From: Gammaproteobacteria bacterium
GTDB lineage: Bacteria; Pseudomonadota; Gammaproteobacteria; Eutrophobiales; Eutrophobiaceae
DNA length: 64,000 nucleotides
Direction of reading: 5' to 3'
NCBI GenBank assembly: GCA_021773215.1
Contig: JAJFKM010000041.1
Location: 1,099 to 65,098 of the forward strand
Shown here: positions 1 through 64,000 of the stretch, piece after piece
Position numbering within the stretch: position 1 is the stretch's first letter
How the letters are laid out: the number at the start of each line of letters is the position of its first letter
Program-made: the position numbers and the translations under genes
Notes under the pieces: model-generated
Database searches by the model: none
What the model was told of the DNA's origin: nothing
The model's input: only the letters and a program-made list of their open reading frames with translations

Positions 1-100
1 AATCGATGATTAACCGTTGAACGAGATCTTTGATGATGTGGTAGGCGGGATTGTGAGAATCGACCTTTGATAGATCGTCAGCACTTTTAAATAACAACAT
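1..100 (-). CDS. hypothetical protein, N-terminal part only (gene continues past the window start)
   Basis: ATG at 98-100 on the minus strand is preceded by a strong AGGAGGT Shine-Dalgarno (reverse complement of 107-113) with 6-nt spacing. The frame stays open to the window edge (MLLFKSADDLSKVDSHNPAYHIIKDLVQRLIID...). It is too short to be in the ORF track because it is truncated. Confidence 0.35.
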   Translation of the reverse strand, partial: MLLFKSADDLSKVDSHNPAYHIIKDLVQRLIID

Positions 101-382
101 AGGTTTGTTACCTCCTAAAGAATGGACGATAAAAATCCGCAGTACATAAATGCACGGCAGGTTATTTGAGGTTGTATGTAATTAAGGGATTAAAATTAAG
201 GTGTGTATGTGTACTTCATATAAGGTACTTATTTTTGCGCAATTGATACCTTCGATAGATTAGTGTTTGGTCATTGATTAATTGAGGGGCTGCATTGCTT
301 AGTGGCCTGGATGGGGCAGCGGAAAAAGTGGGCGGTGAGAGGGGCGGATAATTCGATGGATTTGATCGGGATAGTTTTATAA

Positions 383-1375
383 GTGCTAGAAAAATGCATT
401 ACGTTTGGCGAGTTTTTAGCGCATCGCGCGCCGATGACGGGCTATTACCCGGATAGGGGGCTTTTCAACCAAGGCAAGTCCGGCCCGATCGTCGATCGGT
501 TACGGAAGGAACTGGCAATCCTGCCGGGAGATCGCTTCATGGGATCGGTTGCAACAGTATGGGGCGCGAAGGGGGGAGCGCTGCGGCAAGAGCTTTCATT
601 GCCCGCCAGTACCACGCTCGAACCTGGACAATTCGAGGAGTTCATCGCCTATGTCGGAAACAAGACCGGAAATGATCATGATCTGATCGATCTTTGGAGG
701 TTTAACATTCCGACCCTGTCCGAGTATGGGCAGAGTGTTTCGCGTCAGTACATGTTCTACATCCAGAATTTTCTTAGCGAGAGCGGTGACCCTACGGAAG
801 TCTCAATAGCTTTCCCCAGGAAGGCCAATGTGGGAGTAATGGCCGCCATGGGCGTGTGTTTTATCGTGATTGACCGCCCATTGTCAGATTCCCGAGTAAC
901 GCTAGCTCTAACAGAGCAGTTTGCCCACACAACCCTTTATCTCTACGAGATCGCAGACCCAATTCTAGGAAACTACAGTCCGGTGAGTTTTGAGTTGGAT
1001 CCCAACTTATCAAAATTTCGGGCCAGCGTAGAGGGAGACCCGGGTGTCCTAGCAAGAACGGCGTATGTGCAGGAGCTGGTGGAAGGTACGGTAGTCCCTG
1101 CCCGTGACGCACAGATGGCCTACGAGAAGGGAGGTGTACACGTGACTGCGTCGAACGAGGGCACGTCAGTACTTCTTCTACCCTTGCAATTTTCTCACTG
1201 CCTGAGCACCCGGGACCATGGGGTCAAGCTCAGTCGCGCCAATCTCATCTTCACCCAGATCAAGTTCCATGGTGTCCTAGACACGAAGATTGAATGGGAA
1301 TTCGACTTCTGGAGAGGTAGCGATTGTAGGGTTCAGGATGTCGGTGACATGCGGTTGTTGGGACTACTCAATTGA
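383..1375 (+). CDS. hypothetical soluble protein (330 aa) whose C-terminal ~110 aa are homologous to the C-terminal domain of the 717-aa membrane protein at 1846-3999
   Basis: Long ORF in the GC-rich block. By eye its tail (SVLLLPLQFSHCLSTR...RANLIFTQIKFHGVLDTKIE...DCRVQDVGD) aligns with the tail of the 717-aa protein (SLVVVPFAFSNCLRIV...RVNLLLTGILFEGSLDVLIE...DCLLKDVQD). No recognisable enzymatic motif. Confidence 0.55.
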   Translation: MLEKCITFGEFLAHRAPMTGYYPDRGLFNQGKSGPIVDRLRKELAILPGDRFMGSVATVWGAKGGALRQELSLPASTTLEPGQFEEFIAYVGNKTGNDHDLIDLWRFNIPTLSEYGQSVSRQYMFYIQNFLSESGDPTEVSIAFPRKANVGVMAAMGVCFIVIDRPLSDSRVTLALTEQFAHTTLYLYEIADPILGNYSPVSFELDPNLSKFRASVEGDPGVLARTAYVQELVEGTVVPARDAQMAYEKGGVHVTASNEGTSVLLLPLQFSHCLSTRDHGVKLSRANLIFTQIKFHGVLDTKIEWEFDFWRGSDCRVQDVGDMRLLGLLN

Positions 1376-1845
1376 TGTAACCCTAGCTACCAGATTGAAA
1401 AGGTTGACCTTTGGCCGAACAATGCCTCTCCTGGCGGTTTTTCATAATAACTTTCATGGTCCTTCTCCTAGTCTGCTGTACATCGCAAGCTCCTCTGTTG
1501 CACTCAGATGCCGGTTCAGATAAGGGCGACCATCCCAGTCACGGCCATAGATTGACCGGGCCATGGTGAAAACAAAGCTGTTATTGTTGACGTCACTATG
1601 CAGGCGTATGTTCTGTCTGTGATTGACGCAATAAATACTGCGAACGGTGGCAGCTTGAACTTGAACCATAGTTCTGTGTTGGATATATCCGGACAACCTA
1701 ATGGTGGTATTTATAAGTTTGAATGATTGAGCTTGGAAAGCGGTGACGTTTTTAGAGATTCGATGTTGTTTTCTTCGTATCATTGTAACTTCATACAATT
1801 TAACTTATCAGCACCTTTTATACACCTGTTTGACTTTATTCCAAT

Positions 1846-3999
1846 TTATGAAGCGTTTAGATCCTCAATGTCTTGCACGTCTTTCAGAAGACAATCAGTA
1901 TTACTAAACGGCGTTTGATGATGCTCGATCAACACATCAAGAGAGCCCTCAAACAAAATACCGGTCAACAATAGGTTTACTCGCTTCAACTCGGCCGACT
2001 CGGAACTACTCGACCCCACGATTCGCAAGCAATTGGAAAACGCGAAGGGAACCACGACCAAAGAATGCCCGCTGGTGTTGGCACGGACGCGGAAGCCACC
2101 ACGTTCCATAGTGATCGAAATGGCACGGGCGGGCATCAGCGGTTTCGTATGGTCGGTTCGCGATAGCATCGCCGTTTGCGCGAAATCAACCTCTTGCTCC
2201 CCGAGCCACGCGAGCGCGGTGTTTGACGAAGTGAAGGGTACCGTCTCCGTCGGCGATATGCCGAGATTGGTTTCTGAAATTACATCTAATGCGAGCGGTT
2301 CTTTTCCCTCCAATGTAATTTCTTGAACGCGTTCCGTCTCAGGCGTCGGGGGGCCATCGGTAATAATGTAGCGGACTCCGAGGAGGCGAAGGATCCGCAG
2401 GTTCGGCAGGCGCATATTGAGAATGTTGCGACTTTGGCCGTCGCCGGCCGGCGCTAGGTACTGTGTGGCGACACCCCACAGCTCAGGTGGAATGGTATGG
2501 CTGAATTCGATTAATGTGGGAATACCATAATACCAAAGGCCGATGGTGCGATGCTCATTACCGATGGCCCGCATGAGTTTCAAGTCCAGACCAAACATTT
2601 CGTTCCAGCCGGATTGAGCCGGCAGCCCTTGACCGGTCATAGTGACCACCCGACCACGGAAAGGCGAGCCGCGAAAGAGTCCTACTTCATCGCTCAAGAT
2701 GTTCGTCAGTATCGATGCTGTCGGCGGATAAATATTGGGTCGAGCATTGATGGTACGATGCAGATAGTTTGGACCATGTAGTGCTAGAAAGCCGGATAAT
2801 ACGATTGCAATTTCGGCACATAGACCTAGTGTCGGGCGTGGTAAAGACGTTTTTCTCAACAAGTACAAACCGGAGTATGTTACTACATCGAAGAGCAGCA
2901 GCATTGCGAATACGACATAGATCGGCCAAATGACCATTTCATAATACAGTGGAATTGCTACGGATTTGCCGTAAGTGGCATAATACCATGTGGCCGATAA
3001 GATGAGTCCGACCAATATTGTCGTGGCTAGCGCAAACTGTCGCCTCCGCTCGCTCCCGAATAGAATGCAGTAAATACTACCGGTCACACCCAAGGCGGCT
3101 ATTATCGACGAAATCGGCTCAAATGAATAGCGCAGTAGCAGTGACCCGTCGCTTGCCGGATGATTAGTGCGATATGCATTTTCTAGGAAAAAGTGGAAGT
3201 AGGTGTCGGACGACATGCCCAACATTGCCTCAGGTAACCCCGAAACGACCAAGAACACCAGAACACATCCTCCCCATAAGAACTTACTGAGAAGCTCAGC
3301 CCGATTACGTGCACCAATAAAAAAAACGACGCCGAACACGACAATAAAGGGAAGCGTCACCGCAAAGAAGAGCCCGAAGGCTGTTGCCAGCACCCATGTC
3401 AGAAAGCTGATTGCCCCTGCTCTTAGTGCGTCTCCTAAAAGTGGGCCGCGGCCGATGCCGGCCCAGAGTACAATTATGGCGAAGGCTGTCAGGTCCAAGC
3501 TGACCAGTATCGGAAAATCGCCAGTTACATTGTAGAACAGAGATGGAAAGCTGAGCGGTGAAATGACCAATACCGCAAACCATCCTGTGACCACCGCTCG
3601 ACCGGATTTGACACCCAACCAAAACGCGAGTAGCGACACACCGACGAACATTTCAACGGACGCGGTGGTGTGGATAGCTATCTTTTGCCAAGTCGGATCA
3701 GAAAAGAACTGCGCTACTGCCAGTTCTGGAATCCAGCGAGTGTTGGCAAAATACCAGAGATCGTTTAGACCTTGCAGGGGATTCGTAGAAAAACCTAGGC
3801 TTGGGGAAGCGAATTCCATTTGACTCCGGACAAGCGTCAATAGGTAGTGCCCGTCTATGTAGCTGAGTAAATTATCAACGTTGAGCCAAAACGTCGCACT
3901 GGTGAATATGGCGACTAAGAGCGTATGCACGGCCAGACGACTCGGCCAAGCTGCGTCTATTTGGCGGACGGTTGGGGAGTGGGGAGTTATATTGACCAT
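1846..3999 (-). CDS. large polytopic integral membrane protein (717 aa) with a C-terminal non-membrane domain; GT-C-like glycosyltransferase architecture is possible but unproven
   Basis: Long ORF with more than 10 hydrophobic helix-length segments over the first ~430 aa, then a ~280-aa hydrophilic C-terminal region. GC-rich relative to the rest of the window. It lies immediately downstream of the secreted-protein gene on the same strand, so the two may form an operon. Confidence 0.65.
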   Translation of the reverse strand: MVNITPHSPTVRQIDAAWPSRLAVHTLLVAIFTSATFWLNVDNLLSYIDGHYLLTLVRSQMEFASPSLGFSTNPLQGLNDLWYFANTRWIPELAVAQFFSDPTWQKIAIHTTASVEMFVGVSLLAFWLGVKSGRAVVTGWFAVLVISPLSFPSLFYNVTGDFPILVSLDLTAFAIIVLWAGIGRGPLLGDALRAGAISFLTWVLATAFGLFFAVTLPFIVVFGVVFFIGARNRAELLSKFLWGGCVLVFLVVSGLPEAMLGMSSDTYFHFFLENAYRTNHPASDGSLLLRYSFEPISSIIAALGVTGSIYCILFGSERRRQFALATTILVGLILSATWYYATYGKSVAIPLYYEMVIWPIYVVFAMLLLFDVVTYSGLYLLRKTSLPRPTLGLCAEIAIVLSGFLALHGPNYLHRTINARPNIYPPTASILTNILSDEVGLFRGSPFRGRVVTMTGQGLPAQSGWNEMFGLDLKLMRAIGNEHRTIGLWYYGIPTLIEFSHTIPPELWGVATQYLAPAGDGQSRNILNMRLPNLRILRLLGVRYIITDGPPTPETERVQEITLEGKEPLALDVISETNLGISPTETVPFTSSNTALAWLGEQEVDFAQTAMLSRTDHTKPLMPARAISITMERGGFRVRANTSGHSLVVVPFAFSNCLRIVGSSSSESAELKRVNLLLTGILFEGSLDVLIEHHQTPFSNTDCLLKDVQDIEDLNAS

Positions 4000-4293
4000 A
4001 TTGAGTGACGTAAGTTTTTAAAGTTGTTAAGCGCCTAGTTTAACAAAGCTGCTGTTGCGTGTTTTAGCGTTCATAAAGAGGCGAGGAAATTTCCATAATC
4101 CATAACGAAGGGAGTTGTTTGGAGCTTCCTCTCAGCTGAGTCCAAAGTGCAATAAGAATTTTTGTTACTCACCGTTGATAACTCGCACTTAAATTGTAAC
4201 TTTTTCTATATTCACAATTTCTGAGAAACCGGAACTCGATCCTTACTAGCAATTTTATAAAGGCTGGAATTCGATAACGAGTTCCAGAGTCTG

Positions 4294-5196
4294 TTACGAC
4301 TGTAGTGGAGAAAGGTACAGTGTTCCGGATTGCATTGTCGCACAGCCGCCCTGTCCCCCGTTGGACATAAACAACGACACACGGACATAGCCCTCCTCAG
4401 CCCCTTTCGCACCGATTGCCACTGTATGAATGGTGCTGACATCATTGGGACTGCCTTGATAATGAATCGCTGTGTGACTGAATGGGACCCCGTCTATACC
4501 GACCATGACATGCACATAACCTCTGGGCTTGTCGCTTTTAACTGTTCCGGAGACATAGGCATTTGGAACCGTGAAAGCCTGTCGAAATGTGTCATTTATA
4601 CCAAAGGTCAGAAATTCCAGAAAAAAGCCTGAAATCTCCGTCATCGTGTCCGAGCATGTTCTCGCAATCGGCGCGCCGAGCGTCGGGCCAATGAAGGCTG
4701 CGAGCCCAGTATGCCCTCGATTGGCCCACGAGATCGTCATCTGTCGATTGACTTCACCTCTGATCATTCCATTCTCGTCGGTCCGAGCCATACCAACAAG
4801 GGAGAGTGTGGGATCGTCTACGTGAACCTCATTTCCGTAGGTTTCATCCTCCTTGTGGCCACCGGTACTGAAGCTCATCTTCATCACCTTGTCATCCATG
4901 AAAACGAACGTGCGGTAGAGCGTCAGCGGCGCAAGTATTTGACCGCATACTTTTTCAATGCAGGCATTTTTCACTTCACCAATCACCCCCCCAGAAATGA
5001 CTCCTACACCCGGCGGTATTGTTTCTGATTGCCCAGCTATAACGATCTGGTTACCATTTTTCGGAACGAAATGAACCCGACTGAAGGGAGAACCTGAATC
5101 GGCCAAGGGAAGAAATTGCCCCTCATTGCCAGCCCAGGCGAGTTGATTAATCGATATTATGAAAATTAAACCTAAACCTAGAAAAATATGATTCAT
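4294..5196 (-). CDS. secreted or periplasmic hypothetical protein (300 aa) with an N-terminal signal peptide
   Basis: N-terminus MNHIFLGLGLIFIISINQLAWA- is a typical Sec signal peptide with an AxA cleavage motif. Long ORF in the GC-rich block. No recognised domain. Confidence 0.55.
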   Translation of the reverse strand: MNHIFLGLGLIFIISINQLAWAGNEGQFLPLADSGSPFSRVHFVPKNGNQIVIAGQSETIPPGVGVISGGVIGEVKNACIEKVCGQILAPLTLYRTFVFMDDKVMKMSFSTGGHKEDETYGNEVHVDDPTLSLVGMARTDENGMIRGEVNRQMTISWANRGHTGLAAFIGPTLGAPIARTCSDTMTEISGFFLEFLTFGINDTFRQAFTVPNAYVSGTVKSDKPRGYVHVMVGIDGVPFSHTAIHYQGSPNDVSTIHTVAIGAKGAEEGYVRVSLFMSNGGQGGCATMQSGTLYLSPLQS

Positions 5197-5746
5197 ACTG
5201 AACTCGTAAATGGGGTGCTCAATTTGGCTACTATAATATATTTAATCCAGCTAGGCACTCATACATTAATTTGCCAATAATTTTGCAATTATATAATCGA
5301 AAATTATTATGGATAGTTCTATAAAAATAATCAAGTAAGTCGTATCATAATTATTAAGTCTGAATTTATAGATATCCGCTTTGAGTCTCCTCCAATTAGC
5401 TGACAAAAAACATTATCTTTCAAATCAAGAAAATCAGTGTAAATATAGAAAGCAAAAGTAGAATAATCAGTAAGACAACGGATTAACCTACATACACTCA
5501 AGCTATACCGAATACAATTTCGCGACAGTTAAATTTAATGAACGCGAGAGACATTAGGGTTTAAAACCCCAGAAGAAAAGATTAAGGAATGTGTTGCATA
5601 TACAGATTGAATTAGCAGTACAATGCAGACATAAAATGAAATTATATAAAGTGAGTATGACTATATATTGCTATTTCTTATGTATTAAATAAATAACATA
5701 TGATGATGTTTTCTAAATCATATGGAAGATATTATCTGAAATTAAT

Positions 5747-5778
5747 TTGAATAAGAATTTGAAGGTTTTGTATATAAT
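5747..5778 (+). promoter_or_regulatory. candidate sigma70 promoter for the AT-rich sugar-modification operon
   Basis: TTGAAT (5747-5752), an 18-nt spacer, then TATATAAT (5771-5778), about 55 nt upstream of the 5832 start. The background is extremely AT-rich, so a chance match is likely. Confidence 0.2.
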
Positions 5779-5831
5779 GATTGAATCGATATTAATTAAA
5801 CAATGGATAATTTAGAAAAATTAATACTAGG

Positions 5832-6776
5832 ATGAATAAAAATGCCATCATAGTAGGCAGTTCTGGGCAAGATGGGAGGTTGCTCTCAAGTCTTTTAGTT
5901 TCTCGTGGATACAAAGTTACTAAGATTTCACGCGAATCTATTATTACTGGTGATATCCAATCCGATCCTATTGATATTGGAGACCTGAAACAGGTTAATG
6001 ATCTTGTCAAAAAAATAAAACCACAGGAAATATATTTCCTAGCTGCTTTTCATCATTCGTCCGAAGATGATCTTTGCAATGAAGCTTTTTTATTACAAGA
6101 AAGCAATAGAGTGCACTTCATAGCTGCAACAGCGTTCCTAGAGGCCATACGAACATTTTCACCTAAAAGTAGGTTTTTTTATGCAGCTTCATCACATGTT
6201 TTCGGAGAACCAACCACACTCATTCAAGATGAAAAAACACCACTAAATCCTGATAGCGTATATGGAATAACTAAAACCGCGGGTTTGCTCTCCTGCAGAT
6301 ATTATCGAGAAACACATGGTGTCTTTGCAGCAGTAGGTATTATGTATAATCATGAATCATCTTTACGTGATGTACGATTTGTATCAAAAAAGATAGCTAC
6401 TGGAGTAGCGCTTATTAAAAGTGGTGTTAAAGAAAATATTGTTTTGGGTGATCTTGATGCCGCAGTTGATTGGGGTTGTGCGTCTGATTTTGTTGAAGCC
6501 ATGACACGAATAATGGACCTAGATATATCTGAGGATTTTGTCATAGCTACAGGGGAACGTCATACTGTAAGAGAGTTTGTTGATATTGCTTTTAGTTACG
6601 CTAATCTAAATTATAAACTATATATAAAACCTGCACATTCAATCATTAAACGTTCAGCTAAGAACCTTGTCGGAAATCCAGGCCGTCTAAAAAAAATAAC
6701 AGGCTGGAAACCAAAGGTAAGCTTTGATGAAATGGTACACCGTATGGTACAAGCTGAAATGGATGCATTATTATGA
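5832..6776 (+). CDS. NAD(P)-dependent sugar-nucleotide epimerase/dehydratase of the extended SDR family, GDP-mannose 4,6-dehydratase/Rmd-like
   Basis: N-terminal Rossmann motif AIIVGSSGQDGRLLSSLL resembles the GMD/Rmd GxxGQDG signature. Catalytic YxxxK is present (YGITK). AGGA Shine-Dalgarno 4 nt upstream. The stop overlaps the next gene's start in ATGA. Confidence 0.75.
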   Translation: MNKNAIIVGSSGQDGRLLSSLLVSRGYKVTKISRESIITGDIQSDPIDIGDLKQVNDLVKKIKPQEIYFLAAFHHSSEDDLCNEAFLLQESNRVHFIAATAFLEAIRTFSPKSRFFYAASSHVFGEPTTLIQDEKTPLNPDSVYGITKTAGLLSCRYYRETHGVFAAVGIMYNHESSLRDVRFVSKKIATGVALIKSGVKENIVLGDLDAAVDWGCASDFVEAMTRIMDLDISEDFVIATGERHTVREFVDIAFSYANLNYKLYIKPAHSIIKRSAKNLVGNPGRLKKITGWKPKVSFDEMVHRMVQAEMDALL

Positions 6777-8209
6777 GCAACGAACTTCTTATCTTTATTC
6801 CAACGTACAACGAAAGAGAAAATGTTGAAAGTATTATTATGGATATCATGGGACTTAGCTTGTCTGCCGATATCCTCTTCATTGACGACAGTTCGCCAGA
6901 TGGCACTGGTGATCTGCTAGAAGAATTTGCTTGTAAGTATGAAAATGTGATTGTACAACATCGAGCAGGAAAGCTTGGCGTCGGAAGTGCACACAAACAA
7001 GGGATTAAGTGGGCTTATGATAATGGATACAAGCTTTTGATTACAATGGACTGCGATTTTACGCATTCACCTAAAAAGATTATAGATTTTTTAAAGAAGT
7101 CTGATGATGCGGATGTGGTTGTTGGTTCACGTTATATGGATACGAATAGTCTTGTTGGGTGGAATCTGTTCCGTAAATTGCTAACTAATCTTGGGCATTC
7201 ACTAACTAAGTTTTTCCTAAAAATGCCTTACGATGCAACAGGTGGTTTTCGTCTTTACCGGCTTGATAGTATTTCATCTGTTTTTCTCAACTCAATATAT
7301 TCATCCAGTTATTCATTCTTTTTTGAGAGTCTTTATGTGTTACACCTCAATAACTTTAGAATTGTAGAAATATCTACTGTGCTTCCAGCACGAGTATATG
7401 GTCACTCAAAAATGCGCATCATTGATGCATGGTATAGTCTTATGCATCTAGTAGATATCTATTTTACAACTTTGCTTAATCGTGAGCGCTTCGAATTTGT
7501 GGAGCCCTTCAACTCGACAACAAAAAATCTTAAAGAGGATAAGGACTGGAACAATTATTGGTCCGGAAAGGATAAGCCAACACATCTTGTTTACGATCTT
7601 ATTGCTGCATTTTATAGAAGGTTTATCATTCGGCCGTCACTTAATCATTTTATCAGAAAGTATTTTGACCGGGATTCACAAGTTATGCATGCTGGATGCG
7701 GTAGTGGACAGGTAGATATTGGTATCGCAGATTACATCAAGATATCGGCGATCGATATTTCGGTTCAAGCACTTAGCATATACAAGAAAACAAACAAACA
7801 TCATCAGGAACTAATACATGGCTCTATTTTTTCTATCCCTGTGGAGAATGATTTTTATGATGGTATATACAATCTCGGAGTAATGGAGCACTTTCCCGAA
7901 GATGAAATTGTGAAAATACTATCAGAATTTCATCGCGTGTTAAAACCTGATGGCAAGTGTGTTCTGTTTTGGCCACCTGAATTTGGACTAAGTGTCATTT
8001 TCCTCAAATTTGTTCATTTTATTCTCAATCGGGTACTCAAAAAAGATATTTTGCTTCATCCAGCAGAAATAACTCGAGTTACATCAAAAGCTCAAGTTGC
8101 AGACTTTCTGAGTAAGACTGGGTTTTCATTGGTCGAATACAGTTTTGGTATTCGTGATTTTTTTACCTATGTGGTGGTCATAGGACAAAAGACTACTCAG
8201 AGGACCTAA
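6773..8209 (+). CDS. bifunctional family-2 glycosyltransferase (DPM1-like, N-terminal) fused to a class I SAM-dependent methyltransferase (C-terminal)
   Basis: N-terminus IFIPTYNERENV...LFIDDSSPDGT...TMDCDF carries the GT2 DxD/DxS-type motifs. C-terminus HAGCGSGQVDIG...GVMEHFPEDE...LKPDGKCVLFWPP carries methyltransferase motifs I-III. ATGA overlap with the upstream gene. Confidence 0.75.
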   Translation: MSNELLIFIPTYNERENVESIIMDIMGLSLSADILFIDDSSPDGTGDLLEEFACKYENVIVQHRAGKLGVGSAHKQGIKWAYDNGYKLLITMDCDFTHSPKKIIDFLKKSDDADVVVGSRYMDTNSLVGWNLFRKLLTNLGHSLTKFFLKMPYDATGGFRLYRLDSISSVFLNSIYSSSYSFFFESLYVLHLNNFRIVEISTVLPARVYGHSKMRIIDAWYSLMHLVDIYFTTLLNRERFEFVEPFNSTTKNLKEDKDWNNYWSGKDKPTHLVYDLIAAFYRRFIIRPSLNHFIRKYFDRDSQVMHAGCGSGQVDIGIADYIKISAIDISVQALSIYKKTNKHHQELIHGSIFSIPVENDFYDGIYNLGVMEHFPEDEIVKILSEFHRVLKPDGKCVLFWPPEFGLSVIFLKFVHFILNRVLKKDILLHPAEITRVTSKAQVADFLSKTGFSLVEYSFGIRDFFTYVVVIGQKTTQRT

Positions 8210-8210
8210 G

Positions 8211-9113
8211 ATGGTTGTTCAAGAAACTGAACTAGTAGATTTCCCTTGTCCGATCTGTGAAAACGTTGACTATGATGTTATCCATCCCGATACACTAGAT
8301 AATTGCTTACCAGAGTTTGGTTATGATTTTAACAGCAGACATTCGGATCACTATAGAATAATAAGGTGTCAAAGTTGTAGTCATGGGTATTGCTCACCTA
8401 GACCAGCTGATTTATATCGAAGCTATATTGATGTCGAGGATTCAGAGTATTTAAAGAATACAACACAAAGGTTAGAGACGGCGAGTTTAGTAATTGAGAC
8501 TATTAGAAAAATTAAGTTGTCTGGTAGGTTGTTGGACATCGGCCCCGCTACCGGTGACTTCCTTAGTATAGCAAAGAAATACTATGATTCAGATGGCTTA
8601 GAACTATCAAAATGGGCTGCGAATATTGCAGTAAAGAAAGGACACACAATCCATTCCTGCCGATTATCTGAACTCGTAACTAATACCGACTATGATATTA
8701 TCACTATGTGGGGGGTGATAGAACATTTCGAGTTCCCGAAAGATGAGATTATTGAAATTAAAAGGATACTTGCTGCAGATGGGATAGTTTGTTTTTGGAC
8801 AGGGGACATAGATTCCTGGTTGGCTCGGTTGCTCGGTTCAAAGTGGTGGTATATCCAAGGACAACATATACAGTACTTCAGTCAAAGGTCACTGGACAAG
8901 CTATTTGATGAGCAAGGTTTTAAACGCATATATACCGCACGTTATCCGTATGTGATGAGCTTGGAGTCTATGGCAAAATCACTTGGTCGTTATCCATTCA
9001 TTGGACCGTTAGCTAATGCAATTTTTTCTAATAGTCTATTTGGGAAATGGACTATTACATTTCGACTTCCAGGAGAACTTTTCGCAATTTACCAAAAGCA
9101 AGTAAATCAATAA
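8211..9113 (+). CDS. SAM-dependent methyltransferase with an N-terminal Cys4 zinc ribbon (sugar O- or C-methyltransferase family)
   Basis: CPIC...CQSC zinc ribbon, then LDIGPATGDF (motif I), ITMWGVIEHFEFP and LAADGIVCFW. Starts 2 nt after the upstream stop, so it is the third gene of the operon. Confidence 0.7.
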   Translation: MVVQETELVDFPCPICENVDYDVIHPDTLDNCLPEFGYDFNSRHSDHYRIIRCQSCSHGYCSPRPADLYRSYIDVEDSEYLKNTTQRLETASLVIETIRKIKLSGRLLDIGPATGDFLSIAKKYYDSDGLELSKWAANIAVKKGHTIHSCRLSELVTNTDYDIITMWGVIEHFEFPKDEIIEIKRILAADGIVCFWTGDIDSWLARLLGSKWWYIQGQHIQYFSQRSLDKLFDEQGFKRIYTARYPYVMSLESMAKSLGRYPFIGPLANAIFSNSLFGKWTITFRLPGELFAIYQKQVNQ

Positions 9114-9373
9114 AAGCTTTACCGCGTATAAAGTATTTTGATGTTCAAATAATCGCGAATCTGAATCAGGCAGTATGTTCGAGGAAGAGAATCGATCGAT
9201 ATTAAATTTCATGTTTATCTTGGTTCCATATCTTTGTTGCAGGAATCAAATATATAGCTATATGATGAGCTTGCGAACTGATTTATCGGAAGACAAATTA
9301 CTTGTAAGAAATACAGATGAGTTGTTATGGCTCTTTTCAGTTATAAAAGTAGTTAATCTCTCATTCTAAAGTT

Positions 9374-10303
9374 TTATGCGACTGCTATGAATTTCATCAC
9401 GCCTGATTTTCCTAAAAAGAAAGGTGCTATATTGAATGGTATCATGGCAAGCAATAATAGTTCGAACCCATGCATTCTTCCAAATTTCAACTTCGGATTG
9501 TTACGTAGATCAGCAATGTTCCTTTGAAGATAATTCTGGATAGATGCGGCAATTGTTCCTGTATTTAACTCACTGGTGATAAATACCTCTTTGAACCCAG
9601 CATTTAATAGCAGGGTTGTTAATTGTTTTTTATCATATTGAAATGTATGACGAGGGACATGATTGCCACCCCAATATCGACCAAAAAGTTTACGGTCTAC
9701 AGATCCAAAATTTGGTGTTTCACCTACTAGTATTCCACCAGAGCGAATGAGTTCTCGCGCTTTCTGAAGCTCAGCTATAGGATTCAGCATATGCTCAATA
9801 TAGTTGTTCATGAACACAGCATCGTACGATGACGGTTCATCTTGAAAATCAACAAAAAGACCTTGGAATACATTTATTCTTTTATTTTTGGCTAGATTTA
9901 CAGCTTTTTCACTGAAATCAATTCCTTGAAGAGTTTCAGCGCCTATTTCTTTAAGTCGTAATAAAAACTCTCCATTTCCACAACCAACGTCCAGGACTTT
10001 AGCACCTCTTTTAATATATTTTTGTAATTTTCGACGTAAGCCAAAATTGGCAAGGAAGAAAAGTATGTCGTATAACATCCTCCTTGCTCGGGCCTCTGGG
10101 ACATGAGAGCTATAATTTTCTGGGTACGCAATCATTAATTCTTCAATAGTTGGAAAAGGATGTAACTGAACTTGTCGACATCTTAGGCATTTGCGATATT
10201 CATATTCACCGCCAATACCAAACTCCCAATCTCTTATTTGCGACGTTTCAGTGAGGTATGAAGAATTACTACACAATCGACATTTATAATTTATAATATT
10301 CAA
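9374..10303 (-). CDS. SAM-dependent methyltransferase with an N-terminal Cys4 zinc ribbon (paralogous architecture to 8211-9113)
   Basis: CRLC...CLRC zinc ribbon, then VLDVGCGNGEF (motif I), AVFMNNYIEHMLNP and IRSGGILVGETP. Confidence 0.7.
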   Translation of the reverse strand: MNIINYKCRLCSNSSYLTETSQIRDWEFGIGGEYEYRKCLRCRQVQLHPFPTIEELMIAYPENYSSHVPEARARRMLYDILFFLANFGLRRKLQKYIKRGAKVLDVGCGNGEFLLRLKEIGAETLQGIDFSEKAVNLAKNKRINVFQGLFVDFQDEPSSYDAVFMNNYIEHMLNPIAELQKARELIRSGGILVGETPNFGSVDRKLFGRYWGGNHVPRHTFQYDKKQLTTLLLNAGFKEVFITSELNTGTIAASIQNYLQRNIADLRNNPKLKFGRMHGFELLLLAMIPFNIAPFFLGKSGVMKFIAVA

Positions 10304-10323
10304 TTATTTACCGAATCCCATGA

Positions 10324-11169
10324 TTAGTCCTTTACTTGCCAAGGAAGATTATGGAACCAATCGTTTAGATATGTAAGGTGATTGCCCGTACAAATTTCTA
10401 TTGATAGATTTCCTTTTGTATGTGGTTTATGTGCAAGCATTCTCTCTCGAACTATTTGGAGATTTTCAAAAGGCACCATTGGATAAAAATGATGCTCTGC
10501 ATGATGACGAAATCCCATGTTGCCGAAAAAACATGCTAATAACCCATTATCTAGAAACGTCCGTAATACGAATTTTCCAATAACGGGATCACCATGCTCA
10601 GCTAGCCCTCGCAATTTCGCTAAGCCTTGAACTAAAGTTATTAACGGTAATAACCAGAAAAATAGATAGTACATAGGGCCCATAGAAAGGCTAAAAATAA
10701 TCATGATTATGATTTGCACAAAAATTAAAGAAATAGTGTCAGATGACCTCGATGATTTCAACGTTGACGATTTATTTCCCCAGAAAATTTGATTGATTGC
10801 AGCTAAGCCAGAAAAACTAAAAATTATAAAAATCAAAAAATCTATTTTTGATTTCGGCGGGGACTTATATATTGGTAAATCTGGGTCTAGATTGGGAACT
10901 CCAAAATGTTTATGGTGTTGCAGGTGTTCGTCTCGAAATGACTTCGTCAAACCAATAGGATATGCTACAAAACATGCGACTAAGTTTGCGGTTTTGCTTC
11001 TGGTTCGAAAATCCTGATGACTAGCCTCATGTGCCGCATGCAATAAATGGTATTGAAGTATGCCAACTGATAGAAAAACTAACGACGCTATAATATATTC
11101 ATAAAATGGAGCAGTATTTAATGTCACTGTATACAATAAAAAAATAATACAGTAATAACTCCACCCCAT
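10324..11169 (-). CDS. membrane fatty-acid desaturase / sterol-desaturase family di-iron protein
   Basis: Three histidine boxes are present (HAAHEASH, HLQHHKH, HHAEHH) with several hydrophobic segments. It lies 20 nt upstream of the 9374-10303 methyltransferase on the same strand. Confidence 0.65.
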   Translation of the reverse strand: MGWSYYCIIFLLYTVTLNTAPFYEYIIASLVFLSVGILQYHLLHAAHEASHQDFRTRSKTANLVACFVAYPIGLTKSFRDEHLQHHKHFGVPNLDPDLPIYKSPPKSKIDFLIFIIFSFSGLAAINQIFWGNKSSTLKSSRSSDTISLIFVQIIIMIIFSLSMGPMYYLFFWLLPLITLVQGLAKLRGLAEHGDPVIGKFVLRTFLDNGLLACFFGNMGFRHHAEHHFYPMVPFENLQIVRERMLAHKPHTKGNLSIEICTGNHLTYLNDWFHNLPWQVKD

Positions 11170-11475
11170 ATTAAAGCTACATTAATAAAAAAACGTTTTG
11201 TCCTTTTATGGCAAAATGCTATCTCAGTTTTTGTAAGAAAATTTTTATTTATGTTCAATTATATTTCATCCAAGTCTGCTTAGAGACCAACAATTTTTAA
11301 TTGTTTTTTCAAAGTTTATTTATTAAAAAGAAAATATCTATGGATGTGATTTGTTAGATAGTCTTAACTTGAACGTTAAGTGAGTAAAATCTATAATAAA
11401 GGGTTATAATTAATGTCAATATTTTAAGTATCGTTTTTTATTTAACTATAGTAATACTCGTTTGGAGGTTACAAA

Positions 11476-12735
11476 TTGCATCTCGGTTATAGAAAAACCT
11501 GTCGTGTGTGTGGATCAAGTGCTTTAACAAAAGTAATTGATCTTGGTGAACAATATTTGCAAGGATCTTTTGTCAAACCTGGTAAGGAACTTCCATCTAT
11601 GCGTAAAATTCCATTAACGCTTGTGAGATGTGATCCTACCAAAGATGAAATTGCTTGTGGTTTGCTGCAGATGGAACACACGGTTCCGGCAGAAGTGCTT
11701 TATTCAAATTACTGGTACCGTTCTGGTACTAATAACACAATGAGACAGCATCTCAAGGGGCTTGCGGAAGAAGCTAGCTCAATTTTTAATCATCCCAAAG
11801 CAAAGGTGCTTGATATTGGTTGTAATGATGGAACATTGTTGAAATGTTATCCAAATAATTTTGAAAAATATGGTGTTGATCCTTCTGATATTGCTCAAGA
11901 AATAAATGAACAATTTACTATAATACAAGATATTTTTCCTTCACAGGAACTTGAGACTAAGTTGGGGAAAAATAAAATCGATATAATAACTTCGATTGCA
12001 ATGTTCTATGATCTTGAAGACCCAATTGGTTTTACAAAAGGAATTAAGAACTACTTATCTTTAAATGGTATTTGGATATTTGAAATGTCATATATGCCTG
12101 CCATGCTTAAAATGAATTCTTATGACACTATCTGCCATGAACATCTCGAATATTACAGTCTGGCTGTAATTGAATTTATTCTTAGCCGTGCTGGGATGAA
12201 AATTTTTAATGTGAACCAGAATTCAATCAATGGTGGAAGTATTCGTTGTTATGCTACGCATATCAATAATAATTGCTATAAAAAACCTCAGTTTGAAAGT
12301 AATCTGAGAATGATGCGCAACGATGAATTTGATCTTAGTCTGGATTTAGACTTGCCATACAAAGATTTTCAGGAATCTGCGAATTTAAATAAAAAAGAGC
12401 TTTTGTCGTTGCTTATTAAGTTAAAAAATGACGGTAAGTCTATCCATATTTATGGTGCATCCACAAAAGGAAATACTATCTTACAATGGTGCGGTATTGA
12501 TTTTCGGCTTATTGAAGCCGCCTCTGAGCGTAATCCCGATAAATATGGTGCGAAAACTCTTGGAACTGACATACCTATTATTAGTGAGGCGGAATCGAGA
12601 GCTATGAATCCTGATTACTATCTTGTTTTGCCATGGCATTTTAAAGAAGAGTTTATAGAGCGTGAAAAAGTATCTTTAGATAAAGGTGTTGGATTTATCT
12701 TTCCATTGCCTAATGTAGAAATAATAAAGAAATAG
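11476..12735 (+). CDS. NDP-hexose C-methyltransferase-like protein (TylCIII/TcaB9-like: zinc-binding N-terminus, methyltransferase domain, C-methyltransferase C-terminal domain)
   Basis: TTG start with a GGAGG Shine-Dalgarno 5 nt upstream. CRVCGSS near the N-terminus, VLDIGCNDGTL (motif I), ~419 aa length, and the C-terminal region typical of the sugar 3-C-methyltransferase family. Confidence 0.65.
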   Translation: MHLGYRKTCRVCGSSALTKVIDLGEQYLQGSFVKPGKELPSMRKIPLTLVRCDPTKDEIACGLLQMEHTVPAEVLYSNYWYRSGTNNTMRQHLKGLAEEASSIFNHPKAKVLDIGCNDGTLLKCYPNNFEKYGVDPSDIAQEINEQFTIIQDIFPSQELETKLGKNKIDIITSIAMFYDLEDPIGFTKGIKNYLSLNGIWIFEMSYMPAMLKMNSYDTICHEHLEYYSLAVIEFILSRAGMKIFNVNQNSINGGSIRCYATHINNNCYKKPQFESNLRMMRNDEFDLSLDLDLPYKDFQESANLNKKELLSLLIKLKNDGKSIHIYGASTKGNTILQWCGIDFRLIEAASERNPDKYGAKTLGTDIPIISEAESRAMNPDYYLVLPWHFKEEFIEREKVSLDKGVGFIFPLPNVEIIKK

Positions 12736-12990
12736 ATATTATAGATTAATCTCTGATAATCAATATTATATAGTTGATTTATTAGTACTTTAAAGGTTGA
12801 GCTAGGTTTTAACTTAAACAACATGGGCTTTATATATATGTAAATATTGCCCAACACATCAAATATATTTTTCTTTAAATCTTTCATTTATTCTGCGATT
12901 AGACGTATGTACCCCGTCAGCACCATGTGGACCAAATAGTCTAATTGTCTAAGAGATAGTTTTAGTTCATCGTTAACCCAAGAGGAAACG

Positions 12991-13353
12991 ATGATGACAA
13001 GTAAAAGAAGTGTAGAACATACTGTGCGCGATATTCGTCGACGCACCCGTAAAAAATATTCAGCAGAAGAAAAAATACGTATCGTGCTTGAAGGCTTGCG
13101 TGGCGAAGAAAGCATCGCTGAGCTATGCCGCAAAGAAGGACTAAACCCAAATGTTTACTACCGTTGGTCGAAAGACTTTCTGGAGGCAGGTAAGAAACGT
13201 TTATCAGGCGATATCGTACGTGAAGCGACCTCGGATGAAGTGAAAGAATTGCGTACTGAAACGTCTGCGCTGAAAGAAACACTGGGCGAAGTAGTGATGG
13301 AGAATCGTCTGCTTAAAAAAAGCGTGCTCGGGGATGGGGAGGACGATATATGA
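12991..13353 (+). mobile_element. IS3-family transposase OrfA (helix-turn-helix) remnant; the A7 programmed-frameshift site is retained but orfB is deleted
   Basis: Protein MMTSKRSVEHTVRDIRRRTRKKYSAEEKIRIV...YYRWSKDF is typical of IS3/IS911 OrfA. The slippery heptamer TTAAAAAAAG sits at 13313-13322, with A7 at 13315-13321. No transposase catalytic ORF follows. Confidence 0.7.
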
Positions 13354-13372
13354 GGTACTTAGCATCGGATAA

Positions 13373-13689
13373 AGTCGAGATTATTCAACTGGTACAGAGC
13401 TCATGATGGAAAATGGCATCATGTAGCAGCTACACTTGATCTTATGAAGTCTGAAGCTGAGTTTTATTTTGATGGGATTAGAATGAATCTAGATATTGCT
13501 AAATATTCAAGGGGCAAACTTGAAACCTTAAGTAATAATATATTTTTGGGCGCAAACAATAGAGGCAATATACCGAGTAAGTCTACTGGTAAAACTATAA
13601 CTAATTTTTTCAAAGGTTCTATCGATAAAATTAGAATTTATAATAGAAAATTAAATTCTCGGGAGATTCATCATTTAAGCCGATCTTAA
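13373..13689 (+). pseudogene. LamG (concanavalin-A-like lectin/glucanase) domain fragment, internally frameshifted
   Basis: ...DGKWHHVAATLDLL then a stop, and in the -1 frame ...EAEFYFDGIRMN...FKGSIDKIRIYNRKLNSREI. These match the LamG strand pattern (W.HVA.T.D...YVDG...FKG.IDEVRIYNRALS..EI). There is no N-terminal part and no start context. Confidence 0.5.
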
Positions 13690-13960
13690 CTATTTCTTTT
13701 TCCGATGCATTTTTTCCACTTTATCCATTCGTTTAACATAAGTTGAAACGTCACCTTTATAGTATGTCATGACCTGCTGTACGGTTTTATGTACGGTTTT
13801 ATGTACGGTTATCTTAATCAGTCCCAGAATATTGAATTCTTTAGAAAGACGAGAACAGGCTTCATGCCTTAAGTTGTGAAAGTGGAAGTCTTTAATGTTG
13901 GAAAATAGGAAACTAAATTCTGATAGCGAAATATATTTTAAATCGAGAGTTTTCTTTGCA
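13690..13960 (-). pseudogene. tyrosine recombinase (phage-type integrase) C-terminal fragment
   Basis: Minus-strand translation gives ...LSEFSFLFSNIKDFHFHNLRHEACSRL..., i.e. the box II HxLRH motif region, and runs to a stop at 13690-13692. The N-terminal two-thirds are absent. It contains a 12-nt tandem repeat at 13779-13810. It sits 136 bp from the att-like tRNA-Asn repeat. Confidence 0.5.
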
Positions 13961-14095
13961 GTAGCAGCTTACTTATTCTATATCGCTATACATTATATAT
14001 ACGGTTATTTAGAAACAGCGGAAAGTATTCTGAAACTTATTCTGAAATAAGAAAAACCCACTACTTAAAGTGGGGTAAATCGTTGATTTAATTGA

Positions 14096-14134
14096 CTCCC
14101 CGGGACAGGCTCGAACTGCCGACCTAGTGATTAA
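14096..14134 (-). repeat. 39-bp perfect direct repeat of the 3' half of tRNA-Asn (att-like island boundary)
   Basis: CTCCCCGGGACAGGCTCGAACTGCCGACCTAGTGATTAA at 14096-14134 is identical to 14901-14939 inside the intact tRNA-Asn gene, in the same orientation. Confidence 0.85.
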
Positions 14135-14206
14135 TGTCGTATTTAATTATAATTTAGTATTTAAACCATAAAGCTGAGTTAATTTGAATGTCAGAGGCAT
14201 TTATAT

Positions 14207-14743
14207 ATGAATCATAAGTTTTCAGATAATAAAAAACATGCTTCAAGAGCTATAATTGATGCATTAATATTGTTTAGTGACAAACAGTTTTATGAATACT
14301 TAATAAATGAAGGTGGTGATAACTCTATTGAAGAAAAATGGTTTGATTGGTTTATAAAAGAATGGCGTGTAGCAAGAACTATAAATAGCAATAAAAAATC
14401 AGAATTTTTATATTATATTCACTCGGGTGACTTTAATTCATTAATAGATAAAGATTTTGAAACATCTGTAGATTTTGTTGCGAATACAATGAAGAAAAAT
14501 AAATGGTCAGCTTATAATGAAGATAAAAAATATTATGTGAAGCCAACTTCATTGGTTTCAAAAATTGGGTTTATCTTATTTCCAGAAATCATAATTCCTG
14601 TAGATAGGTATTCCAAATTAGGACTTAATAAAGTAAAAGGAACTAAAAAGGATGATGGGGAAGGATATTTAAAAGAGAATAGCTATGCAGAATATATTAA
14701 AGAGTTTAATAGAAAAAGAATGGGTTGCTGCAATTTCAGATGA
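14207..14743 (+). CDS. hypothetical protein (178 aa) encoded on the att-flanked mini-island
   Basis: Only long ORF between the two att copies. Very AT-rich and Lys/Asn-rich, with no recognised motif. A 49-aa ORF in another frame (14685-14834) overlaps its 3' end. Confidence 0.45.
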   Translation: MNHKFSDNKKHASRAIIDALILFSDKQFYEYLINEGGDNSIEEKWFDWFIKEWRVARTINSNKKSEFLYYIHSGDFNSLIDKDFETSVDFVANTMKKNKWSAYNEDKKYYVKPTSLVSKIGFILFPEIIIPVDRYSKLGLNKVKGTKKDDGEGYLKENSYAEYIKEFNRKRMGCCNFR

Positions 14744-14897
14744 ATTTGACATCAAAAAAACATTATTAAAAACCAAGAAGTTTCGCAGAAAGGTATACGA
14801 TAATTACCTAATGCATATTGGCGGAAGATATTGAGCCTCGATATCGCCATATCAAATAAAAAAAGCCCACATAAACATGCAGGCTTTTCATTTGATA

Positions 14898-14973
14898 TGG
14901 CTCCCCGGGACAGGCTCGAACTGCCGACCTAGTGATTAACAGTCACCCGCTCTACCGACTGAGCTACCGGGGA
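14898..14973 (-). tRNA. tRNA-Asn (anticodon GTT)
   Basis: Reverse complement folds as a cloverleaf: acceptor TCCCCGG/CCGGGGA, D arm GCTCAGTCGGTAGAGC, anticodon arm GGTGA-CTGTTAA-TCACT with anticodon GTT, T arm GGCAGTTCGAGCCTGTC, and CCA encoded. Confidence 0.9.
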
Positions 14974-15040
14974 ATATTCGAGAACGCGTATACTACTGAT
15001 GGTGCCAGACAGGGTCAATACTCTATTGTAGTTAATTGCT

Positions 15041-16222
15041 TTATAACGCAGCTTTGATCCTTTCCATGCTCTTTTCAAGATTTTCCATGCTGGTAGCGAA
15101 TGATATTCGCATACAGCCTGGTGCCCCAAATGCCGAGCCAGGCACCATCGCTACTTCGGCTTTTTCCAGAAAGAACTCCGCTAGCTCTATATCATTACTA
15201 ATCCCGTCGAGCTTTTCTATAAGACCATTCATGTCCGGGAAGCTGTAAAACGTTCCTTCTGAAGCAAGACAATTAATGCCATTGATGTCTTGTAATGACT
15301 TTAATACAAAGTCGTGTCTCTCCTTGAATATCCCGGTACTTTCTTTGATGTAGGTCTGATCTCCATCTAATGCAGCAACAGCGGCAGCTTGTGCCATTGA
15401 GCTCGCATTTGAAGTGCTTTGCGATTGGATTTTTTTCATGCCCTTTATGATCGATTCTGGACCACCTACATAGCCGATGCGCCAACCGGTCATTGAATAG
15501 GCTTTAGATACGCCATTTACCACGACAGTTTGGTCATATAACCCCGGACAGGCATTAACAATGTTAACAAACTTGTCTTGTCCCCAGAGAATGTGTTCAT
15601 AGATATCGTCAGTCACGATCAGAATCTCGCGATGATCTAATAAGACTTCACCAAGCGCTGCTAATTCTTCTTCACTATAGCTAACACCAGTCGGATTAGA
15701 TGGGCTATTAAAAACAACCATTCTTGTTCTATCAGAAATTGCACCGCGTAACTTATCAGGGGTGATCTTAAAACTATCTTCAATCGTTGTTTTTAAAATA
15801 ACTGGTTCTGCGCCAGCAAGTTTTGCCATGTCAGGATACGAAACCCAATAGGGAGCAGGGATAATGATTTCATCGCCCGGATTCAAGGTCGCTTGAAACA
15901 AGTTGTAAAGACTGTGCTTTGCACCACATGACACGAGGATTTGATTGTTGTTATAAACAAGGTCATTCTCGCGTTTAAATTTATTTATAATCGCGAGTTT
16001 TAAATCTGCCGTTCCATCAACAGCGGTATACTTGGTTTGACCCTTTTTCAGGGCTTGTATAGCCGCTTCCTTAATATGTTCTGGGGTGTCAAAATCAGGC
16101 TCGCCTGCGCCAAGGCCGATGATATCTTTACCCTCAGCGCGAAGTTCAGCTGCACGTGCAGTGACTGCGAGAGTAGGTGAGGGTTTAATACTTTGCGCAC
16201 GTTGTGATAATGGAATGTCCAA
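15041..16222 (-). CDS. aspC: aspartate/aromatic aminotransferase (class I PLP-dependent)
   Basis: 393 aa. The N-terminus MDIPLSQRAQSIKPSPTLAV...GEPDFDTP and the SKAYSMTGWRIGY PLP-lysine region are typical of the AspC/AAT family. Confidence 0.85.
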   Translation of the reverse strand: MDIPLSQRAQSIKPSPTLAVTARAAELRAEGKDIIGLGAGEPDFDTPEHIKEAAIQALKKGQTKYTAVDGTADLKLAIINKFKRENDLVYNNNQILVSCGAKHSLYNLFQATLNPGDEIIIPAPYWVSYPDMAKLAGAEPVILKTTIEDSFKITPDKLRGAISDRTRMVVFNSPSNPTGVSYSEEELAALGEVLLDHREILIVTDDIYEHILWGQDKFVNIVNACPGLYDQTVVVNGVSKAYSMTGWRIGYVGGPESIIKGMKKIQSQSTSNASSMAQAAAVAALDGDQTYIKESTGIFKERHDFVLKSLQDINGINCLASEGTFYSFPDMNGLIEKLDGISNDIELAEFFLEKAEVAMVPGSAFGAPGCMRISFATSMENLEKSMERIKAAL

Positions 16223-16431
16223 TTTTAAAGGCCTCTATTTGGTGTTTCAATTTCTGATTTAATATATTGTCTGAGCATACAGATTTTAATATTAATTATA
16301 CAAAGTTAAATAATAAAAATATTCGATTTTTGGCACGCCGCTCTCGTACATCCTTGTACTTCGCGGCATAAGGTCATCCTGACCAAAAAGCGGTGTAATA
16401 TACTAGAAACGGGTAGCTTAACAAACATTAT

Positions 16432-18453
16432 ATGAAAGAATTTTCACTGGTTTCTGACTTTACTCCTGCAGGTGATCAACCGACTGCGATCACTGGGTTA
16501 AACGAGGGCTTAAAAGATGGATTGGCGTATCAAACATTACTTGGTGTAACTGGCTCAGGTAAGACGTTTTCAATCGCCAATGTCATTCAGGAACAGCAAA
16601 GACCGACTATGATACTGGCGCCTAATAAGACTCTGGCCGCGCAGTTATATGGCGAGATGCGTGAGTTTTTTCCTGAAAATGCGATTGAATATTTTGTTTC
16701 ATATTATGACTACTATCAGCCAGAAGCCTATGTTCCAGCATCAGACACGTTTATCGAGAAAGATGCTTCAATAAATGAGCACATAGAACAAATGCGACTG
16801 TCGGCGACAAAAGCTATTTTGGAACGTCGCGATACGATAATTGTTGCCAGTGTTTCTGCCATATACGGCTTGGGAGACCCCAAGAGTTATTTAAAAATGG
16901 TCTTACATTTAGACAAAGGAGACATAGTAGATCAAAGAACCCTGTTACGCAGACTGACGGAACTACAATATAAACGTAATGAAGTCGAACTTCACCGCGG
17001 GACTTTCCGAATACGCGGTGATGTTATCGATATCTTTCCGGCAGAATCAGAGCGCGAAGCTATACGCGTGGAATTATTTGATGATGAGATTGAATCGATT
17101 AGTCAATTTGATCCATTAACGGGTGCTGTGAATCGCAAATTACCGCGCGTCACTATTCATCCAAAGACGCACTATGTGACACAACGTCAGGTCTTGTTGG
17201 ATGCGGTTGAATCAATCAAAGTCGAATTGAAAGAACGTTTAGAACAACTCGAGTCGTTAAATAAATTGGTTGAATATCAACGGTTGGAACAACGAACTCG
17301 TTTTGATATCGAAATGATCAACGAGATTGGTTATTGTTCTGGAATAGAAAATTACTCTCGTTATTTATCCGGACGCGCTGCCGGCAAGCCACCGCCAACC
17401 TTGCTTGATTATCTGCCAGAAGATGCCTTGCTGATTATAGATGAGAGTCATGTCACTGTTCCACAATTGGGGGCGATGTATAAAGGTGATCGCTCGCGAA
17501 AGCAGAACCTGGTTGAGTACGGTTTCCGTTTACCTTCTGCACTAGATAATCGCCCATTGCGGTTTGATGAGTTTGAGAAACTCGCGCCACAAACAATTTT
17601 TGTTTCTGCTACTCCAAGAGCTTATGAAGAAGAACATTCAGGCAAGGTTGTTGAACAGGTTGTAAGGCCAACAGGACTAATAGATCCTGAGATTGAAGTG
17701 CGCCCAGTCACTACACAAGTTGACGATTTGCTTTCAGAGATCAATCTTCGCGTAGAAGTTAATGAACGTGTGCTGGTCACGACGCTAACAAAACGTATGG
17801 CAGAAGATTTAACTGACTACTTATCAGAGCACGGCATTCAAGTGCGCTATCTTCATTCAGATGTCGATACTGTTGAACGTGTTGAGATTATCCGCGATCT
17901 TCGGAAAGGGGAGTTTGATGTCTTAGTGGGTATTAATCTCTTACGTGAAGGATTGGACCTGCCAGAGGTCTCTTTAGTGGCAATTCTTGATGCAGATAAA
18001 GAAGGGTTCTTACGCTCAGGGATGACTTTAATTCAGACTATTGGACGTGCGGCGAGAAACCTGAATGGCAAGGCAATTCTCTATGGCGATAAAGTCACGG
18101 ATTCCATGCAGCATGCGATAGATGAAACAGACCGTAGGCGTGCTAAACAGATTGAATTTAATAAAACACATGGGATTACACCCAAAGGTATTACGAAGGC
18201 AATAACAGACATTCTTGATGGTGCTTATACTGACAAAAACACGATTTCAAAGACCTATCAGAGAGTAGCAGAAGATGTCGCAGAATATAAAGCAATGACT
18301 CCTGAGCTGTTGATTAAAAAAATTAAAAAAATGGAGGAAAAAATGTATCAGCATGCGCGTGATTTAGAATTTGAAGCCGCAGCACAGGTTCGTGATGAGA
18401 TCCATAAAATGAAGATTAACGGACTTGGTTTAGACAATATTAAAGCAGGGTAA
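16432..18453 (+). CDS. uvrB: excinuclease ABC subunit B
   Basis: 673 aa. Walker [10 protein letters not shown], helicase motifs, the beta-hairpin region and the C-terminal UvrB/UvrC interaction helix ([16 protein letters not shown]) are present. Confidence 0.95.
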
Positions 18454-18457
18454 TTAA

Positions 18458-18639
18458 ATACCCAAGATGCTTGAAAATACAGGTTTATAGCACATCTGTT
18501 TTCAACCAGAGCAGCGTCGCCTAAAGCGCCTACTGTTGGTGCTCCTCCTTGCAGGGAGCGACCATGCGCGTCGTCGAGTCTTGCTCTGAATAAAAATCAA
18601 ACGCACTCTAAATCCTGTATTTTCAAGCATCTTGGGTAT
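18458..18639. repeat. 182-bp intergenic element with perfect 26-bp terminal inverted repeats and nested internal palindromes (MITE/ERIC-like or extended stem-loop)
   Basis: ATACCCAAGATGCTTGAAAATACAGG at 18458-18483 is the exact reverse complement of 18614-18639. The interior is GC-rich with further nested inverted repeats (CAGAGCAGCG...CGAGTCTTGCTCTG; CTCCTTGCAGGGAG). Confidence 0.6.
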
Positions 18640-18685
18640 AGGACTTGTAACCCACCCATAGTCTTCTGTATGCTATGCCGCCTTT

Positions 18686-18762
18686 AGGCGCGTAGCTCAG
18701 TTGGTTAGAGCGCATCCTTGACATGGATGAGGTCGTTGGTTCGATTCCAATCGTGCCTACCA
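18686..18762 (+). tRNA. tRNA-Val (anticodon GAC)
   Basis: Cloverleaf: acceptor AGGCGCG/CGTGCCT, D arm GCTCAGTTGGTTAGAGC, anticodon arm CATCC-TTGACAT-GGATG with anticodon GAC, T arm GTTGG-TTCGATT-CCAAT, and CCA encoded. Confidence 0.88.
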
Positions 18763-18770
18763 AACGACAT

Positions 18771-18806
18771 ACAGGCACCGATAATTTTGGTGCCTGTTAT
18801 TTTTAT
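18771..18806 (+). terminator. rho-independent terminator after tRNA-Val
   Basis: Stem ACAGGCAC/GTGCCTGT (8 bp) with an 11-nt loop, followed by TATTTTTAT. Confidence 0.55.
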
Positions 18807-18861
18807 AATCCTTTACACGTGGCCTTTTGTGGGGGTCACCACTGATATATAAGGAGAGATT

Positions 18862-20787
18862 ATGCCCACGATTACGCTACCCGATAATAGTCAGCGCGAA
18901 TATGAAGAAGCGCTTACCGTCATGCAAATTTCTGAGTCCATCGGACCTGGTCTAGCCAAGGCAACCCTAGGTGGTATGGTTGATGATCAAATCGTCGATG
19001 CTTCTTATCTCATAGAAAAAGACAGCAATTTAAGAATAATTACTGAACGAGATCCTGAAGGTTTAGAGATTATCAGACATTCCTGCGCTCATTTAATGGC
19101 GCAAGCTGTCAAAACACTTTATCCCGAAGCACAAGTTACTATTGGCCCCGTGATTGAAGACGGTTTTTTTTATGATTACGCCTACGAACCAGGCTTCACT
19201 CCGGAAGATTTGGTCAAAATAGAAAAAAAGATGCAGGAATTGTCCAAAGCCAACTTAGAGGTTACACGATCAGTCAAAACCAGAGATGAGGCGACTGCTT
19301 TTTTCCGTGGCATGGGAGAAGAATATAAGGCTCAAATTATTGAATCAATTCCGAGTAATGAAGAACTCTCATTGTATACCCAAGGTGATTTCACGGATTT
19401 GTGCCGTGGACCACATGTACCTAGTACGGGAAAAATAAAATCCTTTAAGTTGATGAAGCTGGCAGGTGCCTATTGGCGTGGGGATTCTAATAATGAAATG
19501 CTGCAGCGAATTTATGGTACTGCCTGGCAGGATAAAAAGGCGCTTAAGGCCTATCTAAATCGACTTGCTGAGGCAGAGAAACGTGATCACCGTAAATTGG
19601 CCAAGAAACAGGATTTGTTTCATTTTCAGGAAGAAGCACCAGGAATGGTTTTTTGGCATCCTAAGGGCTGGGCCATCTATAAAACTATCGAGCGCTATAT
19701 CAGTGCAAAAATGCAAATGCATGGCTATCAAGAGATCAATACGCCGCAGGTAGTTGATCAGAGTTTGTGGGAACGTTCCGGACATTGGGACAAGTTCAGA
19801 GATGATATGTTTACGACAAGTTCAGAGAATCGTGACTATGCGATAAAACCAATGAACTGTCCCTGCCATATTCAGGTATTTAATCAAGGTTTAAAGAGCT
19901 ATCGTGATTTGCCGTTGCGATTGGCTGAATTTGGATCATGTCATCGCAATGAAGCATCTGGAACCTTACATGGTTTAATGCGTGCGCGAAATTTTACACA
20001 AGATGATGCCCATATTTTTTGTACGGAAGAGCAGATTCAATCTGAAGTATCAATGTTTATCGATATGCTGTTTGAAGTCTACCGGGACTTTGGGTTTGAT
20101 GATGTCATTATTAAATTGTCAACGCGTCCAGAAAAACGCGTGGGGAATGATGAAGTCTGGGACAAGTCCGAAAAAGCACTAGAACTAGCCTTAAATAACA
20201 AAGATATAGAGTGGGAGTTGCAGCCAGGTGAGGGTGCGTTTTACGGGCCAAAGATTGAGTTCTCACTGAAGGATTGTATTGGGCGTGTATGGCAATGTGG
20301 AACGATTCAAGTCGACTTTTCGATGCCGGAGCGGCTTGATGCCTCCTATGTCAATGAAGACAGTACCAAACAAGTACCGGTAATGCTTCATCGCGCCATT
20401 GTGGGCTCGATGGAACGGTTTATTGGCATTTTGATTGAGAACTATGCAGGCGCTTTTCCTGTTTGGTTGGCGCCAATTCAAGCTGTTGTGATATCAATTA
20501 CGGAAAAACAAAGCGAATATGCAAAAAAAGTAGCAGAAATCTTGAAAAACCAGAGCTTTAGGGTCGAAGTTGACTTGAGAAATGAGACGATCGGGCTTAA
20601 AATCCGCGACCACGCAATGCAACGTGTTCCCTACCAAATTATTCTGGGTGCGCGTGAACAGGATGAAAATACTGTCGCAGTGCGAACTCGTGACGGTGAA
20701 GATCTTGGAGCAATGTCTCTTGAGAACCTCAGCGAACGACTAAACGGCGATATTGCGCGTCTTGGCCGCAATAATTTGGAGGAATAA
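18862..20787 (+). CDS. thrS: threonine--tRNA ligase
   Basis: 641 aa. TGS and second-additional-domain at the N-terminus, class II aaRS motifs and the zinc site (CPCH), and the C-terminal anticodon-binding domain. Confidence 0.95.
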
Positions 20788-20790
20788 TTT

Positions 20791-21306
20791 ATCAGCGCAG
20801 ACAAGAAGACACGCCTCAATGAAGACATAACTTCGCCAGAGGTGAGGTTAATCAATGCAGAGGGCGAACAAGTAGGTATCGTGTCAATTAGTGAAGCAAA
20901 ACAAATCGCTGAAGACTCCGAGTTAGATCTGGTTGAAATTGTTCCCAATTCAGAGCCGCCTGTATGTCGGGTCATGGATTACGGAAAATTCGTATTCGAG
21001 CAGAATAAGAAACAGCACGCTGCTAAAAAGAAGCAAAAGCAGATACATATTAAGGAAGTTAAGTTTAGGCCTGGCACTGAAGACGGTGATTACCAAATAA
21101 AGTTAAAGAATTTAATTAAATTTTTGAGCAACGGTGATAAGGCAAAGATTACACTCCGATTTCGTGGTAGAGAAATGGTACACCAGGAATTAGGAACGAA
21201 GATGTTAAAGAGAATAGAGGCCGATCTGGAAGAATACGGAACCGTTGAGCAGTTTCCAAAGATGGAAGGTCGACAAATGGTCATGGTTTTGGCCTCAAAG
21301 AAATAA
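20791..21306 (+). CDS. infC: translation initiation factor IF-3, probably initiating at a non-AUG codon (AUC at 20791) directly after the in-frame thrS stop
   Basis: The ORF-track start (GTG 20842) would remove the conserved IF3 N-terminus. The frame is open from the thrS TAA, and [31 protein letters not shown] aligns with E. coli [28 protein letters not shown]. E. coli infC uses AUU. Confidence 0.8.
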
Positions 21307-21336
21307 ATTGAAGTAATATTGAGTGGAGTTATTGAA

Positions 21337-21534
21337 ATGCCCAAGATGAAATCAAACAGCGGTGCTGCAAAGCGATTTTCACGTACTGCTTCGGGAAAGT
21401 TTAAACATGGTCAGTCACATCGTAGCCATATTTTGACTAAAAAGAGCACTAAACGTAAACGTCAGTTGCGTGGAATGCTTGCAGTTCATGATAGTGACCA
21501 GAAGGCAGTTGCCCGAATGGTTCCGTATTTATAG
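21337..21534 (+). CDS. rpmI: 50S ribosomal protein L35
   Basis: [14 protein letters not shown]...[15 protein letters not shown] is the L35 signature. Start is taken at the internal ATG of ORF 21319-21534. Confidence 0.9.
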
Positions 21535-21549
21535 AGAGGAATTGAAGCA

Positions 21550-21909
21550 ATGCCCAGAGTAAAACGTGGTGTTACCGCACACGCCAGACACAAAAAGATA
21601 ATTGATCAAGCCAAAGGTTACAGTGGTCGACGTAAGAATATATTTCGCGTTGCCAAACAGGCGGTCACTAAAGCAGGTCAATATGCTTACAGAGATAGAC
21701 GTCAACGCAAGAGACAGTTTCGTTCGCTTTGGATTACGCGAATCAATGCTGCTGCTCGAATTCATGGGCTTTCTTATAGTCGCTTCATAGATGGGTTGAA
21801 CAAGGCATCGGTTGAGGTTGACCGTAAAGTATTAGCTGACATTGCAGTATTTGATAAGGTTGCTTTTGGCGTATTAGCTGAGCAGGCCAAGGCCAGCCTT
21901 ACCCATTAA
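21550..21909 (+). CDS. rplT: 50S ribosomal protein L20
   Basis: [17 protein letters not shown]...[24 protein letters not shown] is near-identical to the L20 consensus. Confidence 0.95.
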
Positions 21910-21933
21910 TCTTTTTTATAATGATTTAAAAAA

Positions 21934-21960
21934 GGGAAAGGCTTACCTTTCCCTTTTTTG
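21934..21960 (+). terminator. rho-independent terminator after rplT (immediately upstream of pheS)
   Basis: GGGAAAGG-CTTA-CCTTTCCC hairpin followed by TTTTTT. No Phe-rich leader peptide ORF was found. Confidence 0.6.
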
Positions 21961-21969
21961 TTTATATAG

Positions 21970-22959
<990 letters not shown>

Positions 22960-22975
22960 TTAGGGTGTATGAGAT

Positions 22976-25348
22976 ATGAAATTCAGTGAAAAATGGTTAA
23001 GGGAGTTTGTGAACCCTGATGTAGATACCGAAACACTTATGCATCAATTAACCATGGCCGGTCTTGAGGTCGATGGTATTGAATCAGCATGCCCCGATTT
23101 TGACGGTTTGGTTATAGCAGAAGTTAAAACAGTATCGAAACATCCTGGTGCAGATAAGCTCCAGATTTGCGAAGTCGATTGTGGTGATAAAGATTTATTA
23201 ACGATTGTTTGTGGTGCCGCTAATGTCAGGCAAGGAATGCGGACAGTTTTGGCCAAGGTTGGTGCGAGTCTGCCTGGTGTAGATGAATTGAAAGCAGTCT
23301 CTCTTAAGGGGGTGACATCATCTGGAATGCTTTGCTCTGCCAAAGAAATCGGTCTGACGGATGATCATGATGGGATCATGGATTTATCTGCAAATGAAAC
23401 CATAGGGATGCATCTAAGCCAAGCTATTGAAAGTAATGATAATATCATTGAAATATCGTTGACACCTAACCGTGGCGATTGTCTTAGTATTACAGGGGTT
23501 GCCCGAGAAGTAGCTGTATTTAATCAAATCGATTTTAGTGTTCCTGAAGTTCAAATAAACGATATCAACGCCTCAACCAGCCGGAGTGTAAAACTATCTG
23601 CTGTCAAAGCATGCCCAAAATATCTCGGTAGAGTCATAGAAAATGTTGATACAGCGGTTAAATCACCGCTTTGGCTATCTGAGAAGCTAAGACGTTCGGG
23701 TATTAGAAGCATTAATATCGTCGTGGATATCACTAATTTTGTCATGCTTGAATGTGGCCAGCCGATGCATGCATTTGATAATGACGTTTTACAGGGTGAA
23801 ATCGAAGTCAGACTGTCTAAAAGCGGCGAAAAGATAAAACTACTTGATGAATCTGAAATTGAGCTGAAATCGGACACATTACTTATAACGGACGAATCCG
23901 GCCCATTAGCAATGGCGGGTGTAATGGGTGGTTTTGAGAGTGCGGTAACGACAAGTTCGCAAAACATCTTTGTGGAAAGCGCCTTTTTCAATCCAAAGCA
24001 TATTAGTGGAGAAGCACGTCAATATGGTTTGCATACGGATTCGTCTCATCGATTCGAGCGCGGAGTAGATCCTGAGCTTCAATCTAAAGCAATAGAGCGC
24101 GCTACAGAATTGGTCATCGAATTATGTGGCGGTCAAGCAGGACCTGTCGTTGAAGCATTGAGTGATGATGAATTGCCTAAAAATACCGAAGTAATTCTTC
24201 GAAAGTCCCAGATCAAACGCATACTCGGTATTGAGCTAGATGATCAATTCGTAACAGATACATTTACTAACTTAGAAATGCAATGTAAATATCTTAATAA
24301 TCAATGGAGTACAGTTGCTCCTTCACATCGTTTCGATATAAATATTGAAGTTGATCTTATAGAAGAGCTTGCACGTATTTACAGCTATGACGCCATTCCC
24401 GTTTCTGCACCCAGCAGCAAATTGAAAATGCGTGTGCCAAATAAGAGCTATGAGACTATTAAGCGCATAAGAGAAGTCCTCGTAAACCGTGAATACCATG
24501 AGGTGATTACCTATAGTTTTATTGCCCCAAAGCTTAATAACTTATTGAGTCATAAGAATAATTTGCTACTTTCTAATCCTATAGCACCAGAACTCTCTGA
24601 AATGAGAACTAGCCTGTTACCGGGTTTACTGAGTACATTGGAATACAATATTAAGCGTCAACAAGAAAGAATCCGTATTTTTGAGACAGGCCTGGTTTTT
24701 AATAACAAAGAAGATCTTAAACAAGAATCTTATATTGCTGGTTTAATAAATGGAAATATAGATGATAAACAATGGGATAAAGAAAATATCTCGTGTGATT
24801 TCTATGATTTAAAATGTGATATTGAGTCATTTTTATATTCATTGATCGACGCACGCGAAATAGAGATGAAGCCTAACACTTCAAATATATTACATCCTGG
24901 GCAAGCAGTTGATGTGTATGTTAAAGGAATAAATGTGGGTTGTTTTGGACAATTACATCCTAAAATATGTGCAGATTTGGATCTCCCTGATAATGTCTAT
25001 CTATTTGAATTCAGTATAAAAAATATATTAAAACAGGAAAAAACACGCTATAAGCCAATTTCCAAATATCCGTCCATAAAGAGAGATATTTCAATCGTAA
25101 TAGATGAAAAAACACTGCTTGGAGATGTTCTGAAATGTGCCCAAAATGATGGATCTGAGCTATTAACTAACCTAGAGCTATTTGACGTGTATCAAGCCGA
25201 AGGTATTGAAAAAGGGAAAAAAAGTCTTGCTTTAGGCTTGACCTTTCAAGCAACTTCTAGCACTCTTAAGGATGAAGAGGTTGAGGCCATTATGGATAAG
25301 GTGTTAGATGGTCTAAATAATAATTTCGGTGCAAAACTGAGAGAATAA
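22976..25348 (+). CDS. pheT: phenylalanine--tRNA ligase beta subunit
   Basis: 790 aa. N-terminal tRNA-binding domain, B3/B4 and B5 domains, and the C-terminal FDX-ACB domain. Confidence 0.95.
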
Positions 25349-25350
25349 AT

Positions 25351-25659
25351 ATGGCAGCACTGACAAAAGCTGAAATGGCGGAAAAATTATACGAAGAACT
25401 TGGCTTGAATAAACGAGAAGCTAAGGAAATTGTAGAAATGTTCTTTGAAGAAATACGTTCCGCTCTAGAGTCAGGGAGTCAAGTTAAACTTTCCGGTTTT
25501 GGAAATTTTGATTTGAGAGATAAGAATCAACGACCAGGACGAAACCCGAAGACGGGTGAAGAAATTCCTATTAGCGCTCGGCGCGTAGTGACATTTCGTC
25601 CTGGCCAAAAACTAAAGGCACGAGTAGAAGCATATGCTGGAAGCGTCCAACAACAGTGA
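25351..25659 (+). CDS. ihfA: integration host factor alpha subunit
   Basis: 102 aa. [16 protein letters not shown]...[41 protein letters not shown] is the IHF-alpha signature. Start is 3 nt after the pheT stop. Confidence 0.9.
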
Positions 25660-25990
25660 ATTACCGGCAATACCCGGTAAACGTTATTTTACAATAGGCG
25701 AGGTCAGCGACCTCTGTGCTGTTAAGCCTCATGTCTTACGATATTGGGAACAAGAATTTCCATCACTTAAGCCGCTGAAGCGCCGTGGAAATCGACGATA
25801 CTATCAGAGACATGATGTCATCCTGATTAGACAAATAAGAAGTTTGCTTTATGAGCAGGGTTTTACCATTGGAGGCGCTAGGCAACGTCTTTCAGGTGAT
25901 GAAGCCAAAGATGATTCAAATCAAAGTCAGCAAATTATTAAACAGCTAAGAACTGAACTAGAAGAAGTTTTAGATCTGTTGCGACGATAA
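25634..25990 (+). CDS. MerR-family transcriptional regulator (conserved downstream of ihfA in Pseudomonas-type genomes)
   Basis: HTH region [40 protein letters not shown]. The 5' end overlaps ihfA, so the true start may be an internal codon. Confidence 0.75.
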
Positions 25991-26104
25991 CTTAACCATT
26001 AATCCAAATAACAAGTTATCGTCTTCCCTGTTTTTAATTCTCAACTACTGAATTCAGACAGTAGATGAAATCCTCATCTTTAGTTAATATCATTTTATTC
26101 ACAT

Positions 26105-26181
<77 letters not shown>

Positions 26182-26246
26182 AAATAAATTGTAATGTTAA
26201 CTAATAGAAAACCACCTTATCTATAAAGTATGCACATCAAAAAATC

Positions 26247-26762
26247 ATGACAAAAAATATCTTAACCCTGTTTGTTTTTCTAACTGCTCTACAAATTTCC
26301 GCATGCGGAAAAGAAACGGATCCAAAAAAGGCATTCGAAAGTGGTGATTATGAAACAGCATTCACGATTTGGGTACCTCTAGCAGAAGAAGGTGATGCCG
26401 ATGCTCAAAACTATCTGGGAATACTCTACTATTTAGGTTTTGGTGTACAAAAAGACTATAAAAAATCCCTTGAATGGTATGAACGTGCAGCAAAAGCAGG
26501 ACATGCTGATGCTCAGAGAAATTATGGTGATATGATCAATTTTGGACGTGGGATACAAAGAAGCAATCAGGAAGCGTATAAGTGGTATTTTGCGGCATCA
26601 CAACAAGGTAATAAAAAAGCGGCGCGCCAGATTGAAGTGCTTGCCGCCTCTGGTAATTTATCGCCAAACCAACAGATGCATGCGAAAATAGAGGCCAATG
26701 AATTTATACTTGATGAAGATAAACGTTTCATGAGTCATGACACGTATATCGATAAAAAATAA
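26247..26762 (+). CDS. Sel1/TPP-like repeat lipoprotein
   Basis: Signal peptide with lipobox (LQISAC). Repeated A..Y.LG..Y..G.GV..D...A..WY..AA.QG motifs are typical of Sel1 repeats. Confidence 0.65.
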   Translation: MTKNILTLFVFLTALQISACGKETDPKKAFESGDYETAFTIWVPLAEEGDADAQNYLGILYYLGFGVQKDYKKSLEWYERAAKAGHADAQRNYGDMINFGRGIQRSNQEAYKWYFAASQQGNKKAARQIEVLAASGNLSPNQQMHAKIEANEFILDEDKRFMSHDTYIDKK

Positions 26763-26771
26763 TTAATAACT

Positions 26772-28604
26772 ATGTGTGGAATAGTCGGTGCGGTTGCTCA
26801 ACGAGATGTATCTCCGGTTTTACTCGAAGGTTTAAAAAGGCTTGAATATCGAGGCTATGATTCAGCAGGATTAGCGATAACGGGCCATGATAAGCAATTA
26901 CAGCGAATACGTGTCCAAGGAAAAGTTAATGAGCTGCTAAAAGAGCACCAGATATCTCCTTTAAGTGGGGGAACTGGTATTGCTCATACACGGTGGGCGA
27001 CTCATGGTAAGCCAAACGTCAACAATGCACATCCGCATATATGCCGTGACCAAGTAGCACTGGTTCATAATGGAATAATTGAGAACCATGAAGAATTACG
27101 CGAGCAACAAATGGCGTCAGGGTTTGAATTTAACTCAGAAACTGATACAGAGGTCGTCGTAAATGCTGTCTATGAGGCATTACAATCCACTCCTGATATA
27201 TTAGACGCTGTTTTTAACACTACAAAACATTTGCAAGGGGCTTATGCCTTAGGTGTTATAAATAAATTTGATCCTGAAAGACTGATCGCAGCAAAAAATG
27301 GTAGTCCGTTAGTTATCGGTGTAGGTATTGGGGAGTATTTTATAGCTTCAGATGTTTTTGCCTTATTGCCTGTTACACAACAATTTATCTTCTTAGAAGA
27401 TGGCGATATCGCTGATATAACACGTGATAAGTTGACCATTTATGATGCAGAATTAAAAATTGTAGAGCGACAAATAATCGTATCTGAATTAAATGCCGAT
27501 GTCGCAGATAAGTCCGGCTATCGGCACTACATGCTTAAAGAGATCTTTTCTCAGCCAAATGCCATTGCGGAATCATTAGAAAATCGTATCAAAGATGGCC
27601 AAATAATTACTAGTGAGTTTGGACAAGATGCAGACTCAATATTTTCCCGGGTAAAGGCAGTTAAAATTGCAGCATGTGGTACCAGTTATCATGCGGGTTT
27701 AATCGCTGCTTATTGGATGGAGGAAATTGCGCAAATACCTTGTCATGTTGAAATTGCAAGTGAGTATCGATATAGAAATTCGGTTGTGTCAGACAACACC
27801 TTGTTTGTCACTATTTCGCAATCAGGTGAAACCGCAGACACACTGGCCGCATTGAAATTAGCAAAACAGTCAGGATTTTTAAGTACGCTAGCAATATGTA
27901 ATGTTGCCGAGAGTTCTTTAACGAGAGAATCTGAGCTTGTGTTTTTAACGCATGCAGGGCCAGAGATTGGTGTTGCATCTACCAAGGCATTTACCACGCA
28001 ACTTGTTGCATCGTTTCTAATGGTAATTGCTATCGCAAAACATAATAATCTTTCCGAAGCAGATGAAAACAAATATGTTAAGCAACTTGAGAGTTTGCCT
28101 GGTCGTGTAAATCAATTACTTCATCATAAAGAAGAAATTGAGATTATGGCCAATGGTTTTGCTGGTAAACACCATGCCTTGTTCCTAGGTCGTGGCAGTT
28201 TCTTACCAGTAGCTATGGAAGGAGCATTGAAGTTAAAAGAGATTTCCTATATTCATGCTGAAGCGTATGCGGCTGGAGAACTGAAACATGGTCCATTAGC
28301 TCTAGTTGATGATGATATGCCTGTTGTTGCGGTAGCACCAAATAATAATCTCCTGGAAAAACTAAAGTCAAATCTGCAAGAAGTAAAAGCGCGTGGCGGC
28401 AAGTTGTATTTGTTTGCCGATAAAGAAAGTGACGTAGAGTCTACAGAAGGCGTCTATGTTATTAATCTTAATGTTATTTATGACTTCATGGCACCTATAC
28501 TTCACACTATACCATTACAACTATTAGCCTACTATGTAGCAGTGATTAAAGGAGCGGATATTGATCAGCCAAGAAATCTTGCTAAATCTGTCACAGTTGA
28601 GTGA
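26772..28604 (+). CDS. glmS: glutamine--fructose-6-phosphate aminotransferase (isomerizing)
   Basis: 610 aa. N-terminal MCGIVGAV (Ntn Cys), two SIS domains, and a C-terminal ...KSVTVE. Confidence 0.95.
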   Translation: MCGIVGAVAQRDVSPVLLEGLKRLEYRGYDSAGLAITGHDKQLQRIRVQGKVNELLKEHQISPLSGGTGIAHTRWATHGKPNVNNAHPHICRDQVALVHNGIIENHEELREQQMASGFEFNSETDTEVVVNAVYEALQSTPDILDAVFNTTKHLQGAYALGVINKFDPERLIAAKNGSPLVIGVGIGEYFIASDVFALLPVTQQFIFLEDGDIADITRDKLTIYDAELKIVERQIIVSELNADVADKSGYRHYMLKEIFSQPNAIAESLENRIKDGQIITSEFGQDADSIFSRVKAVKIAACGTSYHAGLIAAYWMEEIAQIPCHVEIASEYRYRNSVVSDNTLFVTISQSGETADTLAALKLAKQSGFLSTLAICNVAESSLTRESELVFLTHAGPEIGVASTKAFTTQLVASFLMVIAIAKHNNLSEADENKYVKQLESLPGRVNQLLHHKEEIEIMANGFAGKHHALFLGRGSFLPVAMEGALKLKEISYIHAEAYAAGELKHGPLALVDDDMPVVAVAPNNNLLEKLKSNLQEVKARGGKLYLFADKESDVESTEGVYVINLNVIYDFMAPILHTIPLQLLAYYVAVIKGADIDQPRNLAKSVTVE

Positions 28605-28673
28605 CAAGCTCTTACAAACAAGATGAAAACTAGTTAATATTTATCTGATTTATAATCCATAACATGCTGTTCT

Positions 28674-30077
28674 TTGACAATAACTGGAAGTGACATACCC
28701 ATGACAATTAAAAAATCAGAACCCAGCGTAAAAGTATTGATCGTCGATGATGACAATGATGTTCTTAATTTACTAGAAAATTGGCTGACAACTGAAAAAT
28801 TTGATGTCAAACGTGCCTTGTCAGGCTTAGAAGCGCTAAACTTGGTTGGCATTTATAAACCTGATTTAGTTGTCACTGATCTGTATATGGAAGGTATGGA
28901 TGGTATGGCATTATTAACAGAGCTGCACAATGATGACCCACTATTACCCGTCATTATGCTTAGTGGCCAAGCTCAAATACCAGATGCAATTAAAGCAATG
29001 CATTTAGGAACGTCAGCATTCTTAACCAAACCAATAAATCAAAATGAGTTTCTGGAGACAGTTAAAAGGGTTACTCCAAGTCTTATAAATAAATCAATCC
29101 TAGGTGAGTGTACAAAAAATATTATTTATAAAAGTAAGGAAATGTCTGACATCATTGAGATGGCTAGTCTGGTTGCAGACAATGATGTTTCAGTATTTAT
29201 TTCAGGGGCGACAGGCACAGGAAAAGAAGTCATAGCGAAGGCTATTCATGAAGCAAGCTCAAGGCGGAATCATCGGTTTATTGCTGTTAACTGTGGAGCA
29301 ATTCCGGAGCAGTTACTTGAATCTGAATTATTTGGACATGAAAAAGGGGCATTTACTGGGGCCAATGTTAAACATGAAGGCCTGTTTCAGGCAGCAAATG
29401 GCGGCACTATTTTGCTGGATGAAATCGGTGACATGCCACTTGCATTGCAGGTTAAATTGTTGCGGGTTTTGCAAGATTTTGAAGTACGTCCAGTTGGTTC
29501 AACAAAAACATATCCAATCGATGTGAGATTAATCTCTGCAACACATAAAAACCTCGAAGAAGCAGTTGAGAAGCGTGAGTTTAGAGAAGATCTTTATTAT
29601 CGATTAAAAGTTGTCCCATTGGAAATCCCTAATCTTGCAAAACGTACCGATGATATCCCTCCACTTACAGAACATTTTTTGGCTAACTACGCTAAAAACA
29701 ATAAACAGGATTATAAAAAGTTTTCTCCTGATGCAATGAAATATCTCGTAAGTATGCCGTGGCCTGGAAACGTTAGACAATTAATGAATGTGATTGATTT
29801 ATGTGCAACCCTGTCTAAAAATAAGACTATACCGTTGAGTTTAGTTAGAAAAGCAGTGCATGATGACCCAATACATATACAAACACTAAAAGAATCTAAG
29901 CAAGCGTTTGAAAGAGGCTACTTATTAAGCGTATTACGTATCACTCATGGACATGTTGCTAACGCAGCTAAAATTGCTGGCCGCAATCGTACTGAGTTTT
30001 ATAAATTATTAAATCAGTATAATATCGAGCCAGCATCGTTTCGTGATAAAAAACATACTGAAAAGGAAGTTAATTAA
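28674..30077 (+). CDS. sigma54-dependent response regulator (NtrC family: REC, AAA+ activator and Fis-type HTH)
   Basis: REC domain with the conserved Asp (LVVTDLYMEGMDG). Walker A GATGTGKE, GAFTGA motif, and a C-terminal HTH. The true start may be an internal ATG (MTIKK...). Confidence 0.85.
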   Translation: MTITGSDIPMTIKKSEPSVKVLIVDDDNDVLNLLENWLTTEKFDVKRALSGLEALNLVGIYKPDLVVTDLYMEGMDGMALLTELHNDDPLLPVIMLSGQAQIPDAIKAMHLGTSAFLTKPINQNEFLETVKRVTPSLINKSILGECTKNIIYKSKEMSDIIEMASLVADNDVSVFISGATGTGKEVIAKAIHEASSRRNHRFIAVNCGAIPEQLLESELFGHEKGAFTGANVKHEGLFQAANGGTILLDEIGDMPLALQVKLLRVLQDFEVRPVGSTKTYPIDVRLISATHKNLEEAVEKREFREDLYYRLKVVPLEIPNLAKRTDDIPPLTEHFLANYAKNNKQDYKKFSPDAMKYLVSMPWPGNVRQLMNVIDLCATLSKNKTIPLSLVRKAVHDDPIHIQTLKESKQAFERGYLLSVLRITHGHVANAAKIAGRNRTEFYKLLNQYNIEPASFRDKKHTEKEVN

Positions 30078-30094
30078 TTAATTTGGTTTAGATT

Positions 30095-30400
30095 ATGTCG
30101 GATGAAAAAATTATAATTCAGGTGGATCCGGATCTCGAAGAGTTGATCCCGGGATTTCTGGAAAATCGAAATGCAGATATCGCAAAATTACGTTCTTTTT
30201 TGGATGATAAGGACTTTATAAATATTCAATCAATTGGCCATAGCACTAAAGGTGTCGGCGGTGGATACGGTTTTGATCTTATGTCTGAACTCGGTGCAGA
30301 GATTGAATCTGCTGCAAAAGAAAGTGATGCAGACAAAATTCGTGAAACAATTAACCAGCTTGATGATTATCTTCGACGAATAGAAATTGAATATGCCTAA
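30095..30400 (+). CDS. Hpt (histidine phosphotransfer) domain protein
   Basis: 101 aa with IGHSTKG (the phospho-accepting His in the Hxx[KR]G context). Lies between the response regulator and the hybrid kinase. Confidence 0.65.
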   Translation: MSDEKIIIQVDPDLEELIPGFLENRNADIAKLRSFLDDKDFINIQSIGHSTKGVGGGYGFDLMSELGAEIESAAKESDADKIRETINQLDDYLRRIEIEYA

Positions 30401-30417
30401 ATAATAAAGGTGCTATT

Positions 30418-32949
30418 TTGAAAAAAGATGATGATCGTTCTATTTCAACTAGATCTACCTATGTAATTACATTCTTACTTGGTCTTGCCTTTAGCATTAC
30501 GCTGCTGCAAAGCACATGGGATACCGCTATTGAGCGGAAACAAAAAGACTTCCATTTTGAAATACAGTCAATTCAACAAGCAGTAGCAAGTAATGTCTTA
30601 ACGGGTAATGATGTTACTAATAATATTGCTGCTTTTATGACCTCTAATGACGAGGTCATGGCTAATCAATTTGAATCATTTACTAATAATATCCTCGAAC
30701 GTTATAAGCACATCGAAGCAATCAATTATTATTCATTTGCGGGTGATGACTGGGTTAATGAATTCCATCTAGTATATGAGTCAGCGCGTGGACAAAATAG
30801 AATCGAAATTGGTGAAGATGTTTATAGTGACCCTAGGTATGTTGATGCGATAGATACATCAATATCTACTAGCTCTGTAGTCCCCGCGCCACCAGATTTA
30901 GAGCGTGATCCGGACCGCAAGTATTGGCTATTTAAAGCAATCTATAGTGAAGATGACCATTCCTCAATCAAGAAGAAAAAATACGATGGTACTGTAAAAG
31001 GCATGGTTTCTGTCCTAGTGTCACCAACTAAATTATTAGGCAATAAAGGTGCAAATAGTAGTTTAACTATCACTATGTTTAGTGACACTTCTAATTTGTA
31101 TGGTCGGCAGTTATTGTATTTTAATGACCCAACTCAGAAGGAGACGAATAAGTCATGGAAAATTGAGACCCTTGTTGAAGAAAAGCTTATTCAACTTCCA
31201 CCTTACTCCATAAAGATAATCATTGAAAAAGATCTTTATTTTTCAGATCTTGAATATCACTTGTTGCTAGTCGCTACACTAATATGTGTAGGTATATTAA
31301 TGATGTTGTTTGGATTGGTTAGCGCAAGAATTAAGCAGGAAGAAGAATTAAAAACAAGAAATGCGGTTATTGAGAGAAAGGTAGAAGAGCAAACAAAGGA
31401 ACTTGCAATTGCGCGAGATGAGGCTCTTGAATCGGTACGTATGAAGTCAGAGTTTCTTGCAAGTATGAGTCATGAGATCAGGACTCCTTTGAATGCAATT
31501 ATTGGCATGAGTGATTTAATGTCAGAAACGCGGTTGACAGATGAGCAGAGTCGTTATGTCAGTGTGTTTAGAAAAGCAGGTGATGCCTTATTAAGTCTGG
31601 TTAACGATATTCTTGATCTTTCCAAAATTGAGGCAGACCAACTCGCATTAGAAAAAATACCATTTAATATCATGGAGCTCATTGAAGAAGTAGCGGAAAT
31701 ATATGCACTACAAGCAGCTGATAAGGGAATTGAAATCATTACACGTATTGATACGAAAATAAATGTTAATCGTATTGGCGACCCAGGCAGATTGAAGCAG
31801 ATTATTCTCAATCTGATCAGTAATGCACTGAAATTCACCGATGAAGGTGAAATTATAGTGTCGCTTTCTGCTGATAAAAAAGAAAATAATGATGAACATT
31901 TAGTTTTCTCTGTTAAAGATACGGGGATTGGAATACCAAAGGAAAAATTAGAATCAATATTTGCCAGTTTTATACAAGCTGATGCGTCAACAACACGTAA
32001 ATATGGTGGGACTGGTTTAGGATTAACTATTTCTAAGCGTTTGACTGAGATGATGGATGGGGCTATATGGGTAGAAAGTGATGAAAATAAAGGCAGTACA
32101 TTCTATGTTAACGCAGCCTTACCTGAGCAATCGCAACGTTCGATAATCAAACAGGGGTTTGCAGATAAAAATATCATTATCATTGATTCTCGAAAAAGTA
32201 ATTGTCTAAATATAGAAGAACAAATGGTTGCTTCAGGAGCAAGTTGTCATACAGCAAGTTCTATAGAAAATGTACAAGCTATTTTAAATAAGGAAGCAGA
32301 CGCTGAAATAATATTGATTGAAAGTCGCTTAGCATTTCAAGATGAAGAAATTAGTTCGCTCATATCTTCTATAGATATACGCGACAAAGTAATATTATTA
32401 GTAAATCCAAAAGATATGGCTGAGCACTCCAAGCAAGCGGCATCTTGGAAAATAAACGGAATGTTACTTAAGCCTATAAAACGCAATGAGTTGTTAAGGG
32501 AAGTTAATAAAATTATAAATAAAAAAGATGAAAGTCTTGTTGATGATATAAGAGAAGGTGGACCGAAAGAAAAAGCAACTCCAAAACATGTCTTATTAGT
32601 TGAAGATAATCCTGATAATCGCATGCTTATCAAAGCTTATTTAAAGAAAACACCATATACTTTAGATGAAGCAGAAAACGGTTCTATCGCAGTAGAGCTA
32701 TTCAAACAGAATAACTATGATTTGGTATTGATGGATGTGCAAATGCCGGTTATGGACGGTCACGAAGCGACTCGTTTAATAAGAGAATGGGAAGAAACAC
32801 ATGATAAAAGTCGCACTAAAATAATTTCATTGACAGCACATGCCATAAGAGAAGAAATTGATAAATGTCTGGCAGCAGGTTGTGATTCACACCTCAGCAA
32901 ACCCATTAAAAAAGCCACTTTATTAAGCGCCATCGAAGAGTTGAGTTAA
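30418..32949 (+). CDS. hybrid sensor histidine kinase with a ~250-aa periplasmic sensor, HisKA, HATPase_c and two C-terminal receiver domains
   Basis: Two TM segments near residues 15-35 and 283-303. H-box SHEIRTPLNAIIGMSDL, and N, G1 and G2 boxes (GGTGLGLTISK). Receiver domains carry LVLMDVQMPVMDG. TTG start per the track. Confidence 0.85.
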   Translation: MKKDDDRSISTRSTYVITFLLGLAFSITLLQSTWDTAIERKQKDFHFEIQSIQQAVASNVLTGNDVTNNIAAFMTSNDEVMANQFESFTNNILERYKHIEAINYYSFAGDDWVNEFHLVYESARGQNRIEIGEDVYSDPRYVDAIDTSISTSSVVPAPPDLERDPDRKYWLFKAIYSEDDHSSIKKKKYDGTVKGMVSVLVSPTKLLGNKGANSSLTITMFSDTSNLYGRQLLYFNDPTQKETNKSWKIETLVEEKLIQLPPYSIKIIIEKDLYFSDLEYHLLLVATLICVGILMMLFGLVSARIKQEEELKTRNAVIERKVEEQTKELAIARDEALESVRMKSEFLASMSHEIRTPLNAIIGMSDLMSETRLTDEQSRYVSVFRKAGDALLSLVNDILDLSKIEADQLALEKIPFNIMELIEEVAEIYALQAADKGIEIITRIDTKINVNRIGDPGRLKQIILNLISNALKFTDEGEIIVSLSADKKENNDEHLVFSVKDTGIGIPKEKLESIFASFIQADASTTRKYGGTGLGLTISKRLTEMMDGAIWVESDENKGSTFYVNAALPEQSQRSIIKQGFADKNIIIIDSRKSNCLNIEEQMVASGASCHTASSIENVQAILNKEADAEIILIESRLAFQDEEISSLISSIDIRDKVILLVNPKDMAEHSKQAASWKINGMLLKPIKRNELLREVNKIINKKDESLVDDIREGGPKEKATPKHVLLVEDNPDNRMLIKAYLKKTPYTLDEAENGSIAVELFKQNNYDLVLMDVQMPVMDGHEATRLIREWEETHDKSRTKIISLTAHAIREEIDKCLAAGCDSHLSKPIKKATLLSAIEELS

Positions 32950-33195
32950 TAATACTTTCACTAAAATCGTCTCAGAAAAACGACGGAATTTACAATAAAT
33001 TCAACGCTACACAATCATAAATCACCTACTATGATTTTAATGTCATAACTAGATTAAATACCTAAGCCATTGTTCTTACTTAGTTTAAGAATTCTATTTT
33101 CATACTCAAACCCCTCATTTTAAATATTTTTGTTTGATGGCACATTGATTGCGATAGTCCTTGTAATTCGGAATTAACTACAAGAGAGAATTCGC

Positions 33196-33633
33196 ATGAT
33201 AAAGCTATTTGGATTCAGGATTACACCATTCTTCCTTTTCATTATGAGTATGGAATGTTTGTCTTTGCTGGTTTGTTTCTATTTAGGAATTTTACTCTAT
33301 AGAGGTACACCAACATTCGTTTCGCCTGAAACAATTGATAGCATACTCTATTCTGGAATCGTTCTATTGCTTCTGATTTCGTTGTTAACGCCAGGTTTTT
33401 TCTCACAAGTTAATGTAATAAATCATATTAAAAAGACGTTCAATGAAAAAATAATAGGCTTTTTAGCTGCATTATTCACGATGACAGTCATTGTTTTTTC
33501 CAATGCTGAAAAACTGGATGCAAAGACAATATTTGCCGCTGCTATCTTAAGTGCTTGCGTTGGATTATGTGTTACGCAAGTGGGATTGTTTGGGAAATAC
33601 TGGCGCTTTTTAATTCGCTCGGGAGTGAATTAA
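33196..33633 (+). CDS. small integral membrane protein, unknown function
   Basis: 145 aa with four hydrophobic helices and no conserved motif. 4-bp convergent overlap with the next gene. Confidence 0.35.
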   Translation: MIKLFGFRITPFFLFIMSMECLSLLVCFYLGILLYRGTPTFVSPETIDSILYSGIVLLLLISLLTPGFFSQVNVINHIKKTFNEKIIGFLAALFTMTVIVFSNAEKLDAKTIFAAAILSACVGLCVTQVGLFGKYWRFLIRSGVN

Positions 33634-34205
33634 TGTATAAGTTTGCTTATGGTTTTAAATTTTTCGTGTGCAGCATCTCGCAACCACTCAAACAGAACTG
33701 ATTCAGTATTTAATAAACTGACGTTTGCTTGTTTCAAACGTGTTAACGCGGATTCATAGCTTGTGAATTCTCGAGAAGCAATGGCATCAATTACGACATA
33801 AACCTCAAATCCTGCTAATCGCAAGTCAATTGCACTTTGGAATATACAAATATGCGCTTCGACCCCGGTAATTATAATTTGTTTCTTGTTGAGTAAAGTT
33901 AAATGCTTTGTGAATCCATCGGCACCTAAGCAAGAAAAACGAGTTTTTTCAAAGGTGGTCGCAGAGTTAGTCAGGTTCTCTGTAATAAAGGCTTCAGTTG
34001 TTCCCAGGCCTTTAGGATATTGTGCAGTGCTTATAACTGGAACATTCAGTTCATTTGCAGCATTCAATAATATAGCTGTGTTTTTTCTCAAGCGATTTAT
34101 TACTTTATCCGGTATAGCGCTGGTTAACTTTTTCTGAACATCAATGATGACGAGACAGCTATCATCAATATTACATAAGAGATTTTGATTGTTTTTAGTT
34201 GTCAT
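33630..34205 (-). CDS. isochorismatase-family cysteine hydrolase
   Basis: LVIIDVQKK...(Asp-Lys-Cys triad pattern) VTGVEAHICIFQSAIDL is typical of YcaC/isochorismatase-like hydrolases. The start abuts the tolC-like stop with zero gap. Confidence 0.7.
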   Translation of the reverse strand: MTTKNNQNLLCNIDDSCLVIIDVQKKLTSAIPDKVINRLRKNTAILLNAANELNVPVISTAQYPKGLGTTEAFITENLTNSATTFEKTRFSCLGADGFTKHLTLLNKKQIIITGVEAHICIFQSAIDLRLAGFEVYVVIDAIASREFTSYESALTRLKQANVSLLNTESVLFEWLRDAAHEKFKTISKLIH

Positions 34206-35540
34206 TTATTTCGTTAACCATGCATTTATTAGTTCAAGATCTTCTGTAGACAGTGTTCCTGCTGCTTGCTTAAGGTTTAGCGTGTCTATTATATACTCGT
34301 ACTTGGCCTGACTATAATTACGTCGCGCTTCGGATGTTGTACGTTGTGATGCCACAACATCAACAGCAGTTCGGGTTCCGACTTCAAAGCCTGCTTCAGT
34401 CGCTTCTAATGCAGTTTCACTTGATACAACTGCTTGTTTTAATGCTTTTACTCGGCTTATACCTGATATCACGCCCAGGTAGGCTTCTCTAGTAGAACGT
34501 TGTGCTGAACGTCTTGCTCGTTCAAGAGAATACATGGCGATATTATAATTTTCATGTGCTTCTCGAGTTTGAGAGCTAACTATCCCGCCTGAATAGATTG
34601 GAATATTTAACTCAAGACCAATGGATGTGGCATGTTGTTTTGTAGAACCAAAACGACCGCCTGAAGAGTCATATGTTTCTGCTGCTACCAGATCAAGAGT
34701 AGGCAAGTGCCCAGCAGATTGTCGCTTTACTTCATTCCGAGCCGTTTCAGTAGCGTGACGCGATGCGATGACACCTAGGTTTTGATCTAAAGATAATTGT
34801 GTCCAACTTTCTATAGCTTGAGGTTCAGGGCTGACTAGTGACATGGCGTCACCTAATTGATTAAATTCTGTTATATAGTTACCCGTTAATTCACGCATCG
34901 CTTCCTGCGCATTATCTATGGCATTTGATGCCTGAATCTCTTGGGCCACAGCCAAGTCATATCCTGCCTGCGCCTCATGAACATCAGTAATAGCACTTAA
35001 ACCAACCTCAAACCGTTGGTTAGCTTGTTCAAGTTGACGGCTGAGTGACTTAACTTCCGCCTGAGCAAACTCAAGGCTATCTATATTGGCAAGAATATCG
35101 AAGTAACGTTCGGCTATGCGAATTATTAGTTCTTGTTGTGCCTCAATGAGCTCTGCCTCGGCTTGCTTTATTTCACTGCCAGCCTGATCTAGAGCGATAA
35201 TTCTGTCGCGCCTGAATATTGGTTGCGTAATACTTAATCGATACCCGCGGCTGTTGAAATTAACTTCGCCACTGGAACCAACTGCTGCGCCGCCGGCAGA
35301 AATATCCTGGTCATTTCTAACTGTATCAGCACTAAGGTTTATAGACGGAAGCAGTTGTGACAGAGCTTGCGGGCGTGATTCTAGCGCCACACGATGTGTT
35401 GCTAAGGCCTGCATATATTCCTGATCATTCGTCTCAGCCAGTTTATACACATGCAATAAATCTGCGCCAAAGCCATTCATCGATAGTAAGAGGCTCGACG
35501 CAAGAAAACATGATTTTGTTATAAGACTATATGTATTCAT
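34206..35540 (-). CDS. TolC-family outer-membrane efflux channel
   Basis: 444 aa. Signal peptide, two repeated OEP halves, and the typical ...NYITEFNQL / ...RNYSQAKYEYI coiled-coil signatures. Confidence 0.85.
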   Translation of the reverse strand: MNTYSLITKSCFLASSLLLSMNGFGADLLHVYKLAETNDQEYMQALATHRVALESRPQALSQLLPSINLSADTVRNDQDISAGGAAVGSSGEVNFNSRGYRLSITQPIFRRDRIIALDQAGSEIKQAEAELIEAQQELIIRIAERYFDILANIDSLEFAQAEVKSLSRQLEQANQRFEVGLSAITDVHEAQAGYDLAVAQEIQASNAIDNAQEAMRELTGNYITEFNQLGDAMSLVSPEPQAIESWTQLSLDQNLGVIASRHATETARNEVKRQSAGHLPTLDLVAAETYDSSGGRFGSTKQHATSIGLELNIPIYSGGIVSSQTREAHENYNIAMYSLERARRSAQRSTREAYLGVISGISRVKALKQAVVSSETALEATEAGFEVGTRTAVDVVASQRTTSEARRNYSQAKYEYIIDTLNLKQAAGTLSTEDLELINAWLTK

Positions 35541-35584
35541 ACAGAGAAATTCTTACCTGATTTATTTTTGTTATAAGTTATTTA

Positions 35585-35902
35585 TCAATATTGAGCCATA
35601 TCTACATCAACAGATTTGGCCCAGGCATCAACGCCACCTTCAAGATTTGTGATATTACTATAATCTTTACCTTCTAAATAACTAGCTACTTGAAAACTAC
35701 GCATGCCGTGATGACAAATAACGATTATTTCATCATCTGGGTTAAATTCATTTAGCATTTGTTCTATGTTAGACATGCTAATATTTGTGGAGCCTTCGAT
35801 ACTACATAAATCGTACTCCCATGCTTCACGCACATCGAGTAAACGCGGTTTTTCACCTGCATCGAGTTTTGTTTTAAGTGTCGCTGGAGATATTGATTTC
35901 AT
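35585..35902 (-). CDS. single-domain rhodanese (thiosulfate sulfurtransferase GlpE-like)
   Basis: Active-site loop CHHGMRS and LLDVREAWEY. Confidence 0.8.
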   Translation of the reverse strand: MKSISPATLKTKLDAGEKPRLLDVREAWEYDLCSIEGSTNISMSNIEQMLNEFNPDDEIIVICHHGMRSFQVASYLEGKDYSNITNLEGGVDAWAKSVDVDMAQY

Positions 35903-35908
35903 AAACTA

Positions 35909-36562
35909 TTAGAATTCAAACGCGTCTTTTTGTTTTGCTCCAATCAATGCGGGCAAATCAGTTTCAAATAAACTTTCATATGACCAGCTAGATTCATTTT
36001 GCTTTGTATATAGCCGCGCTTCCATCGCAGGTGACTCGCCAACTATGACAAACAGACGCCCATGGTCATTCAATAAACTTAAAAAACGCTCATCCATTGT
36101 TGCTAATGAAGCAGTGAATACAGCGATATCATAGCGTTCTGCTTTTTCTAGTAGTGAATATGCATCACAGCTTTCGAGTTCGATATTGGTTAATTTTGTT
36201 TTTGCTATTATTTTACTCGCTGCATCAATAAAGTCTGGGAAAATATCGACACTTTTAACTTGCCTAGCAGAGCTTGCGAGCAGTGCTGTGAGATAGCCGC
36301 AACCGGTTCCAATTTCCAGTACGGACTCATCAGGTTTCACATCCAATGATTGTAGAATCCGGGCTTCGAATTTCGGAGCCATGGTGGTTTGATCATGCCC
36401 AATTGGAATAGATGTATCCGCTAGGGCGAGATTCTTATATGCGTCAGGGATAAATTCTTCACGATGAATTTCGTTTAATAGATCCAGTACATCCTGATCG
36501 AGTACTTCCCAAGTTCGAATTTGTTGTTCAATCATATTGAAACGGGCTTGTTTAAAATCCAT
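35909..36562 (-). CDS. protein-L-isoaspartate O-methyltransferase-family protein (second PIMT paralog in the window)
   Basis: VLEIGTGCGYLTALLA (compare pcm at 62165: VLEVGTGCGYQTVIMA); 217 aa. Confidence 0.7.
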   Translation of the reverse strand: MDFKQARFNMIEQQIRTWEVLDQDVLDLLNEIHREEFIPDAYKNLALADTSIPIGHDQTTMAPKFEARILQSLDVKPDESVLEIGTGCGYLTALLASSARQVKSVDIFPDFIDAASKIIAKTKLTNIELESCDAYSLLEKAERYDIAVFTASLATMDERFLSLLNDHGRLFVIVGESPAMEARLYTKQNESSWSYESLFETDLPALIGAKQKDAFEF

Positions 36563-36629
36563 ATCTTTATATCTCTTAGCGTCTAGTTAAATGTTGTTGT
36601 AGTTAGTAATCGTATTATATAGCATGTCA

Positions 36630-36725
36630 CCAAGCTAGGGGCGCCTTTGTGGGCTGAGATTGACCCTTGACCTGATCTGGTTAGTACCAGCGTAGGGAAG
36701 CAAGCATCTTGCCATTGGCGCTCGT
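36630..36725 (+). ncRNA. TPP (THI-box) riboswitch in the thiC leader
   Basis: CTAGGGGCGCC...GGGCTGAGATTGACCCTTGACCTGATCTGGTTAGTACCAGCGTAGGGAAG matches the THI element core (CUGAGA ... ACCCUU.GAACCUGAUCUGGNUAAUACCAGCGUAGGGAA). It sits about 40 nt before thiC. Confidence 0.8.
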
Positions 36726-36747
36726 AATTATAATTCTTTTAATATGA

Positions 36748-38643
<1,896 letters not shown>

Positions 38644-38669
38644 TTTGCTGTTTTAAAAGCACTGAACTC

Positions 38670-39962
38670 ATGGAACTCGATAGCCTCATCGAGAAAACAG
38701 CGGATCCCGATGCCACAGCAAACCGACTGCAAGCACTGCTCGATAATGAGCAGTCTGCTCGCATAATTGATGGCTTCACAGATGATCAAAGATCGGGATT
38801 GATACAAATACTCGGAATATCTCGATTTCTATCAAATTTCTTGAGTCGATACCCGGATGTTGTTGCTTTAATAGGATCTCCGTATCAGGCCCGGGAAATT
38901 AATCATATCGCTGATGTTAAAGAGCTACGGCTGTTTAAATATCGTTCTCTATTACAAATTACATGGATGGATGTTTGTAATACTTGCCCGTATGAAACCG
39001 TGTTATTTAATTTAAGCCATTTGGCAGACTCAATAATCCAAGTTGGTCATAGAATAGTGGCTAAAGATTCTAATGATTTTGATTACAATAATGACATCGC
39101 CATCATGGCATTGGGAAAACTTGGTGCAAACGAATTAAATTTCAGTTCTGATGTAGATATTCTTTTTGTGCTTCAGGATAGCGATGATCAAAAACGTCAT
39201 GAAATGCATAAGTACTACACCCAGCATATACGTCGATTTTGTCGCTTATTTACAGATAATACTGAAGATGGTTTTTTATATCGAGTTGATCTAAATTTAA
39301 GGCCATGGGGACGCAGTGCGCCGTTAACATTCTCTCTCGATGAATATGAAGAATATTATCAATCATCCAAAGAGACATGGGAACGAATTGCATGGCTACG
39401 CGGGCGTTTTGTTGCTGGTTCAAAAGAACTAGGTAATGAAATGGTTTCCAGACTAAAACCATTTGTATATCACAAAAGTTTGAGTACAGAAGACATAGAC
39501 CGTTTTTTCAAGATAAAAAGTGATATGTCTGCGCAACGAGAAAAAGAAGGACACTGGAATATAAAGCTGGGCGCAGGTGGCATAAGAGATATAGAGTTTT
39601 TTGTGCAAATGCTGCAAATAATCAATGGTGGACATCATCCTGAACTACAGGTCACTAGTACAGTAGAGGTATTAAAAAAATTAAATCATTTCGGTTTTAT
39701 CAATCATGAAGAAATAACTGAATTAAAAGAAAGTTATATCTTTCTACGCAGGCTCGAGAACCGATTGCAAATGATTGACGAGCAACAAACACATCAATTG
39801 CCTAATGATAAGGTAAAGCTTAAACAAATCACAAGAATGATGGGTTATGCAGGTGAAAGTATTGATGATGCCTATGCAGATTTTAATAATGATTTAATGC
39901 TCCATCAAAAAATTGCGACAAAATATTTTGAAACATTATTAACAGAAAATGCTGATTTCTAA
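38670..39962 (+). CDS. glnE: glutamine synthetase adenylyl-removase half of GlnE (N-terminal nucleotidyltransferase domain) as a separate ORF
   Basis: GKLGANELNFSSDVDILFV...GFLYRVDLNLRPWGRSAPL...KLGAGGIRDIEFFVQ aligns with the E. coli GlnE N-terminal AR domain. Stop overlaps the next ORF's start in TAATG. Confidence 0.8.
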   Translation: MELDSLIEKTADPDATANRLQALLDNEQSARIIDGFTDDQRSGLIQILGISRFLSNFLSRYPDVVALIGSPYQAREINHIADVKELRLFKYRSLLQITWMDVCNTCPYETVLFNLSHLADSIIQVGHRIVAKDSNDFDYNNDIAIMALGKLGANELNFSSDVDILFVLQDSDDQKRHEMHKYYTQHIRRFCRLFTDNTEDGFLYRVDLNLRPWGRSAPLTFSLDEYEEYYQSSKETWERIAWLRGRFVAGSKELGNEMVSRLKPFVYHKSLSTEDIDRFFKIKSDMSAQREKEGHWNIKLGAGGIRDIEFFVQMLQIINGGHHPELQVTSTVEVLKKLNHFGFINHEEITELKESYIFLRRLENRLQMIDEQQTHQLPNDKVKLKQITRMMGYAGESIDDAYADFNNDLMLHQKIATKYFETLLTENADF

Positions 39963-41284
39963 TGAATGATTCTCCTGAAATAAAACAGGCACTGTCCACG
40001 GCATGGCATTCGGAAACTGCTGCGAACAGCATTGAACGTTGGTTAGATCTCTGTCAACAAGAGGGCTGGGAGATGACTGTTGATGCATTAACGCTTATGA
40101 CCTCTTTATTTGGCGCGAGTTGGTATTTCACTCGTTTTTGTTTTTATCGAGGCAATAACATTATCAGCTTATTCGATAATGATGCGCAAAAGGTTGCTGT
40201 GATTGAATCATCATTAGATGATTTAAAAAATATAGCATCGGCTGGTTCATTGGATGAAGCCATTGAACGATTAAGGATTCGAAAAAATGAAATCATGTTA
40301 TCTATCCTGCTACTGCAACTGGGTAGCGTGGTTGATCAGGAGCAAACAGAGGCTTTATTAACACGACTTGCAGAAAATGTATTGATAGTCATGTACAGAT
40401 TATTTGGCCTTGATCAGCTTGAAACGATTCAGTGTAGTGTTTTAGCAATGGGTCGTTTTGCTGGAAATGAGATGAATTACGGTTCAGATCTGGACTTGAT
40501 CTTTATTGAAAAAGTGATGGTTAAAAATAGTGATGAGTACATTGTCAACAAGGTTAGAAAAATGTTGCGCTATATCGCTACTACGGATCCTTCAGGCGCA
40601 CTGTATGAAATAGATATGCGATTAAGGCCCCATGGAAATTCCGGGGTCTTAGTAACACGACTAGAGAGCTTCTTGAAATATCATCAAGCTGATCGTGAAG
40701 TTTGGGAGCGACAATTGATGACTCGTTGTCGAGTCGTTTTGGGGAATTATAATTTATCAGAGCAAGTTAATAATGAAGTAATGAATTATGTCTATGGTGA
40801 ATATGAAGTATCTTATCTTGCCAAGGAAATTATAAAAGTACGTTTGTTAGTTGAGCAAGAACTTGCTGGTGGCAGTGATAAGATAGATCTAAAGCGAGGT
40901 AAAGGCGGGGTCATGGATATTGATTTCTTGACACATTTTTTCCAGCTTGCTTTTGGTGCTAAATATCCACAATTGAGAAGTACAAGCACGCGCCAAGTTT
41001 TAAGGGAATCATCAAAGCTAGGTTTTATCAATGAAAAAACTGTGGTGGAATTATCTGCTTCTTATGATTTTTACAAAAAAAGTGAAGCAGCATTACGCGT
41101 GTTCGATATGAAGTCGATCAGTAATGTCACTAAAGACACGAAGTCTTTATTGCCGCTAGCAAGAGCATCAGCTTTTTTTAATGACGATCATGATAAGGCA
41201 GTAGCTGAATATCTGGATAGATTGATGCTATACCGGGACAGGGTACGTCAAACGTTTGAATCTATACTCCACGCCGCAATTTAG
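39962..41284 (+). CDS. glnE: glutamine synthetase adenylyltransferase half of GlnE (C-terminal nucleotidyltransferase domain) as a separate ORF
   Basis: AMGRFAGNEMNYGSDLDLIFI...LYEIDMRLRPHGNSGVLV...KRGKGGVMDIDFLTHF aligns with the E. coli GlnE C-terminal AT domain. Confidence 0.8.
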   Translation: MNDSPEIKQALSTAWHSETAANSIERWLDLCQQEGWEMTVDALTLMTSLFGASWYFTRFCFYRGNNIISLFDNDAQKVAVIESSLDDLKNIASAGSLDEAIERLRIRKNEIMLSILLLQLGSVVDQEQTEALLTRLAENVLIVMYRLFGLDQLETIQCSVLAMGRFAGNEMNYGSDLDLIFIEKVMVKNSDEYIVNKVRKMLRYIATTDPSGALYEIDMRLRPHGNSGVLVTRLESFLKYHQADREVWERQLMTRCRVVLGNYNLSEQVNNEVMNYVYGEYEVSYLAKEIIKVRLLVEQELAGGSDKIDLKRGKGGVMDIDFLTHFFQLAFGAKYPQLRSTSTRQVLRESSKLGFINEKTVVELSASYDFYKKSEAALRVFDMKSISNVTKDTKSLLPLARASAFFNDDHDKAVAEYLDRLMLYRDRVRQTFESILHAAI

Positions 41285-42716
41285 CCTGCTGAAAGGTTTG
41301 ATTTAGTACAATACAAAGCAGCGCTATTATAAATCCTGGAACGAGCTCATATAGTTCAAACAATCGATAACTGGATTCAATATTTTTCCAGACAATAACC
41401 GTTATGCCGCCTGACATCATGCCGATTACTGCTGAACTTTTATGCATTGAATTCCAGAATAAAGATAAAAGAACAACAGGACCAAAAGTTGCACCAAAAC
41501 CTGCCCAGGCATAGGCAACAAGTTCTAGTACATTATTATCGGGTTTTAAAGCAAGTATTGTTGCAAAAATTGTAATAATGATGACAGCCAGTCGACCGAT
41601 TAAGACCAATTGTTTATCCATCACTTTAACACTTATGATTTTATAAATATCTTCAGTCAGCGCAGAAGAAGCGACCAATAATTGCGAGTCAGCGGTACTC
41701 ATAATCGCCGCCAGAATAGCTGCTAGACATATCCCCGCTGGAACAGGGTGTAAGAGCAAATTCAACAATTCAATAAAAACCTTTTCACTGTCACCACTTT
41801 GTAGTTGATTGCCCAATAGTACGCTACCAGCAAAGCCAATAAACAAAGCGCTCATCAAGCTAATCAGAGTCCAGCTCAAAGCAATTCGTCTGGCTGAAGG
41901 GATTTTCCCAGGAGTCTTGATTGCCATAAAGCGGATTAAAATATGTGGTTGCCCAAAATACCCCAAGCCCCAAGCTAGTAGCGATACGATACCAATAAAA
42001 CCTAATGCTTCGCCCGAGGCCAAGGTGAAGGCATTGATTAATTCAGGGTTTTGCTTCGACATTGATGAGAATAAGACATCGATACCATGAAGATTATAAA
42101 CAGAGATGATGGCGACATAACTCAATGCAAATGCCATCAATAAACCCTGTATTAAGTCGGTCCAGGATACAGCGAGGAATCCACCGAGACTGGTATAGGC
42201 CAGAATGGCAATCGCACCCGTTATAACGGCCCACGTGTAGGACAAGCCAAATACAGATTCGAATAATTTTCCACCAGCGACGAGTCCAGAACTGGTGTAG
42301 AACATATAAAACAATAGGATAAACACTGCAGAAATGATGCGTAGTAAATGACTGTTGTCTTTAAATCGGTTTTCAAGATATTCAGGTAAGGTTAGAGCAT
42401 TATTGAGTAATTCAGTATTGATCCGTAGTCGTGGTGCTACCAAATACCAATTAAGGCAGGTGCCTATAAATAAACCAATTGCAATCCAAATGGCTTCAAA
42501 CCCGGCAAGAAAAGCATAACCAGGTAAGCCTAATAACAACCAACCACTCATATCAGAGGCGCCGGCACTAATTGCTGTTGCCCAAGCCCCTAGTCTTCTA
42601 CCACCGAGTATAAAGTCTGAAAGGCTATGTGTGTTACGCCATGCAACTAGACCAATGACAAAGATCATTACTAGATAAAGTAAAAAAGTAATGAATATGA
42701 CGGTCTGACTTGTCAT
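41262..42716 (-). CDS. sodium:solute symporter family transporter (PutP-like sodium/proline symporter)
   Basis: 484 aa with about 13 TM helices. The SSF signature region GLPGYAFLAGFEAIWIAIG...TSLGGFLAVSWTD is present. Confidence 0.8.
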   Translation of the reverse strand: MTSQTVIFITFLLYLVMIFVIGLVAWRNTHSLSDFILGGRRLGAWATAISAGASDMSGWLLLGLPGYAFLAGFEAIWIAIGLFIGTCLNWYLVAPRLRINTELLNNALTLPEYLENRFKDNSHLLRIISAVFILLFYMFYTSSGLVAGGKLFESVFGLSYTWAVITGAIAILAYTSLGGFLAVSWTDLIQGLLMAFALSYVAIISVYNLHGIDVLFSSMSKQNPELINAFTLASGEALGFIGIVSLLAWGLGYFGQPHILIRFMAIKTPGKIPSARRIALSWTLISLMSALFIGFAGSVLLGNQLQSGDSEKVFIELLNLLLHPVPAGICLAAILAAIMSTADSQLLVASSALTEDIYKIISVKVMDKQLVLIGRLAVIIITIFATILALKPDNNVLELVAYAWAGFGATFGPVVLLSLFWNSMHKSSAVIGMMSGGITVIVWKNIESSYRLFELYELVPGFIIALLCIVLNQTFQQAKLRRGV

Positions 42717-42719
42717 TGT

Positions 42720-43718
42720 TTAAATCGAATCATGACACGGGAAGAATTTTTCAGAAGGGATATGTTCAAGAATAATATCTTTACAGAACTCAAGCATGCC
42801 ATTACGAATCTCAGCAGGGTAGCCGATGTTGTTATCTTCTTCTTCCATGGGCGATGAAAATAGTTTTTCATCAGGATAAAGTTTCTCTACTTTTCGGAAG
42901 TAAGCTTTTGGTAGTCTAAAACTACCTAGACTGACAGAATGGATTAAGTCCAAGTTTATACTTGAGAATACTCGAGTAAATAGCTCTGCGTATTCTTTCT
43001 CATACTCTTTTGTGTAGATTAGCGGATCGAAGCGTAAGCCTATCAGCCAACCGGCTCGTTGTAAGTCAATGATCGCCTTGAGTCGTTTTTCGACATTCGG
43101 TGCTTTGTGTTCCAGTGCTGAGGCGATCTTGTTGGGTGTGAAACTAAACGCGATGACACAGTTTTGAATAGGATCTCGTTTTAATAGATTTCTAATCTGT
43201 GTGCTTTTAGTTCTCAACTCAAGTAATGCTTGTGGGTTCTTTTCAAAGAAGGGTAAGAACTCCTCAGTGAAATTTGTCACGGGATCTAACGCAAGACTGT
43301 CGCAATCATAACCAGAGAAAAAATGCACAGCTTGATCCTTGTGCTGCGCTAATGAGGTTTGCATATCATCGATAAAGTCTTCGTAGTTAATAAACAATAC
43401 ATAATGCGCAGACTGAAACATGCCTTGTAGAAAACAATAGCGGCAGTCATACAGACAATTCAGCATGTGTGAGAAATAATAATTATGATCAGCGCCAATG
43501 GCATACTGCTTAGGCGTGGCCAACACCATACCTTTATGCTTTTTAGCTAGTATTAATGCAGGTTGTTTCTTTTGCAGTCTAAAGTTCTGTGACTTGCGAT
43601 TGAATATTTCACCGTAACGTTCACAAGCCACCTTCGATGCGTCAGGAAATCGTTTTAGAATCTCCAAAGTGCGTGGATGTTCTGCAATCTCTTTTTCTAT
43701 ATAGATCGTGTTAATCAT
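42720..43718 (-). CDS. radical SAM enzyme of the spore-photoproduct-lyase (SplB-like) family
   Basis: CxxxCxxC (CLYDCRYC). N-terminus MINTIYIEKEIAEHPRTLEIL resembles B. subtilis SplB ...LVYIEPRALEYPLGKEL. Start is taken at the internal ATG giving an ATGATTAA overlap with the upstream gene; the track ORF extends to 43778. Confidence 0.65.
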   Translation of the reverse strand: MINTIYIEKEIAEHPRTLEILKRFPDASKVACERYGEIFNRKSQNFRLQKKQPALILAKKHKGMVLATPKQYAIGADHNYYFSHMLNCLYDCRYCFLQGMFQSAHYVLFINYEDFIDDMQTSLAQHKDQAVHFFSGYDCDSLALDPVTNFTEEFLPFFEKNPQALLELRTKSTQIRNLLKRDPIQNCVIAFSFTPNKIASALEHKAPNVEKRLKAIIDLQRAGWLIGLRFDPLIYTKEYEKEYAELFTRVFSSINLDLIHSVSLGSFRLPKAYFRKVEKLYPDEKLFSSPMEEEDNNIGYPAEIRNGMLEFCKDIILEHIPSEKFFPCHDSI

Positions 43719-44529
43719 GGATTGCAAAATCTGACTCGGCGAGTTTGCCCTGTACCTGTTTGTTGAGTGCCTTGCCATTTTTTATATCACGTACAAATTT
43801 CATGATATCATCATCAGGGAATCGGACGGGCCATTGACGTAATAAACGTACAAGCTGTAGACGTTCGGACTGTGTGAAATGGTATTGCTCGATCAGTGTT
43901 TGGTAATGTTCTGGCTGAGTCTTTATTGATCTAAGTTCTTCAGAGAGTGGTTTGAGCGAATCCAACACCTGCTCTATCGTTGTCATATGCTTAGCGATTA
44001 ATTTTTTAACACTATCAGCATTGATCTTGTCAGCAGGGTGTTCCTGATTGTCTGAAACTATCTTTAGGCAATGAATCAATTCGGCAGTACCGAGACGCAA
44101 TGCCATTTGGTAAAAGCCAGCGGCTTCCATATCGAATAGAGCATCTTGATATTCAGTTGAAGGGGTGTCGTGAGTGATCAAAGCAGCACTAGTGCAATCG
44201 GTTTTAAACAATATCTGTGGATACCAGCTTGTTTTGTGTTGATTGTCTGTAATCTTATTAACAAGACACGCCTCGCCAACAGAGATATTCGCATGCCCGG
44301 CAATGCCTATGTTCAACCAAATGTCGGATGAAGATGTATCCAAGCAGGCATGGTGATAAGTTACTGCCGCTGCTGCATTTAGTTTTCCAATACCCGTAAT
44401 AGCGAGGCTAATATTTTTATCTTGAGATTGATAGAGACGAAACAGTTCGAATTCTTTTATTTCACATAGCTTGAAATGTTGAATGAGTGTTTCTGCTTCA
44501 CAGGGAAGTGCACAAAATAGATGAATCAT
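43711..44529 (-). CDS. PNP_UDP_1-family nucleosidase (MTA/SAH nucleosidase, futalosine hydrolase or HpnG-like) with a ~70-aa C-terminal extension
   Basis: Aligns with E. coli MtnN blocks: ITGIGKLNAAAAV vs SGIGKVAAALGA; WLNIGIAGH vs VINTGSAGG; FDMEAAGFYQ vs VEMEATAIAH; LKIVSDNQE vs VRAISDVAD. Confidence 0.65.
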   Translation of the reverse strand: MIHLFCALPCEAETLIQHFKLCEIKEFELFRLYQSQDKNISLAITGIGKLNAAAAVTYHHACLDTSSSDIWLNIGIAGHANISVGEACLVNKITDNQHKTSWYPQILFKTDCTSAALITHDTPSTEYQDALFDMEAAGFYQMALRLGTAELIHCLKIVSDNQEHPADKINADSVKKLIAKHMTTIEQVLDSLKPLSEELRSIKTQPEHYQTLIEQYHFTQSERLQLVRLLRQWPVRFPDDDIMKFVRDIKNGKALNKQVQGKLAESDFAIHD

Positions 44530-44531
44530 CG

Positions 44532-45038
44532 TTATGTGTTTAAAGTATCTTTATTGGCTAGACAGGTATTAATAAAAGATTGCCATGTTTCATCGGGTTC
44601 CCAAACATCTAACATGTCTTGTCTAGCAGTGTCTTCATCACAATCATGTGTAATAACACGGTATAAATAGATGAAGCAGGAGACACGCCAGTTATAAGCA
44701 CAATGTACTAATATGCTTTTTTCTTTGTTTTGATCCATTGCCTGAAAGAAGCGTTCTATATCAGTAGTCTCAGGGTTTTTAAAATCGACCGGGATATGAA
44801 TGTAATCCATGGTGCTTTCCTGCACGACATCATGTTCATTCTCGATTGCACCGGGAGAATCAGGAAAGGCCAAGTTGATGATCAAATCAACACCGGCTTG
44901 TTTTATCGATTTAAACTGGTCAACAGTTGGTTGTGCTGCAGTATGCAGTGTGTCGGATATTTTGCGGTATGTTTTTATGTCTTCAAGCATAGTGTTTTGC
45001 CATGGCCTCAAATTCTTCACAATATTCATTCTTGCCAT
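44532..45038 (-). CDS. dual-specificity-phosphatase-like protein (DUF442/PTP-like fold) with a shortened C-x4-R P-loop
   Basis: VHCAYNWRVS resembles a PTP P-loop but has 4 rather than 5 residues between Cys and Arg. About 165 aa. Overlaps the upstream GT2 gene by 56 nt. Confidence 0.4.
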   Translation of the reverse strand: MARMNIVKNLRPWQNTMLEDIKTYRKISDTLHTAAQPTVDQFKSIKQAGVDLIINLAFPDSPGAIENEHDVVQESTMDYIHIPVDFKNPETTDIERFFQAMDQNKEKSILVHCAYNWRVSCFIYLYRVITHDCDEDTARQDMLDVWEPDETWQSFINTCLANKDTLNT

Positions 45039-45807
45039 GTTTTTCTGCGCCTTTCAGAAAAATGCTTATCTTGTTAGTTAACATATCAATTGCTGCTTCG
45101 CGATCTGAATCGCTTAACTTTTGTGATTCGATGCATTTTTTCAAGGCTATAATTCGAAACCGATCCATGCCCCAATGTTGTCTTGATAATTGGTCTTCAT
45201 GGCCACCAAATTTATTCGTTAACGCCTCGTCAATAAACAACACCGGATAATGGCAACAAATCCGTAACCACATATCGTAATCTTCACATGCCGGGAGGTT
45301 TTCATCAAACAAACCGACCTTATCAAACAGTTCTTTTTTAATTATTACCGATGATGGTGAAATAGCACAAAGTGGCAAGCAGTATTGAAAGATATTGCCA
45401 CCGTGTTTTTCGTGTTTCTGTCCTTGGTTTAGAATCTTGCCATTGCGATACCATATCTCATTGGTATGACATAAGAGATAGTCGGGATTCTCTGTGAGTG
45501 CCTTGCATTGTTTTTCAAGTTTGTCGGGCTGCCAACTGTCATCTGAGTCAAGCAAACAAACCCATTCGCATGTGGTTGCATTTATCCCTGTATTCCTCGC
45601 TGTGCTAACCCCCATATTTGTTTGATTTATATAGCGTACTTGAGAGTAGTTATCTTCGATGAGCTGTTGTGTGTTATCAGTAGACCCATCATCAATAACA
45701 ATAATCTCGGTAGCAGGATAAGTCTGAGCAACAACCGATGCTATAGCGCGTTCGAGAAGCACCGCACGGTTGTAGGTAGGGATTATTACAGCAACTTTTT
45801 TTAACAT
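44983..45807 (-). CDS. family-2 glycosyltransferase
   Basis: VIIPTYNRAVLLERAIASVVAQTY...IIVIDDGSTDNT...LLDSDDSW carries the GT2 DxD motifs. First gene of the minus-strand operon. Confidence 0.8.
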   Translation of the reverse strand: MLKKVAVIIPTYNRAVLLERAIASVVAQTYPATEIIVIDDGSTDNTQQLIEDNYSQVRYINQTNMGVSTARNTGINATTCEWVCLLDSDDSWQPDKLEKQCKALTENPDYLLCHTNEIWYRNGKILNQGQKHEKHGGNIFQYCLPLCAISPSSVIIKKELFDKVGLFDENLPACEDYDMWLRICCHYPVLFIDEALTNKFGGHEDQLSRQHWGMDRFRIIALKKCIESQKLSDSDREAAIDMLTNKISIFLKGAEKHGKNEYCEEFEAMAKHYA

Positions 45808-46106
45808 GCCAAAATAGGTGGTGTCAGTTAGAATAGCGCGCTCACGATAAACGACTTAATCTAACTTGCCAATCGTTGTTGAACGGCACTTAATAAAATA
45901 TTATGTATTTTAAACCAGTAACTTATCATATTACAGTTGATAAACTGTTTACAAAAATAGCCTACGCAAATGATTGCACGTATTTTAGGCCCATTTGCTT
46001 GACGGCAAAAGTCTTGCGTAGACTAACTATGCGCGACTTTTTAGTCGGCGTAACTAAAGCTAAAATACGCACACTCATTTGCGTTCAACTACGATTGGCA
46101 AGTTAA

Positions 46107-46862
46107 ATGGAACGCCTCAAAAATAAAATAGCAGTCATTACTGGTGCCAGCAGTGGTATAGGTGCTGGGATCGCAGCATTATTCGCAAAAGAAGGGGCTG
46201 CGGTTGTTGTTAATTACCGTAAATCCAAAGATAGTGCAGAAAAAGTGGTCGATGAAATTAAGGACATGGGGCAGAGAGCGATTGCTATTCAAGCAGATAT
46301 GGCAAATAAAGAGGATATTGCTCGTCTTATTGCAACAACCTTGTCAGAATTTGGCCGTATTGATATCTGGGTTAATAATGCGGGTGCAGATATTCTTACT
46401 GGTGCGGGTGCATCAGCTAAGCTCGATGAAAAGTTAGACCAACTATTAAACGTTGATCTCAAGGGCACGATGAATGCCTGTTGGTCGATAACATCAATGA
46501 TGCAAGCACAAGGTTCAGGCGTGATTGTGAATATGGGTTGGGACTTATCAACGCATGGATTTGAAGGTACAAACCCACAAATATTTGCCGCATCAAAAGC
46601 AGGTGTATTGGGATTTACCCGATCCTTCGCTAAAACGGTTGGCCCTGAAATTCGAGTCAACATGGTCTCTCCTGGATGGATAGCGACTTCCTTTGCTGAA
46701 GAACATATGCAAGATGAATATTTTCAAGCAAGAATAAAGGAGATTCCTTTAGGACGCTTTGGAAAACCGGAAGATGTAGCAGCAGCAGTTTTGTTTTTAG
46801 CCTCTGATGAATCATCTTACTTATCAGGAGAGTCGATCAATATTAATGGTGGCTTGGTTTAA
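46107..46862 (+). CDS. SDR-family oxidoreductase (FabG-like 3-oxoacyl reductase)
   Basis: TGASSGIGAGIA, NNAG, and the catalytic S...YxxxK (AASKAGVLGFTRSFAK). 251 aa. Confidence 0.85.
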   Translation: MERLKNKIAVITGASSGIGAGIAALFAKEGAAVVVNYRKSKDSAEKVVDEIKDMGQRAIAIQADMANKEDIARLIATTLSEFGRIDIWVNNAGADILTGAGASAKLDEKLDQLLNVDLKGTMNACWSITSMMQAQGSGVIVNMGWDLSTHGFEGTNPQIFAASKAGVLGFTRSFAKTVGPEIRVNMVSPGWIATSFAEEHMQDEYFQARIKEIPLGRFGKPEDVAAAVLFLASDESSYLSGESININGGLV

Positions 46863-46890
46863 TAAATAACTTTTACTAATTATTGAAATT

Positions 46891-47271
46891 ATGTCTGAAG
46901 AATCTAAAAAAAATGGTATTAAAGTACGCACAGAAGTCATGGGCGAAAAATTTGTGCAACGTGCTGTTGATAACACGACGGAATTAACTGCACCATTACA
47001 AGACTGGATCAATGAACATGCTTGGGGCTCTACCTGGCAACGTGATGGCTTGCCACGACAAACACGATCATTGATTACTATTGCTATGCTCGCAGCGCTT
47101 AAGTCACCGACCGAATTAAAAGGTCACGTCCGTGGCGCTTTGAACAATGGCTGTTCAGTTGAAGAGATACAGGAAGTATTATTACACTCGGTTGTCTATA
47201 GCGGTGCTCCAGCAGCACAAGAAGCCTTTCGTGCTGCACAAGAAGTTATAGATGAATGGCAAAAAAGGTAG
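46891..47271 (+). CDS. carboxymuconolactone decarboxylase-family protein (gamma-CMD/AhpD-like)
   Basis: VRTEVMGEKF...WQRDGLPRQTRSLITIAMLAAL...ELKGHVRGALNNGCSVEEIQEVLLHSVVYSGAP fits the PcaC-type pattern. Confidence 0.7.
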   Translation: MSEESKKNGIKVRTEVMGEKFVQRAVDNTTELTAPLQDWINEHAWGSTWQRDGLPRQTRSLITIAMLAALKSPTELKGHVRGALNNGCSVEEIQEVLLHSVVYSGAPAAQEAFRAAQEVIDEWQKR

Positions 47272-47286
47272 TGTTTCTATAAACAA

Positions 47287-47802
47287 TCAGTAATGAATCA
47301 AAGAGTGAACATTATATTTAGATAGTTTCTCTCTGCCTTTCAGGAAATCCAGTTCAACTACAAACGCACAGGCAGCGACTTCAGCGCCCAGCTTTTCAAT
47401 CAATTGGCAACTGGCCGCTGCAGTACCACCGGTTGCGATAAGATCATCAACCAATAACACACGGTCTCCTTTCTTCAGAGCATCGGTATGGACTTCCAGT
47501 GTGGCTGAACCGTATTCGAGATCGTAGGACATGCTTTGAACGTCATAAGGTAATTTGCCAGGTTTGCGTAATGGGATGAAACCAATGCCGAGTTCCCATG
47601 CAGCGAGGCTGCCGAAGATAAAGCCACGTGCTTCCATTCCTGCTACTGCTGTAATGTTTTCTCCAAGGAATGGATGAATTAATTGATTTACTGCTAGCCG
47701 CAGCATGGCAGGTTCTTTGACAAGCGGAGTAATATCCTTGAACTGTATGCCTGGTTCAGGAAAGTCCGGGATATTACGAATATGAGCTTCTAAACGTTTC
47801 AT
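47287..47802 (-). CDS. apt: adenine phosphoribosyltransferase
   Basis: 171 aa. PRPP-binding motif VLLVDDLIATGGTA and the flexible-loop region. Confidence 0.9.
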   Translation of the reverse strand: MKRLEAHIRNIPDFPEPGIQFKDITPLVKEPAMLRLAVNQLIHPFLGENITAVAGMEARGFIFGSLAAWELGIGFIPLRKPGKLPYDVQSMSYDLEYGSATLEVHTDALKKGDRVLLVDDLIATGGTAAASCQLIEKLGAEVAACAFVVELDFLKGREKLSKYNVHSLIHY

Positions 47803-47919
47803 GAAATGTCTCCAAATTGCGTTATAATTTTTTCTCTATAATAAACGCTAATTAATATAGAAGGGAATTCATCTGTCCTTCTAAATAAATTTTATCTGGT
47901 TAATTAAGAAATAATACAA

Positions 47920-48588
47920 ATGCAGACATTTGAGACTATATACGAAGGCGCCTTAGACAGAAAAGGAGGTGTTGAGGCCCTAGAAACATTATTGCCCATA
48001 CCTCGTACGCAAAAAGAGCTTAAAAAACTTTTAGACGAATTTTGTTTATCGAATATGTGTCGACGTATTTTTCAAGCAGGTTTAAATCGCAAGATTATTG
48101 ACAATAAATGGCCGGCATTTGAAGAAGTCTTTCATCAGTTTGATATCAACGCAGTAAGGATGATGAGTGATGATGCACTTCAGAATTTGATGGATGATAA
48201 ACGCATTGTACGGCATTGGGGCAAGATTCAAAGTGTACGACATAATGCACAGACTATTTATGAATTAAATGAAGAGCAGGGTGGCTTTGTTAATTACCTG
48301 GCGGAATGGCCTTCTGATAATATTGTTGAGTTCTGGGATGTGCTAAAAAAGCGCTTCAAGCAATTAGGCGGTGCATCCGGGCCATATTTTTTAAGGCGTA
48401 TAAAAAAAGACACATTTTTCTTAACACAAGATGTCATCAGGGCTATGGCACGTTGGGGCGCTATTGATGAAGAACCTAAGAATAAAAAGCAGAAAAAACA
48501 TGTGCAGGATTGTATGAATGTCTGGCAAGAAGAGAGTCAGAGACCCTATTGTCAAATCAGTATGATATTAGCGCAATCGGTAGATTAG
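47920..48588 (+). CDS. tag: DNA-3-methyladenine glycosylase I
   Basis: IVRHWGKIQSVRHNAQ vs E. coli Tag IIRHRGKIQAIIGNAR. HhH-GPD-like fold signature with a C-terminal Cys/His-rich zinc site region. Confidence 0.7.
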   Translation: MQTFETIYEGALDRKGGVEALETLLPIPRTQKELKKLLDEFCLSNMCRRIFQAGLNRKIIDNKWPAFEEVFHQFDINAVRMMSDDALQNLMDDKRIVRHWGKIQSVRHNAQTIYELNEEQGGFVNYLAEWPSDNIVEFWDVLKKRFKQLGGASGPYFLRRIKKDTFFLTQDVIRAMARWGAIDEEPKNKKQKKHVQDCMNVWQEESQRPYCQISMILAQSVD

Positions 48589-48589
48589 T

Positions 48590-49084
48590 ATGGGACGTTG
48601 GCGACCACCGGCACCTAAGTCTGCCCCGTACATTACTCCGGAAGGTTATAGAAAACTGGAACAGGAGAATGCTGCTTTATGGACAAAGCGAAATATTGTC
48701 GCAAAGGCCGTTACTGCAGCAGCAGCAGAGGGTGATCGATCTGAGAATGCTGAGTATATTTATCGTAAAAAGCAATTACGTGAGATTGATTCACGTATAG
48801 GCTATTTACAACGGCGCATGCCTAATCTCACGGTTGTCCGAGATATACAAGATACTACTAAAATATTTTTTGGTGCGTGGGCAACGCTTGAAGATGAGAA
48901 TGGCGAAGAACGTCGTCATCGTATTGTCGGTGCAGATGAGTTTGACCAAAATGAGCAGTACATTACAGTTGATTCACCATTAGCAAAATTATTACTCGGT
49001 AAAACTGTGGATAATGAAATAGTCTTTGAAAGAGAAGGTGCAAAGCAATATTTGACTATCATCAATATTGAATATGCCGACTAG
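48590..49084 (+). CDS. greB: transcription elongation factor GreB (Gre family)
   Basis: ITPEGYRKLEQE...DRSENAEYIYRKKQLREIDSRIGYLQRRM matches GreB TREGYEKLKQE...DRSENADYQYNKKRLREIDRRVRYL, and the basic N-terminus fits GreB. Confidence 0.8.
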   Translation: MGRWRPPAPKSAPYITPEGYRKLEQENAALWTKRNIVAKAVTAAAAEGDRSENAEYIYRKKQLREIDSRIGYLQRRMPNLTVVRDIQDTTKIFFGAWATLEDENGEERRHRIVGADEFDQNEQYITVDSPLAKLLLGKTVDNEIVFEREGAKQYLTIINIEYAD

Positions 49085-49123
49085 AGGCTATCAAAACCAT
49101 TCTAAATTATAATTAGCAAGAAG

Positions 49124-49603
49124 GTGCGACGCATGATTAAAAAAATAAATATTCTGATTCTAATGCTCTTCAGTAGTTTTATTCATGCTGGAGAAGACCA
49201 AAGTGCTATTTTTTCTGTAAGCGCAGAAAGACCTGGCGAAGAGGTATATCAATCGGTTTATAAATCTCTGGAAGAATCGCGTTTCTATGTCATCTTTGAA
49301 GCAAATATAGGAAAAAATCTAGCGCGTAATGCTGAGCGTTGGGGAGATGAATACAATAGGAATAAATTCGAGTTTGTTAAATCAATGGTGGTATGTAATC
49401 CCTATTATACTAATCAGGTGATGAATCTTGATCCAGAGATGATGGCGTTATGTCCACTTACGGTTACAGTTATACATAAGGAAGGAAGTAGTACAGTATT
49501 ATTCAGAAAACTAACGCCGACAGGAAAGGGGAGTGGAGCAGAGGATGTTTTATGGGAAGTTGAAAATACTATAATTACGGCGATTGAGAATGCCGTTGAC
49601 TAG
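49124..49603 (+). CDS. secreted DUF302-like protein
   Basis: Signal peptide MRRMIKKINILILMLFSSFIHA. The approximate pattern of DUF302 proteins is present. Weak assignment. Confidence 0.4.
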   Translation: MRRMIKKINILILMLFSSFIHAGEDQSAIFSVSAERPGEEVYQSVYKSLEESRFYVIFEANIGKNLARNAERWGDEYNRNKFEFVKSMVVCNPYYTNQVMNLDPEMMALCPLTVTVIHKEGSSTVLFRKLTPTGKGSGAEDVLWEVENTIITAIENAVD

Positions 49604-49609
49604 TGACAG

Positions 49610-51871
49610 CTATTTTTTTTCTGTTGACTCGTGTTTAACCAGTTTATTTAGTTTATTACGCCATTTCCCTTCTTCTTGAAGGCCGATGTCTGATTCAACC
49701 AGCTTTGTCAGACCCATGTAATCTATTTTCCCTGTGCTCAGCAAAGGAATCTTATCAATAATCATAACCATTCTGGGGATAGCCAGCTCAGTGATTTGGT
49801 TATTTTTGGCAGCGATCTGCAATTGTTTTCGTTCTGCTTCTTTATTTTCCGTTACAAGAATTATTTTTTCTCCTTTACGTTCATCATGTACGGCAACAGC
49901 AGCATAATGAATGTTAGAAATAACTCTGTTATTAATAGGTATAGGCCAGGTTAGTGTCGCCAGTTCTTCAACAACGGATAGTGATACCATTTCACCGCCA
50001 ACTTTAGCAAAACGTTTTGCGCGTCCTAGTATTGTTATAAATCCTTCATCGTCTATATCGGCGATATCGCCAGTGTCATACCAACCAGCACCACGCTCAG
50101 TGGAAGGCGCTTGTACCTCGCCAGGTTTGTTATGCAATAAATAGCCTTGCATGACATTTGGACCTCTAACGACAAGAGAGCCGCCACGTTTTATACCCTC
50201 AACTGGTTTTAAATAACATTCCATGCCAGGTACAATTCGACCTACTGTCCCGGCCTTATTTAACATCTTATTATTTGACGAGATGACGGGGCTGGTTTCT
50301 GTCACACCATAACCTTGCAAAATTCGTATGCCATATTTATTCACCCATAATTGCGCAGTGTCATCATGTAATTTTTCAGCGCCTGCGACGACGTAATTTA
50401 AGGAATTAAAATCAAAAGGATCGGCATATCGTGCATACCCTTTAAAAAAAGTATTGGTGCCAAAAAATATAGTTGCGCGAAGTTCGTAGATTAACTCAGG
50501 TATAAACCGATAATGTAATGGCGTTGGATAGAGGAATACTTTTCCACCACCAATTAGAGGCATCAGAAATCCGGCATTAAGTCCAAACGAATGAAATAAG
50601 GGCAAACAATTAAATATAATGTCGTTTGAGGTGAAGTTGATGTAACAACGTACCTGAGAGTAATTGGATAAAATATTGCCGTGAGACAACACAACGCCTT
50701 TAGGATGACCTTCTGATCCGGAGGTAAACAGAATTACGGCTGCTGCATCAGGATTCGCGTTCAGGTTTTGTTTGGCATAATGCCTTGCTGGATTTCTACT
50801 CCTATACAATGCCAGTAGTTTCGTTGTTAATGTTATCTGGCTTCTTAAGTCTTCCAGATAAATCACGGTGAACTCATGTTCAAGTGCCTCTGCCAGGCTT
50901 TCAAGCTTGGCATTTTTAATGAAGCGCCTTGATGTGTAAATTATTTTAATTTGTGCAGTCTCGCAAGCACGTTTTACGGCAAGTGCGCCAGATGAAAAAT
51001 TCAACATCGCCGGAACACGACCTATAAATTGCAAGGCAAAGAAAAACACGGGCAAGGCATTAACATTAGGCATTAATACGCCGATGTGCTCACCTGCACG
51101 TGTTTGTTTTTTAATTAGACTGCTTAATAAGATGCTGCGCAGAATTAATTGTTTAAAGTTTAAGGTTTCTCGATTGATATCTTCTAAAATTTCCAGTTTA
51201 TTACCAAACCGATTGCGAGAATTAATCAAGGTTGAGTAGAGCGTTGTTCTTTGATTGATGCTTGAAAAAGTCAGCTTAAACATCAGGTCTTGTAGTTGTC
51301 TTGCGGTTGCTTTTCTGCGTTCATTTCCGACAAGTTCTGTAGAGGTAGTTATTTTTTCTGGCGGCAGGACTTTCATCGTGACTTTAGGAAACCAGAACAC
51401 ATGGCCTCGGCCTTTCATGTAAGACAGGCGACTGTATTGTGCCCCTTCAATTGCAATGGGAAGGATAGCTGCATTGCTTCTATCAGCGATTAACCCAGGT
51501 CCTTCATAAATTTTCATTAATGAGCCGGTTACGGTGATACGACCCTCAGGAAAGATGACTGCCTTTTTATCTTGCTTGAGATATTTGATCATGGATTTAA
51601 CAGCGAGAGGATTGAGCGCATCCATTTCAAACAGGTGCACGAAAAATAAAAACGGTTTAAATATGTTTTTAGCAGCTATCTGAGTATTTATTGCAAAGGT
51701 AGGCGTTTCTGGCAGCCAGGCGTAAAGCAGAACACCATCAAGCAGGGAGGTATGGTTAGCAACGATTAATACCCGATCCCCCGCCTTTTGATAATTTTCC
51801 ATACCACTGACTTCAACACGGTATAAAAGACGAAGCAATAGTCGGATAAGATATTTTGCCAGACGATTCAT
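49610..51871 (-). CDS. aas: bifunctional 2-acylglycerophosphoethanolamine acyltransferase / acyl-ACP synthetase (Aas-like)
   Basis: N-terminal PlsC-type acyltransferase motifs (HTSLLD, FPEGR). C-terminal AMP-binding domain (TSGSEGHPKGVVLSH, YGVTE). 753 aa. Confidence 0.85.
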   Translation of the reverse strand: MNRLAKYLIRLLLRLLYRVEVSGMENYQKAGDRVLIVANHTSLLDGVLLYAWLPETPTFAINTQIAAKNIFKPFLFFVHLFEMDALNPLAVKSMIKYLKQDKKAVIFPEGRITVTGSLMKIYEGPGLIADRSNAAILPIAIEGAQYSRLSYMKGRGHVFWFPKVTMKVLPPEKITTSTELVGNERRKATARQLQDLMFKLTFSSINQRTTLYSTLINSRNRFGNKLEILEDINRETLNFKQLILRSILLSSLIKKQTRAGEHIGVLMPNVNALPVFFFALQFIGRVPAMLNFSSGALAVKRACETAQIKIIYTSRRFIKNAKLESLAEALEHEFTVIYLEDLRSQITLTTKLLALYRSRNPARHYAKQNLNANPDAAAVILFTSGSEGHPKGVVLSHGNILSNYSQVRCYINFTSNDIIFNCLPLFHSFGLNAGFLMPLIGGGKVFLYPTPLHYRFIPELIYELRATIFFGTNTFFKGYARYADPFDFNSLNYVVAGAEKLHDDTAQLWVNKYGIRILQGYGVTETSPVISSNNKMLNKAGTVGRIVPGMECYLKPVEGIKRGGSLVVRGPNVMQGYLLHNKPGEVQAPSTERGAGWYDTGDIADIDDEGFITILGRAKRFAKVGGEMVSLSVVEELATLTWPIPINNRVISNIHYAAVAVHDERKGEKIILVTENKEAERKQLQIAAKNNQITELAIPRMVMIIDKIPLLSTGKIDYMGLTKLVESDIGLQEEGKWRNKLNKLVKHESTEKK

Positions 51872-51971
51872 AAAGGCTATTGTACGTATAAAAGTGATAC
51901 GACTAAAAGCTCCAATATGGAAACGCGTGAGAATTGTGGAAAAATTGGACGGTATTTAGGAAATTATACTT

Positions 51972-53609
51972 CTAGGCACCAGCAACTGTTTGTTGAACGA
52001 TTAAGCTCTGGCCGGGTTGCAGGTGCTTTCCTTTCTTTATTTTATTCCACTTGAGTAAATCTTTAACGTGGATATCAAATTTCCTTGCGATCAACCACAA
52101 TGAATCTCCACGTTTTACTATATAAGCACCGCCTAACGATTTTTTCGCAACGGTTTTAATTAAACTGCCATCCTTCTTGTTTTCATTTTGCTTAGCCCAG
52201 ACAGTCAGTTTTTGTCCGGGTTTCAAAAGACTCTTTTTTGAAATACCATTCCATTGTGTGAGTTGACTGACGCTAATACCGTAGTGACGACCAATATCCC
52301 AGAGATTGTCACCACGCTTCACTGAATAAATATAGCGTTTACCATCACCTGTTTTTTTAAGGCCTTTAAATTTTCTGGCATCGGCACTTAAGGTGTAAAA
52401 TTTACTCTTTTCCTTTGCGGTAGGAATTAATAAAGAACGACCTGCGCGTATTTTGCTGTTTTTCAGTCGATTAACACTCTTTAGTGCACTGACGCTGGTT
52501 TGATAGCGAGCAGCAATTTTACCGAGCGATTCACCTTCACGAATATTGTGTTGCTTCCAGGTAATGCGTTCCGTTTTTGGCAATGTTGCCAACTTTTGCT
52601 TAAAAGCATCAGCTTTATCTAATGGTATCAGTAAACGATGCGGTCCTTTTGGGTCTGTTGCCCAACGATTGAAACCCGGATTCAGCGTGTAAACTTCATC
52701 CATGGTCAAACCAGATAATTTGGCGACAGTCGCTAGATCAATCTGACTACCAACATCAATTTTTTCAAAGTGCGGCTTATTTGGAATGGTCTTGAAGCTA
52801 ATATTGTATTTAGCATTATTTCTTAGGACTTCAGCTACAGCTAAAAGACTGGGCACATAACTTCGTGTCTCACGGGGTAGACGTAATGACCAGAAATCAA
52901 TTCTCTTACCGGCTTTCTTGTTTCTTCTGATAGCACGTTCGACTCTACCTTCACCCGAATTATACGCAGCAAGGGCATGAAGCCAGTTGCCGTCGAAACG
53001 TTTGTGTAAATCTTGCAAATAATCCAAGGCGCCATCGGTTGCTGCAATAATGTCGCGACGACCGTCGTACCACCAATTTTGTTTCATACCAAAGCGCTTA
53101 CCGGTTGCCGGTATAAACTGCCAGATACCAGAGGCACGACTGGGAGAATAGGCAAATGGTTGGTAGGCACTTTCTACGATGGGCAGAAGTGCTAAATCAA
53201 GCGGCATGTTACGTTCTTTTAATTTCGATATGATATGAAACAAGTAAGGCTGCGCGCGATCTGAAACACGGTCCATATAGTCTTGATTACGAGCAAACCA
53301 GGCGATTTTATCCTTAACACTGCGTTGGTTTATATTGCTATCAAATTGCAGGTCATCTTTGATTAAAAACCAGAGATTAGTATGGTCTTTTTTATGAGCG
53401 ACCGAATTTTCGAGGTCATTCTCAACATTGATCTCTGAACTGCTTACCTCTGGCTTATGATCGGCTAGATTTTTTGCCGTCAGTGTTAGTGTCTGGCTCT
53501 TATCTGCGGTCGGTGCGGGGTCTACTGAATCGGGTCGGGTAGAACTGAGGTTACAAGCGCTGATTATTAGTGGTACTAAGCAAATAATTGCTTTACGTAT
53601 CATATGCAT
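51972..53609 (-). CDS. mltD: membrane-bound lytic murein transglycosylase D with three C-terminal LysM domains
   Basis: Lipoprotein signal (LIISAC). SLT catalytic region ...ESAYQPFAYSPSRASGIWQF. Three LysM repeats (Y.V..GD.L..IA..Y). Confidence 0.85.
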   Translation of the reverse strand: MHMIRKAIICLVPLIISACNLSSTRPDSVDPAPTADKSQTLTLTAKNLADHKPEVSSSEINVENDLENSVAHKKDHTNLWFLIKDDLQFDSNINQRSVKDKIAWFARNQDYMDRVSDRAQPYLFHIISKLKERNMPLDLALLPIVESAYQPFAYSPSRASGIWQFIPATGKRFGMKQNWWYDGRRDIIAATDGALDYLQDLHKRFDGNWLHALAAYNSGEGRVERAIRRNKKAGKRIDFWSLRLPRETRSYVPSLLAVAEVLRNNAKYNISFKTIPNKPHFEKIDVGSQIDLATVAKLSGLTMDEVYTLNPGFNRWATDPKGPHRLLIPLDKADAFKQKLATLPKTERITWKQHNIREGESLGKIAARYQTSVSALKSVNRLKNSKIRAGRSLLIPTAKEKSKFYTLSADARKFKGLKKTGDGKRYIYSVKRGDNLWDIGRHYGISVSQLTQWNGISKKSLLKPGQKLTVWAKQNENKKDGSLIKTVAKKSLGGAYIVKRGDSLWLIARKFDIHVKDLLKWNKIKKGKHLQPGQSLIVQQTVAGA

Positions 53610-53684
53610 GGCCGAATGCTAGGCACAGGATGCGTTTGGGTCAAGTACTAATTCTCAGATAAAAAAATATTTTTTAGGAACCAA

Positions 53685-54455
53685 TTAAAAATTGTCCTTC
53701 CACTGCCGTACTACAGCAAAAACATCAGCAGCATCATTCAGGGTTTTACCCGAAAATTGACTGGCTGCTGAGATGACGCCACGCTCGTCACAACGCAAAA
53801 ATGGATTTGTTTTTTTCTCTTCTGCCAAAGTAGCGGGTACGGTCGACTGGTCTAAGTTTCTGGCTGCTTCAGTAAGCTTCAAGCGTTTTTGAATCGCCTT
53901 ATTTTCGGGTTCGACGCTAGCAGCAAATTTGAGATTCCCCACAGTATATTCGTGCCCACAATAGAGTAATGTACTATCAGGCAAGGCCTTAAATTTTGAT
54001 AAGGAGGCGTGCATTTGTGGCGGTGTGCCTTCAAACATGCGCCCACAACCGGCGGTAAAGAGCGTGTCACCACTAAACACCATATCATCAGTGTAATAGG
54101 CAATTGCGCCAGAGGTATGTCCAGGCACATCTATAATTTCCAGATTCAGAGCCAATTCAGGCAGATATACAACATCACCTTCGCCAACTGGGTTTGTACT
54201 GCCGGTGACTGTCTCTGTCTTCGGCGTATAGACCGGGATATCGAATTGCTCAGTAATTCCGGGAATACCACCGACATGATCCCAATGGTGATGCGTGATC
54301 ATGATGGCTATCGGTATCAAACCTTCAGATTTAATCAGCTCCAACACTGGATCCGCCTCACTGGGGTCGACAATAGCAACGTGTCGGCTTATCTTGTTTT
54401 TCAACAACCAGATATAGTTATCCTTTAGTGCTGGTAGGGGTATGATCTCTAGCAT
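53685..54455 (-). CDS. gloB: hydroxyacylglutathione hydrolase (glyoxalase II)
   Basis: Metallo-beta-lactamase motif HHHWDHVGG, the GHT region, and the C-terminal HAGB domain. 256 aa. Confidence 0.85.
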   Translation of the reverse strand: MLEIIPLPALKDNYIWLLKNKISRHVAIVDPSEADPVLELIKSEGLIPIAIMITHHHWDHVGGIPGITEQFDIPVYTPKTETVTGSTNPVGEGDVVYLPELALNLEIIDVPGHTSGAIAYYTDDMVFSGDTLFTAGCGRMFEGTPPQMHASLSKFKALPDSTLLYCGHEYTVGNLKFAASVEPENKAIQKRLKLTEAARNLDQSTVPATLAEEKKTNPFLRCDERGVISAASQFSGKTLNDAADVFAVVRQWKDNF

Positions 54456-54501
54456 GATGCTATCTATAGTCCGAGTCAGTTTAATTTAAAGTAGGGTATG
54501 T

Positions 54502-55272
54502 TTGTCATTCATGAGTTCTGATAATACAAAGACATTATCATTAAGAGAAAAATTCTCAAGCTGGTTTGATGGGCCACTGGGTCGAGCGACCTATACCGCA
54601 GAGATAGAACAGTTAGAAGATATCCTCCCGGGTTTGTTTGGTTATCATATTTTGCAGTATGGCTACTCGGCGGAATCAAACTATTTGTCAGCATCTCGTA
54701 TTACGAATAAAACGATCCTGTTTCTGGATGATACGGAATTAAATAATCGTGTAACGGCAATACATAGCAGTGCGGAAGAATTACCTATCGCTATGGATAG
54801 CATTGATGTAATCGTCTTACCGCACATTCTTGAATATTCAAGAGATGCGCATAAGTTATTGCGAGAAATGGAACGAGTCCTTATTGGTGATGGACATGTC
54901 GTTATAATAGGTATCAATCCATTGAGTCTTTGGGGGCTTTGGCATTTGTTTAAATGCTGGTGGGGTGAAATGCCCTGGAGCGGCCAGTTGATTTCCATCC
55001 CAAGATTAAAAGATTGGTTGTCGTTATTAGATTTTGAAGTAGAAAAGATCAATGGTTTTTTCTTTTCACCACCGTTAAATAATCAAAATTTGTTAAAGAA
55101 ATTAATGCCGCTAGAACGATTGGGTCGTTATTGTTGGCCAATTTTTGGTGGTTTGTATGTTGTCGTTGCCAAAAAGCGCACCGTGCCCTTAAATCCGATC
55201 AAGATGCAATGGCGTGCTAAACGAAATATGATTGGGCCAGGAGTTATAGAACCCACAACACGAAACCGATAA
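54502..55272 (+). CDS. YafS-like class I SAM-dependent methyltransferase
   Basis: Methyltransferase fold pattern, and position between gloB and rnhA as in E. coli (mltD-gloB-yafS-rnhA-dnaQ). Confidence 0.65.
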   Translation: MSFMSSDNTKTLSLREKFSSWFDGPLGRATYTAEIEQLEDILPGLFGYHILQYGYSAESNYLSASRITNKTILFLDDTELNNRVTAIHSSAEELPIAMDSIDVIVLPHILEYSRDAHKLLREMERVLIGDGHVVIIGINPLSLWGLWHLFKCWWGEMPWSGQLISIPRLKDWLSLLDFEVEKINGFFFSPPLNNQNLLKKLMPLERLGRYCWPIFGGLYVVVAKKRTVPLNPIKMQWRAKRNMIGPGVIEPTTRNR

Positions 55273-55289
55273 GGCAATCTTAAATTATT

Positions 55290-55742
55290 ATGAGTGAAAC
55301 AATACACATTTTTTCTGATGGCGCCTGCCGAGGTAACCCTGGGCCGGGCGGTTGGGGAACCTTATTAAAATATAACAGTACTGAAAAAGAACTCTATGCT
55401 GCTGAAACAGAAACCACCAACAATCGTATGGAGTTAATGGGTGCGATTATGGGACTCGAAGCATTAAAAGGTGAATGTGATGTCGTACTTACCACAGACT
55501 CCCAATATGTAATGAAGGGTATTACCGAATGGATGGACGGTTGGAAGAGTCGAGGCTGGAAAACAGCAGCCAAGAAGCCAGTAAAGAACAAAGATCTTTG
55601 GTTGCGACTGGATGAAGCCTGCGCACCTCATCAAATAAAATGGGTATGGGTCAAAGGTCACAGTGGCCATGATGAAAATGAAAGAGTCGATCAATTGGCA
55701 AATAAGGCCATCGATGAGATGTTTGCTGGTAGCACTTCATGA
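55290..55742 (+). CDS. rnhA: ribonuclease HI
   Basis: [17 protein letters not shown]...[10 protein letters not shown]...TDSQYV...[15 protein letters not shown] shows the DEDD catalytic residues. Confidence 0.9.
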
Positions 55743-56455
55743 GACAGATTGTCCTCGATACTGAAACCACCGGACTAGAACCCAAACAAGGGCATCGTAT
55801 TATCGAAATAGGTTGTGTTGAGATCGTTAATCGACGCAAAACAGATAGGCACTTCCATCAATATCTAAATCCCGATAGAGAGATCGATGATGGTGCATTC
55901 AATGTGCACGGCATCGGCAATGAATTTCTCGCAGACAAACCACGTTTTGCTGATATAGCTCAAGAATTCATCGACTTTATTCGCGATAGCGAACTCATAA
56001 TTCACAACGCACCATTTGATGTTGGTTTTTTAAATGCTGAATTAAAAAAACTTGGTAGAAAATGGGGCAAGACAGAAGACTACTGTTCCGTTGTTGATAC
56101 CTTAATGATGGCGCGTGAAAAGCATCCCGGCCAAAAGAATAATCTCGATGCTTTATGTAAACGTTATGAAATAGATAATACAGAGCGCGATTTACACGGC
56201 GCACTGCTCGACGCGCGGATACTGCTAGATGTGTATCTAATAATGACCGGTGGTCAAGAGACCTTGAGTTTTGATTCTTCACAAGAGCAACAGGCTGCCG
56301 AACAGACTAAAGCAAGAATTGTAGACGTCAATCGTAAACCATTACGTGTCATTGAAGCAACTGCAGAAGAACTTGTTGAACATGAAAAATATCTGGAAAG
56401 GATCAAGGAAGATAGCGGCGGCAAGTGCGTATGGATTGATAGTGGTTATGATTAA
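55739..56455 (+). CDS. dnaQ: DNA polymerase III epsilon (proofreading exonuclease) subunit
   Basis: Exo I VLDTETTG, Exo II, and Exo [22 protein letters not shown] overlap with rnhA. Confidence 0.9.
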
Positions 56456-56502
56456 TATTCTCTATGCATTTTTGATGTAATCAAAAAGATTTTCAGCAGA
56501 GC

Positions 56503-57225
56503 ATGCCACACAAAAAATATTTTCTAATACTCTCGCTTCTATTTTTTATTGAATTTCTAATTCTCGCTATATCACCGCATGATCGGTCAGATTGGACATT
56601 GGAAAATGTTTTAGTACTGGTGTTTGTCATTGTTATGGCGGCAATCTATAAAAAATTTACCTTCTCAAGAATATCCTACAGCATGATTTTTATATTCATG
56701 TGTCTGCACGAAATAGGGGCGCATTACACCTATGCCAGAGTCCCTTATGATTCGTTTTTAATATTACATTTTAATTTTAGCCTAAACGAGATGATGGGAT
56801 GGGATAGAAATCATTTCGATCGCTTGGTGCATTTTCTTTATGGATTATTAATGGCCTATCCTTTCAGAGAAATCTATTGCCGTATTGCCTATGGTAAAGG
56901 TTTTTGGGGTTATTTCTTTCCCTTACTATTCACTATCGCCGCTTCAGTGATATTCGAATTATTTGAATGGGCAGCAGCAGAGGTATTTGGTGGCGATCTG
57001 GGTGTAGCCTATCTAGGCACACAGGGCGATATTTGGGATGCACAAAAGGATATGGCATTAGCAAGTCTGGGTGCATTTATTGCGATGCTGATCGTCATTG
57101 GTATTCACCTGTGGCTACAGAAAAGTTTTGCTAAAGAATGGAAAGATAGTTTGCGTATTAAACGGAAGAAACCCATGGGGGAGGATGAGATTGCTCGTTT
57201 ACTAGATGAGCAGAATAAGAAATAA
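56503..57225 (+). CDS. integral membrane protein (YjdF/DUF2238-like)
   Basis: 240 aa with about 6 TM helices. Weak family call. Confidence 0.45.
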   Translation: MPHKKYFLILSLLFFIEFLILAISPHDRSDWTLENVLVLVFVIVMAAIYKKFTFSRISYSMIFIFMCLHEIGAHYTYARVPYDSFLILHFNFSLNEMMGWDRNHFDRLVHFLYGLLMAYPFREIYCRIAYGKGFWGYFFPLLFTIAASVIFELFEWAAAEVFGGDLGVAYLGTQGDIWDAQKDMALASLGAFIAMLIVIGIHLWLQKSFAKEWKDSLRIKRKKPMGEDEIARLLDEQNKK

Positions 57226-57272
57226 ATGCATAATTCACTTGGCCAATCAATTCATATGCTAATCTTTAAAAT

Positions 57273-57851
57273 ATGAAACGTACCAATCTTAATTTTATTA
57301 TCGACACAGTCGCATTTATTGGATTTGTCTTATTGACGACAACCGGTGTACTAATGAGATATGTACTACCTCCCGGCAGCGGAAGTGATTCAACCATCTG
57401 GGGGCTTGACCGACACGAATGGGGAGGCGTTCATTTCTGGATTTCTGTTATCTTTTTTTCAATACTCGCACTTCACCTAGTTTTGCACTGGCGCTGGATT
57501 GCGAATGTTGTTTGTGGTCAGCACCAAAAAGCCTCAGGCTTTCGAGCCGGATTAGGGATAGTTGGACTTATCACTGTAATTGCACTTGCTATATCACCAT
57601 TACTCAGCCCGGTAGAAATACAAAGCAAAGAATTACCATCATTTTCAAGTCATAAGTCAAAGAACAAAATTATAAATGGTTCAATGACATTAAAAGATGT
57701 AGAAGAGGCAACAGGTGTTCCTGCTAGTTATGTTATCGAATCTTTGGGATTGCTGAAGTCGACATCAGTAAATGAGAAATTAGGCTCGTTTAAAAAGAAA
57801 CAGGGTATTGAAGTGGAAGATGTCAGAGCTATTGTTATTGGGTATAAATAG
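57273..57851 (+). CDS. integral membrane protein, unknown function
   Basis: 192 aa with three or four TM helices and conserved His/Trp in loops (HEWGGVHFWISV...HLVLHWRW). Confidence 0.4.
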   Translation: MKRTNLNFIIDTVAFIGFVLLTTTGVLMRYVLPPGSGSDSTIWGLDRHEWGGVHFWISVIFFSILALHLVLHWRWIANVVCGQHQKASGFRAGLGIVGLITVIALAISPLLSPVEIQSKELPSFSSHKSKNKIINGSMTLKDVEEATGVPASYVIESLGLLKSTSVNEKLGSFKKKQGIEVEDVRAIVIGYK

Positions 57852-57932
57852 AGATAGTTTTTAATATTAAAAAGAAAATAAGAAATAACTGAGAGTAGTA
57901 ATTTAAATTACTACTCTCAATCTAAAATACTA

Positions 57933-58250
57933 TTAACTACCTACTGCCTCTTTTGTCATTTTTTGCAATTCGCCTTTTTCATGTAAATCCATAACGATAT
58001 CGCAGCCGCCTACTAACTCACCGTTGATGAAGACTTGTGGGAATGTGGGCCAGTTTGAATATTGTGGCAGGTTGGCGCGCATTTCAGGTTGTGCCAGTAC
58101 GTCGACGAAACCGAATTCGACATCACATTCTTTTAGTGCTTGAACGGTTTTCATTGAAAAGCCGCATTGTGGAAAGTCGGGTGATCCTTTCATGAAAAGG
58201 ACGACGGGGTTTTCTGCTAGTTTCGCTTTAATTTGTTCCATTGGTTCCAT
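57933..58250 (-). CDS. grxD: Grx4-family monothiol glutaredoxin
   Basis: CGFS active site (PQCGFSMKTVQAL). 105 aa. Confidence 0.9.
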   Translation of the reverse strand: MEPMEQIKAKLAENPVVLFMKGSPDFPQCGFSMKTVQALKECDVEFGFVDVLAQPEMRANLPQYSNWPTFPQVFINGELVGGCDIVMDLHEKGELQKMTKEAVGS

Positions 58251-58584
58251 TACATTTACCTCGGGTTAGTAGCTTGTTTTACTTTGTGGCGGATTATACG
58301 CGAAAGAGACAAGCAATCACCAATTGTTGGTGTGCTTGTATTAGTCAATTTAAATGTGGGCGATATTGTCGATTTCAAGTAGCAGTATTTTTCTGCAAAT
58401 CCTTGTTTTAGCTGGAAATGCCCGTTTATGCCTTGTTTTGACTCCTGATAGTGCATATTCCTGTCCCTTAGCGTTTTTCTGCTGTGAAAGGGGTGGAAGC
58501 GGATACTGACATCAGTATAATCCTAGCCAACATTTTACTGTGTCATTAAGAAACACTTAATTTTCTATCCGGGGAGTATTTAGT

Positions 58585-59172
58585 ATGAATCCACTCAAGT
58601 CAGTGCATGGCACGTTAGCGCTTGGTTTTATAATAGCTATAGTTGTTATGTTTTTGGTTGGCGGCAAGCCTGAGTTCAACTTATTGTCTTTAACGGTCTG
58701 GTTACATGTCTTTTTTGGCGTTATCTGGATTGGTCTGCTTTATTACTTCAATTTCGTACAAGTCCCTGCGGTTGGTGTGGCTTTAGCTGATGAGGGCGGT
58801 CCTGGTCCTGCGGCAATTAATAAGTATGTCGCTCCGCGTGCGTTGTGGTGGTTTCGTTGGGGCGCATTAGGTACTTGGTTAACTGGGGCATCTGCACTGG
58901 AATCATTGGGTGTTGGTATTAAGAATGCTTTCTTGTTGCAAGAAGGTGGTTTGGTTATTGGTTTAGGTGCCTGGATGGGCACAATCATGCTCTTCAATGT
59001 TTGGGTATTGATCTGGCCGAACCAGAAGAAAATTCTAGGTATTGTTGAAGCCACTGCCGATGAGATTGCTAAAGGTAAATTTGTCGCACTAATGGCATCA
59101 CGTACAAATACTTTTCTCTCTATTCCAATGTTGATGTGCATGGTGGGTTTTGGACATGGTCTGCCTTTATAG
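58585..59172 (+). CDS. integral membrane protein, possibly HemJ/UPF0093-like
   Basis: 195 aa with about 5 TM helices. WLHVFFGVIWIGLLYYFNFVQV resembles the HemJ FH..(V/I)..W..GL.YL motif. Low-confidence family call. Confidence 0.4.
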   Translation: MNPLKSVHGTLALGFIIAIVVMFLVGGKPEFNLLSLTVWLHVFFGVIWIGLLYYFNFVQVPAVGVALADEGGPGPAAINKYVAPRALWWFRWGALGTWLTGASALESLGVGIKNAFLLQEGGLVIGLGAWMGTIMLFNVWVLIWPNQKKILGIVEATADEIAKGKFVALMASRTNTFLSIPMLMCMVGFGHGLPL

Positions 59173-59268
59173 TAATTAGTTTTTAATTTATGTGTTTGAG
59201 CCCGGCTCATGGCCGGGCTTGTTATTTATGGAGCCGAGTAAATATCGGTATGTTTGGAATTTAGGTCT

Positions 59269-60441
59269 ATGAGCAGTGCGTTAATGTCAAATTATCAGCC
59301 GTTGTCGATTGAGTTTATAAAAGGGTCAGGTATCTGGCTTATGGATGCTCGAGGTGAACGTTATCTAGATGCGCTCAGTGGAATAGCTGTTTGTGGTTTA
59401 GGGCATGCGCATCCTGCTGTGCAAGAGGCTATTGCCGATCAAGCGGCTAATTTAATCCATACCTCAAATCTATATCGTATCCCTTTACAAGAAAAGCTGG
59501 CTGAAAAACTGGTGCAACACTCTGGTATGGAGAAGGTCTTTTTTGGTAACTCTGGTGCTGAAGCCAATGAAGCTGCAATCAAGTTGGCAAGATTGTACGC
59601 GAGCAATAAGAAAATTTCTGACCCGGTCATCGTGGTGATGGAGAAAAGTTTTCACGGACGCACTATGGCAACGCTAAGTGCAACGGGAAATGCAAAAGTA
59701 CATAAAGGCTTTGATCCTTTGGTTGAAGGTTTTAAACATATTCCCTATAACGATATAGATGTCTTAAACGCACTTGCGAACGAGAATCTTAATATTGTCG
59801 CTGTGATGGTCGAGCCGATACTGGGTGAGGGTGGTGTTGTTATCCCTGACGCAGGATATTTGAAAGCGATAAGAACATTCTGCGATCAATACGATTGTTT
59901 GATGATGGTTGATGAGATACAAACCGGGATGTGCCGAACAGGGAAATGGTTTGCCTTTCAACATGAAGATGTCATGCCAGACGTTATGACCTTGGCGAAG
60001 GCCTTGGGTAATGGCGTTCCCATAGGCGCCTGTCTTGCAAGAGGTGAAGCGGCAAACTTATTTCAACCAGGCAGTCATGGCTCTACCTTTGGTGGAAACC
60101 CATTAGCCTCCAGAGCTGCGTTAGCGGTGATTGATGTTCTAGAAAAAGATGAACTGGCACAACGTGCAGAAGTGCTTGGAAATCGAATATTAGATGGCTT
60201 TAAACAGACGTTAGCGGATGTCCAAGGCATAAAAGAAATTCGTGGTTCTGGTTTAATGTTGGGGATTGAATTAGATCAAGATGCGCCTGATTTGGTTGGG
60301 TTGGCATTAAAAGAAAAAATATTGATCAATGTAACTGCGGGCAATGTTATTCGCTTATTACCACCGTTAGTGATGACTGATTCTGAAGCAGATCAAATTG
60401 TTGCTATCTTAAGTATTTTACTCAAAGCCTATCTGGAATGA
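59269..60441 (+). CDS. argD: acetylornithine/succinylornithine aminotransferase (class III PLP)
   Basis: [40 protein letters not shown] (PLP Lys). Start is taken at the ATG within the TTG-initiated track ORF. Confidence 0.85.
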
Positions 60442-60451
60442 AGGTAAGATT

Positions 60452-61354
60452 ATGAAACCAAAACATTTTTTGACGCTAAATAGTTTAACTCGAGAGGAGT
60501 TATTATCGATCATCAATCGTGCGTCTGTATTAAAAAGGCAGTTTGAAGAAAAAAACTACGATACAACGTTGAATAATCGTGTTCTGGGAATGATCTTTGA
60601 GAAATCGTCTACGCGTACACGTGTTTCATTTGAAGCCGGTATGGCGCAATTAGGAGGTCATGCCATCTATCTTTCTCCAACAGGCTCTCAAATCGGTCGT
60701 GGTGAACCGATAGAAGATACAGCACGTGTTTTATCAAGAATGGTTGATTGCATTATGTTAAGAACATTTGAGCATGAACGACTTGAAGCGTTTGCTTCTT
60801 ATTCTGATGTGCCGGTCATTAATGGTTTGTCTGATAGTTTCCATCCGTGTCAGTTGTTGGCAGATCTATTGACCTACTATGAAAAACGCGGCTCTATTGA
60901 AGATAAAAAGGTCGTTTGGCTAGGTGATGGCAATAATATGTGCCATTCCTATATGAATGCGGCAAAGATATTCAACTTTCAGTTAATCGTAGCTTGTCCT
61001 GAAGACTATGAGCCTGATGCCGGTTTATTAGAATCCACAAATGAATTTGTTTCGATAGAACGTGAACCAATGACCGCTGTTAAGAATGCGGATCTAGTGG
61101 TGACTGATGTTTGGGCCAGCATGGGACAAGAAGAAGAACAGAATGAAAGAATAGAACAATTCGCACCTTATCAGGTTAATACTGATCTAATGGAATGTGC
61201 GAATGGCGATGCCTTGTTTATGCATTGTTTACCTGCACACCGAGGCGAAGAAGTTTCTGCAGCTGTTTTGGAAGGACCCCAAAGCGTTGTTTGGGAGGAG
61301 GCGGGCAATCGTCTGCACTCACAAAAGGCTTTATTGGAATTTTTGCTCTGTTAG
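60452..61354 (+). CDS. argF: ornithine carbamoyltransferase
   Basis: STRTRVSFE carbamoyl-phosphate motif and HCLP(AHRGEE) ornithine-binding motif. 300 aa. Confidence 0.9.
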
Positions 61355-61412
61355 TTTTGAACATCATCCTGACAATCTCTCATTCTATTTTTTTTAATAA
61401 TAGTCTCTATTA

Positions 61413-62165
61413 ATGACGATGCATTTTTTATTGAGCAACGATGATGGCTACCAATCCCCAGCCTTGGCCGCGTTAGCGGAGATGTTGGCTGAACTCGGAA
61501 AAGTAACCGTTGTTGCACCTGATAGAGATCGTAGTGGCGCGAGTAACTCACTGACATTAGATGCGCCACTTCATGTCAAACAAGATAGCCGTGGTTTTCA
61601 TTATGTAAACGGCACACCAACTGACTGCGTACATTTAGCGATTACCGGCATGTTAGATGAAGAGCCTGATATGGTTATTAGTGGCATCAATACCGGTGCA
61701 AACCTGGGTGATGATGTGCTTTATTCAGGGACAGTCGCAGCAGCCATGGAGGGACGTTTCATGGGTTGTCCTGCCATCGCATTTTCTCTAGCTGGAGAAA
61801 GACAATCTGACTACAAGCCAGCAGTAAGAATCGCCAGGAAAATTATTGAATCACTCATGGAAAAACCTTTAGAAGATGTGTTATTAAATGTGAATATTCC
61901 TGATATTGATTATGAACAAATAAAAGGCATGACAGTAACACGATTGGGTAACCGACATAAATCTGAACCTGTGCTTGAGGCATTTGATCCACGCGGTAGA
62001 AAAGTTTATTGGGTAGGACCAGTTGGTTCTGAACAAGATGCTGGCGAAGGCACGGATTTTCATGCCATTCGCTCTGATAAGGTTTCCATCACGCCATTGC
62101 AAATTGATTTAACACGGCACCAATCTTTAAAATCGTTATCTACCTGGATAGAAGGTCTAGACTGA
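61413..62165 (+). CDS. surE: 5'/3'-nucleotidase SurE
   Basis: [19 protein letters not shown]-terminal signature and [25 protein letters not shown]. Confidence 0.9.
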
Positions 62166-62830
62166 TGATGGCTGAACATAGTGGTATCGGCATGACGTCA
62201 CAACGTACACGTGATCGCCTTGCAGAAACATTGGTGACAATGGGCATTAAATCAGACGTAGTACTCGATGCAATACGCAATACCCCGCGGCATCTTTTTG
62301 TTGATGAAGCCCTGGCGAGTCGCGCGTATGAAAATACCGCATTGCCTATCGGATTTAGCCAGACTATTTCACAACCGTATATTGTTGCAAAAATGACGGA
62401 AGCGTTGATAAAAGATAGAACTCTGGAAAATGTGTTGGAAGTGGGTACAGGTTGCGGATATCAAACAGTCATTATGGCGCAATTTACCAAACGCATTTAC
62501 ACCGTTGAACGTATCAATGGTTTGTTAATACGGGCACGTGAACGTTTTCAAAAACTGGGCTGTACCAATATTCGTAGTAAACATGCAGACGGTAATATTG
62601 GCTGGTCTACGCATGCCCCATTTGATGGCATTATTGTCGCCGCAGCACCTATTGGTGTGCCTGAAGCGTTATTAGAGCAGCTGGCTATTGAGGGACGATT
62701 GATAATCCCTGTTGGCAAGTCAGGTGATCAGAAATTACTATTGATTACCCGTAAAGAAGATGGGTATGAGGAAGAAATTATTGATTCGGTAAGTTTTGTA
62801 CCCATGCTTGGTGGCATTGATACAACTTAA
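62165..62830 (+). CDS. pcm: protein-L-isoaspartate O-methyltransferase
   Basis: TISQPYIVAKMTE, VLEVGTGCGYQTVIMA, and its position after surE. Confidence 0.9.
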   Translation: MMAEHSGIGMTSQRTRDRLAETLVTMGIKSDVVLDAIRNTPRHLFVDEALASRAYENTALPIGFSQTISQPYIVAKMTEALIKDRTLENVLEVGTGCGYQTVIMAQFTKRIYTVERINGLLIRARERFQKLGCTNIRSKHADGNIGWSTHAPFDGIIVAAAPIGVPEALLEQLAIEGRLIIPVGKSGDQKLLLITRKEDGYEEEIIDSVSFVPMLGGIDTT

Positions 62831-62840
62831 AAGGGATAGG

Positions 62841-63710
62841 ATGAGATCTTGTTATAAGAATGTAATTTATTTACTAATTATTATCTTGCTACAGGCATGT
62901 TCTGGAGTAGGTGTAGCCCCGGTCGCTAATCGCGGTGAAGTTAAAGAAGCAGCGCCGACAACAACTCAACGCGGTACTTCCACACAATCAAAACCAGCAC
63001 CAAAAGCTAAATCAACCATACAAAATAAATCGGGTTACCATATAGTTGGTAAAGGTGACACCTTATATTCAATTGCTTGGCGTTATAATCATGATTATAA
63101 AGCGGTAGCAAGCTGGAATAAGATCAATTCCCCCTATACGATTTATCCAGGACAACTGATTCGTTTAAAACCCCTTGTTGAAAAGAAAGCTGCACCGATT
63201 AAATCAAAAGTTATTGTAAAAACAGCACCTCCTTCATCACCACCAAAACCAGTAACTAAACCATTACCTAAAAAGCCAGTTAAAAAACCAGCTGTTGTCG
63301 CGCAAAAAAACAAGCCCAAGATCGCGCTACCAACAGGACCTATTAAATGGTCGTGGCCGACAACAGGAAAATTAGTCAAATCTAATTCACCCACATCAAA
63401 AAAAGGGATAGATATCTCTGGTAAATCTGGCCAGCGAATAAAAGCCGCGGCTGCTGGCGAAGTTGTCTACAGTGGGAGTGGACTTCTCGGTTATGGTAAG
63501 CTTATTATCATAAAACATAATGAAACGTATCTGAGTGCCTATGCATATAACAGTAAACTTTTGGTCAAGGAAGGCGATAGAGTTAGCGCTGGTCAGCAAA
63601 TCTCTGAAATGGGACAAGACCATACCGGTCGTACTGTGCTTCATTTTGAAATACGCAAGAATGGCAAACCGATTACGCCTACCAAACATCTGCCTAAAAA
63701 GCGCGCATAA
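62841..63710 (+). CDS. nlpD: LysM-M23 peptidase lipoprotein NlpD
   Basis: Lipobox LLQACSG. LysM ([17 protein letters not shown]), a Pro/Lys-rich linker, and the M23 domain ([24 protein letters not shown]...[13 protein letters not shown]). Start is at an internal ATG of the track ORF. Confidence 0.85.
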
Positions 63711-63733
63711 GCGTTCATCGTAACGGTGATTGT

Positions 63734-64000
63734 ATGAAAGAAGATACGACAAACTCTAAATCAGAACAAAAATTAAAAGATAAAGAAAGCGAAGACGCTT
63801 CCGTGAGCAATGAAGAGTTAGAAGATATCGTCGAAATTGATGAAAAGGATGATGAAAAAAACACAAAAAAAATAACTTCTGAAGCGGCACCAGTTACATC
63901 TGGCGATTTGGATGCAACGCGGCTGTATTTAAATGAGATTGGCTTTTCTCCCTTATTGACTGCTGAAGAAGAAGTTTATTTCTCACGAAAGTTATTAAAG
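63734..64000 (+). CDS. rpoS: RNA polymerase sigma factor RpoS, N-terminal part (continues beyond the window)
   Basis: ...[30 protein letters not shown] is the sigma70 region 1.2/2.1 signature, and the position after nlpD fits. Confidence 0.85.

Follow-up and report, generated by a model that had tools for sequence, protein, structure and literature searches.

Near the left end of the window, by which we mean the whole 64,000-nucleotide stretch of DNA analysed here, a GC-rich block of three genes lies beside an island of low GC content, which raises the question of what the block encodes and whether block and island belong to the same pathway. As developed below, the block is likely to be the GT-C cassette within a locus for three-component extracytoplasmic glycosylation, its leftmost open reading frame being the remnant of a second, B-type GT-C gene (Table 1).

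Table 1. Features of the GC-rich block and of the adjacent low-GC island (positions are those of the window)
Feature	Position	Strand	Assignment and basis
Upstream remnant of truncated B gene	287..382	+	In frame with the p330 ORF; TAA stop at 380-382; tblastn and alignment with eight B-type sequences
p330 (330 aa)	383..1375	+	3'-terminal fragment of a B-type GT-C gene, C-terminal periplasmic-type domain only; probable pseudogene remnant
p717 (A; 717 aa)	1846..3999	-	GT-C-fold integral membrane glycosyltransferase, unclassified family; predicted structure and invariant residues
p300 (300 aa)	4294..5196	-	Signal-peptide protein with two beta-sandwich (jelly-roll, TNF-like/lectin-like) domains; conserved partner of A-type enzymes
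Gmd-like extended SDR	5832..6776	+	NDP-sugar 4,6-dehydratase/epimerase class; Pfam GDP_Man_Dehyd 2e-65
GT2 and SAM methyltransferase fusion	6773..8209	+	Pfam Glycos_transf_2 1.5e-20, Methyltransf_11/25
SAM-dependent methyltransferase	8211..9113	+	Methyltransf_23
SAM-dependent methyltransferase	9374..10303	-	Methyltransf_23/31/25
Membrane di-iron hydroxylase/desaturase	10324..11169	-	FA_desaturase family; Pfam FA_desaturase 2e-27; four hydrophobic segments
NDP-hexose C-methyltransferase	11476..12735	+	Methyltransf_13 zinc domain and Methyltransf_14
IS3-type transposase OrfA-like ORF	12991..13353	+	HTH_Tnp_1; remnant of a mobile element, distal end of the island
Partial tRNA-Asn copy	14093..14134	-	42 nt, 98%, 3' half; att-like direct repeat
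tRNA-Asn(GTT)	14898..14973	-	Island/core boundary

Composition and edges of the block

All three open reading frames that a preliminary description had placed in the block are present, and its impression that the block is GC-rich relative to both the core genes and the adjacent island is borne out by the windowed GC content and by the GC3 of the single genes. In 1-kb windows the GC content is 47-53% at positions 1-5000 and 32-39% at positions 5001-15000, compared with about 40% elsewhere in the window, so that the block does differ from the background. The GC content of the p330, p717 and p300 genes is 0.53, 0.51 and 0.50 and their GC3 is 0.60, 0.56 and 0.51, respectively, which is 4-6 SD above the core reference formed by the 39 ORFs beyond 15 kb (GC 0.408±0.024, GC3 0.344±0.042), while the genes of the low-GC island display a GC3 of 0.20-0.34. 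At a resolution of 100 bp the shift is abrupt on both sides, at about 300 on the left, where GC rises from 0.36 through 0.48 to 0.59 over positions 201-500, and at about 5200 on the right. Scans for promoters and terminators gave background level only, and the intergenic segments (1-382, 1376-1845, 4000-4293, 5197-5831 and 12736-14206) have no matches by tblastx or blastn in the loci of relatives examined.

The membrane protein p717 and the exported protein p300

Searches with A, B, p330 and p300 in Pfam, NCBIfam and the PDB sequences returned no usable match, in agreement with the earlier remark that none of the three proteins of the block carries a recognisable motif. For p717, nothing was found in Pfam at E<=1 and no meaningful match in NCBIfam, and a 32-sequence profile retrieved nothing at E<=10 from all PDB sequences. 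The GT-C family to which p717 belongs comprises about 1,700 cluster representatives among 1.84 billion. The structure of p717 was predicted using AF2 (pLDDT 88, pTM 0.89) and, when this model was compared with the PDB using Foldseek, ranks 1-11 were all occupied by GT-C enzymes (AftD, AftA, STT3, DPY19, ALG12 and AftB), with E-values from 1.8e-6 to 2e-2 and TM-scores of about 0.3-0.43. The best matches are mycobacterial AftD (6wby, E 1.8e-6) and AftA (8if8, E 1.7e-4), each with a probability of 1.00; both enzymes are GT-Cs with polyprenyl-phosphate sugars as donors and with extracytoplasmic carbohydrate-binding domains. However, p717 shares about 12% identity with them at a TM-score of about 0.42 and has another domain composition, AftD extending over 1250+ residues, and the host with its low-GC Gram-negative-type genome and no arabinan pathway genes is unlike theirs. 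The model thus upholds the suggestion of a GT-C-type enzyme made for the 717-aa membrane protein and, as judged by its predicted structure, p717 is a GT-C-fold glycosyltransferase of a family that is unnamed in Pfam, NCBIfam and the PDB sequences. Because there is no sequence link to any characterised GT-C, this assignment rests on the predicted structure, with TM-scores of about 0.4.

The p717 model exhibits about 11 TM helices and a 300-residue beta-rich C-terminal domain. Lysine and arginine residues form five clusters on one side of the membrane, which would put the loop EL1, the loop 254-294 and the C-terminal domain on the other, putatively periplasmic, side. The first outward loop contains D49-G50, strictly invariant among 32 homologues, and NPLQG, which varies little or not at all in them; C657 and C703 in the C-terminal domain are invariant as well. 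In the model D49 stands at the start of the helix right after TM1 (18-39), and B-type proteins show D..NPxQG where the D49 region of A-type proteins aligns; D49 is the putative catalytic Asp. A lipid-phosphate-linked sugar is the putative donor of p717, given that the window has a polyprenyl-phosphate-type GT2 gene and that such genes adjoin family members in at least seven loci.

The protein encoded upstream of p717 had been described as carrying a signal peptide and, indeed, p300 begins with a hydrophobic helix ending in AWA|G. None of its 34 homologues contains a Pfam domain. Its AF2 model is all-beta (pLDDT 89) and finds moderate Foldseek matches only, namely the TNF-like lectins BC2L-C and PLTL, Pgp3 and Cry toxin domains. 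The p300 gene or its homologue adjoins an A-type gene in five of the six contexts that are informative, and in four of these it lies directly upstream on the same strand; loci of relatives with this arrangement are L026/L027, L028 and L030. In locus L029 the p300 homologue is convergent with a distant family member, and in L031 it is found beside lptC/lptA/lptB with no GT-C gene downstream, on a contig that ends about 1 kb upstream. We infer that p300 is a conserved partner of A-type enzymes, which may act as a lectin-like accessory subunit or be the acceptor itself.

p330 and the B-type genes

The 330-aa frame had been regarded as a free-standing, soluble and possibly decoy-like copy of the C-terminal domain of p717, similar to it over the last ~110 residues. 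The similarity is significant, BLASTP with compositional adjustment giving E=1e-24, far under 0.01, with 29% identity over 238 aa (p330 96-323 versus p717 480-711) including the SHC/SNC and DC..DV motifs, but it reaches much further than proposed: since tblastn widens the match to p330 36-323, it spans nearly the whole ORF. With p330 and p717 only 29% identical, the two go back to an ancient duplication and not to one within this genome. Furthermore, p330 has its closest relatives (52-66% identity) in the C-terminal third of B membrane proteins, which at full length measure 767-1344 aa. Residues 8-330 of p330 are 58% identical to residues 442-764 of the 767-aa protein of L028, and identity amounts to 52% with the C-terminus of the 1344-aa protein of L022 and to 66% with the B protein of L026. 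B-type genes share loci with p717 orthologues, the closest ones included, and are adjacent or near-adjacent to them in two. Hence p330 derives from an anciently diverged B gene and is hardly a decoy-like paralog of p717's own domain.

The sequence ahead of p330 points in the same direction. In tblastn the 1344-aa protein of L022 aligns from window position 335 through the stop codon into the p330 ORF, the similarity upstream of the TAA being weak taken alone. Where full-length B proteins have their last TM helix, the upstream remnant now contains a stop and charged residues, and B homology ends at the left GC shift. The 5' ~440-1000 codons of the B gene, that is the whole membrane catalytic module, would have been lost at a recombination or deletion junction at the left edge of the block. 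C-terminal-only matches in L013 and L017-L021 were also considered as free-standing domains, and this was rejected for the two that were inspected, L018 being a 938-aa full-length divergent family member and L021 a frameshifted full-length gene.

It is quite improbable that p330 is nonetheless a functional stand-alone acceptor-binding domain, cytoplasmic or otherwise exported, which would serve as a regulator or decoy. Its frame is open over 330 codons, in the NCBI annotation it is a 313-aa protein with M18 as its start (P0043), and it keeps most superfamily-invariant residues (N, H, W, P, T, G, D, P, S, both Cys and R). However, every p330 relative of sufficient length is the C-terminus of a protein of at least 767 aa, and the short database matches are either cut by a contig end, as in L025, which is open to the contig start, or have no Met start, as in four others that lie on 1-2 kb contigs or have no recorded contig. 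Although a periplasmic location is predicted for the domain, which has the conserved Cys pair, neither a signal peptide nor a TM segment was found in the p330 sequence; its homology crosses the upstream stop codon, and no Shine-Dalgarno-like sequence precedes either of its two candidate starts. Moreover, p330 has replaced by Cys the Arg of GVR[YF] that is invariant in 40 of 40 aligned sequences (32/32 A-type and 8/8 B-type), and it shows W>R, N>I and P>T at columns that are otherwise invariant. It has 10 unique substitutions compared with 0-9 in the others, where the 9 belong to the most divergent full-length homologue, a difference that is only suggestive of relaxed selection. Most likely p330 is a recent, non-functional remnant of a B gene, although residual function may persist, given that the 330-codon frame is fully open and annotated as a protein.

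Neighbouring sugar genes and the proposed pathway

The gene neighbourhoods of relatives link the family to sugar metabolism. GT2 genes (234-257 aa) and LPG_synthase_TM genes adjoin family members in L001, L022, L026, L028, L029 and L030, whereas L024 has the GT2 without LPG_synthase_TM; further neighbours in these loci are Gmd-like SDRs, Methyltransf_13/14 C-methyltransferases, DegT, NUDIX and methyltransferases, and in L018 an ArnE/F-like small membrane ORF lies upstream of the GT-C gene. In total, the same gene families flank A, B and p300 in at least seven independent loci. The island of the window matches these neighbours clearly in its C-methyltransferase, which is 40-43% identical over its full length to those beside GT-C homologues in L001, L021, L022, L024, L026 and L030, and more distantly in its other enzymes. 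The SDR, which scores 203 bits against NCBIfam gmd, under the cutoff of 415, is 32-39% identical to SDRs beside GT-C homologues in L021, L022, L024, L028 and L030; the methyltransferase at 9374-10303 is 29% identical to those of L022, L028 and L030; and an FA_desaturase gene also occurs in the L029 cluster, its product being 26% identical to that of the window. The GT2 domain of the fusion protein finds AglJ, PpgS, ArnC and dolichyl-P-hexose transferase as its best NCBIfam matches, all below cutoff, and is 53% identical to the GT2 of L021, where the order of Gmd-like gene then GT2 is the same. From these similarities it appears to be of the polyprenyl-phosphate glycosyltransferase type and is a candidate maker of the lipid-linked sugar donor.

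Since the island has counterparts of the family's usual neighbours, block and island appear to form one pathway. The block had been called a second, independent acquisition, which holds for its composition but apparently not for its function. Indeed, in L026, L028 and L030 the A, B and p300 genes have a GC3 of 0.58-0.63 compared with mostly 0.65-0.80 for their partner genes while the clusters are intact, so that compositional mismatch does not imply functional independence. Nevertheless, given the GC3 gap of about 0.25-0.3 between the two halves in the window, their juxtaposition could be secondary. At the far end of the island stands the tRNA-Asn, and aminotransferase, uvrB and thrS are among the core genes beyond it. 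This tRNA gene with the 42-nt repeat of its 3' half, the IS3-type remnant and the deviant GC on both sides would fit a possible tRNA-associated genomic island. The window contains no recognised integrase; a third copy of the tRNA-Asn repeat was looked for at the island's left end and not found, and no transposase ORF of at least 40 aa follows the OrfA-like ORF. The window also holds no LPG_synthase_TM homologue as a flippase, its only multi-TM ORFs (at least 2 TM) within 1-16000 being p717 and the FA_desaturase-like protein, and it has no DegT or NUDIX gene either; hence the locus may be incomplete or decaying. A flippase for this system could come in trans.

In the pathway that we propose, the Gmd-like dehydratase, the C-methyltransferase, the two methyltransferases and the FA_desaturase-like hydroxylase would build a nucleotide sugar in the cytoplasm, namely a modified 6-deoxyhexose that is probably C- and O-methylated. 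The GT2 domain of the fusion protein would load it onto polyprenyl phosphate, and the lipid-linked sugar would then cross to the periplasmic face, a step for which LPG_synthase_TM is the presumed flippase in relatives. There p717 would pass the sugar to a periplasmic acceptor via Asp49, its C-terminal beta-rich domain holding the acceptor glycan in the manner of the CBM-like C-terminal domains of AftD, EmbC and GT136 ORF12, with p300 in one of the two roles named above. For GT-C enzymes, both such a mechanism and acceptor-binding C-terminal CBMs have precedent (Kelly et al. 2024, PMC11127046).

The logic of a cytoplasmic GT2, a flippase and an outer-face GT-C appears to be shared with the known three-component systems, among them Gtr (GtrA/GtrB/GtrC), Arn (ArnC/ArnEF/ArnT), CsbB/GtcA/YfhO and the PPPRS/MATE/GT136 ORF12 system of C. 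youngae (PMC11127046; PMC7389260; PMC8035078). As in these systems, a GT2 of apparent polyprenyl-phosphate type (with NCBIfam scores under cutoff) is encoded with the GT-C in the window, and GT136 ORF12 resembles p717, in a comparison of architecture only, in its number of TM helices (about 11), in the Asp that follows TM1 and in the beta-rich domain at its C-terminus. In contrast to these systems, p717 displays no detectable sequence similarity to any GT-C in Pfam, NCBIfam or the PDB; the candidate flippase of its relatives is the LPG_synthase_TM protein rather than GtrA, SMR or MATE, and the window has no flippase gene; two diverged GT-C paralogs (A and B) often occur together with a conserved secreted beta-sandwich partner; and the donor sugar pathway includes a C-methyltransferase.

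Two other explanations of the locus concern p300 and the island. It is unlikely, though more than a formality, that p300 is the substrate and that A, and B, are protein glycosyltransferases which decorate it, as for PilA and TfpW. The exported nature of p300 and its place beside A-type genes in five of six contexts would agree with this, and TfpW of Pseudomonas aeruginosa sets an example of a GT-C by which a sugar derived from polyprenyl phosphate is attached to a protein (bioRxiv 10.1101/2020.04.19.049825). Here as there, a GT-C gene directly follows the gene of an exported protein, but p300 is not a pilin and the likeness is one of gene order alone. In P. aeruginosa group IV strains, pilA precedes tfpW. 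Against p300 as a substrate, it has no Ser/Thr/Pro-rich or repetitive segment of the kind typical of heavily glycosylated bacterial proteins, its homologue in L031 has no GT-C downstream, and its lectin-like fold matches suit glycan binding at least equally well. That the block is unrelated cargo which came by chance to lie beside the sugar island, the donor of p717 being made elsewhere or the locus being inactive, is very unlikely. The large compositional break at about 5200, the lack of a flippase gene in the window and the signs of decay (the truncated B gene and the IS remnant) would fit, but the recurrence of the same flanking families in at least seven loci and the identity of the C-methyltransferase to relatives' neighbours speak against a chance juxtaposition, and in L026, L028 and L030 A, B and p300 deviate in GC3 yet sit within intact clusters.

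The reading as a GT-C cassette of a glycosylation locus can be carried further, to one that is possible but that we hold with some doubt, in which A, B and p300 form a single working unit, a horizontally exchanged specificity cassette based on a GT-C family that at present has no place in Pfam or CAZy. This cassette would pass between hosts separately from the genes for the sugar donor, and p300 would be either its obligate subunit in the periplasm or the glycoprotein target. In gtr clusters, the acceptor-specific GT-C gene tends to deviate in composition from its partner genes. Such exchange would explain a GC3 near 0.5-0.6 beside neighbours ranging from about 0.25 to about 0.8.

The decoration of bacterial surface glycans by three-component systems is known, and what is apparently new here is this GT-C family and its p300 partner. 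For annotation the locus sets a trap, as an intact 330-codon ORF that is called a protein is the tail of a truncated membrane enzyme. Should p717 prove active, a new GT-C (CAZy) family would probably be founded on it, just as GT136 was on ORF12. In compact and testable form, the locus brings together a GT-C family recognised by fold only, a conserved exported partner and a donor pathway whose probable product is a C-methylated deoxyhexose. A GC-rich GT-C cassette in a low-GC donor-sugar island would be a clear instance of modular exchange of the acceptor-specific step in surface-glycan decoration, a driver of antigenic and phage-receptor diversity.

Composition and borders of the GC-rich block

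All three ORFs that the preliminary description placed in the GC-rich block at the left end of the window were found, namely p330, the membrane protein p717 (also called A) and the signal-peptide protein p300. Indeed, the deviant composition claimed for the block was confirmed as well, since GC in 1-kb windows is 47-53% over the first 5 kb, 32-39% over the next 10 kb and ~ 40% in the remainder of the window. Of the two outcomes that the preliminary description had named as refuting it (an alignment E-value above 0.01, a GC no different from the genome mean), neither occurred. In 100-bp windows the edges are sharp, with the left one at ~ 300 and the right one at ~ 5200. A higher-GC donor is consistent with the loci of relatives, whose GC is mostly 54-65%, the best of them showing only 64-66% nucleotide identity to the block. 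The block had also been called a second, independent acquisition. Its composition is distinct from that of the adjacent low-GC island of sugar genes. The two halves seem to serve a single pathway, however, and this leaves an acquisition without any link to the island unsupported. At the left flank of the island, a minus-strand gene that continues beyond the left edge of the window has its 5' end at 1-101 (AGGAGG-like site, ATG at ~ 101, reading MLLFKSADDLSKVD...), and 102-290 is AT-rich and non-coding. Nine window proteins were looked up, including UvrB, ThrS and PheT, and each is a single-member 90%-identity cluster, eight of the nine being identical to the translation made here; the host lineage is therefore poorly sampled.

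Features of the block, the island and the compared loci (positions in the window unless a locus is named)
Feature	Position	Strand	GC	GC3	Remarks
p330 ORF	383-1375	+	0.53	0.60	330 aa
p717 ORF	1846-3999	-	0.51	0.56	717 aa
p300 ORF	4294-5196	-	0.50	0.51	300 aa
Gmd-like SDR	5832-6776				32-39% identical to SDRs beside family members
GT2-methyltransferase fusion	6773-8209				polyprenyl-phosphate-type GT2 and C-terminal SAM methyltransferase domain
FA_desaturase-like membrane protein	10324-11169	-			best NCBIfam match GntB arginine hydroxylase, below cutoff
C-methyltransferase	11476-12735				40-43% identical to those near family members
IS3-type transposase OrfA-like ORF	12991-13353	+			HTH_Tnp_1, 3e-14
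Unannotated ORF	13444-13689	+			81 aa
tRNA-Asn	14898-14973	-
Adjacent low-GC island genes			0.27-0.39	0.20-0.34
Core, 39 ORFs	beyond 15 kb		0.408±0.024	0.344±0.042
A/B/p300 regions, higher-GC host	L026 672-3833 and 12047-13831
A/B/p300 region, higher-GC host	L028 4180-9811
A/B/p300 region, higher-GC host	L030 7001-10281

p717 and its partner p300

p717 gave no Pfam match at E<=1 and no meaningful NCBIfam match, and a 32-sequence profile of its family found no PDB sequence at E<=10; by these three collections it belongs to no named GT-C sequence family. A word-indexed search of 5.8 billion proteins returned 35 relatives, all annotated as hypothetical, nearly all from metagenome or MAG assemblies and none (0/35) with a Pfam domain. 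Exhaustive profile searching of 1.84 billion cluster representatives retrieved 1,709 members at E<=1e-3 and 847 at E<=1e-30, mostly of 700-800 aa, and among species-representative genomes the family occurs in MAGs of Alphaproteobacteria (Xanthobacteraceae, Bradyrhizobium, Pseudolabrys), Burkholderiales, Desulfovibrionaceae and Nitrospirales. The family is real, uncommon and without a name.

Confidence in the AlphaFold2 model of p717, made from the family alignment, is high (pLDDT 88, pTM 0.89). When it was compared with the PDB by Foldseek, the top eleven entries were without exception GT-C glycosyltransferases, with matches to AftD (E=1.8e-6), AftA, STT3 of OST-A and OST-B, DPY19, ALG12 and AftB. 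In GT-C enzymes the catalytic acidic residue sits in the segment after TM1 (PMC11127046), and it is in the segment after TM1 (18-39) of the model that D49-G50, invariant in the family alignment, and the nearly invariant N73-PLQG are located. Furthermore, five K/R clusters (130-134, 183, 231-239, 317-321, 381-389) would share one membrane face, opposite to the D49 loop, to loop 254-294 and to the beta-rich C-terminal domain of 300 residues, in which C657 and C703 are invariant in the family. Given the Foldseek matches, the placement of D49/NPLQG and the predicted sidedness of the K/R clusters, p717 is probably a GT-C-type enzyme, as had been proposed from the DNA alone; predicted fold, conserved residues and neighbourhood all agree with this.

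A p300 homologue is found directly upstream of the A orthologue and on the same strand, as in the window, in L026/L027, L028 and L030, and in L029 it is convergent with a distant member of the A family. The sole exception is a Rhodoplanes MAG (L031), where the homologue (1038-1970) is near lptC, lptA, lptB and rpoN, not beside a GT-C gene, the contig ending ~ 1 kb upstream of it. No Pfam domain was found in any of the 34 p300 homologues. In the AF2 model of p300 (pLDDT 89) two beta-sandwich domains come after a signal helix, and its Foldseek matches are only moderate: TNF-like lectins (BC2L-C N-terminal domain, PLTL), Pgp3, Cry toxin domains and glycoside-hydrolase accessory domains. We read p300 as a putative partner with a jelly-roll fold, secreted or periplasmic, that may bind carbohydrate and would be either an accessory subunit or the acceptor.

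Origin of p330

The preliminary description saw in p330 a free-standing, possibly decoy-like paralog of the C-terminal domain of A, similar to it over the last ~ 110 residues. BLASTP with compositional adjustment gave E=1e-24 (29% identity over 238 aa) and tblastn widened the match to residues 36-323; therefore the similarity is real but spans almost the whole ORF rather than its last part. The closest relatives of p330 are the C-terminal parts of other long membrane proteins, termed B. Indeed, residues 8-330 are 58% identical to 442-764 of the 767-aa B protein of L028, and identity is 52% with the last 324 residues of the 1344-aa B protein of L022 and 66% with the available part of that of L026. 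Just 29% identical to A, p330 is, judging from these alignments, a B-type fragment. B proteins have a polytopic N-terminal module of their own, whose first loop aligns marginally (E=0.044) with the D49/NPxQG region of A. Their genes share loci with the closest A orthologues, hence the A/B split is old, and the distance between them varies: the order is B, p300 homologue, A in L028; B, A in L022; and p300 homologue, A, several genes, B in L026 and L030. The B paralog of L022 (3930-7964) carries ~ 580 extra N-terminal residues, apparently cytoplasmic, ahead of the membrane module; this region has no Pfam match and a very weak NCBIfam match to TIGR04372 family glycosyltransferase (E=0.014).

When the B protein of L022 is aligned to the window by tblastn, the match passes the first codon of p330 and runs through an in-frame TAA (380-382) up to 335. 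The last TM helix of full-length B proteins reads LPFILPAAITACSLIGAWGYG and the window there reads MDLIGIVL*VLEKCITFG; similarity upstream of the stop is weak on its own, and its location coincides with the GC step at ~ 300. None of the five short database relatives of p330 provides a stand-alone precedent: that of L025 has a frame open to the contig start, and the other four begin with a non-Met residue, the three with a recorded contig being on contigs of 1-2 kb. Neither a signal peptide nor a TM segment was found in p330, annotated by NCBI as a 313-aa protein, and inspection revealed no Shine-Dalgarno-like sequence before either candidate start. Since its relatives are B C-termini, the homology crosses the stop and an export signal is lacking, the free-standing copy or decoy of the A domain was rejected, and p330 is instead taken for a second GT-C gene in truncated form. 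p330 also shows R>C at the arginine of GVR[YF], which every one of the 32 A-type and 8 B-type sequences keeps, and, at otherwise invariant columns, the changes W>R, N>I and P>T. It has 10 unique deviations in 274 columns versus 0-9 in the other eight sequences, which is only suggestive of relaxed selection. We read p330 as what is left of a B gene whose 5' part was likely cut off recently where the block begins on the left; the membrane catalytic module was probably lost with it, the remaining open tail being probably functionless.

A proposed glycosylation gene set and its possible mobility

Recurrent genes near members of the p717 family encode a 234-257-aa GT2, an LPG_synthase_TM membrane protein, Gmd-like SDRs, a Methyltransf_13/14 sugar C-methyltransferase, a DegT aminotransferase, a NUDIX protein, several SAM methyltransferases and PhyH or FA_desaturase oxygenases; a small ArnE/F-like membrane ORF is present in L018. 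The island holds counterparts of several of these, including two further methyltransferases. GT2 and methyltransferase are fused in the window whereas they are separate genes in relatives. The GT2 domain is 53% identical to the GT2 of L021, with a shared Gmd-then-GT2 order, and its best NCBIfam matches (AglJ, PpgS, ArnC, Dol-P-hexose transferase) are all below cutoff. An FA_desaturase-family gene recurs in the L029 cluster (13849-14814).

In L026, L028 and L030 the GC3 of A/B/p300 genes is 0.58-0.63 versus 0.65-0.80 for most neighbours, and this offset is reversed in the window (block 0.51-0.60, island 0.20-0.34). GC3 is uniform (~ 0.5-0.7) across L022 and L024, and the distant cluster version of L029, in a 37% GC genome, is uniformly low-GC. 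This pattern would fit a GT-C/partner cassette that is exchanged without the donor-sugar genes. In other genomes, GT-C clusters adjoin a resolvase and IS66 genes or fragments (TnpB_IS66, DDE_Tnp_IS66; L001 16378-18993, L026 3920-4096, L030 4841-5524), consistent with mobility of these loci. In the window, the OrfA-like ORF lacks a following transposase ORF of at least 40 aa, and this ORF and the 81-aa one are mobile-element debris between the C-methyltransferase and a tRNA repeat. The latter involves the 3' half of tRNA-Asn, 42 nt of which are directly repeated (98%) at 14093-14134 and 14898-14939, on either side of a ~ 760-bp segment with a 178-aa ORF (14207-14743) that has only 27% GC and no Pfam or NCBIfam match. 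The repeats resemble att sites left by an integrated element, small or decayed, the larger island seemingly starting distal to it. Given that the window holds no flippase candidate, DegT or NUDIX gene, and given the truncated B gene and the IS3 OrfA remnant, the locus may be incomplete.

The genes recurring beside family members, several of which have counterparts in the island, are those of a three-component extracytoplasmic glycosylation system. With the donor, acceptor and step order that we infer, the GT2 would transfer a modified nucleotide sugar onto polyprenyl phosphate, the lipid-linked sugar would be flipped across the membrane and the GT-C would pass it to a periplasmic acceptor. Examples on record include Gtr, Arn, CsbB/GtcA/YfhO and the system of GT136 (PMC11127046; PMC7389260; PMC8035078); in the last of these the acceptor glycan is bound by a beta-rich domain at the C-terminus (PMC11127046). 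The system of the window would be of this three-component kind, distinguished by a GT-C family that is unclassified, by a secreted protein as conserved partner and by the frequent presence of two GT-C paralogs.

Follow-up and report, generated by a model that had tools for sequence, protein, structure and literature searches.

A probable three-component glycan-decoration system, possibly partly decayed, with a predicted branched and methylated 6-deoxyhexose donor in a tRNA-Asn island

Introduction

A cluster of methyltransferase, sugar-enzyme and desaturase-like genes lies at positions 5832-12735 of a 64-kb window (the whole stretch of DNA analysed, 64,000 nt), between a GC-rich block and mobile-element remnants next to a tRNA-Asn. 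This locus raises the question of what the genes make together and where the product is used.

Results

We recovered, by ORF calls and Pfam, all six genes that the original prediction had listed for the island, with their coordinates and domains, and its count of four methyltransferase domains across the block agreed with the Pfam calls. The features of the locus are as follows.

383-1375, + strand: remnant of a GT-C paralogue of the orf717 family (C-terminal ~330 aa only)
1846-3999, - strand: orf717, proposed GT-C-fold membrane glycosyltransferase (predicted fold, gene linkage)
4294-5196, - strand: orf300, secreted partner protein (300 aa; signal peptide; no assigned fold)
5832-6776, + strand: Gmd-like SDR (314 aa; Pfam GDP_Man_Dehyd, 2e-65)
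6773-8209, + strand: GT2::MT fusion (478 aa; Glycos_transf_2 at residues 7-168, Methyltransf_11/25 at residues 304-398)
8211-9113, + strand: MT_A (300 aa; Zn-ribbon; Pfam Methyltransf_23)
9374-10303, - strand: MT_B (309 aa; Zn-ribbon; Pfam Methyltransf_23/MetW-like; hydrophobic C-terminal tail)
10324-11169, - strand: DES, as listed ORF (281 aa; FA_desaturase PF00487, 2e-27)
10324-11258, - strand: DES, whole gene including the frameshifted 5′ part (FA_desaturase/AlkB family membrane di-iron enzyme)
11476-12735, + strand: C-MT (419 aa; Pfam Methyltransf_13, Methyltransf_23 and Methyltransf_14)
12991-13353, + strand: IS3 orfA remnant (NCBIfam transpos_IS3, Pfam HTH_Tnp_1)
~13690-13900, - strand: C-terminal remnant of a tyrosine recombinase (integrase), motif recognised by eye
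14093-14134, no strand: att-type scar, a 42-nt direct repeat of the tRNA-Asn 3′ half (98% identity)
14898-14973, - strand: tRNA-Asn (GTT), by ARAGORN and Rfam

The expectation that the methyltransferases belong to a sugar pathway, and not to ubiquinone or tRNA modification, was upheld by C-MT, which aligned over its full length with sugar 3-C-methyltransferases of known structure, namely the mycarose enzyme 4rv9 (165 bits) and TcaB9 (122 bits). With the TylC3/TcaB9/mycarose 3-C-methyltransferases (4rv9, 3ndi), C-MT shares a Zn-ribbon, a Rossmann methyltransferase domain, a C-terminal domain and the HEH motif region, at an identity of only ~30%; its cysteines are C9/C12/C52/C61. Judged by this architecture, it is an NDP-hexose C-methyltransferase of the TylC3/TcaB9 type. 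Characterised enzymes of this type act on dTDP-sugars, not GDP-sugars, in antibiotic pathways, whereas the context here, with Gmd and a Gmd-derived SDR, points to a GDP-sugar of the cell envelope. The two small methyltransferases both carry the predicted Cys4 ribbons, at C13/C16/C53/C56 in MT_A and, given a TTG start at 10303, at C8/C11/C39/C42 in MT_B; they are not close paralogues, being only 25% identical over 148 aa, but share a family.

The SDR at 5832-6776 had been described as a GMD/Rmd-like dehydratase/reductase. Its kinship with Gmd is clear, the top PDB match being Gmd 1rpn (216 bits, against only 73 bits for the distantly similar Rmd), and the motifs NHES and RFVSKKI are kept, as is the Ser/Tyr/Lys triad. 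The dehydratase assignment, by contrast, failed: the S-x-E motif has lost its catalytic Glu, with His in that position here and H, L, R, K or Q in orthologues, and the protein scored 203 bits against NCBIfam gmd, below the cut-off of 415. Several loci hold a canonical Gmd (QASSSEMFG, Glu kept) directly upstream of C-MT, while the short Gmd-like copy adjoining the fusion reads YAASS[H/L/R/K/Q]xFG. Because the dehydratase Glu is lost, the SDR is probably a 4-ketoreductase for GDP-4-keto-6-deoxyhexose without dehydratase activity, and its proposed chemistry equals that of Rmd. Neither a canonical gmd nor manC was found in the 64-kb window.

The GT2::MT fusion joins a GT2 domain (about residues 1-230) to a SAM methyltransferase domain (about residues 290-478) and has more than 4000 full-length homologues at 55-69% identity, occurring in 280 GTDB species of many phyla, with an invariant SAM motif, HAGCGSGQVD. 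C-MT accompanied the fusion in 61 of the best 80 GTDB fusion loci (46/52 for loci of at least 15 kb), a Gmd-like gene was present in 45 of the 80, and the conserved gene order was C-MT, Gmd-like, GT2::MT. C-MT, the short Gmd-like SDR and GT2::MT are a widespread conserved operon of many phyla, of which we found no description in the literature searched. The combination of genes had been called unusual; this is true of the DES/MT_B pair and of the orf717 GT-C family, which are rare, but not of this trio. MT_A homologues (at least 35% identity) occurred in 9 of the same 80 loci, and a triple fusion, GT2::MT::MT_A (P0090), was 51% identical to MT_A over 287 aa. A further locus, L094, holds all six functions in a single co-directional operon, with an MT_A homologue (40% identity) and with C-MT fused to the Gmd-like enzyme (764 aa). 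From these sequences we propose that MT_A is a sugar O-methyltransferase working with the fusion.

Top PDB matches of the GT2 domain were dolichol-P-mannose synthase 5mlz (73 bits) and then ArnC, with weaker resemblance to PpgS and AglJ; all NCBIfam matches fell under their respective cut-offs. Since it resembles dolichol-P-mannose synthase and ArnC, the domain probably loads a sugar onto polyprenyl phosphate. A role as a generic O-antigen transferase was considered and rejected, as these closest relatives are polyprenyl-phosphate sugar synthases. A large polytopic membrane protein lay within 9 kb of the fusion in 58 of 73 loci.

The original prediction of a desaturase-family protein with three His boxes was right as to family and boxes (HEASH, HLQHH and HAEHH can be read in the sequence), but the listed ORF covers just the 3′ portion of a gene that a frameshift has broken. 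A -1 frameshift lies in a T7 run at window positions 11138-11144, the N-terminal 40 aa of homologues match another frame (11258-11130), and one added T restores a 311-aa ORF with a TTG start at 11258; either an assembly error or a phase switch could account for the frameshift. Like AlkB and the membrane fatty-acid desaturase family (PF00487), DES has four TM helices and an AlkB-like predicted fold, its AF2 model (pLDDT 77) matching desaturase-like chains and AlkB 8f6t, with AlkB the top match among characterised enzymes. Unlike them, it scores far under all curated family cut-offs (72 bits against 380 for its top NCBIfam match, GntB arginine hydroxylase), always comes with a SAM methyltransferase, as a pair or as a fusion, within glycan loci, and is frameshifted here. 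The subfamily is rare: we found 7 word-index matches, 107 representatives at E ≤ 1e-30 among 1.84 billion, and 1 metagenome locus.

An MT_B homologue adjoined the DES homologue in L003 (70%), L006 (52%), L093 (67%), L094 (50%) and L095 (60%), and DES::MT fusions were found in P0187, P0310, P0229 and P0272, of which P0310 aligns end to end with MT_B (E 2e-30). One fusion partner of DES is a TylF-type methyltransferase, from the family whose type member is macrocin O-methyltransferase. DES and MT_B are a conserved pair and a rare add-on, both absent from all 80 of the best GTDB fusion loci. Five of the six independent contexts examined contained a GT2 that either belongs to the polyprenyl-P sugar synthases or resembles them, and L095 a GT-C enzyme and C-MT instead. 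The pair might nonetheless stand outside the sugar pathway, sharing no more than its location with the glycan genes, and act on a membrane lipid; one example would be hydroxylation and O-methylation of an acyl chain in lipid A or in a phospholipid. The substrates of characterised PF00487 members are mostly acyl chains, alkanes and carotenoids, which together with the nearness of the model to AlkB and the occurrence of the pair in L006 without C-MT or fusion would suit such a role; we consider it rather unlikely, given that the pair sits in or beside glycan clusters in six of six contexts, forms the distal part of the operon with the core functions in L094, and has a TylF-type enzyme as one fusion partner.

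The product of orf717 gave no Pfam match even at E ≤ 10. Hydropathy predicted at least nine TM segments, and the AF2 model (pLDDT 88, pTM 0.89) shows ~10-11 TM helices and, after them, a periplasmic C-terminal domain of alpha/beta and beta-sandwich structure. The best 11 Foldseek matches of this model in the PDB were all GT-C enzymes (AftD, AftA, STT3, DPY19, ALG12, AftB), and an invariant D49-G50 lies directly past TM1. On the strength of the modelled fold, we propose that orf717 is a GT-C-fold glycosyltransferase that uses a lipid-linked sugar. Its homologues lie beside C-MT, a small GT2 and LPG_synthase_TM in L087, L088 and L090, beside GT2, MT and LPG_synthase_TM in L092, and beside DES, MT_B and C-MT in L095. 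The remnant at 383-1375, which is preceded by many in-frame stop codons, matches residues 442-764 of a 12-TM protein of 767 aa in L092 at 58% identity, the C-terminus of a protein of 1344 aa in L088 at 52%, and the orf717 C-terminal domain at 29%. The orf300 product has an N-terminal hydrophobic segment and no Pfam match. It shares 62% identity with the product of the gene immediately upstream of the orf717 homologue in L090/L091 and 39% with that of the L092 equivalent; orf300 and orf717 are a conserved pair. The GC-rich block had been described as foreign. We do not regard it as an unrelated neighbour, as it encodes a GT-C-fold enzyme with a conserved secreted partner. Elsewhere the family of this enzyme is tied to C-MT, to GT2 and to a gene resembling a flippase, and in L095 also to DES and MT_B. 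Because no neighbouring membrane protein in the best 80 GTDB fusion loci (0/80) belongs to the orf717 family, the tie to this particular donor arm comes from their neighbouring positions here and from loci that are analogous but not identical. No flippase was found in the 64-kb window.

Island genes have 34.5-38.6% GC (GC3 23-34%) and core genes 36-44% (GC3 28-40%). These ranges overlap, and the description of the block as far more AT-rich than the core was overstated, its AT-richness being modest; the true compositional outlier is 383-5196, at 50-53% GC. The two arms lie ~13 GC points apart and would therefore have arrived separately, and they may not be co-adapted. The analysis supported the placement of the block in a tRNA-Asn island that has decayed and contains remnants of an IS and an integrase. 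In the IS3 remnant, which shares ~68% identity with IS3 copies from alphaproteobacterial plasmids, orfB ends a few codons in, and the recombinase remnant, read by eye, translates as ...FHFHNLRHEACSRL...HKTVHKTVQQVMTYY... with stop codons before it. The scar at 14093-14134 and its counterpart at 14898-14939 bracket only an 805-bp insert carrying orf178, and no further copy of the 42-nt repeat was found in the window with up to 3 mismatches. The tRNA-Asn is an integration hotspot.

The locus may be decaying, because DES is frameshifted, one GT-C paralogue is truncated, and the IS3 element and integrase survive as remnants only; flippase and gmd, which related loci have, are also missing from the window. 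That the whole is a non-functional remnant of horizontally acquired cargo, recognisable in its genes and inoperative in this host, appears unlikely to us. Seven ORFs (Gmd-like, GT2::MT, MT_A, MT_B, C-MT, orf717 and orf300) are full-length against their homologues, and the catalytic or SAM-binding motifs checked are intact in three of the seven. Moreover, other parts of the genome may encode Gmd and a flippase, the DES/MT_B pair is an optional addition, and the frameshift has the two other explanations given above.

Clearly improbable is the first-proposed model of a cytoplasmic Leloir-type surface-polysaccharide or glycolipid pathway (O-antigen, glycopeptidolipid, flagellin/S-layer glycan), in which the GT2 places the methylated deoxysugar straight onto the growing glycan or lipid beside an unrelated GC-rich block: the very broad GT2 family with its sub-threshold NCBIfam matches, the strong GC contrast and the missing flippase would allow it, but the polyprenyl-phosphate synthases closest to the GT2 domain, the large membrane proteins near most fusions and the recurrent ties of the orf717 family to C-MT, GT2 and LPG_synthase_TM speak against it, as does the lack, in ORFs from the window's first 15 kb, of Wzx/Wzy, an ABC transporter, an initiating transferase, PKS/NRPS and flagellin. 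Glycan decoration as the general area was correctly foreseen, while the analogy to glycopeptidolipid or flagellin gained no specific support.

Discussion

We favour, at a probability of roughly 0.6, the reading of 383-12735 as one three-component glycan-decoration system (polyprenyl-phosphate sugar synthase, flippase, GT-C transferase) with a branched, methylated 6-deoxyhexose as donor. In the sequence of steps that we envisage, a canonical Gmd encoded outside the window would yield GDP-4-keto-6-deoxymannose, C-MT would place a C-methyl branch beside the keto group, presumably at C-3, and the SDR would reduce the 4-keto group to give a GDP-6-deoxy-3-C-methylhexose of the virenose/evalose type. 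The GT2 domain would then move the sugar to polyprenyl phosphate, the fused MT domain and MT_A may O-methylate it, and, where intact, DES and MT_B may add a hydroxyl and then methylate it on the cytoplasmic face. After flipping, orf717 would transfer the sugar to a periplasmic acceptor, for example LPS, another glycan or a protein, and orf300 may assist it. Against this reading count the missing flippase, canonical gmd and manC in the window, the lack of orf717-family proteins beside the fusion in the 80 GTDB loci, the GC gap between the two arms, the signs of decay, and the precedent of TylC3-type enzymes, which is for dTDP-sugars.

Among known systems, the closest are the three-component extracytoplasmic ones, that is, Gtr O-antigen glucosylation, Arn (ArnC/ArnE-F/ArnT) and the Citrobacter youngae pentofuranose systems (PMC11127046). 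They too combine a GT2-type polyprenyl-phosphate sugar synthase with a GT-C-fold transferase and tailor the donor sugar by auxiliary enzymes, and the GT136 enzyme (PMC11127046) has, like orf717, a C-terminal periplasmic domain on a GT-C protein. Loci related to ours add a flippase-like membrane protein; this candidate is LPG_synthase_TM, as opposed to GtrA, ArnE/F or MATE, and is missing here. Our locus differs further in its predicted C- and O-methylated 6-deoxyhexose, in the fusion of the synthase to a methyltransferase, in a GT-C protein from a family without a Pfam model, and in a secreted partner conserved with the GT-C gene.

For the donor, a GDP route proposed in silico for O-antigen virenose (6-deoxy-3-C-methylgulose) in Coxiella burnetii (PMC3539893; PMC3204966) runs likewise from Gmd through a TylC3-like C-3 methyltransferase (CBU_0691) and a 4-ketoreductase to GDP-6-deoxy-3-C-methylhexose. 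That pathway, itself unproven, would use a GMER-like epimerase/reductase (CBU_0688) where our locus would use a Gmd-derived reductase, and as proposed includes neither a lipid-carrier/GT-C step nor a GT2::MT fusion. Taken together, the locus would encode a three-component periplasmic glycosylation system, possibly partly decayed here, and if our reading of the SDR is true, its reductase would have arisen independently from a dehydratase.

A core operon of the island is widespread and conserved

The six open reading frames of the island were recovered at the predicted coordinates, and Pfam agreed with the domains proposed for each of them:

5832-6776, + strand: Gmd-like protein, 314 aa; GDP_Man_Dehyd (2e-65)
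6773-8209, + strand: glycosyltransferase-methyltransferase (GT2::MT) fusion, 478 aa; Glycos_transf_2 (7-168) and Methyltransf_11/25 (304-398)
8211-9113, + strand: methyltransferase MT_A, 300 aa; Methyltransf_23
9374-10303, - strand: methyltransferase MT_B, 309 aa; Methyltransf_23/MetW-like
10324-11169, - strand: di-iron enzyme DES, as the listed ORF, 281 aa; FA_desaturase (2e-27)
11476-12735, + strand: C-methyltransferase C-MT, 419 aa; Methyltransf_13, Methyltransf_23 and Methyltransf_14

The CxxC...CxxC zinc ribbons of MT_A and MT_B are present as described, and C-MT carries one too; the first Cys pair of 9374-10303 and 11476-12735 is kept only with the longer TTG starts chosen in the original prediction. 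The three His boxes of the desaturase (HEASH, HLQHH and HAEHH) are also visible. MT_A and MT_B, which had been regarded as paralogues, are not close, with 25% identity over the 148-aa catalytic core. Taken together, the original observation is confirmed and its interpretation is partly supported.

The combination of enzymes had been considered unusual. The fusion has more than 4000 full-length homologues of 55-69% identity, and a GTDB scan with one genome per species found it in 280 species (best match, 65% identical), among them Acidobacteriota, Planctomycetota, Verrucomicrobiota, Bdellovibrionota/Oligoflexia, Myxococcota, Omnitrophota, Chloroflexota, Patescibacteria and some Proteobacteria. 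When the window proteins were compared with the best 80 of these GTDB loci, C-MT accompanied the fusion in 61 of the 80 (46 of 52 when only loci of 15 kb or more are counted) and the Gmd-like gene in 45, usually in the order C-MT, Gmd-like, fusion on the same strand, at median offsets from the fusion of -2133 nt for C-MT and -928 nt for the Gmd-like gene. The 'unusual' set is therefore largely a widespread conserved operon. MT_A-like genes lay downstream of the fusion in 9 of the best 80 loci, and one homologous protein, P0090, is a GT2::MT::MT_A fusion of 774 aa whose MT_A part is 51% identical over 287 aa. In five comparison loci from other genomes (L011, L014, L031, L039 and L078) the gene order is Gmd, C-MT, Gmd-like, fusion, which reads like the order of a pathway. 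L011 belongs to Oligoflexus tunisiensis Shr3, a carrier of the operon that is in culture. A full-text literature search found no description of the core operon, of the GT2::MT fusion or of a desaturase/methyltransferase pair in glycan loci.

The nearest solved relatives of the GT2 domain are the Pyrococcus dolichol-P-mannose synthase 5mlz (73 bits) and ArnC, and for this reason the domain is most likely a polyprenyl-phosphate sugar synthase; its matches to the NCBIfam models PpgS, AglJ and ArnC are weak and all under cut-off. The SAM motif of the methyltransferase domain is invariant.

The predicted donor is a C-methylated sugar of GDP-mannose origin

C-MT aligned end-to-end (residues 1-407) with the mycarose 3-C-methyltransferase 4rv9 (E 2.7e-47, 165 bits) and matched TcaB9 with an E value of 2e-34. 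Its Methyltransf_13 zinc ribbon, class I methyltransferase domain and Methyltransf_14 C-terminal domain all scored above the Pfam cut-offs, and the 419-aa reading includes the four cysteines of the zinc ribbon (Cys9, Cys12, Cys52 and Cys61). TylC3/TcaB9-type enzymes methylate the carbon adjoining the keto group of NDP-4-keto sugars. Membership of this family, together with linkage to Gmd and to a Gmd-derived SDR, points to methylation at C-3 of an NDP-4-keto sugar.

The Gmd-like protein had been read as a GMD/Rmd-like dehydratase/reductase, and the dehydratase part did not hold. Its scores against Pseudomonas Gmd 1rpn (216 bits) and against the reductase Rmd (73 bits) argue that it is clearly of Gmd descent; it reached 203 bits with the NCBIfam gmd model (TIGR01472), whose cut-off of 415 places it under the equivalog threshold. 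We aligned 39 Gmd-family members from the loci. Canonical Gmd proteins (317-362 aa) carry the motif QASSSE[M/L]FG with the acid/base Glu, and their genes precede C-MT or have another position in the locus. In the short copy that immediately precedes the fusion the motif is YAASS[H/L/R/K/Q]xFG; Ser, Tyr and Lys are conserved there but the Glu position is not. In the window protein the motif is AASSHVFG: Tyr and Lys are kept, and the catalytic Glu of the Thr/Ser-x-Glu acid/base motif is replaced. We infer that a dehydratase scaffold was recruited to give the short enzyme, a putative 4-ketoreductase, and that the precursor would be GDP-mannose. No canonical gmd was found within the 64-kb window. 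In L094 the C-MT and Gmd-like parts form one protein of 764 aa. The nearest published parallel to the C-MT and Gmd-like steps is the GDP route to virenose in Coxiella, proposed in silico (PMC3539893).

The GC-rich block encodes a predicted GT-C transferase of the same system

The DNA to the left of the island had been treated as a separate GC-rich foreign block. It contains the following genes:

383-1375, + strand: orf330, C-terminal third of a second GT-C paralogue
1846-3999, - strand: orf717, 717 aa, predicted GT-C membrane protein
4294-5196, - strand: orf300, about 300 aa with a signal peptide

None of the three gave a Pfam match at E ≤ 10. Hydropathy analysis of orf717 indicated at least nine TM segments and, after them, a soluble C-terminal domain about 300 aa long, and none of its 35 homologues has a name. 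An AlphaFold model built from 32 sequences (pLDDT 88, pTM 0.89) was compared with the PDB by Foldseek, and the 11 best matches were all GT-C enzymes (AftD, AftA, STT3 of OST, DPY19, ALG12 and AftB) with probabilities of 0.96-1.00 and TM-scores of only 0.3-0.43. In GT-C enzymes the catalytic Asp sits where the first periplasmic loop begins. In orf717 the invariant D49-G50 lies at the start of this loop, just after TM1, and D49 would thus occupy the catalytic site. As judged from the model, a GT-C-fold membrane transferase is encoded with the synthase, about 2.8 kb from the GT2::MT gene.

Homologues of orf717 are recurrently linked elsewhere to C-MT, GT2 and LPG_synthase_TM, a flippase-like gene.

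Neighbours of orf717 homologues in comparison loci
L087: LPG_synthase_TM, small GT2, C-MT
L088: C-MT, DegT, LPG_synthase_TM, GT2, MT, Gmd-like
L090/L091: C-MT, GT2, Methyltransf_21, NUDIX, LPG_synthase_TM
L092: GT2, MT, 767-aa paralogue, 298-aa protein, LPG_synthase_TM, Gmd-like
L095: directly upstream of DES and MT_B, with C-MT nearby

The GC-rich block is a part of the same system as the island genes, and the 54-59% GC of the DNA in all loci of the orf717 family fits its composition. The secreted protein orf300, in which many Gly, Asn and His residues are invariant, shares 62% identity with the product of the gene just upstream of the GT-C homologue in L090 (672-1631) and 39% with its counterpart in L092 (6516-7412); hence orf300 and orf717 form a conserved pair, in which orf300 may be an accessory subunit, an acceptor or a protein with some other role. 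The fragment orf330, preceded by in-frame stop codons, is 58% identical to the 767-aa protein of L092, and its orientation relative to orf717 is the reverse of that in L088 and L092, suggesting that the block has been rearranged at its left edge.

A large polytopic membrane protein is encoded within 9 kb of the fusion in 58 of 73 fusion loci. Among these neighbours in the GTDB fusion loci no member of the orf717 family was found, so that the donor arm (C-MT, Gmd-like and fusion) is conserved and the transferase varies, as expected if acceptors differ.

LPG_synthase_TM genes flank the homologues in L003, L087, L088, L090 and L092. A tblastn search with the LPG_synthase_TM proteins of L003, L087, L090 and L092 gave no match within the window; a small flippase of the GtrA or SMR type may be encoded elsewhere in the genome. 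The 114-aa ORF at 1454-1798, considered as a GtrA-like flippase, is not hydrophobic and was ruled out. The GT2 gene at 44983-45807 was considered as a further part of the system and rejected, since its neighbours are unrelated.

DES and MT_B form a rare, conserved pair

DES matched PF00487 with 97 bits, and its His boxes are invariant in the alignment of homologues. Its model (pLDDT 77) resembled desaturase-like chains and AlkB 8f6t (Foldseek probability 1.00), and a sequence search of the PDB gave no match. The protein has the three His boxes and four TM helices of the PF00487 family and a predicted AlkB/desaturase fold. This subfamily is rare: a word-index search of 5.8 billion proteins returned 7 matches, 107 representatives at E ≤ 1e-30 were found among 1.84 billion, a profile scan of JGI metagenomes yielded 1 locus, and the best 80 GTDB fusion loci contained none.

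In every context retrieved, DES is followed by an MT_B orthologue.

Identity of DES and MT_B orthologues in comparison loci
L003: DES 54%, MT_B 70%
L006: DES 37%, MT_B 52%
L093: DES 50%, MT_B 67%
L094: DES 38%, MT_B 50%
L095: DES 51%, MT_B 60%

Among more distant relatives the two activities are fused, with Methyltransf_23 in P0187, P0310 and P0229 and with a TylF-type methyltransferase in P0272; P0310 aligns with MT_B end-to-end, zinc ribbon included. Since the di-iron site and SAM are both cytoplasmic, DES and MT_B would act as a hydroxylase/O-methyltransferase couple on the cytoplasmic face. Their substrate may be the lipid-linked sugar, although it could also be a membrane lipid. The pair always lies in glycan loci, with the C-MT/Gmd-like/fusion module in L003 and L094, GT2 and a formyltransferase in L093, GT2 genes in L006, and the GT-C enzyme and C-MT in L095. 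Several domain fusions connect parts of the pathway, among them the C-MT::Gmd-like protein of L094 (locus positions 5036-11950).

The window copy of DES lacks an intact reading frame. The N-terminal 40 residues of its homologues match 11258-11130 (- strand) in another frame, and the switch (-1) falls in a T7 run at 11138-11144; one added T (T8) restores a 311-aa ORF from a TTG at 11258. The frameshift could mean that the gene is a pseudogene, or it could come from an assembly error or from phase switching by slipped-strand mispairing. The only other copy of the island DNA, the Logan contig SRR15505517, is identical at 10,747 of 10,747 bases and probably derives from the same data; because it may share reads with the window, the break may still be an assembly error. 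The alignment of the L095 homologue of DES likewise falls into two frames (4061-4609 and 4606-4800).

The locus is a compositional mosaic

The island had been described as far more AT-rich than its surroundings, and the difference proved to be modest. Its six genes have 34.5-38.6% GC (GC3 23-34%), a range overlapping that of 13 core genes (36-44% GC, GC3 28-40%), and much of the regional value of 34.7% is owed to AT-rich spacers. The outlier is 383-5196, with 49.5-53% GC and GC3 of 51-60%. Composition therefore deviates modestly over 5.2-12.7 kb and strongly over 0.4-5.2 kb, and the locus is a mosaic with two or more compositional sources. The window, which covers 64 kb of the 67-kb contig, also carries core genes (uvrB, thrS-pheST, glmS, glrR, tolC, thiC and surE-nlpD) whose content points to a gammaproteobacterial host of about 40% GC; NCBIfam scans of such genes returned only generic gammaproteobacterial names.

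The mobile-element remnants and the tRNA described on the right flank are all present:

12991-13353: IS3 orfA remnant
~13690-13900, - strand: C-terminal remnant of a tyrosine recombinase (integrase)
14898-14973: tRNA-Asn

The IS3 remnant shares only about 68% identity with copies from Alphaproteobacteria. A 42-nt repeat of the 3′ half of tRNA-Asn (14093-14134 and 14898-14939, 98% identical) brackets only an 805-bp insert with a 178-aa ORF (14207-14743; 27% GC, no family match), which has the look of a second, minimal insertion at this tRNA. The island cargo lies beyond this att-type scar, next to the integrase remnant; no distal tRNA-Asn repeat was found within the window, and the left border of the island lies outside it. 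The closest relatives differ by gene (fusion 69%; MT_B 70%, L003; C-MT 71%, L040; DES 54%, L003). No single donor lineage was identified, a plasmid collection held nothing similar, and there was no specific evidence for Coxiella or Legionella as the source.

Inside the integrase remnant, a motif of about 12 nt, TGTACGGTTTTA, occurs nearly three times at 13777-13812 and duplicates HKTV in the translation. An 81-aa ORF at 13444-13689 (+ strand) aligns with Laminin_G_3 over no more than the final 60 positions of the model (27.3 bits, slightly below cut-off) and is probably another gene fragment of the island.

Other features of the window

Rfam identified only tRNAs and a TPP riboswitch in the window, the latter an ordinary one upstream of thiC (36627-36715, + strand). 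The glnE gene, usually a single gene of about 950 aa, is divided at 38670-41284 (+ strand) between two directly adjoining ORFs, 430 and 440 aa long, which both contain GlnE and GlnD_UR_UTase domains; the division is either natural or due to a frameshift. The host's UvrB and ThrS (16432-20787) each stand alone when about 15 billion proteins are clustered at 90% identity, and only one further public contig contains the island; the host lineage appears sparsely sampled.

A predicted periplasmic glycosylation system with a methylated deoxysugar donor

We consider, with a probability of roughly 60%, that the locus encodes periplasmic glycosylation of the three-component type, with a lipid-linked, C- and O-methylated 6-deoxyhexose as donor and a rare hydroxylase/methyltransferase pair as an add-on. 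Three-component systems have a dedicated flippase in the locus, whereas none was found in the window, so the system would work like this type without being a complete member of it. The window copy may be partly decayed, with DES frameshifted and neither flippase nor gmd within the window.

A more speculative proposal, which we regard as rather unlikely, is that DES and MT_B provide the first case of an AlkB/desaturase-family oxygenase tailoring a polyprenyl-phosphate-linked sugar and that, with the core operon and the GT-C/secreted partner, they make up an undescribed route. The di-iron enzyme would hydroxylate, for example, the C-methyl branch or the C-6 methyl of the lipid-linked sugar, and the new hydroxyl would then be O-methylated on the cytoplasmic face, before flipping. 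If true, many phyla would use this route to decorate their envelopes with branched deoxysugars that are heavily methylated.

Periplasmic decoration with polyprenyl-phosphate sugars alters serotype, phage receptors and resistance to antimicrobial peptides. To our knowledge, the donors of the polyprenyl-phosphate route are simple sugars (glucose, Ara4N, GalN, GalA and pentofuranoses), and the locus would widen this chemistry with a predicted donor that has a C-methyl branch and several O-methyl groups. In addition, orf717 adds a GT-C family without a Pfam model, and the Gmd-like protein offers a clear case in which a dehydratase scaffold has apparently been turned into a reductase. Since the core operon spans at least 280 species, in phyla that include Acidobacteriota, Planctomycetota, Bdellovibrionota and Patescibacteria, one biochemical study of it could annotate thousands of genes.

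What the first reader, a model, noticed from the sequence alone, without database searches (positions are those of the whole stretch)
14096..14973. att-flanked 762-bp mini-island at tRNA-Asn carrying a single unknown gene
A perfect 39-bp copy of the 3' half of tRNA-Asn(GTT) at 14096-14134 lies in direct orientation 767 bp from the same segment inside the intact tRNA (14901-14939). This is the classical signature of site-specific integration into a tRNA gene. The segment between the repeats contains only a 178-aa Lys/Asn-rich ORF with no recognisable domain (plus a small overlapping ORF), and it has no integrase of its own. A decayed integrase fragment lies just outside the distal repeat. This is either the stump of a larger island, or a minimal satellite-like cargo module of the kind that often carries defence or toxin genes and is mobilised in trans.
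Basis: seen in the sequence. Interest (0 to 1): 0.55.

Follow-up and report, generated by a model that had tools for sequence, protein, structure and literature searches.

The report
Decayed island stump at tRNA-Asn
A 763-bp piece of foreign DNA sits between the tRNA-Asn gene and a displaced copy of the tRNA's 3' part; it is most likely the decayed remnant of an integrated mobile element, and its single gene is a broken copy of an unnamed protein family that elsewhere sits next to restriction-modification genes.

Summary
tRNA-Asn(GTT) lies at 14898-14973 (-). Its 3' part, from anticodon-loop base 35 to CCA, recurs in direct orientation at 14093-14134 (42 nt with 1 mismatch, 39 nt perfect), and no shuffle reproduced this. 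Identity stops sharply in the anticodon loop, which argues for site-specific integration and against tRNA duplication. The 763 bp between the copies has 27.8% GC against about 40% in the core. It holds one gene, not two: the 178-aa ORF and the small overlapping ORF are one reading frame broken by a roughly 14-codon deletion with a frame change, which removes the invariant C-terminal RKxFDN motif. So the gene is a pseudogene. The family has 129 representatives among 1.84 billion proteins and no Pfam, NCBIfam, PADLOC, PHROG or PDB match. Its AlphaFold model is confident and all-alpha, with no Foldseek match. In all 11 contexts examined it sits next to restriction-modification, nuclease or toxin-antitoxin genes. 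Left of the distal copy lie a tyrosine-integrase C-terminal stub, a LamG fragment and a truncated IS3. A relative with 91% identical flanks carries a different island at this tRNA, and a more distant relative has an empty site. Best reading: a CIME-like integrase-less remnant, in tandem with an older decayed island. Ordinary biology; the orphan family adds modest interest.

The parts
14898..14973 (-). Intact tRNA-Asn(GTT). Its 3' part (positions 35-76, 14898-14939) is the proximal att copy.
   Evidence: ARAGORN and Rfam RF00005 at 65.7 bits. The sequence is identical to the tRNA-Asn of relatives L003 and L004.
14093..14134 (-). Displaced 3' fragment of tRNA-Asn (distal att copy), positions 35-76, with C74 changed to T.
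   Evidence: the repeat finder family D1. The 39-nt core is perfect, with 0 matches in 100 shuffles. Identity ends sharply at the anticodon loop.
14135..14897 (.). 763-bp foreign interval between the two att copies, with no integrase. It is CIME-like.
   Evidence: GC is 27.8% against 40.3% for 15041-64000. The interval is absent from relatives L003 and L004 and from all 80 syntenic loci.
14207..14834 (+). Single cargo gene, now a pseudogene. Frame 1 runs 14207-14743 (178 aa). The conserved C-terminus continues in the +1 frame from about 14712 to 14834. The deletion and frame-change junction lies within about 14708-14721.
   Evidence: The 38%-identical homologue P0002 spans both frames. In alignment A3 the window copy alone has a 14-residue gap at the frame switch. 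The invariant K216 and D219 fall in the shifted frame.
14846..14901 (.). Strong bidirectional hairpin with T-runs. It would terminate tRNA-Asn on the minus strand and the cargo gene on the plus strand, and it was supplied by the incoming element.
   Evidence: Inverted repeat I3. Terminator scan hit at 14889-14860. Fold energy is -28 kcal/mol with z=-6.0 on the minus strand and z=-6.2 on the plus strand.
14057..14074 (-). Terminator-like hairpin with a T-run directly downstream (in tRNA sense) of the displaced fragment. It is probably the former tRNA-Asn terminator.
   Evidence: Terminator scan. The fold is weak (-9.5 kcal/mol, z=-1.9).
13690..13968 (-). C-terminal stub of a tyrosine integrase from an older island. 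It keeps the HxLRH...H...Y motif region, carries an in-frame 12-bp tandem duplication (HKTV HKTV, 13785-13812), and has lost its N-terminal part (most of the protein).
   Evidence: Translation. Pfam PF00589 E=1.7e-3 against profile positions 122-162 of 172. tblastn matches to annotated site-specific integrases, best E=2e-8. Repeat family D3.
13444..13689 (+). C-terminal fragment of a LamG/concanavalin-like protein, convergent with the integrase stub. It is decayed cargo of the older island.
   Evidence: Pfam Laminin_G_3 E=4.7e-6, matching profile positions 92-151 of 151 only.
12991..13405 (+). IS3-family remnant: orfA is intact (120 aa), the A-run slippery site is present, and orfB is cut off after about 18 codons.
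   Evidence: Pfam HTH_Tnp_1 E=3.2e-14. The orfB truncation is read from the sequence.

Best explanation
The feature is a tandem integration scar at tRNA-Asn.

Step 1 (inferred). An integrase-bearing island integrated at tRNA-Asn with its tyrosine integrase next to the tRNA. That island has since decayed to an integrase C-terminal stub, a LamG fragment and a truncated IS3 at 12991-13968.

Step 2 (anatomy shown, order inferred). A second AT-rich element recombined with the regenerated tRNA by a crossover in the anticodon loop. It supplied a new 3' half of the tRNA (positions 35-76) and its own terminator. The previous 3' half, with its old terminator, was pushed 805 bp away to 14093-14134.

Step 3 (gene decay shown, loss of an integrase inferred). 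The second element has been reduced to 763 bp with no recombinase, and its only gene has been inactivated by a roughly 14-codon deletion that also changes frame.

What remains matches the definition of a cis-mobilizable element (CIME): attL and attR are retained, and integration and transfer genes are gone. It can move only if a cognate tRNA-Asn integrase is supplied in trans or if a functional element integrates next to it.

The cargo belonged to an unannotated family of about 220-aa all-alpha proteins. Elsewhere this family is found beside type I and type III restriction-modification genes, Mrr/HNH nucleases and toxin-antitoxin genes, so it was probably a defence-island gene. In this genome it is most likely non-functional.
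For: - The repeat is real, directly oriented, and covers exactly tRNA positions 35-76.
- Both copies are followed, in tRNA sense, by a terminator-like hairpin. This is expected if each has served in turn as the tRNA 3' end.
- The interval has 27.8% GC against 40.3% for the core.
- The locus is polymorphic. L003 (flanks about 91% identical in DNA) has a serine-recombinase, tyrosine-recombinase and primase island at the same tRNA. L004 has only a terminator followed by polysaccharide genes.
- Other syntenic loci show complete islands with the same anticodon-loop repeat: L012 (9.2 kb, perfect 48-nt repeat, 453-aa integrase) and L037 (7.3 kb). L020 shows another integrase-less remnant of 1.7 kb.
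- The integrase stub sits directly outside the distal copy and reads away from it. This is the arrangement I recall (from my own knowledge) for integrases that sit next to the intact tRNA, as in P4-type islands.
- The cargo is a pseudogene. The homologue spans both frames. Only the window copy among the 7 sequences of A3 has the 14-residue gap, and in A2 all 40 full-length relatives are essentially ungapped across the corresponding stretch. The invariant K216 and D219 are out of frame.
- Neighbouring features are all fragments.
- CIMEs and tandem accretion are described in the literature as the common fate of tRNA-integrated elements (PMC5704250). The principle that a regenerated tDNA plus its displaced fragment marks an island's ends, and the anticodon-centred attP class, are in PMC4383910.
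Against: - No trace of a second integrase or other deleted genes survives inside the 763 bp. The interval is very compact: 72 bp upstream of the gene, the gene, then a 63-bp terminator region. This would also fit a naturally minimal module.
- The far att site of the older island was not found, so the tandem model rests on one att copy and the position of the integrase stub.
- No sister genome with the same module exists in the collections searched, so neither the deletion history nor any mobility could be traced.
- The source may be a metagenome assembly. Read-level support for the junctions and for the frame-changing deletion was not available.
Confidence: 0.62

Rival explanations
1. The roughly 805-bp unit (42-nt att, one gene, terminator) is a naturally minimal, integrase-less cargo module. 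It would be inserted and excised at tRNA-Asn by an integrase supplied in trans, for example the one whose stub lies next to the distal att. In topology this resembles an integron cassette next to its integrase. The gene decayed only after insertion.
For: - The interval is extremely compact and consists of exactly one gene with its own terminator and att copies.
- The 39-nt identity is still perfect.
- The integrase stub and the cargo gene are divergent across the distal att.
- The gene occupies the position and orientation, relative to the displaced fragment, that the integrase gene has in the L012 and L037 islands.
- The cargo family is defence-island associated, as is common for hitchhiking modules.
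Against: - There is no second instance. The family has no member next to a tRNA in 18 loci.
- The 39-mer att has no exact match in IMG/VR, and the family has no relative there.
- The module shows no similarity to other islands at this locus.
- The gene is a pseudogene, and so is the only nearby integrase, so no mobility can be current.
- Decay to integrase-less remnants is the documented common route (PMC5704250), and L020 shows it independently.
Confidence: 0.2
2. Assembly artefact. A small circular or variant molecule sharing the 39-42-nt tRNA segment was threaded into the chromosome path by the assembler, or two strain variants were joined at the shared repeat. This would create an apparent tandem att arrangement.
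For: The closest relatives found are metagenome-assembled genomes, so the source may be one too. A 39-42-nt exact repeat is shorter than or comparable to common assembly k-mers. This is inference only; no tool result supports it directly.
Against: Both junctions look biologically coherent: a sharp anticodon-loop boundary, a terminator after each copy, and one copy carrying a mutation at C74 as expected for a displaced, unselected fragment. Even under this scenario the module would carry an att site, so the biology changes little.
Confidence: 0.06
3. Local duplication of the tRNA-Asn gene followed by decay of one copy, with the gene between them being ordinary chromosomal DNA.
For: Tandem tRNA-Asn copies do occur at the syntenic locus in one distant relative: L045 has three copies spaced 156 and 236 bp apart.
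Against: No similarity extends beyond tRNA position 35 on the 5' side. The interval has 27.8% GC, and neither the interval nor its gene is found in L003 or L004. The boundary coincides with the anticodon-loop attP class (PMC4383910).
Confidence: 0.02

Closest known systems
CIME (cis-mobilizable element) and tandem accretion at tRNA genes, from ICESt1-type elements of Streptococcus thermophilus; reviewed in PMC5704250
   Same: It is flanked by attL and attR in direct orientation at the 3' part of a tRNA gene, lacks integration and transfer genes, and lies in tandem with another decayed element that shares the same att.
   Different: Descent from an ICE or IME is not shown. Cis-mobilisation is untested, and the neighbouring element is dead as well.
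tRNA-integrated genomic islands with an anticodon-centred attP ('A' sublocation; Islander, PMC4383910). Examples at this same locus are L012 and L037.
   Same: There is an intact tDNA plus a displaced 3' fragment in the same orientation. The identity block runs from the anticodon loop to the CCA end. The interval has foreign composition and varies between relatives.
   Different: There is no integrase inside the interval, so Islander's integrase filter would reject it. L012 and L037 carry a 443-453-aa integrase next to the displaced fragment, whereas here that position holds the cargo gene.
Integron gene cassettes
   Same: The unit is about 0.8 kb with a single gene and one recombination site, sitting next to a tyrosine recombinase gene that is divergent from it.
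   Different: The recombination site is a tRNA 3' part, not a folded attC. There is only one cassette. The integrase stub is too short to classify. No evidence of cassette exchange was found. This is a topological resemblance only.
Defence genes embedded in or appended to restriction-modification operons, for example TgvAB within the VPI-2 type I RM (PMC11411939) and DarTG2 between hsdS and hsdR (PMC12255303)
   Same: Intact relatives of the cargo gene lie directly after hsdM (L092, L094), after type III-like mod/res genes (L101), after a UvrD-PDDEXK gene beside an N6_N4_Mtase/ResIII pair (L102), and next to Mrr, HNH_2, NERD and KAP NTPase genes.
   Different: The family matches no PADLOC, Pfam or NCBIfam model consistently across its members, and no PDB fold. 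No phenotype is known. In the window the gene has no RM partner and is broken.

Membership tests
tRNA-integrated genomic island (Islander criteria) | An intact tDNA plus a displaced fragment of the same tDNA in direct orientation | tested here: met
   42 nt (39 perfect), same strand, tRNA positions 35-76.
tRNA-integrated genomic island (Islander criteria) | An integrase gene inside the interval | tested here: not met
   The 763 bp is filled by one non-integrase gene. The only integrase remnant (13690-13968) lies outside the distal copy.
tRNA-integrated genomic island (Islander criteria) | Foreign origin and presence/absence polymorphism among relatives | tested here: met
   GC is 27.8% against 40.3%. 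L003 has a different island, L004 is empty, and the gene is absent from 80 syntenic loci.
CIME (cis-mobilizable element) | Retains both attL and attR | tested here: met
CIME (cis-mobilizable element) | [quoted passage not shown] | tested here: met
   There is no recombinase, relaxase or transfer gene in 14135-14897.
CIME (cis-mobilizable element) | Derived by decay from an ICE or IME | not testable with these tools
   No larger relative of the interval was found.
CIME (cis-mobilizable element) | Can be excised or mobilised by a cognate element integrated alongside | not testable with these tools
   This needs excision PCR or read-level evidence. The adjacent integrase is a stub.
Phage satellite (PICI/P4-like) | Own integrase plus replication/primase and helper-interference genes | tested here: not met
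   None is present in the interval. By contrast, the L003 island at the same tRNA has recombinases and a primase.
Integron cassette | An attC recombination site and an IntI-type integrase | tested here: not met
   The flanking site is the 3' part of a tRNA. The integrase stub is too short to assign to any integrase subtype, IntI included.
HhH-GPD DNA glycosylase (considered for the cargo protein because of its SLVSK...PxD motif) | Sequence-profile or fold similarity to HhH-GPD enzymes | tested here: not met
The profile search of PDB sequences found nothing at E up to 10. In Foldseek the best HhH-GPD match was 3knt at rank 42, E=4.4, TM about 0.25.
Known anti-phage defence protein families (PADLOC-DB v2) | A significant match to a defence-system HMM | tested here: not met
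   The window protein had 0 hits. Among 40 family members there were only three singleton hits at E about 2e-3.

The most novel reading that the evidence does not exclude
The roughly 805-bp unit is a genuine integrase-less single-gene cassette that tRNA-Asn-specific integrases capture and release in trans. This would be an integron-like way of shuttling defence genes at a tRNA att site. Its cargo would belong to a previously undescribed, structurally novel family of restriction-modification-associated defence proteins.
Probability: 0.1. Interest if true: 0.7.

Novelty: new member of a known kind. Interest (0 to 1): 0.3.

Why it matters
As an island scar it is routine. It adds one more example of tandem accretion and decay at a tRNA hotspot, and it shows that tRNA-Asn downstream of this aminotransferase is a recurrent integration site across uncultured Gammaproteobacteria.

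The useful by-product is the cargo family. It is rare (129 representatives at 50% identity among 1.84 billion proteins) and completely unannotated. Its predicted all-alpha fold is very confident (pLDDT 94.8) yet has no match in PDB or BFVD. It has invariant R, S, K, D, Y, K and D residues, and it sits beside restriction-modification genes, nucleases or toxin-antitoxin genes in all 11 contexts examined. That makes it a reasonable candidate for an untested defence or RM-accessory function, to be studied in the intact homologues rather than in this broken copy.

Tried and rejected
**Family and structure searches for the cargo protein**
- Pfam, NCBIfam, PADLOC and PHROGs on the cargo protein and on 40 family members gave no consistent hit.
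- The PDB sequence-profile search gave nothing at E up to 10.
- Foldseek of the pLDDT 94.8 model against PDB and BFVD gave nothing at E up to 1e-3.
- The HhH-GPD glycosylase idea, suggested by the SLVSK...PxD motif, was rejected by hhalign at probability 0.2%.

**Searches for further att copies or a second copy of the module**
- A third att copy that would bound the older island was not found at up to 3 mismatches or by short-word blastn.
- The exact 39-mer att has no hit in IMG/VR, and the family has no relative there.
It was repeated with 7 sequences.
- The cargo gene is absent from 80 syntenic loci, and other family members have no tRNA nearby.
- DNA and translated comparison of the module with the L003, L012, L020 and L037 islands showed no similarity.
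- A distant-mode blastn of 13650-14973 against plasmids matched only the tRNA part.

**Other**
- The word-indexed homologue search with the integrase stub returned nothing. tblastn against the 80 syntenic loci also returned nothing. tblastn against plasmids did confirm that it is an integrase.
- An exact look-up of the 178-aa product found no encoding contig, so the source record could not be named.
- The simple sigma-70 scan found no promoter-like site upstream of the cargo gene on its own strand.
- RptR, a known RM-associated regulator, was checked in the literature and is an unrelated 79-aa protein.

Full report
**1.

ARAGORN and Rfam place tRNA-Asn(GTT) at 14898-14973 on the minus strand. 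The repeat finder reports a direct repeat at 14093-14134 and 14898-14939. It is 42 nt long with one mismatch, and a 39-nt core is perfect. The 39-mer and a 22-mer sub-pattern occur exactly twice in the window at up to 3 mismatches. None of 100 shuffles gave even one match.

In tRNA sense the repeat covers positions 35-76, from the second anticodon base to the CCA end. On the 5' side the similarity stops dead at ...GATTAA| inside the anticodon loop.

The single mismatch turns C74 into T in the distal copy. That is what one expects of a displaced fragment no longer under selection. The interval between the 42-nt copies is 763 bp (14135-14897).

**2. Anatomy of the interval**

- It has 27.8% GC, against 40.3% for 15041-64000.
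- It contains the 178-aa ORF (14207-14743) and a 49-aa ORF in the +1 frame (14685-14834).
- Between the gene and the tRNA lies a strong hairpin at 14846-14901 (-28 kcal/mol, z about -6 on both strands). It has T-runs on both sides, so it can terminate both the tRNA and the gene.
- The distal copy is also followed, in tRNA sense, by a terminator-like hairpin (14074-14057) and a T-run. Each copy therefore looks as if it has served as a tRNA 3' end, which fits successive integration events.

**3. The two ORFs are one broken gene**

A word-indexed search of 5.8 billion proteins found only the ORF itself and one homologue, P0002 (235 aa, 38% identity). P0002 aligns across both frames.

A full HMMER scan of 1.84 billion cluster representatives, using a two-sequence profile, found 129 relatives at E<1e-3. 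Of these, 26 are below 1e-30, and almost all are 205-235 aa long.

In a 40-member alignment, R63, S122, K126, P138, D140, Y167, K216 and D219 are invariant (P0002 numbering). The motifs are WxVARTI, SLVSK...PxD and RKVFDNxLM.

Alignment A3 shows that the window copy, alone among its 7 sequences, lacks 14 residues between '...EFN' and 'RKEWV...', and none of the 40 full-length relatives in A2 has a comparable gap there. That is exactly where the reading frame changes (about 14708-14721). One deletion whose length is not a multiple of three explains both defects. The invariant C-terminal RKxFDN helix is left out of frame. I therefore call the gene a pseudogene. This is shown by the alignments. 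The caveat is that read-level support for the assembly was not available.

**4. What the gene family is**

Family and structure searches:
- No Pfam, NCBIfam, PADLOC or PHROG model matches the window protein or, with any consistency, the 40 relatives.
- A profile search of PDB sequences is empty.
- AlphaFold2 with the 40-sequence alignment gives a very confident all-alpha model of 12 helices (pLDDT 94.8, pTM 0.91).
- Foldseek finds nothing at E up to 1e-3 in PDB or BFVD.
- The SLVSK...PxD motif suggested an HhH-GPD glycosylase. hhalign against EndoIII gave probability 0.2%, so I reject that idea.

Genomic context is informative:

| Locus | Neighbours of the family gene |
|---|---|
| L092 | Overlaps the end of hsdM by 14 bp; SNF2 helicase and NOV_C nearby |
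| L094 | Overlaps the end of hsdM by 4 bp; followed by a 390-aa unknown protein and an HNH_2 nuclease |
| L101 | Fic, N6_N4_Mtase (1108 aa), DEAD/ResIII (1108 aa), family gene, NERD |
| L102 | ResIII/YagJ plus N6_N4_Mtase, then UvrD-PDDEXK, then family gene |
| L104 | YgjP-like, NucS_C-like, family gene, two HNH_2 genes, DUF2726 |
| L001 | Mrr_cat nuclease |
| L095 | KAP NTPase |
| L088 | HicB |
| L093 | DUF433/PIN-like pair (judged by eye) |
| L103 | SocA_Panacea |
| L083 | Integrase fragment and PIN_4 |

Other points:
- One member (P0027) carries a C-terminal AbrB-like domain.
- No member is in IMG/VR, and none has a tRNA nearby.
- Embedding of accessory defence genes in RM operons is documented (PMC11411939; PMC12255303).

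I infer that the family is a defence-island or RM-accessory protein, probably an enzyme given its invariant polar residues. The mechanism is unknown.

**5. Surroundings**

Immediately left of the distal copy is a 197-bp spacer. Then comes an open frame on the minus strand (13693-13968) encoding '...FHFHNLRHEACSRL...VHKTV(HKTV)QQVMTYYKG...'. This is the C-terminal catalytic region of a tyrosine recombinase:
- Pfam PF00589 E=1.7e-3, matching profile positions 122-162 of 172.
- tblastn matches to many annotated site-specific integrases, best E=2e-8.

Its N-terminal part (most of the protein) is gone, and it carries a 12-bp in-frame duplication. Convergent with it is a LamG C-terminal fragment at 13444-13689. 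Next is an IS3 remnant with an intact orfA and an orfB cut after about 18 codons.

Further left, at 5.2-12.7 kb, lies a low-GC sugar-modification cluster. It includes a GDP-mannose-dehydratase-like gene, a GT2-methyltransferase fusion, methyltransferases, a fatty-acid desaturase and a C-methyltransferase. This is the counterpart of the polysaccharide genes that directly follow tRNA-Asn in L004.

The mobile-element debris is therefore confined to about 12.9-14.9 kb.

**6. Comparison with relatives**

The aminotransferase next to the tRNA retrieved 80 loci.

- **L003** (MAG OFTM147) is syntenic from at least thrS (window 22000) through tRNA-Val, uvrB and the aminotransferase to tRNA-Asn, and its tRNA-Pro lies in the corresponding upstream position. 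Identity over the aligned stretch is about 90-93% in DNA. Similarity ends exactly at the tRNA 3' end. Downstream it carries a different element: a 537-aa large serine recombinase whose ORF runs into the tRNA, a 334-aa tyrosine recombinase and a 918-aa primase.
- **L004** (80% amino-acid identity) has an unoccupied site, with a terminator followed by polysaccharide genes.
- Among the 60 syntenic loci that have tRNA-Asn:
  - L012 has a 9.2-kb island bounded by a perfect 48-nt repeat starting at C32, with a 453-aa integrase next to the displaced fragment.
  - L037 has a 7.3-kb island with a 443-aa integrase.
  - L020 has a 1.7-kb integrase-less interval bounded by a degenerate copy (86% over 35 nt).

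The site is therefore a recurrent hotspot, the anticodon-loop crossover class is used there, and integrase-less remnants arise independently.

**7. Most likely history and mechanism**

*Shown:*
- an intact tRNA plus a displaced 3' fragment in direct orientation;
- foreign composition of the interval;
- polymorphism among relatives;
- no recombinase inside the interval;
- a pseudogenised cargo gene;
- an integrase stub outside the distal copy.

*Inferred:*
1. An older island integrated with its integrase next to the tRNA.
2. A second element then integrated into the regenerated tRNA by an anticodon-loop crossover. It brought a new tRNA 3' half and terminator, and displaced the former 3' half together with its terminator.
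3. Both elements then decayed by deletion. The integrase N-terminus was lost, IS3 was truncated, and the cargo gene suffered its internal deletion.

What remains between the att copies fits the published definition of a CIME, and the pair fits tandem accretion (PMC5704250). The logic of a regenerated tDNA plus a displaced fragment, and the 'A' sublocation, are in PMC4383910. I put this reading at about 0.6.

**8. Rivals**

- **(a) A naturally minimal, trans-mobilised single-gene module (about 0.2).** The compactness and the integron-like topology are suggestive. However, there is no second instance anywhere, and everything nearby is dead.
- **(b) An assembly artefact at a 39-42-nt repeat (about 0.06).** This is not testable here. 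Both junctions look biologically coherent.
- **(c) A tRNA duplication (about 0.02).** Refuted.

**9. Novelty and verdict**

The phenomenon is well known, so this is a new member of a known kind. The gene here is broken, so no function is expected in this genome. The lasting value is the pointer to an unannotated, RM-associated family with a confident fold that matches no known structure. The intact homologues are worth testing. Interest is 0.3.

Noticed in passing
L003:11250-18076: In the closest relative (flanks about 91% identical in DNA), the same tRNA-Asn is occupied by a different element. It has a 537-aa large serine recombinase whose ORF runs through the tRNA 3' part to the TAA formed by the anticodon loop, a 334-aa tyrosine recombinase, and a 918-aa Zn-ribbon/Toprim primase. 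The element's distal end lies beyond the 10 kb fetched.
   Followed up: partly
L012:11436-20659 and L037:11268-18688: These are complete 9.2-kb and 7.3-kb islands at the syntenic tRNA-Asn. Each is bounded by a repeat that starts in the anticodon stem or loop (a perfect 48-nt repeat in L012). Each has a 443-453-aa P4-like integrase next to the displaced fragment, reading towards the tRNA.
   Followed up: partly
L020:11248-13028: This is an independent integrase-less 1.7-kb interval between tRNA-Asn and a degenerate partial copy (86% over 35 nt). It holds an Exo_endo_phos gene and a 147-aa ORF, and is another decayed remnant at the same hotspot.
   Followed up: partly
window 1-5200: This block has about 49% GC, well above the roughly 40% of the core. 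It holds a 717-aa multi-pass membrane protein (1846-3999, minus strand) with no Pfam match, and 330-aa and 300-aa ORFs. It is probably another foreign or variable segment adjoining the polysaccharide cluster.
   Followed up: no
window 5832-12735: This is a low-GC (about 35%) sugar-modification cluster: a GDP-mannose-dehydratase-like gene, a GT2-methyltransferase fusion, several SAM methyltransferases, a fatty-acid desaturase and a C-methyltransferase. It is not homologous to the polysaccharide genes at the same position in L004, so it looks like a hypervariable surface-polysaccharide locus next to the tRNA hotspot.
   Followed up: partly
window 12991-13405: This is an IS3-family remnant. orfA (120 aa) is intact and the A-run frameshift motif is present, but orfB is truncated after about 18 codons. 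It abuts the LamG fragment, which suggests an IS-associated deletion.
   Followed up: partly
window 13785-13812: There is a 12-bp tandem duplication (TTTTATGTACGG, twice) inside the integrase stub. It gives an in-frame HKTV-HKTV repeat within the catalytic-region remnant.
   Followed up: no
P0027 (family member, 319 aa; alignment A2 columns about 340-417): This member of the orphan family carries a C-terminal AbrB/SpoVT-like domain (NCBIfam TIGR01439, E=2e-4). The fusion hints at DNA binding or antitoxin-like regulation for the family.
   Followed up: no
L094:4188-7604: A disrupted duplicate of hsdM (4188-4952) and a Fic-like gene (identified by eye from its HPFRDGNGR motif, not scanned against Pfam) lie upstream of the intact hsdM and family-gene pair. 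The RM locus itself is being rearranged.
   Followed up: no
L045:3798-4336: There are three tandem tRNA-Asn-like units, spaced 156 and 236 bp apart, each with its own terminator. This is a true tRNA gene array, unlike the arrangement in the window.
   Followed up: no

Follow-up and report, generated by a model that had tools for sequence, protein, structure and literature searches.

A widespread, uncharacterised GT2–NUC–SPL–oxidoreductase gene cassette and its version in a gammaproteobacterial lineage

The DNA analysed here, a 64,000-nucleotide stretch of a gammaproteobacterial contig (hereafter the window), contains a gene cassette that is widespread and uncharacterised, in the version found in one lineage. 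Comparison of 160 related loci and six contigs of Lachnospiraceae shows a conserved set made up of a GT2 glycosyltransferase, an MTAN-fold nucleosidase (NUC), a radical SAM enzyme of the spore photoproduct lyase (SPL) family and a carbonyl oxidoreductase. Three of the four genes that an earlier note on this DNA had grouped together, plus a neighbouring reductase gene, make up this cassette, while the PTP-like phosphatase and the symporter PutP are lineage-specific additions outside the core. The cassette probably builds a ribose-derived side chain on some molecule, rather than acting in DNA repair. No literature on the enzyme family of the cassette was found.

Table 1. Features of the cassette region in the window.
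Feature	Coordinates	Strand	Remarks
PutP sodium/proline symporter	41262..42716	-	TIGR02121 match
SPL-family radical SAM enzyme	42720..43718	-	332 aa; start revised
NUC, MTAN-fold purine nucleosidase paralogue	43711..44529	-	272 aa
PTP/DSP-like phosphatase, atypical, putative DUF442 type	44532..44990	-	152 aa; start revised to M17
GT2 glycosyltransferase	44983..45807	-	274 aa; soluble; DSDD motif; leads the string
Intergenic region SDR1/GT2	45808..46106	.	299 nt
SDR1 short-chain dehydrogenase, glucose-1-dehydrogenase/FabG-like subfamily	46107..46862	+	divergent from GT2
CMD-family protein, PcaC-like	46891..47271	+	downstream of SDR1

The four minus-strand genes had been described as overlapping throughout. 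All four ORFs were found with the outer coordinates given previously, but the inner boundaries had to be corrected and one junction is a spacer (Table 1). The longest ORF of the phosphatase would extend to 45038, which is the source of a claimed 56-nt overlap with GT2. However, most orthologues have a frame that closes immediately upstream of the Met equivalent to M17 of the window protein, and the start was therefore placed at this residue, reducing the overlap with the GT2 stop to 8 nt (ATGCTTGA). The phosphatase and NUC, thought to overlap by about 2 nt, are separated by a 2-nt spacer. Since the nearest homologues of the SPL-like protein are nearly all 332 aa long (range 328-346 aa, among 120 matches listed), its start was moved from 43778, the longest ORF, to 43718 (MINTIYIE), resulting in an 8-nt overlap with the NUC stop (ATGATTAA). 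PutP begins 3 nt past the SPL-like stop in the same direction, so that the string comprises five genes and, by position, is not the closed four-gene operon once proposed. The intergenic region is presumed to be a shared promoter region for SDR1 and GT2; a promoter scan yielded weak sigma-70-like matches that were no commoner than in shuffled sequence, and an Rfam search of the region gave no match.

The family assignments of the four genes are upheld by profile searches. GT2 matches PF00535 (125.5 bits, threshold 23.3), with DSDD as the DxD motif, and has a chondroitin synthase domain as its best solved relative (E 7e-28), while it reaches none of the NCBIfam equivalogs (best TuaG, 94 bits, cut-off 400). 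The PTP-like protein matches PF22741 (36.5 bits, threshold 27) and 3GXG, a 'putative phosphatase (DUF442)' (E 2.4e-27), with the HCxxNxR loop aligned. Its own loop, HCAYNWR, has the C-x4-R form and is conserved in 21 orthologues; judged by sequence, it is a putative DUF442-type phosphatase. PutP scores 618 bits on its equivalog TIGR02121 (cut-off 515.5), and the CMD-family protein matches PF02627 (87 bits) and scores 137.6 against 155.7 on TIGR02425.

Neighbours were counted at assessable loci in two independent samples, one of genome loci and one of metagenome loci. NUC lies directly upstream of the SPL-like gene at 35/75 and 39/61 loci, which together with gene fusions (see below) places this adjacency far above chance and answers the question of neighbourhood conservation raised earlier; roughly half of all SPL-like genes lack NUC as a neighbour. 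GT2 orthologues (217-574 bits) stand directly upstream of NUC at 31/67 and 21/45 loci, and no locus has GT2 without NUC (NUC present at 52/52 GT2 loci); they form a dedicated subfamily that accompanies NUC. The phosphatase occurs only where GT2 and NUC are both present (20/20). It is confined to the lineage of the window (18/67 and 2/45 loci) and missing from many clusters otherwise identical to the window's, and can no longer be counted as a core member. PutP follows the SPL-like gene at 20/78 genome and 2/62 metagenome loci and is probably a passenger on the transcript rather than a member of the module, and the CMD gene, which adjoins SDR1 in some related loci only, is not a conserved partner. 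De novo clustering of the neighbour genes revealed no additional recurrent gene pointing to an acceptor.

The gene found most constantly with the radical SAM gene encodes an NAD(P)-dependent carbonyl oxidoreductase, and these two form the most constant core of the cassette; the divergent SDR gene of the window had been regarded as a bystander, a view that the data do not support. This slot is taken by one of three enzymes, namely SDR2, an aldo-keto reductase and SDR1, the last of these in the lineage of the window. SDR2 lies downstream at 41/78 and 38/62 loci and in 6/6 Lachnospiraceae contexts, and the aldo-keto reductase takes its position in locus L131. SDR1 matches PF13561 (194 bits) and the NCBIfam 'glucose 1-dehydrogenase' subfamily PRK07231 (221.9 bits, cut-off 215), and is not an orthologue of SDR2 (13-36 bits). 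At genome-set loci (31/66) without the usual downstream SDR2, it lies divergently next to GT2 and, judged solely by this complementary distribution, is probably the oxidoreductase partner in the window's lineage. Eight GT2-NUC-SPL loci of the metagenome set have no oxidoreductase adjacent to them.

NUC has the MTAN fold with the MTAN catalytic Glu/Glu/Asp. Residues E11, E135 and D160, corresponding to MTAN Glu12, Glu174 and Asp197, are invariant, fusions included, and suggest that NUC is able to catalyse the release of adenine. It is nevertheless a highly divergent MTAN paralogue with a new 85-aa domain and, judged by sequence, not the housekeeping MtnN, in line with the dedicated partner that the earlier note proposed: it scores 21.2 bits on the MtnN equivalog PRK05584 (cut-off 169), is 16-21% identical to solved MTANs, and none of the 15 NUC members scanned reaches any MTAN cut-off. 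Unlike MtnN (Pfs), it has at its C-terminus a conserved helical stretch of some 85 extra residues and always adjoins, or is fused with, the SPL-like enzyme. Within the 64-kb window there is no second MTAN-like ORF. The best but weak NCBIfam match of 15/15 members is the futalosine hydrolase MqnB (TIGR03664; 30.9, cut-off 124.7), by which an identity with MqnB is rejected. HpnG is rejected likewise: at E <= 1 the 15 members matched 13 NCBIfam families, none of which bears the HpnG name, and the radical SAM partner of NUC is an SPL-family protein. Such divergent paralogues, HpnG and MqnB among them, usually show altered specificity for the 5'-substituent.

In Lachnospiraceae, NUC and the SPL-like enzyme form a single protein of ~650 aa. 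Fusions make up about 22 of the best 150 50%-identity cluster representatives, those of the Lachnospiraceae type number 120 among the matches listed, and the structure model of the fusion has a pLDDT of 91.2 and a pTM of 0.89. Conserved adjacency with translational coupling, together with this Rosetta-stone fusion, demonstrates that the two enzymes are functionally coupled, in agreement with the partnership proposed for them before.

The SPL-like protein is a full-length SPL homologue (PF20903, 73.3 bits, gathering threshold 27), sharing with SplB (PDB 4FHC-4FHG) the fold, the N-terminal YIE motif and the CX3CX2C cluster motif (C88-x3-C92-x2-C95, within CLYDCRYC). It matches SPL entries in the PDB at E 1e-16, the best being 4K9R, a Y98F mutant. 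Its K171, S192 and R268 align with Lys174, Ser195 and Arg273 of 4FHC, which have SAM-binding roles in SPL (PMC3467042), and the equivalent of Tyr96 is kept. However, it is only about 18-25% identical to SplB and remains far below the cut-offs of the SplB equivalog TIGR04070 (99.8 bits, cut-off 400, residues 22-318 aligned) and its sister model TIGR03886 (82 bits, cut-off 437.55). As to the SplB residues that were to be checked, the window protein and its clade have Phe96 in place of Tyr98, although a Firmicute-type subgroup keeps Tyr, and Cys140 aligns with Tyr137. C139, two residues downstream, is invariant in the close clade only, with Gly, Ser, Asn or Thr elsewhere in the family, all fusions included, and no fourth, H-donating Cys is conserved family-wide at the Cys140 (G. 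thermodenitrificans), Cys141 (B. subtilis) or Clostridium Cys77 positions. The protein is therefore not an orthodox spore photoproduct lyase, as suspected from the outset, and in contrast to SplB it is found in non-sporulating hosts and has a nucleosidase and a reductase as linked or fused partners.

The reading that we prefer, while holding it tentatively and at somewhat less than even odds, is that an adenosyl group is transferred to an acceptor X, adenine is removed by NUC, the ribosyl C1 is processed by the oxidoreductase and GT2 decorates the product. We infer the adenosyl transfer, the step order and the nature of X as follows. The radical SAM enzyme would cleave SAM reductively and, going beyond mere hydrogen abstraction, would attach the 5'-deoxyadenosyl radical to a taxonomically widespread X, either at an sp2 centre or at a heteroatom, yielding 5'-X-5'-deoxyadenosine. 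NUC, docked on or fused to this enzyme, would cut the N-glycosidic bond to release adenine and 5-X-5-deoxyribose with a free anomeric carbon. The oxidoreductase (SDR2 in most lineages, the aldo-keto reductase in one, SDR1 in the window) would act on the exposed C1, the aldose C1 being the sole carbonyl made by the NUC step itself, either by reduction to a polyol or by oxidation to a lactone or acid. Where encoded, GT2 would glycosylate the resulting product, a placement after NUC that fits the nested gene content. The inserted DUF442 phosphatase of the window's lineage may take off a phosphate, for example if NUC were phosphorolytic. From its linkage and fusion with an adenine-releasing enzyme, the SPL-like protein may belong to the adenosyl-transferring class of HpnH, MqnE and ArsS.

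SPL itself abstracts a hydrogen atom, and we know of no SPL-fold enzyme that transfers an adenosyl group. Several observations run counter to adenosyl transfer. SPL-like genes without an adjacent NUC would need a nucleosidase in trans; the full-length SPL architecture, with hairpin and conserved Tyr, is kept, so that a nucleotide-like substrate is possible; SDR1 and SDR2 are not orthologous; and the eight metagenome loci have no adjacent oxidoreductase.

The nucleosidase had been envisaged as dedicated either to 5'-deoxyadenosine or to an adenosylated intermediate, and the data fit the latter variant better than pure 5'-deoxyadenosine scavenging. The scavenging alternative, which we regard as rather unlikely, has the SPL-like enzyme abstract a hydrogen from a small-molecule or sugar substrate. 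Radical dehydration or dehydrogenation would make a carbonyl, which the SDR or AKR would reduce by the logic of a diol dehydratase and its reductase, and NUC would hydrolyse the inhibitory 5'-deoxyadenosine beside the active site. MTANs do hydrolyse 5'-deoxyadenosine and thereby relieve product inhibition of radical SAM enzymes, and NUC keeps their full catalytic set. The many SPL-like genes without an adjacent NUC are expected if a housekeeping MTAN substitutes, and the constancy of the radical SAM and reductase pair is also consistent with this alternative. A radical SAM diol dehydratase is known in AprD4 (PMC13598754). On the other hand, the low identity of NUC to MTANs and its extra conserved domain would be needless for a generic by-product, and the restriction of GT2 to NUC loci is left unexplained. 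Radical SAM enzymes are numerous in these genomes, and apart from the present one no radical SAM enzyme is known to come with an MTAN of its own, fused or otherwise.

Repair or modification of nucleic acids is improbable. In this view, the SPL-like enzyme of non-sporulating bacteria would, as SPL does, act on a pyrimidine lesion or base of DNA or RNA, and the excised or modified moiety would be processed by the products of the partner genes. The full-length homology to SPL, with the C-terminal domain of the fusion matching 4FHG at a TM of 0.74, the retained SAM-binding residues and Tyr96, the conserved basic N-terminal motif FNR..QNF..QK, and the short beta-hairpin predicted in the fusion model and followed by a conserved Tyr are consistent with it, as is the divergent neighbour in 4/6 Lachnospiraceae contexts, the 23S rRNA m5U methyltransferase RlmD. 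Against it stand the low scores on both SPL-type equivalogs, the exchange of Tyr98 for Phe and the lack of a family-wide H-donor Cys. Furthermore, where SPL has its DNA-inserting basic hairpin (Arg304/Tyr305, Lys309), a region not covered by the HMM alignment, the window protein has an acidic segment (SPMEEEDNNIGYP; SPMEEEDNN). Net charge varies across the family (pI 5.2 to 9.4) and gives no sign of a consistent basic surface, no phage relatives were found, and the partners that recur with the enzyme (nucleosidase, SDR/AKR, GT2) are of small-molecule types, none being a DNA-repair protein.

Very improbable, in our estimate, is a combination in which the SPL-fold enzyme would add the 5'-deoxyadenosyl radical to an RNA or DNA base or a free nucleotide through its inherited pyrimidine pocket, with NUC, oxidoreductase and GT2 trimming and decorating the adduct; if true, this would mean a new ribose-derived hypermodified nucleoside, made by a route without counterpart among known modification pathways. 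Adjacency by chance or by shared ancestry, with no cooperation among the genes, is effectively refuted: synteny alone does keep some neighbours (APRT, CMD, PutP and GlnE around the cluster in the window's lineage), but the start and stop codons overlap, NUC::SPL is fused in Firmicutes and the GT2-NUC-SPL-SDR2 order recurs across phyla and in unrelated genomic contexts.

For each step of the preferred reading, adenosyl transfer followed by adenine removal and the later steps, there is a parallel in a known system. In the futalosine pathway, a 5'-deoxyadenosyl radical is added by MqnE (PMC13459092) and the purine is then removed by an MTAN-family hydrolase (MqnB/MTAN). The cassette differs in having SDR and GT2 instead of Mqn-type partners, and NUC in having its extra C-terminal domain. 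In the arsenosugar (ArsS), SalL/SalT/SalN/SalM and FdrA/FdrC systems, a SAM-derived 5'-substituted 5'-deoxyadenosine loses adenine and the 5-substituted ribose is handled by a phosphoesterase and a C1-acting SDR. Here, ArsS adenosylates DMAs(III) (PMC13598754), and 5-halo-5-deoxyribose is processed by the phosphoesterases SalN/FdrA and the SDRs SalM/FdrC (PMC5947533). Arsenosugar clusters also have a GT2-like protein associated with them, and the window GT2 hits TIGR04283 (66.5 bits, cut-off 182). The SAM-activating enzymes of these systems are unrelated to that of the cassette, no arsenic or halogenase genes were found near the cassette, and its phosphatase is DUF442/PTP-like and restricted to one lineage, not a metal-dependent phosphoesterase.

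In bacteriohopanepolyol biosynthesis, HpnH adds 5'-deoxyadenosine to diploptene and HpnG, a nucleosidase/phosphorylase of the PNP/MTAN superfamily, removes adenine, after which the ribosyl ring opens to a tetrol and the GT2 glycosyltransferase HpnI follows; the BHT-forming step is without an assigned enzyme in a hopanoid review (PMC13459092). The cassette differs in that its radical SAM enzyme has the SPL fold rather than being HpnH, that NUC has no HpnG match and that a dedicated oxidoreductase gene is present. Furthermore, its hosts include Lachnospiraceae and Clostridium, which are not known as hopanoid makers. The analogy to HpnH and HpnG drawn in the earlier note is nonetheless apt. Both systems have the same types of enzymes and, in the reading proposed here, the same logical order: a radical SAM enzyme, removal of adenine, a polyol and a glycosyltransferase.

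The conservation analysis established a nested module, in which a core of the SPL-like enzyme (a radical SAM protein of the spore photoproduct lyase, SPL, family) and an oxidoreductase is extended by the MTAN-like nucleosidase NUC, then by a GT2 glycosyltransferase and, in one lineage, by a phosphatase. Genomic contexts were taken from loci of SPL-like relatives: a genome set of 80 loci from species-representative genomes, found with an alignment of close SPL-like homologues, a metagenome set of 80 loci, found with an alignment of distant family members (27-41% identity), and a third sample of six Lachnospiraceae contexts. The ORFs of every locus were scored against profiles of the window proteins.

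Occurrence of neighbouring genes around the SPL-like gene (loci with the gene/loci scored; SDR2, the SDR subfamily found downstream elsewhere)
Gene and position	Genome set	Metagenome set
NUC directly upstream	35/75	39/61
SDR2 directly downstream	41/78	38/62
Window-type GT2 subfamily upstream	31/67	21/45
PTP-like gene present	18/67	2/45
putP downstream	20/78	2/62

The complete order GT2-NUC-SPL-SDR2 recurs, for example in loci L109, L113, L115, L130, L142, L148 and L164, and NUC accompanies GT2 in all 52 GT2-bearing loci of the two sets. The PTP-like gene, encoding a DUF442-type phosphatase that the earlier note had counted among four operon members, occurs only where both GT2 and NUC are present; given its tabulated counts and its restriction to the lineage of the window, it does not hold as a core member. 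When the neighbouring ORFs were all clustered de novo, NUC, SDR2 and GT2 came out as recurrent partners and none beyond these three; proC, yggT, argB, a HemN-like gene, a glycosidase and others were put down to lineage synteny.

In three metagenome loci of one lineage (L103, L116 and L146), an unannotated ORF of ~265 aa precedes the NUC-SPL pair, which is followed by an ORF of 250 aa that weakly matches a Cas4-like nuclease and by the gene of an ATP-dependent DNA ligase. This is the sole context hinting at DNA metabolism, and the ligase was judged lineage-specific. On a complete gammaproteobacterial MAG chromosome (L032, 5930-7977), an insert of ~1.2 kb separates NUC from the SPL-like gene and breaks the usual overlap. 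An adenine phosphoribosyltransferase, which would salvage adenine released by NUC, is encoded 1.5 kb from the cassette in the window, and many loci of the window's lineage have the gene about as far away. Cassettes of other phyla have no such gene nearby, and lineage synteny probably explains its presence.

The role of the oxidoreductase appears to be filled by three carbonyl oxidoreductases that are either unrelated to one another or related only distantly. In most lineages SDR2 lies downstream of the SPL-like gene. In locus L131, an aldo-keto reductase gene (7915-8970, plus strand; PF00248, E 5e-58) overlaps the SPL-like stop codon in the usual SDR2 position and looks like a non-orthologous replacement of this partner. 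In genome-set loci without SDR2 (31/66), a divergent SDR gene, SDR1, adjoins GT2, which is the arrangement of the window. SDR1 was rejected as an SDR2 orthologue, as it scores 13-36 bits compared to ~110 bits among SDR2s. As it appears to fill the oxidoreductase slot in the SDR2-less loci, the window SDR probably works as part of the unit, whereas the earlier note let it merely follow the operon and overlooked it as a partner. Eight metagenomic GT2-NUC-SPL loci have no adjacent oxidoreductase, so the link is strong but not absolute.

Features of the window around the cassette
Feature	Position	Strand	Profile match or remark
glnE, N-terminal ORF	38637-39962	plus	~440 aa
glnE, C-terminal ORF	39956-41284	plus	~440 aa
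Overlap of glnE and putP 3' ends	41262-41284	convergent	23 nt
Five co-directional ORFs (GT2, PTP-like, NUC, SPL-like, PutP)	41262-45807	minus
PutP symporter		minus	TIGR02121, 618 bits (cut-off 515.5)
SPL-like radical SAM enzyme	start 43718	minus	PF20903, 73.3 bits
NUC		minus	PNP_UDP_1, 34.4 bits
PTP-like protein, small	start 44990	minus	PF22741, 36.5 bits
GT2 glycosyltransferase		minus	PF00535, 125.5 bits
SDR1, followed by CMD-family gene	from 46107	divergent to the five-gene string	SDR1: PRK07231 'glucose 1-dehydrogenase' subfamily, 221.9 bits (cut-off 215)
Adenine phosphoribosyltransferase	47287-47802	minus

Profile searches bore out the family assignments made earlier from the sequence, while none of the four focal proteins (GT2, PTP-like, NUC and SPL-like) reaches an NCBIfam equivalog cut-off. 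The SPL-like start was chosen because the closest homologues are nearly all 332 aa long (328-346 aa among 120 listed) and share the N-terminus MI.TIYIE; its ATG sits within the NUC stop region (CATGATTAA, strand reading). The PTP-like start was placed at M17 because most orthologue frames close directly upstream of the equivalent Met. With spacers of 2 nt between PTP-like and NUC and 3 nt between SPL-like and putP, the close spacing reported earlier is real, but the string comprises five genes and the supposed 56-nt overlap between PTP-like and the GT2 stop is one of 8 nt (ATGCTTGA). Promoter and terminator scans gave matches no better than those in shuffled sequence, Rfam models matched no riboswitch or leader ahead of the cassette, either in the window region or in nine related loci, and an exact-sequence look-up of the window SPL-like protein (352-aa and 332-aa forms) matched no contig. 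Downstream, no terminator-like structure lies between the convergent ends of glnE and putP. In place of one gene of ~950 aa, glnE (glutamine synthetase adenylyltransferase) is divided into two adjoining, overlapping ORFs. It is likewise split in relatives L003, L004, L009, L025, L026, L029-L031 and L066 and a single ORF in L016, L028, L036, L060 and L074; as the split recurs in several related genomes, it looks conserved rather than a sequencing error.

The catalytic residues Glu12, Glu174 and Asp197 of MTAN correspond in the alignment to E11, E135 and D160 of NUC, which are invariant in 81 homologues. All 15 NUC members tested match futalosine hydrolase and MTAN models weakly; none of them reaches any cut-off and none matches HpnG. 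These sub-cut-off matches argue that NUC, judged by its sequence, is not the housekeeping MtnN orthologue, the alternative that had been raised against a dedicated partner. A second MTAN-like ORF was not found within the 64-kb window.

The partnership of NUC and the SPL-like enzyme, suggested in the earlier note, is borne out by their conserved adjacency and by a natural fusion of the two. When representatives of 50%-identity clusters were searched exhaustively, 389 clusters matched at E < 1e-30, and ~22 of the best 150 representatives are proteins of 560-760 aa with a C-terminal SPL-like domain, in which the N-terminal 200-290 residues match the NUC profile (E 1e-37 to 1e-13). At least 120 fusions are among the matches listed in a follow-up search, and all those with a named source come from Lachnospiraceae. 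The fusions keep the equivalents of MTAN Glu12, Glu174 and Asp197 as invariant E11, E153 and D178. AlphaFold models one fusion confidently as a single body (pLDDT 91.2, pTM 0.89), with one half matching MTANs and the other SPL (4FHG; TM 0.74 for the SPL half). An SDR gene follows the fusion gene in all six Lachnospiraceae contexts, and its product scores ~110 bits against the Methylobacter SDR2 compared to 13-17 bits against the window SDR. In another cluster representative (P0306, 491 aa), an adh_short domain begins after the SPL-like domain and is present in part (residues 444-475); this could be an SPL::SDR fusion, or the gene call could be truncated or a read-through. Among the Lachnospiraceae loci (L083/L084, L087, L169 and L171), genes for a SIR2-family NAD-dependent deacylase and a CinA-domain protein follow co-directionally after fusion and SDR in four of the six contexts, and RlmD (23S rRNA m5U methyltransferase) is the divergent upstream neighbour of the fusion in 4/6. 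Either function (NAD/ADP-ribose or m5U chemistry) or synteny could account for these neighbours; since the remaining contexts and other phyla lack them, synteny was taken as the probable cause and they were set aside.

We propose a reading in four steps that would explain every member. The radical SAM enzyme would transfer a 5'-deoxyadenosyl group onto an acceptor, NUC would remove the adenine, the oxidoreductase would act at the aldose C1 exposed by adenine loss, and GT2 would decorate the product. It is also plausible that NUC is purely a scavenger of 5'-deoxyadenosine for the SPL-like enzyme, as about half of the SPL-like genes have no adjacent NUC and we know of no SPL-fold adenosyl transferase. 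Nevertheless, GT2 depends on NUC, and NUC has diverged strongly from MTAN; both points favour adenosyl transfer over scavenging alone.

The SPL-like enzyme may instead act on a nucleic-acid substrate, a possibility kept because the SPL architecture is retained: homology extends over the full length (TIGR04070 aligned to residues 22-318), and conservation includes the cysteines of the cluster, Tyr96 and, as SAM ligands, Lys174, Ser195 and Arg273 (residue roles from PMC3467042). However, the enzyme scores 99.8 bits against the 400-bit SPL cut-off, Tyr98 is replaced by Phe in the clade of the window, the position of the H-donor Cys140 aligns with Tyr in the window protein, and the nearby Cys139 is Gly, Ser, Asn or Thr elsewhere in the family. 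The window segment presumed to correspond to the DNA-inserting hairpin is acidic; the pI of family members ranges from 5.2 to 9.4. A complementary Cys-or-Tyr H-donor pattern across two subgroups was rejected, several members having neither. A search of a viral collection found no relatives of the enzyme and thus no sign of a phage DNA-modification role. The sub-cut-off SPL score, the unconserved H-donor Cys and partners that are small-molecule enzymes uphold the earlier view that the set probably does not serve DNA repair. The combination that the earlier note named as a sign of chance adjacency, full retention of the SplB catalytic residues with no conserved neighbourhood, fails on both points.

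The signature motifs occur in at least 586 species-level genomes, with members in marine Gammaproteobacteria, methanotrophs, Gemmatimonadota, Clostridium and gut and rumen Lachnospiraceae, and this broad spread implies that the acceptor is a common metabolite or macromolecule. Members are named 'DNA photolyase', 'DNA repair photolyase', 'spore photoproduct lyase' or 'hypothetical protein' in databases, and the photolyase and spore photoproduct lyase names are probably wrong. Literature searches returned nothing on the SPL-like subfamily, its fusion or its gene neighbourhood. The cassette is broadly distributed and experimentally tractable, and the natural fusion offers a single polypeptide in which to seek the adduct and its deadenylated product. 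If scavenging were true instead, product inhibition would be solved here by a new architecture, with the MTAN domain built into the radical SAM enzyme.

If the adenosyl-transfer mechanism is true, the cassette would add a further natural pathway that relies on a radical SAM enzyme to donate the entire 5'-deoxyadenosyl group, beside those to hopanoid side chains, futalosine and arsenosugars, and the first built on the spore photoproduct lyase fold. The enzyme families of the cassette are already known and the proposed logic has precedents. In the hopanoid pathway, HpnH and HpnG are followed by formation of the tetrol via ring opening and by the glycosyltransferase HpnI, and MqnE parallels the 5'-deoxyadenosyl transfer step (PMC13459092). 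ArsS is a further documented parallel (PMC13598754), and the SalN/SalM and FdrA/FdrC pairs, each of a phosphoesterase and an SDR, act on 5-substituted 5-deoxyribose (PMC5947533).
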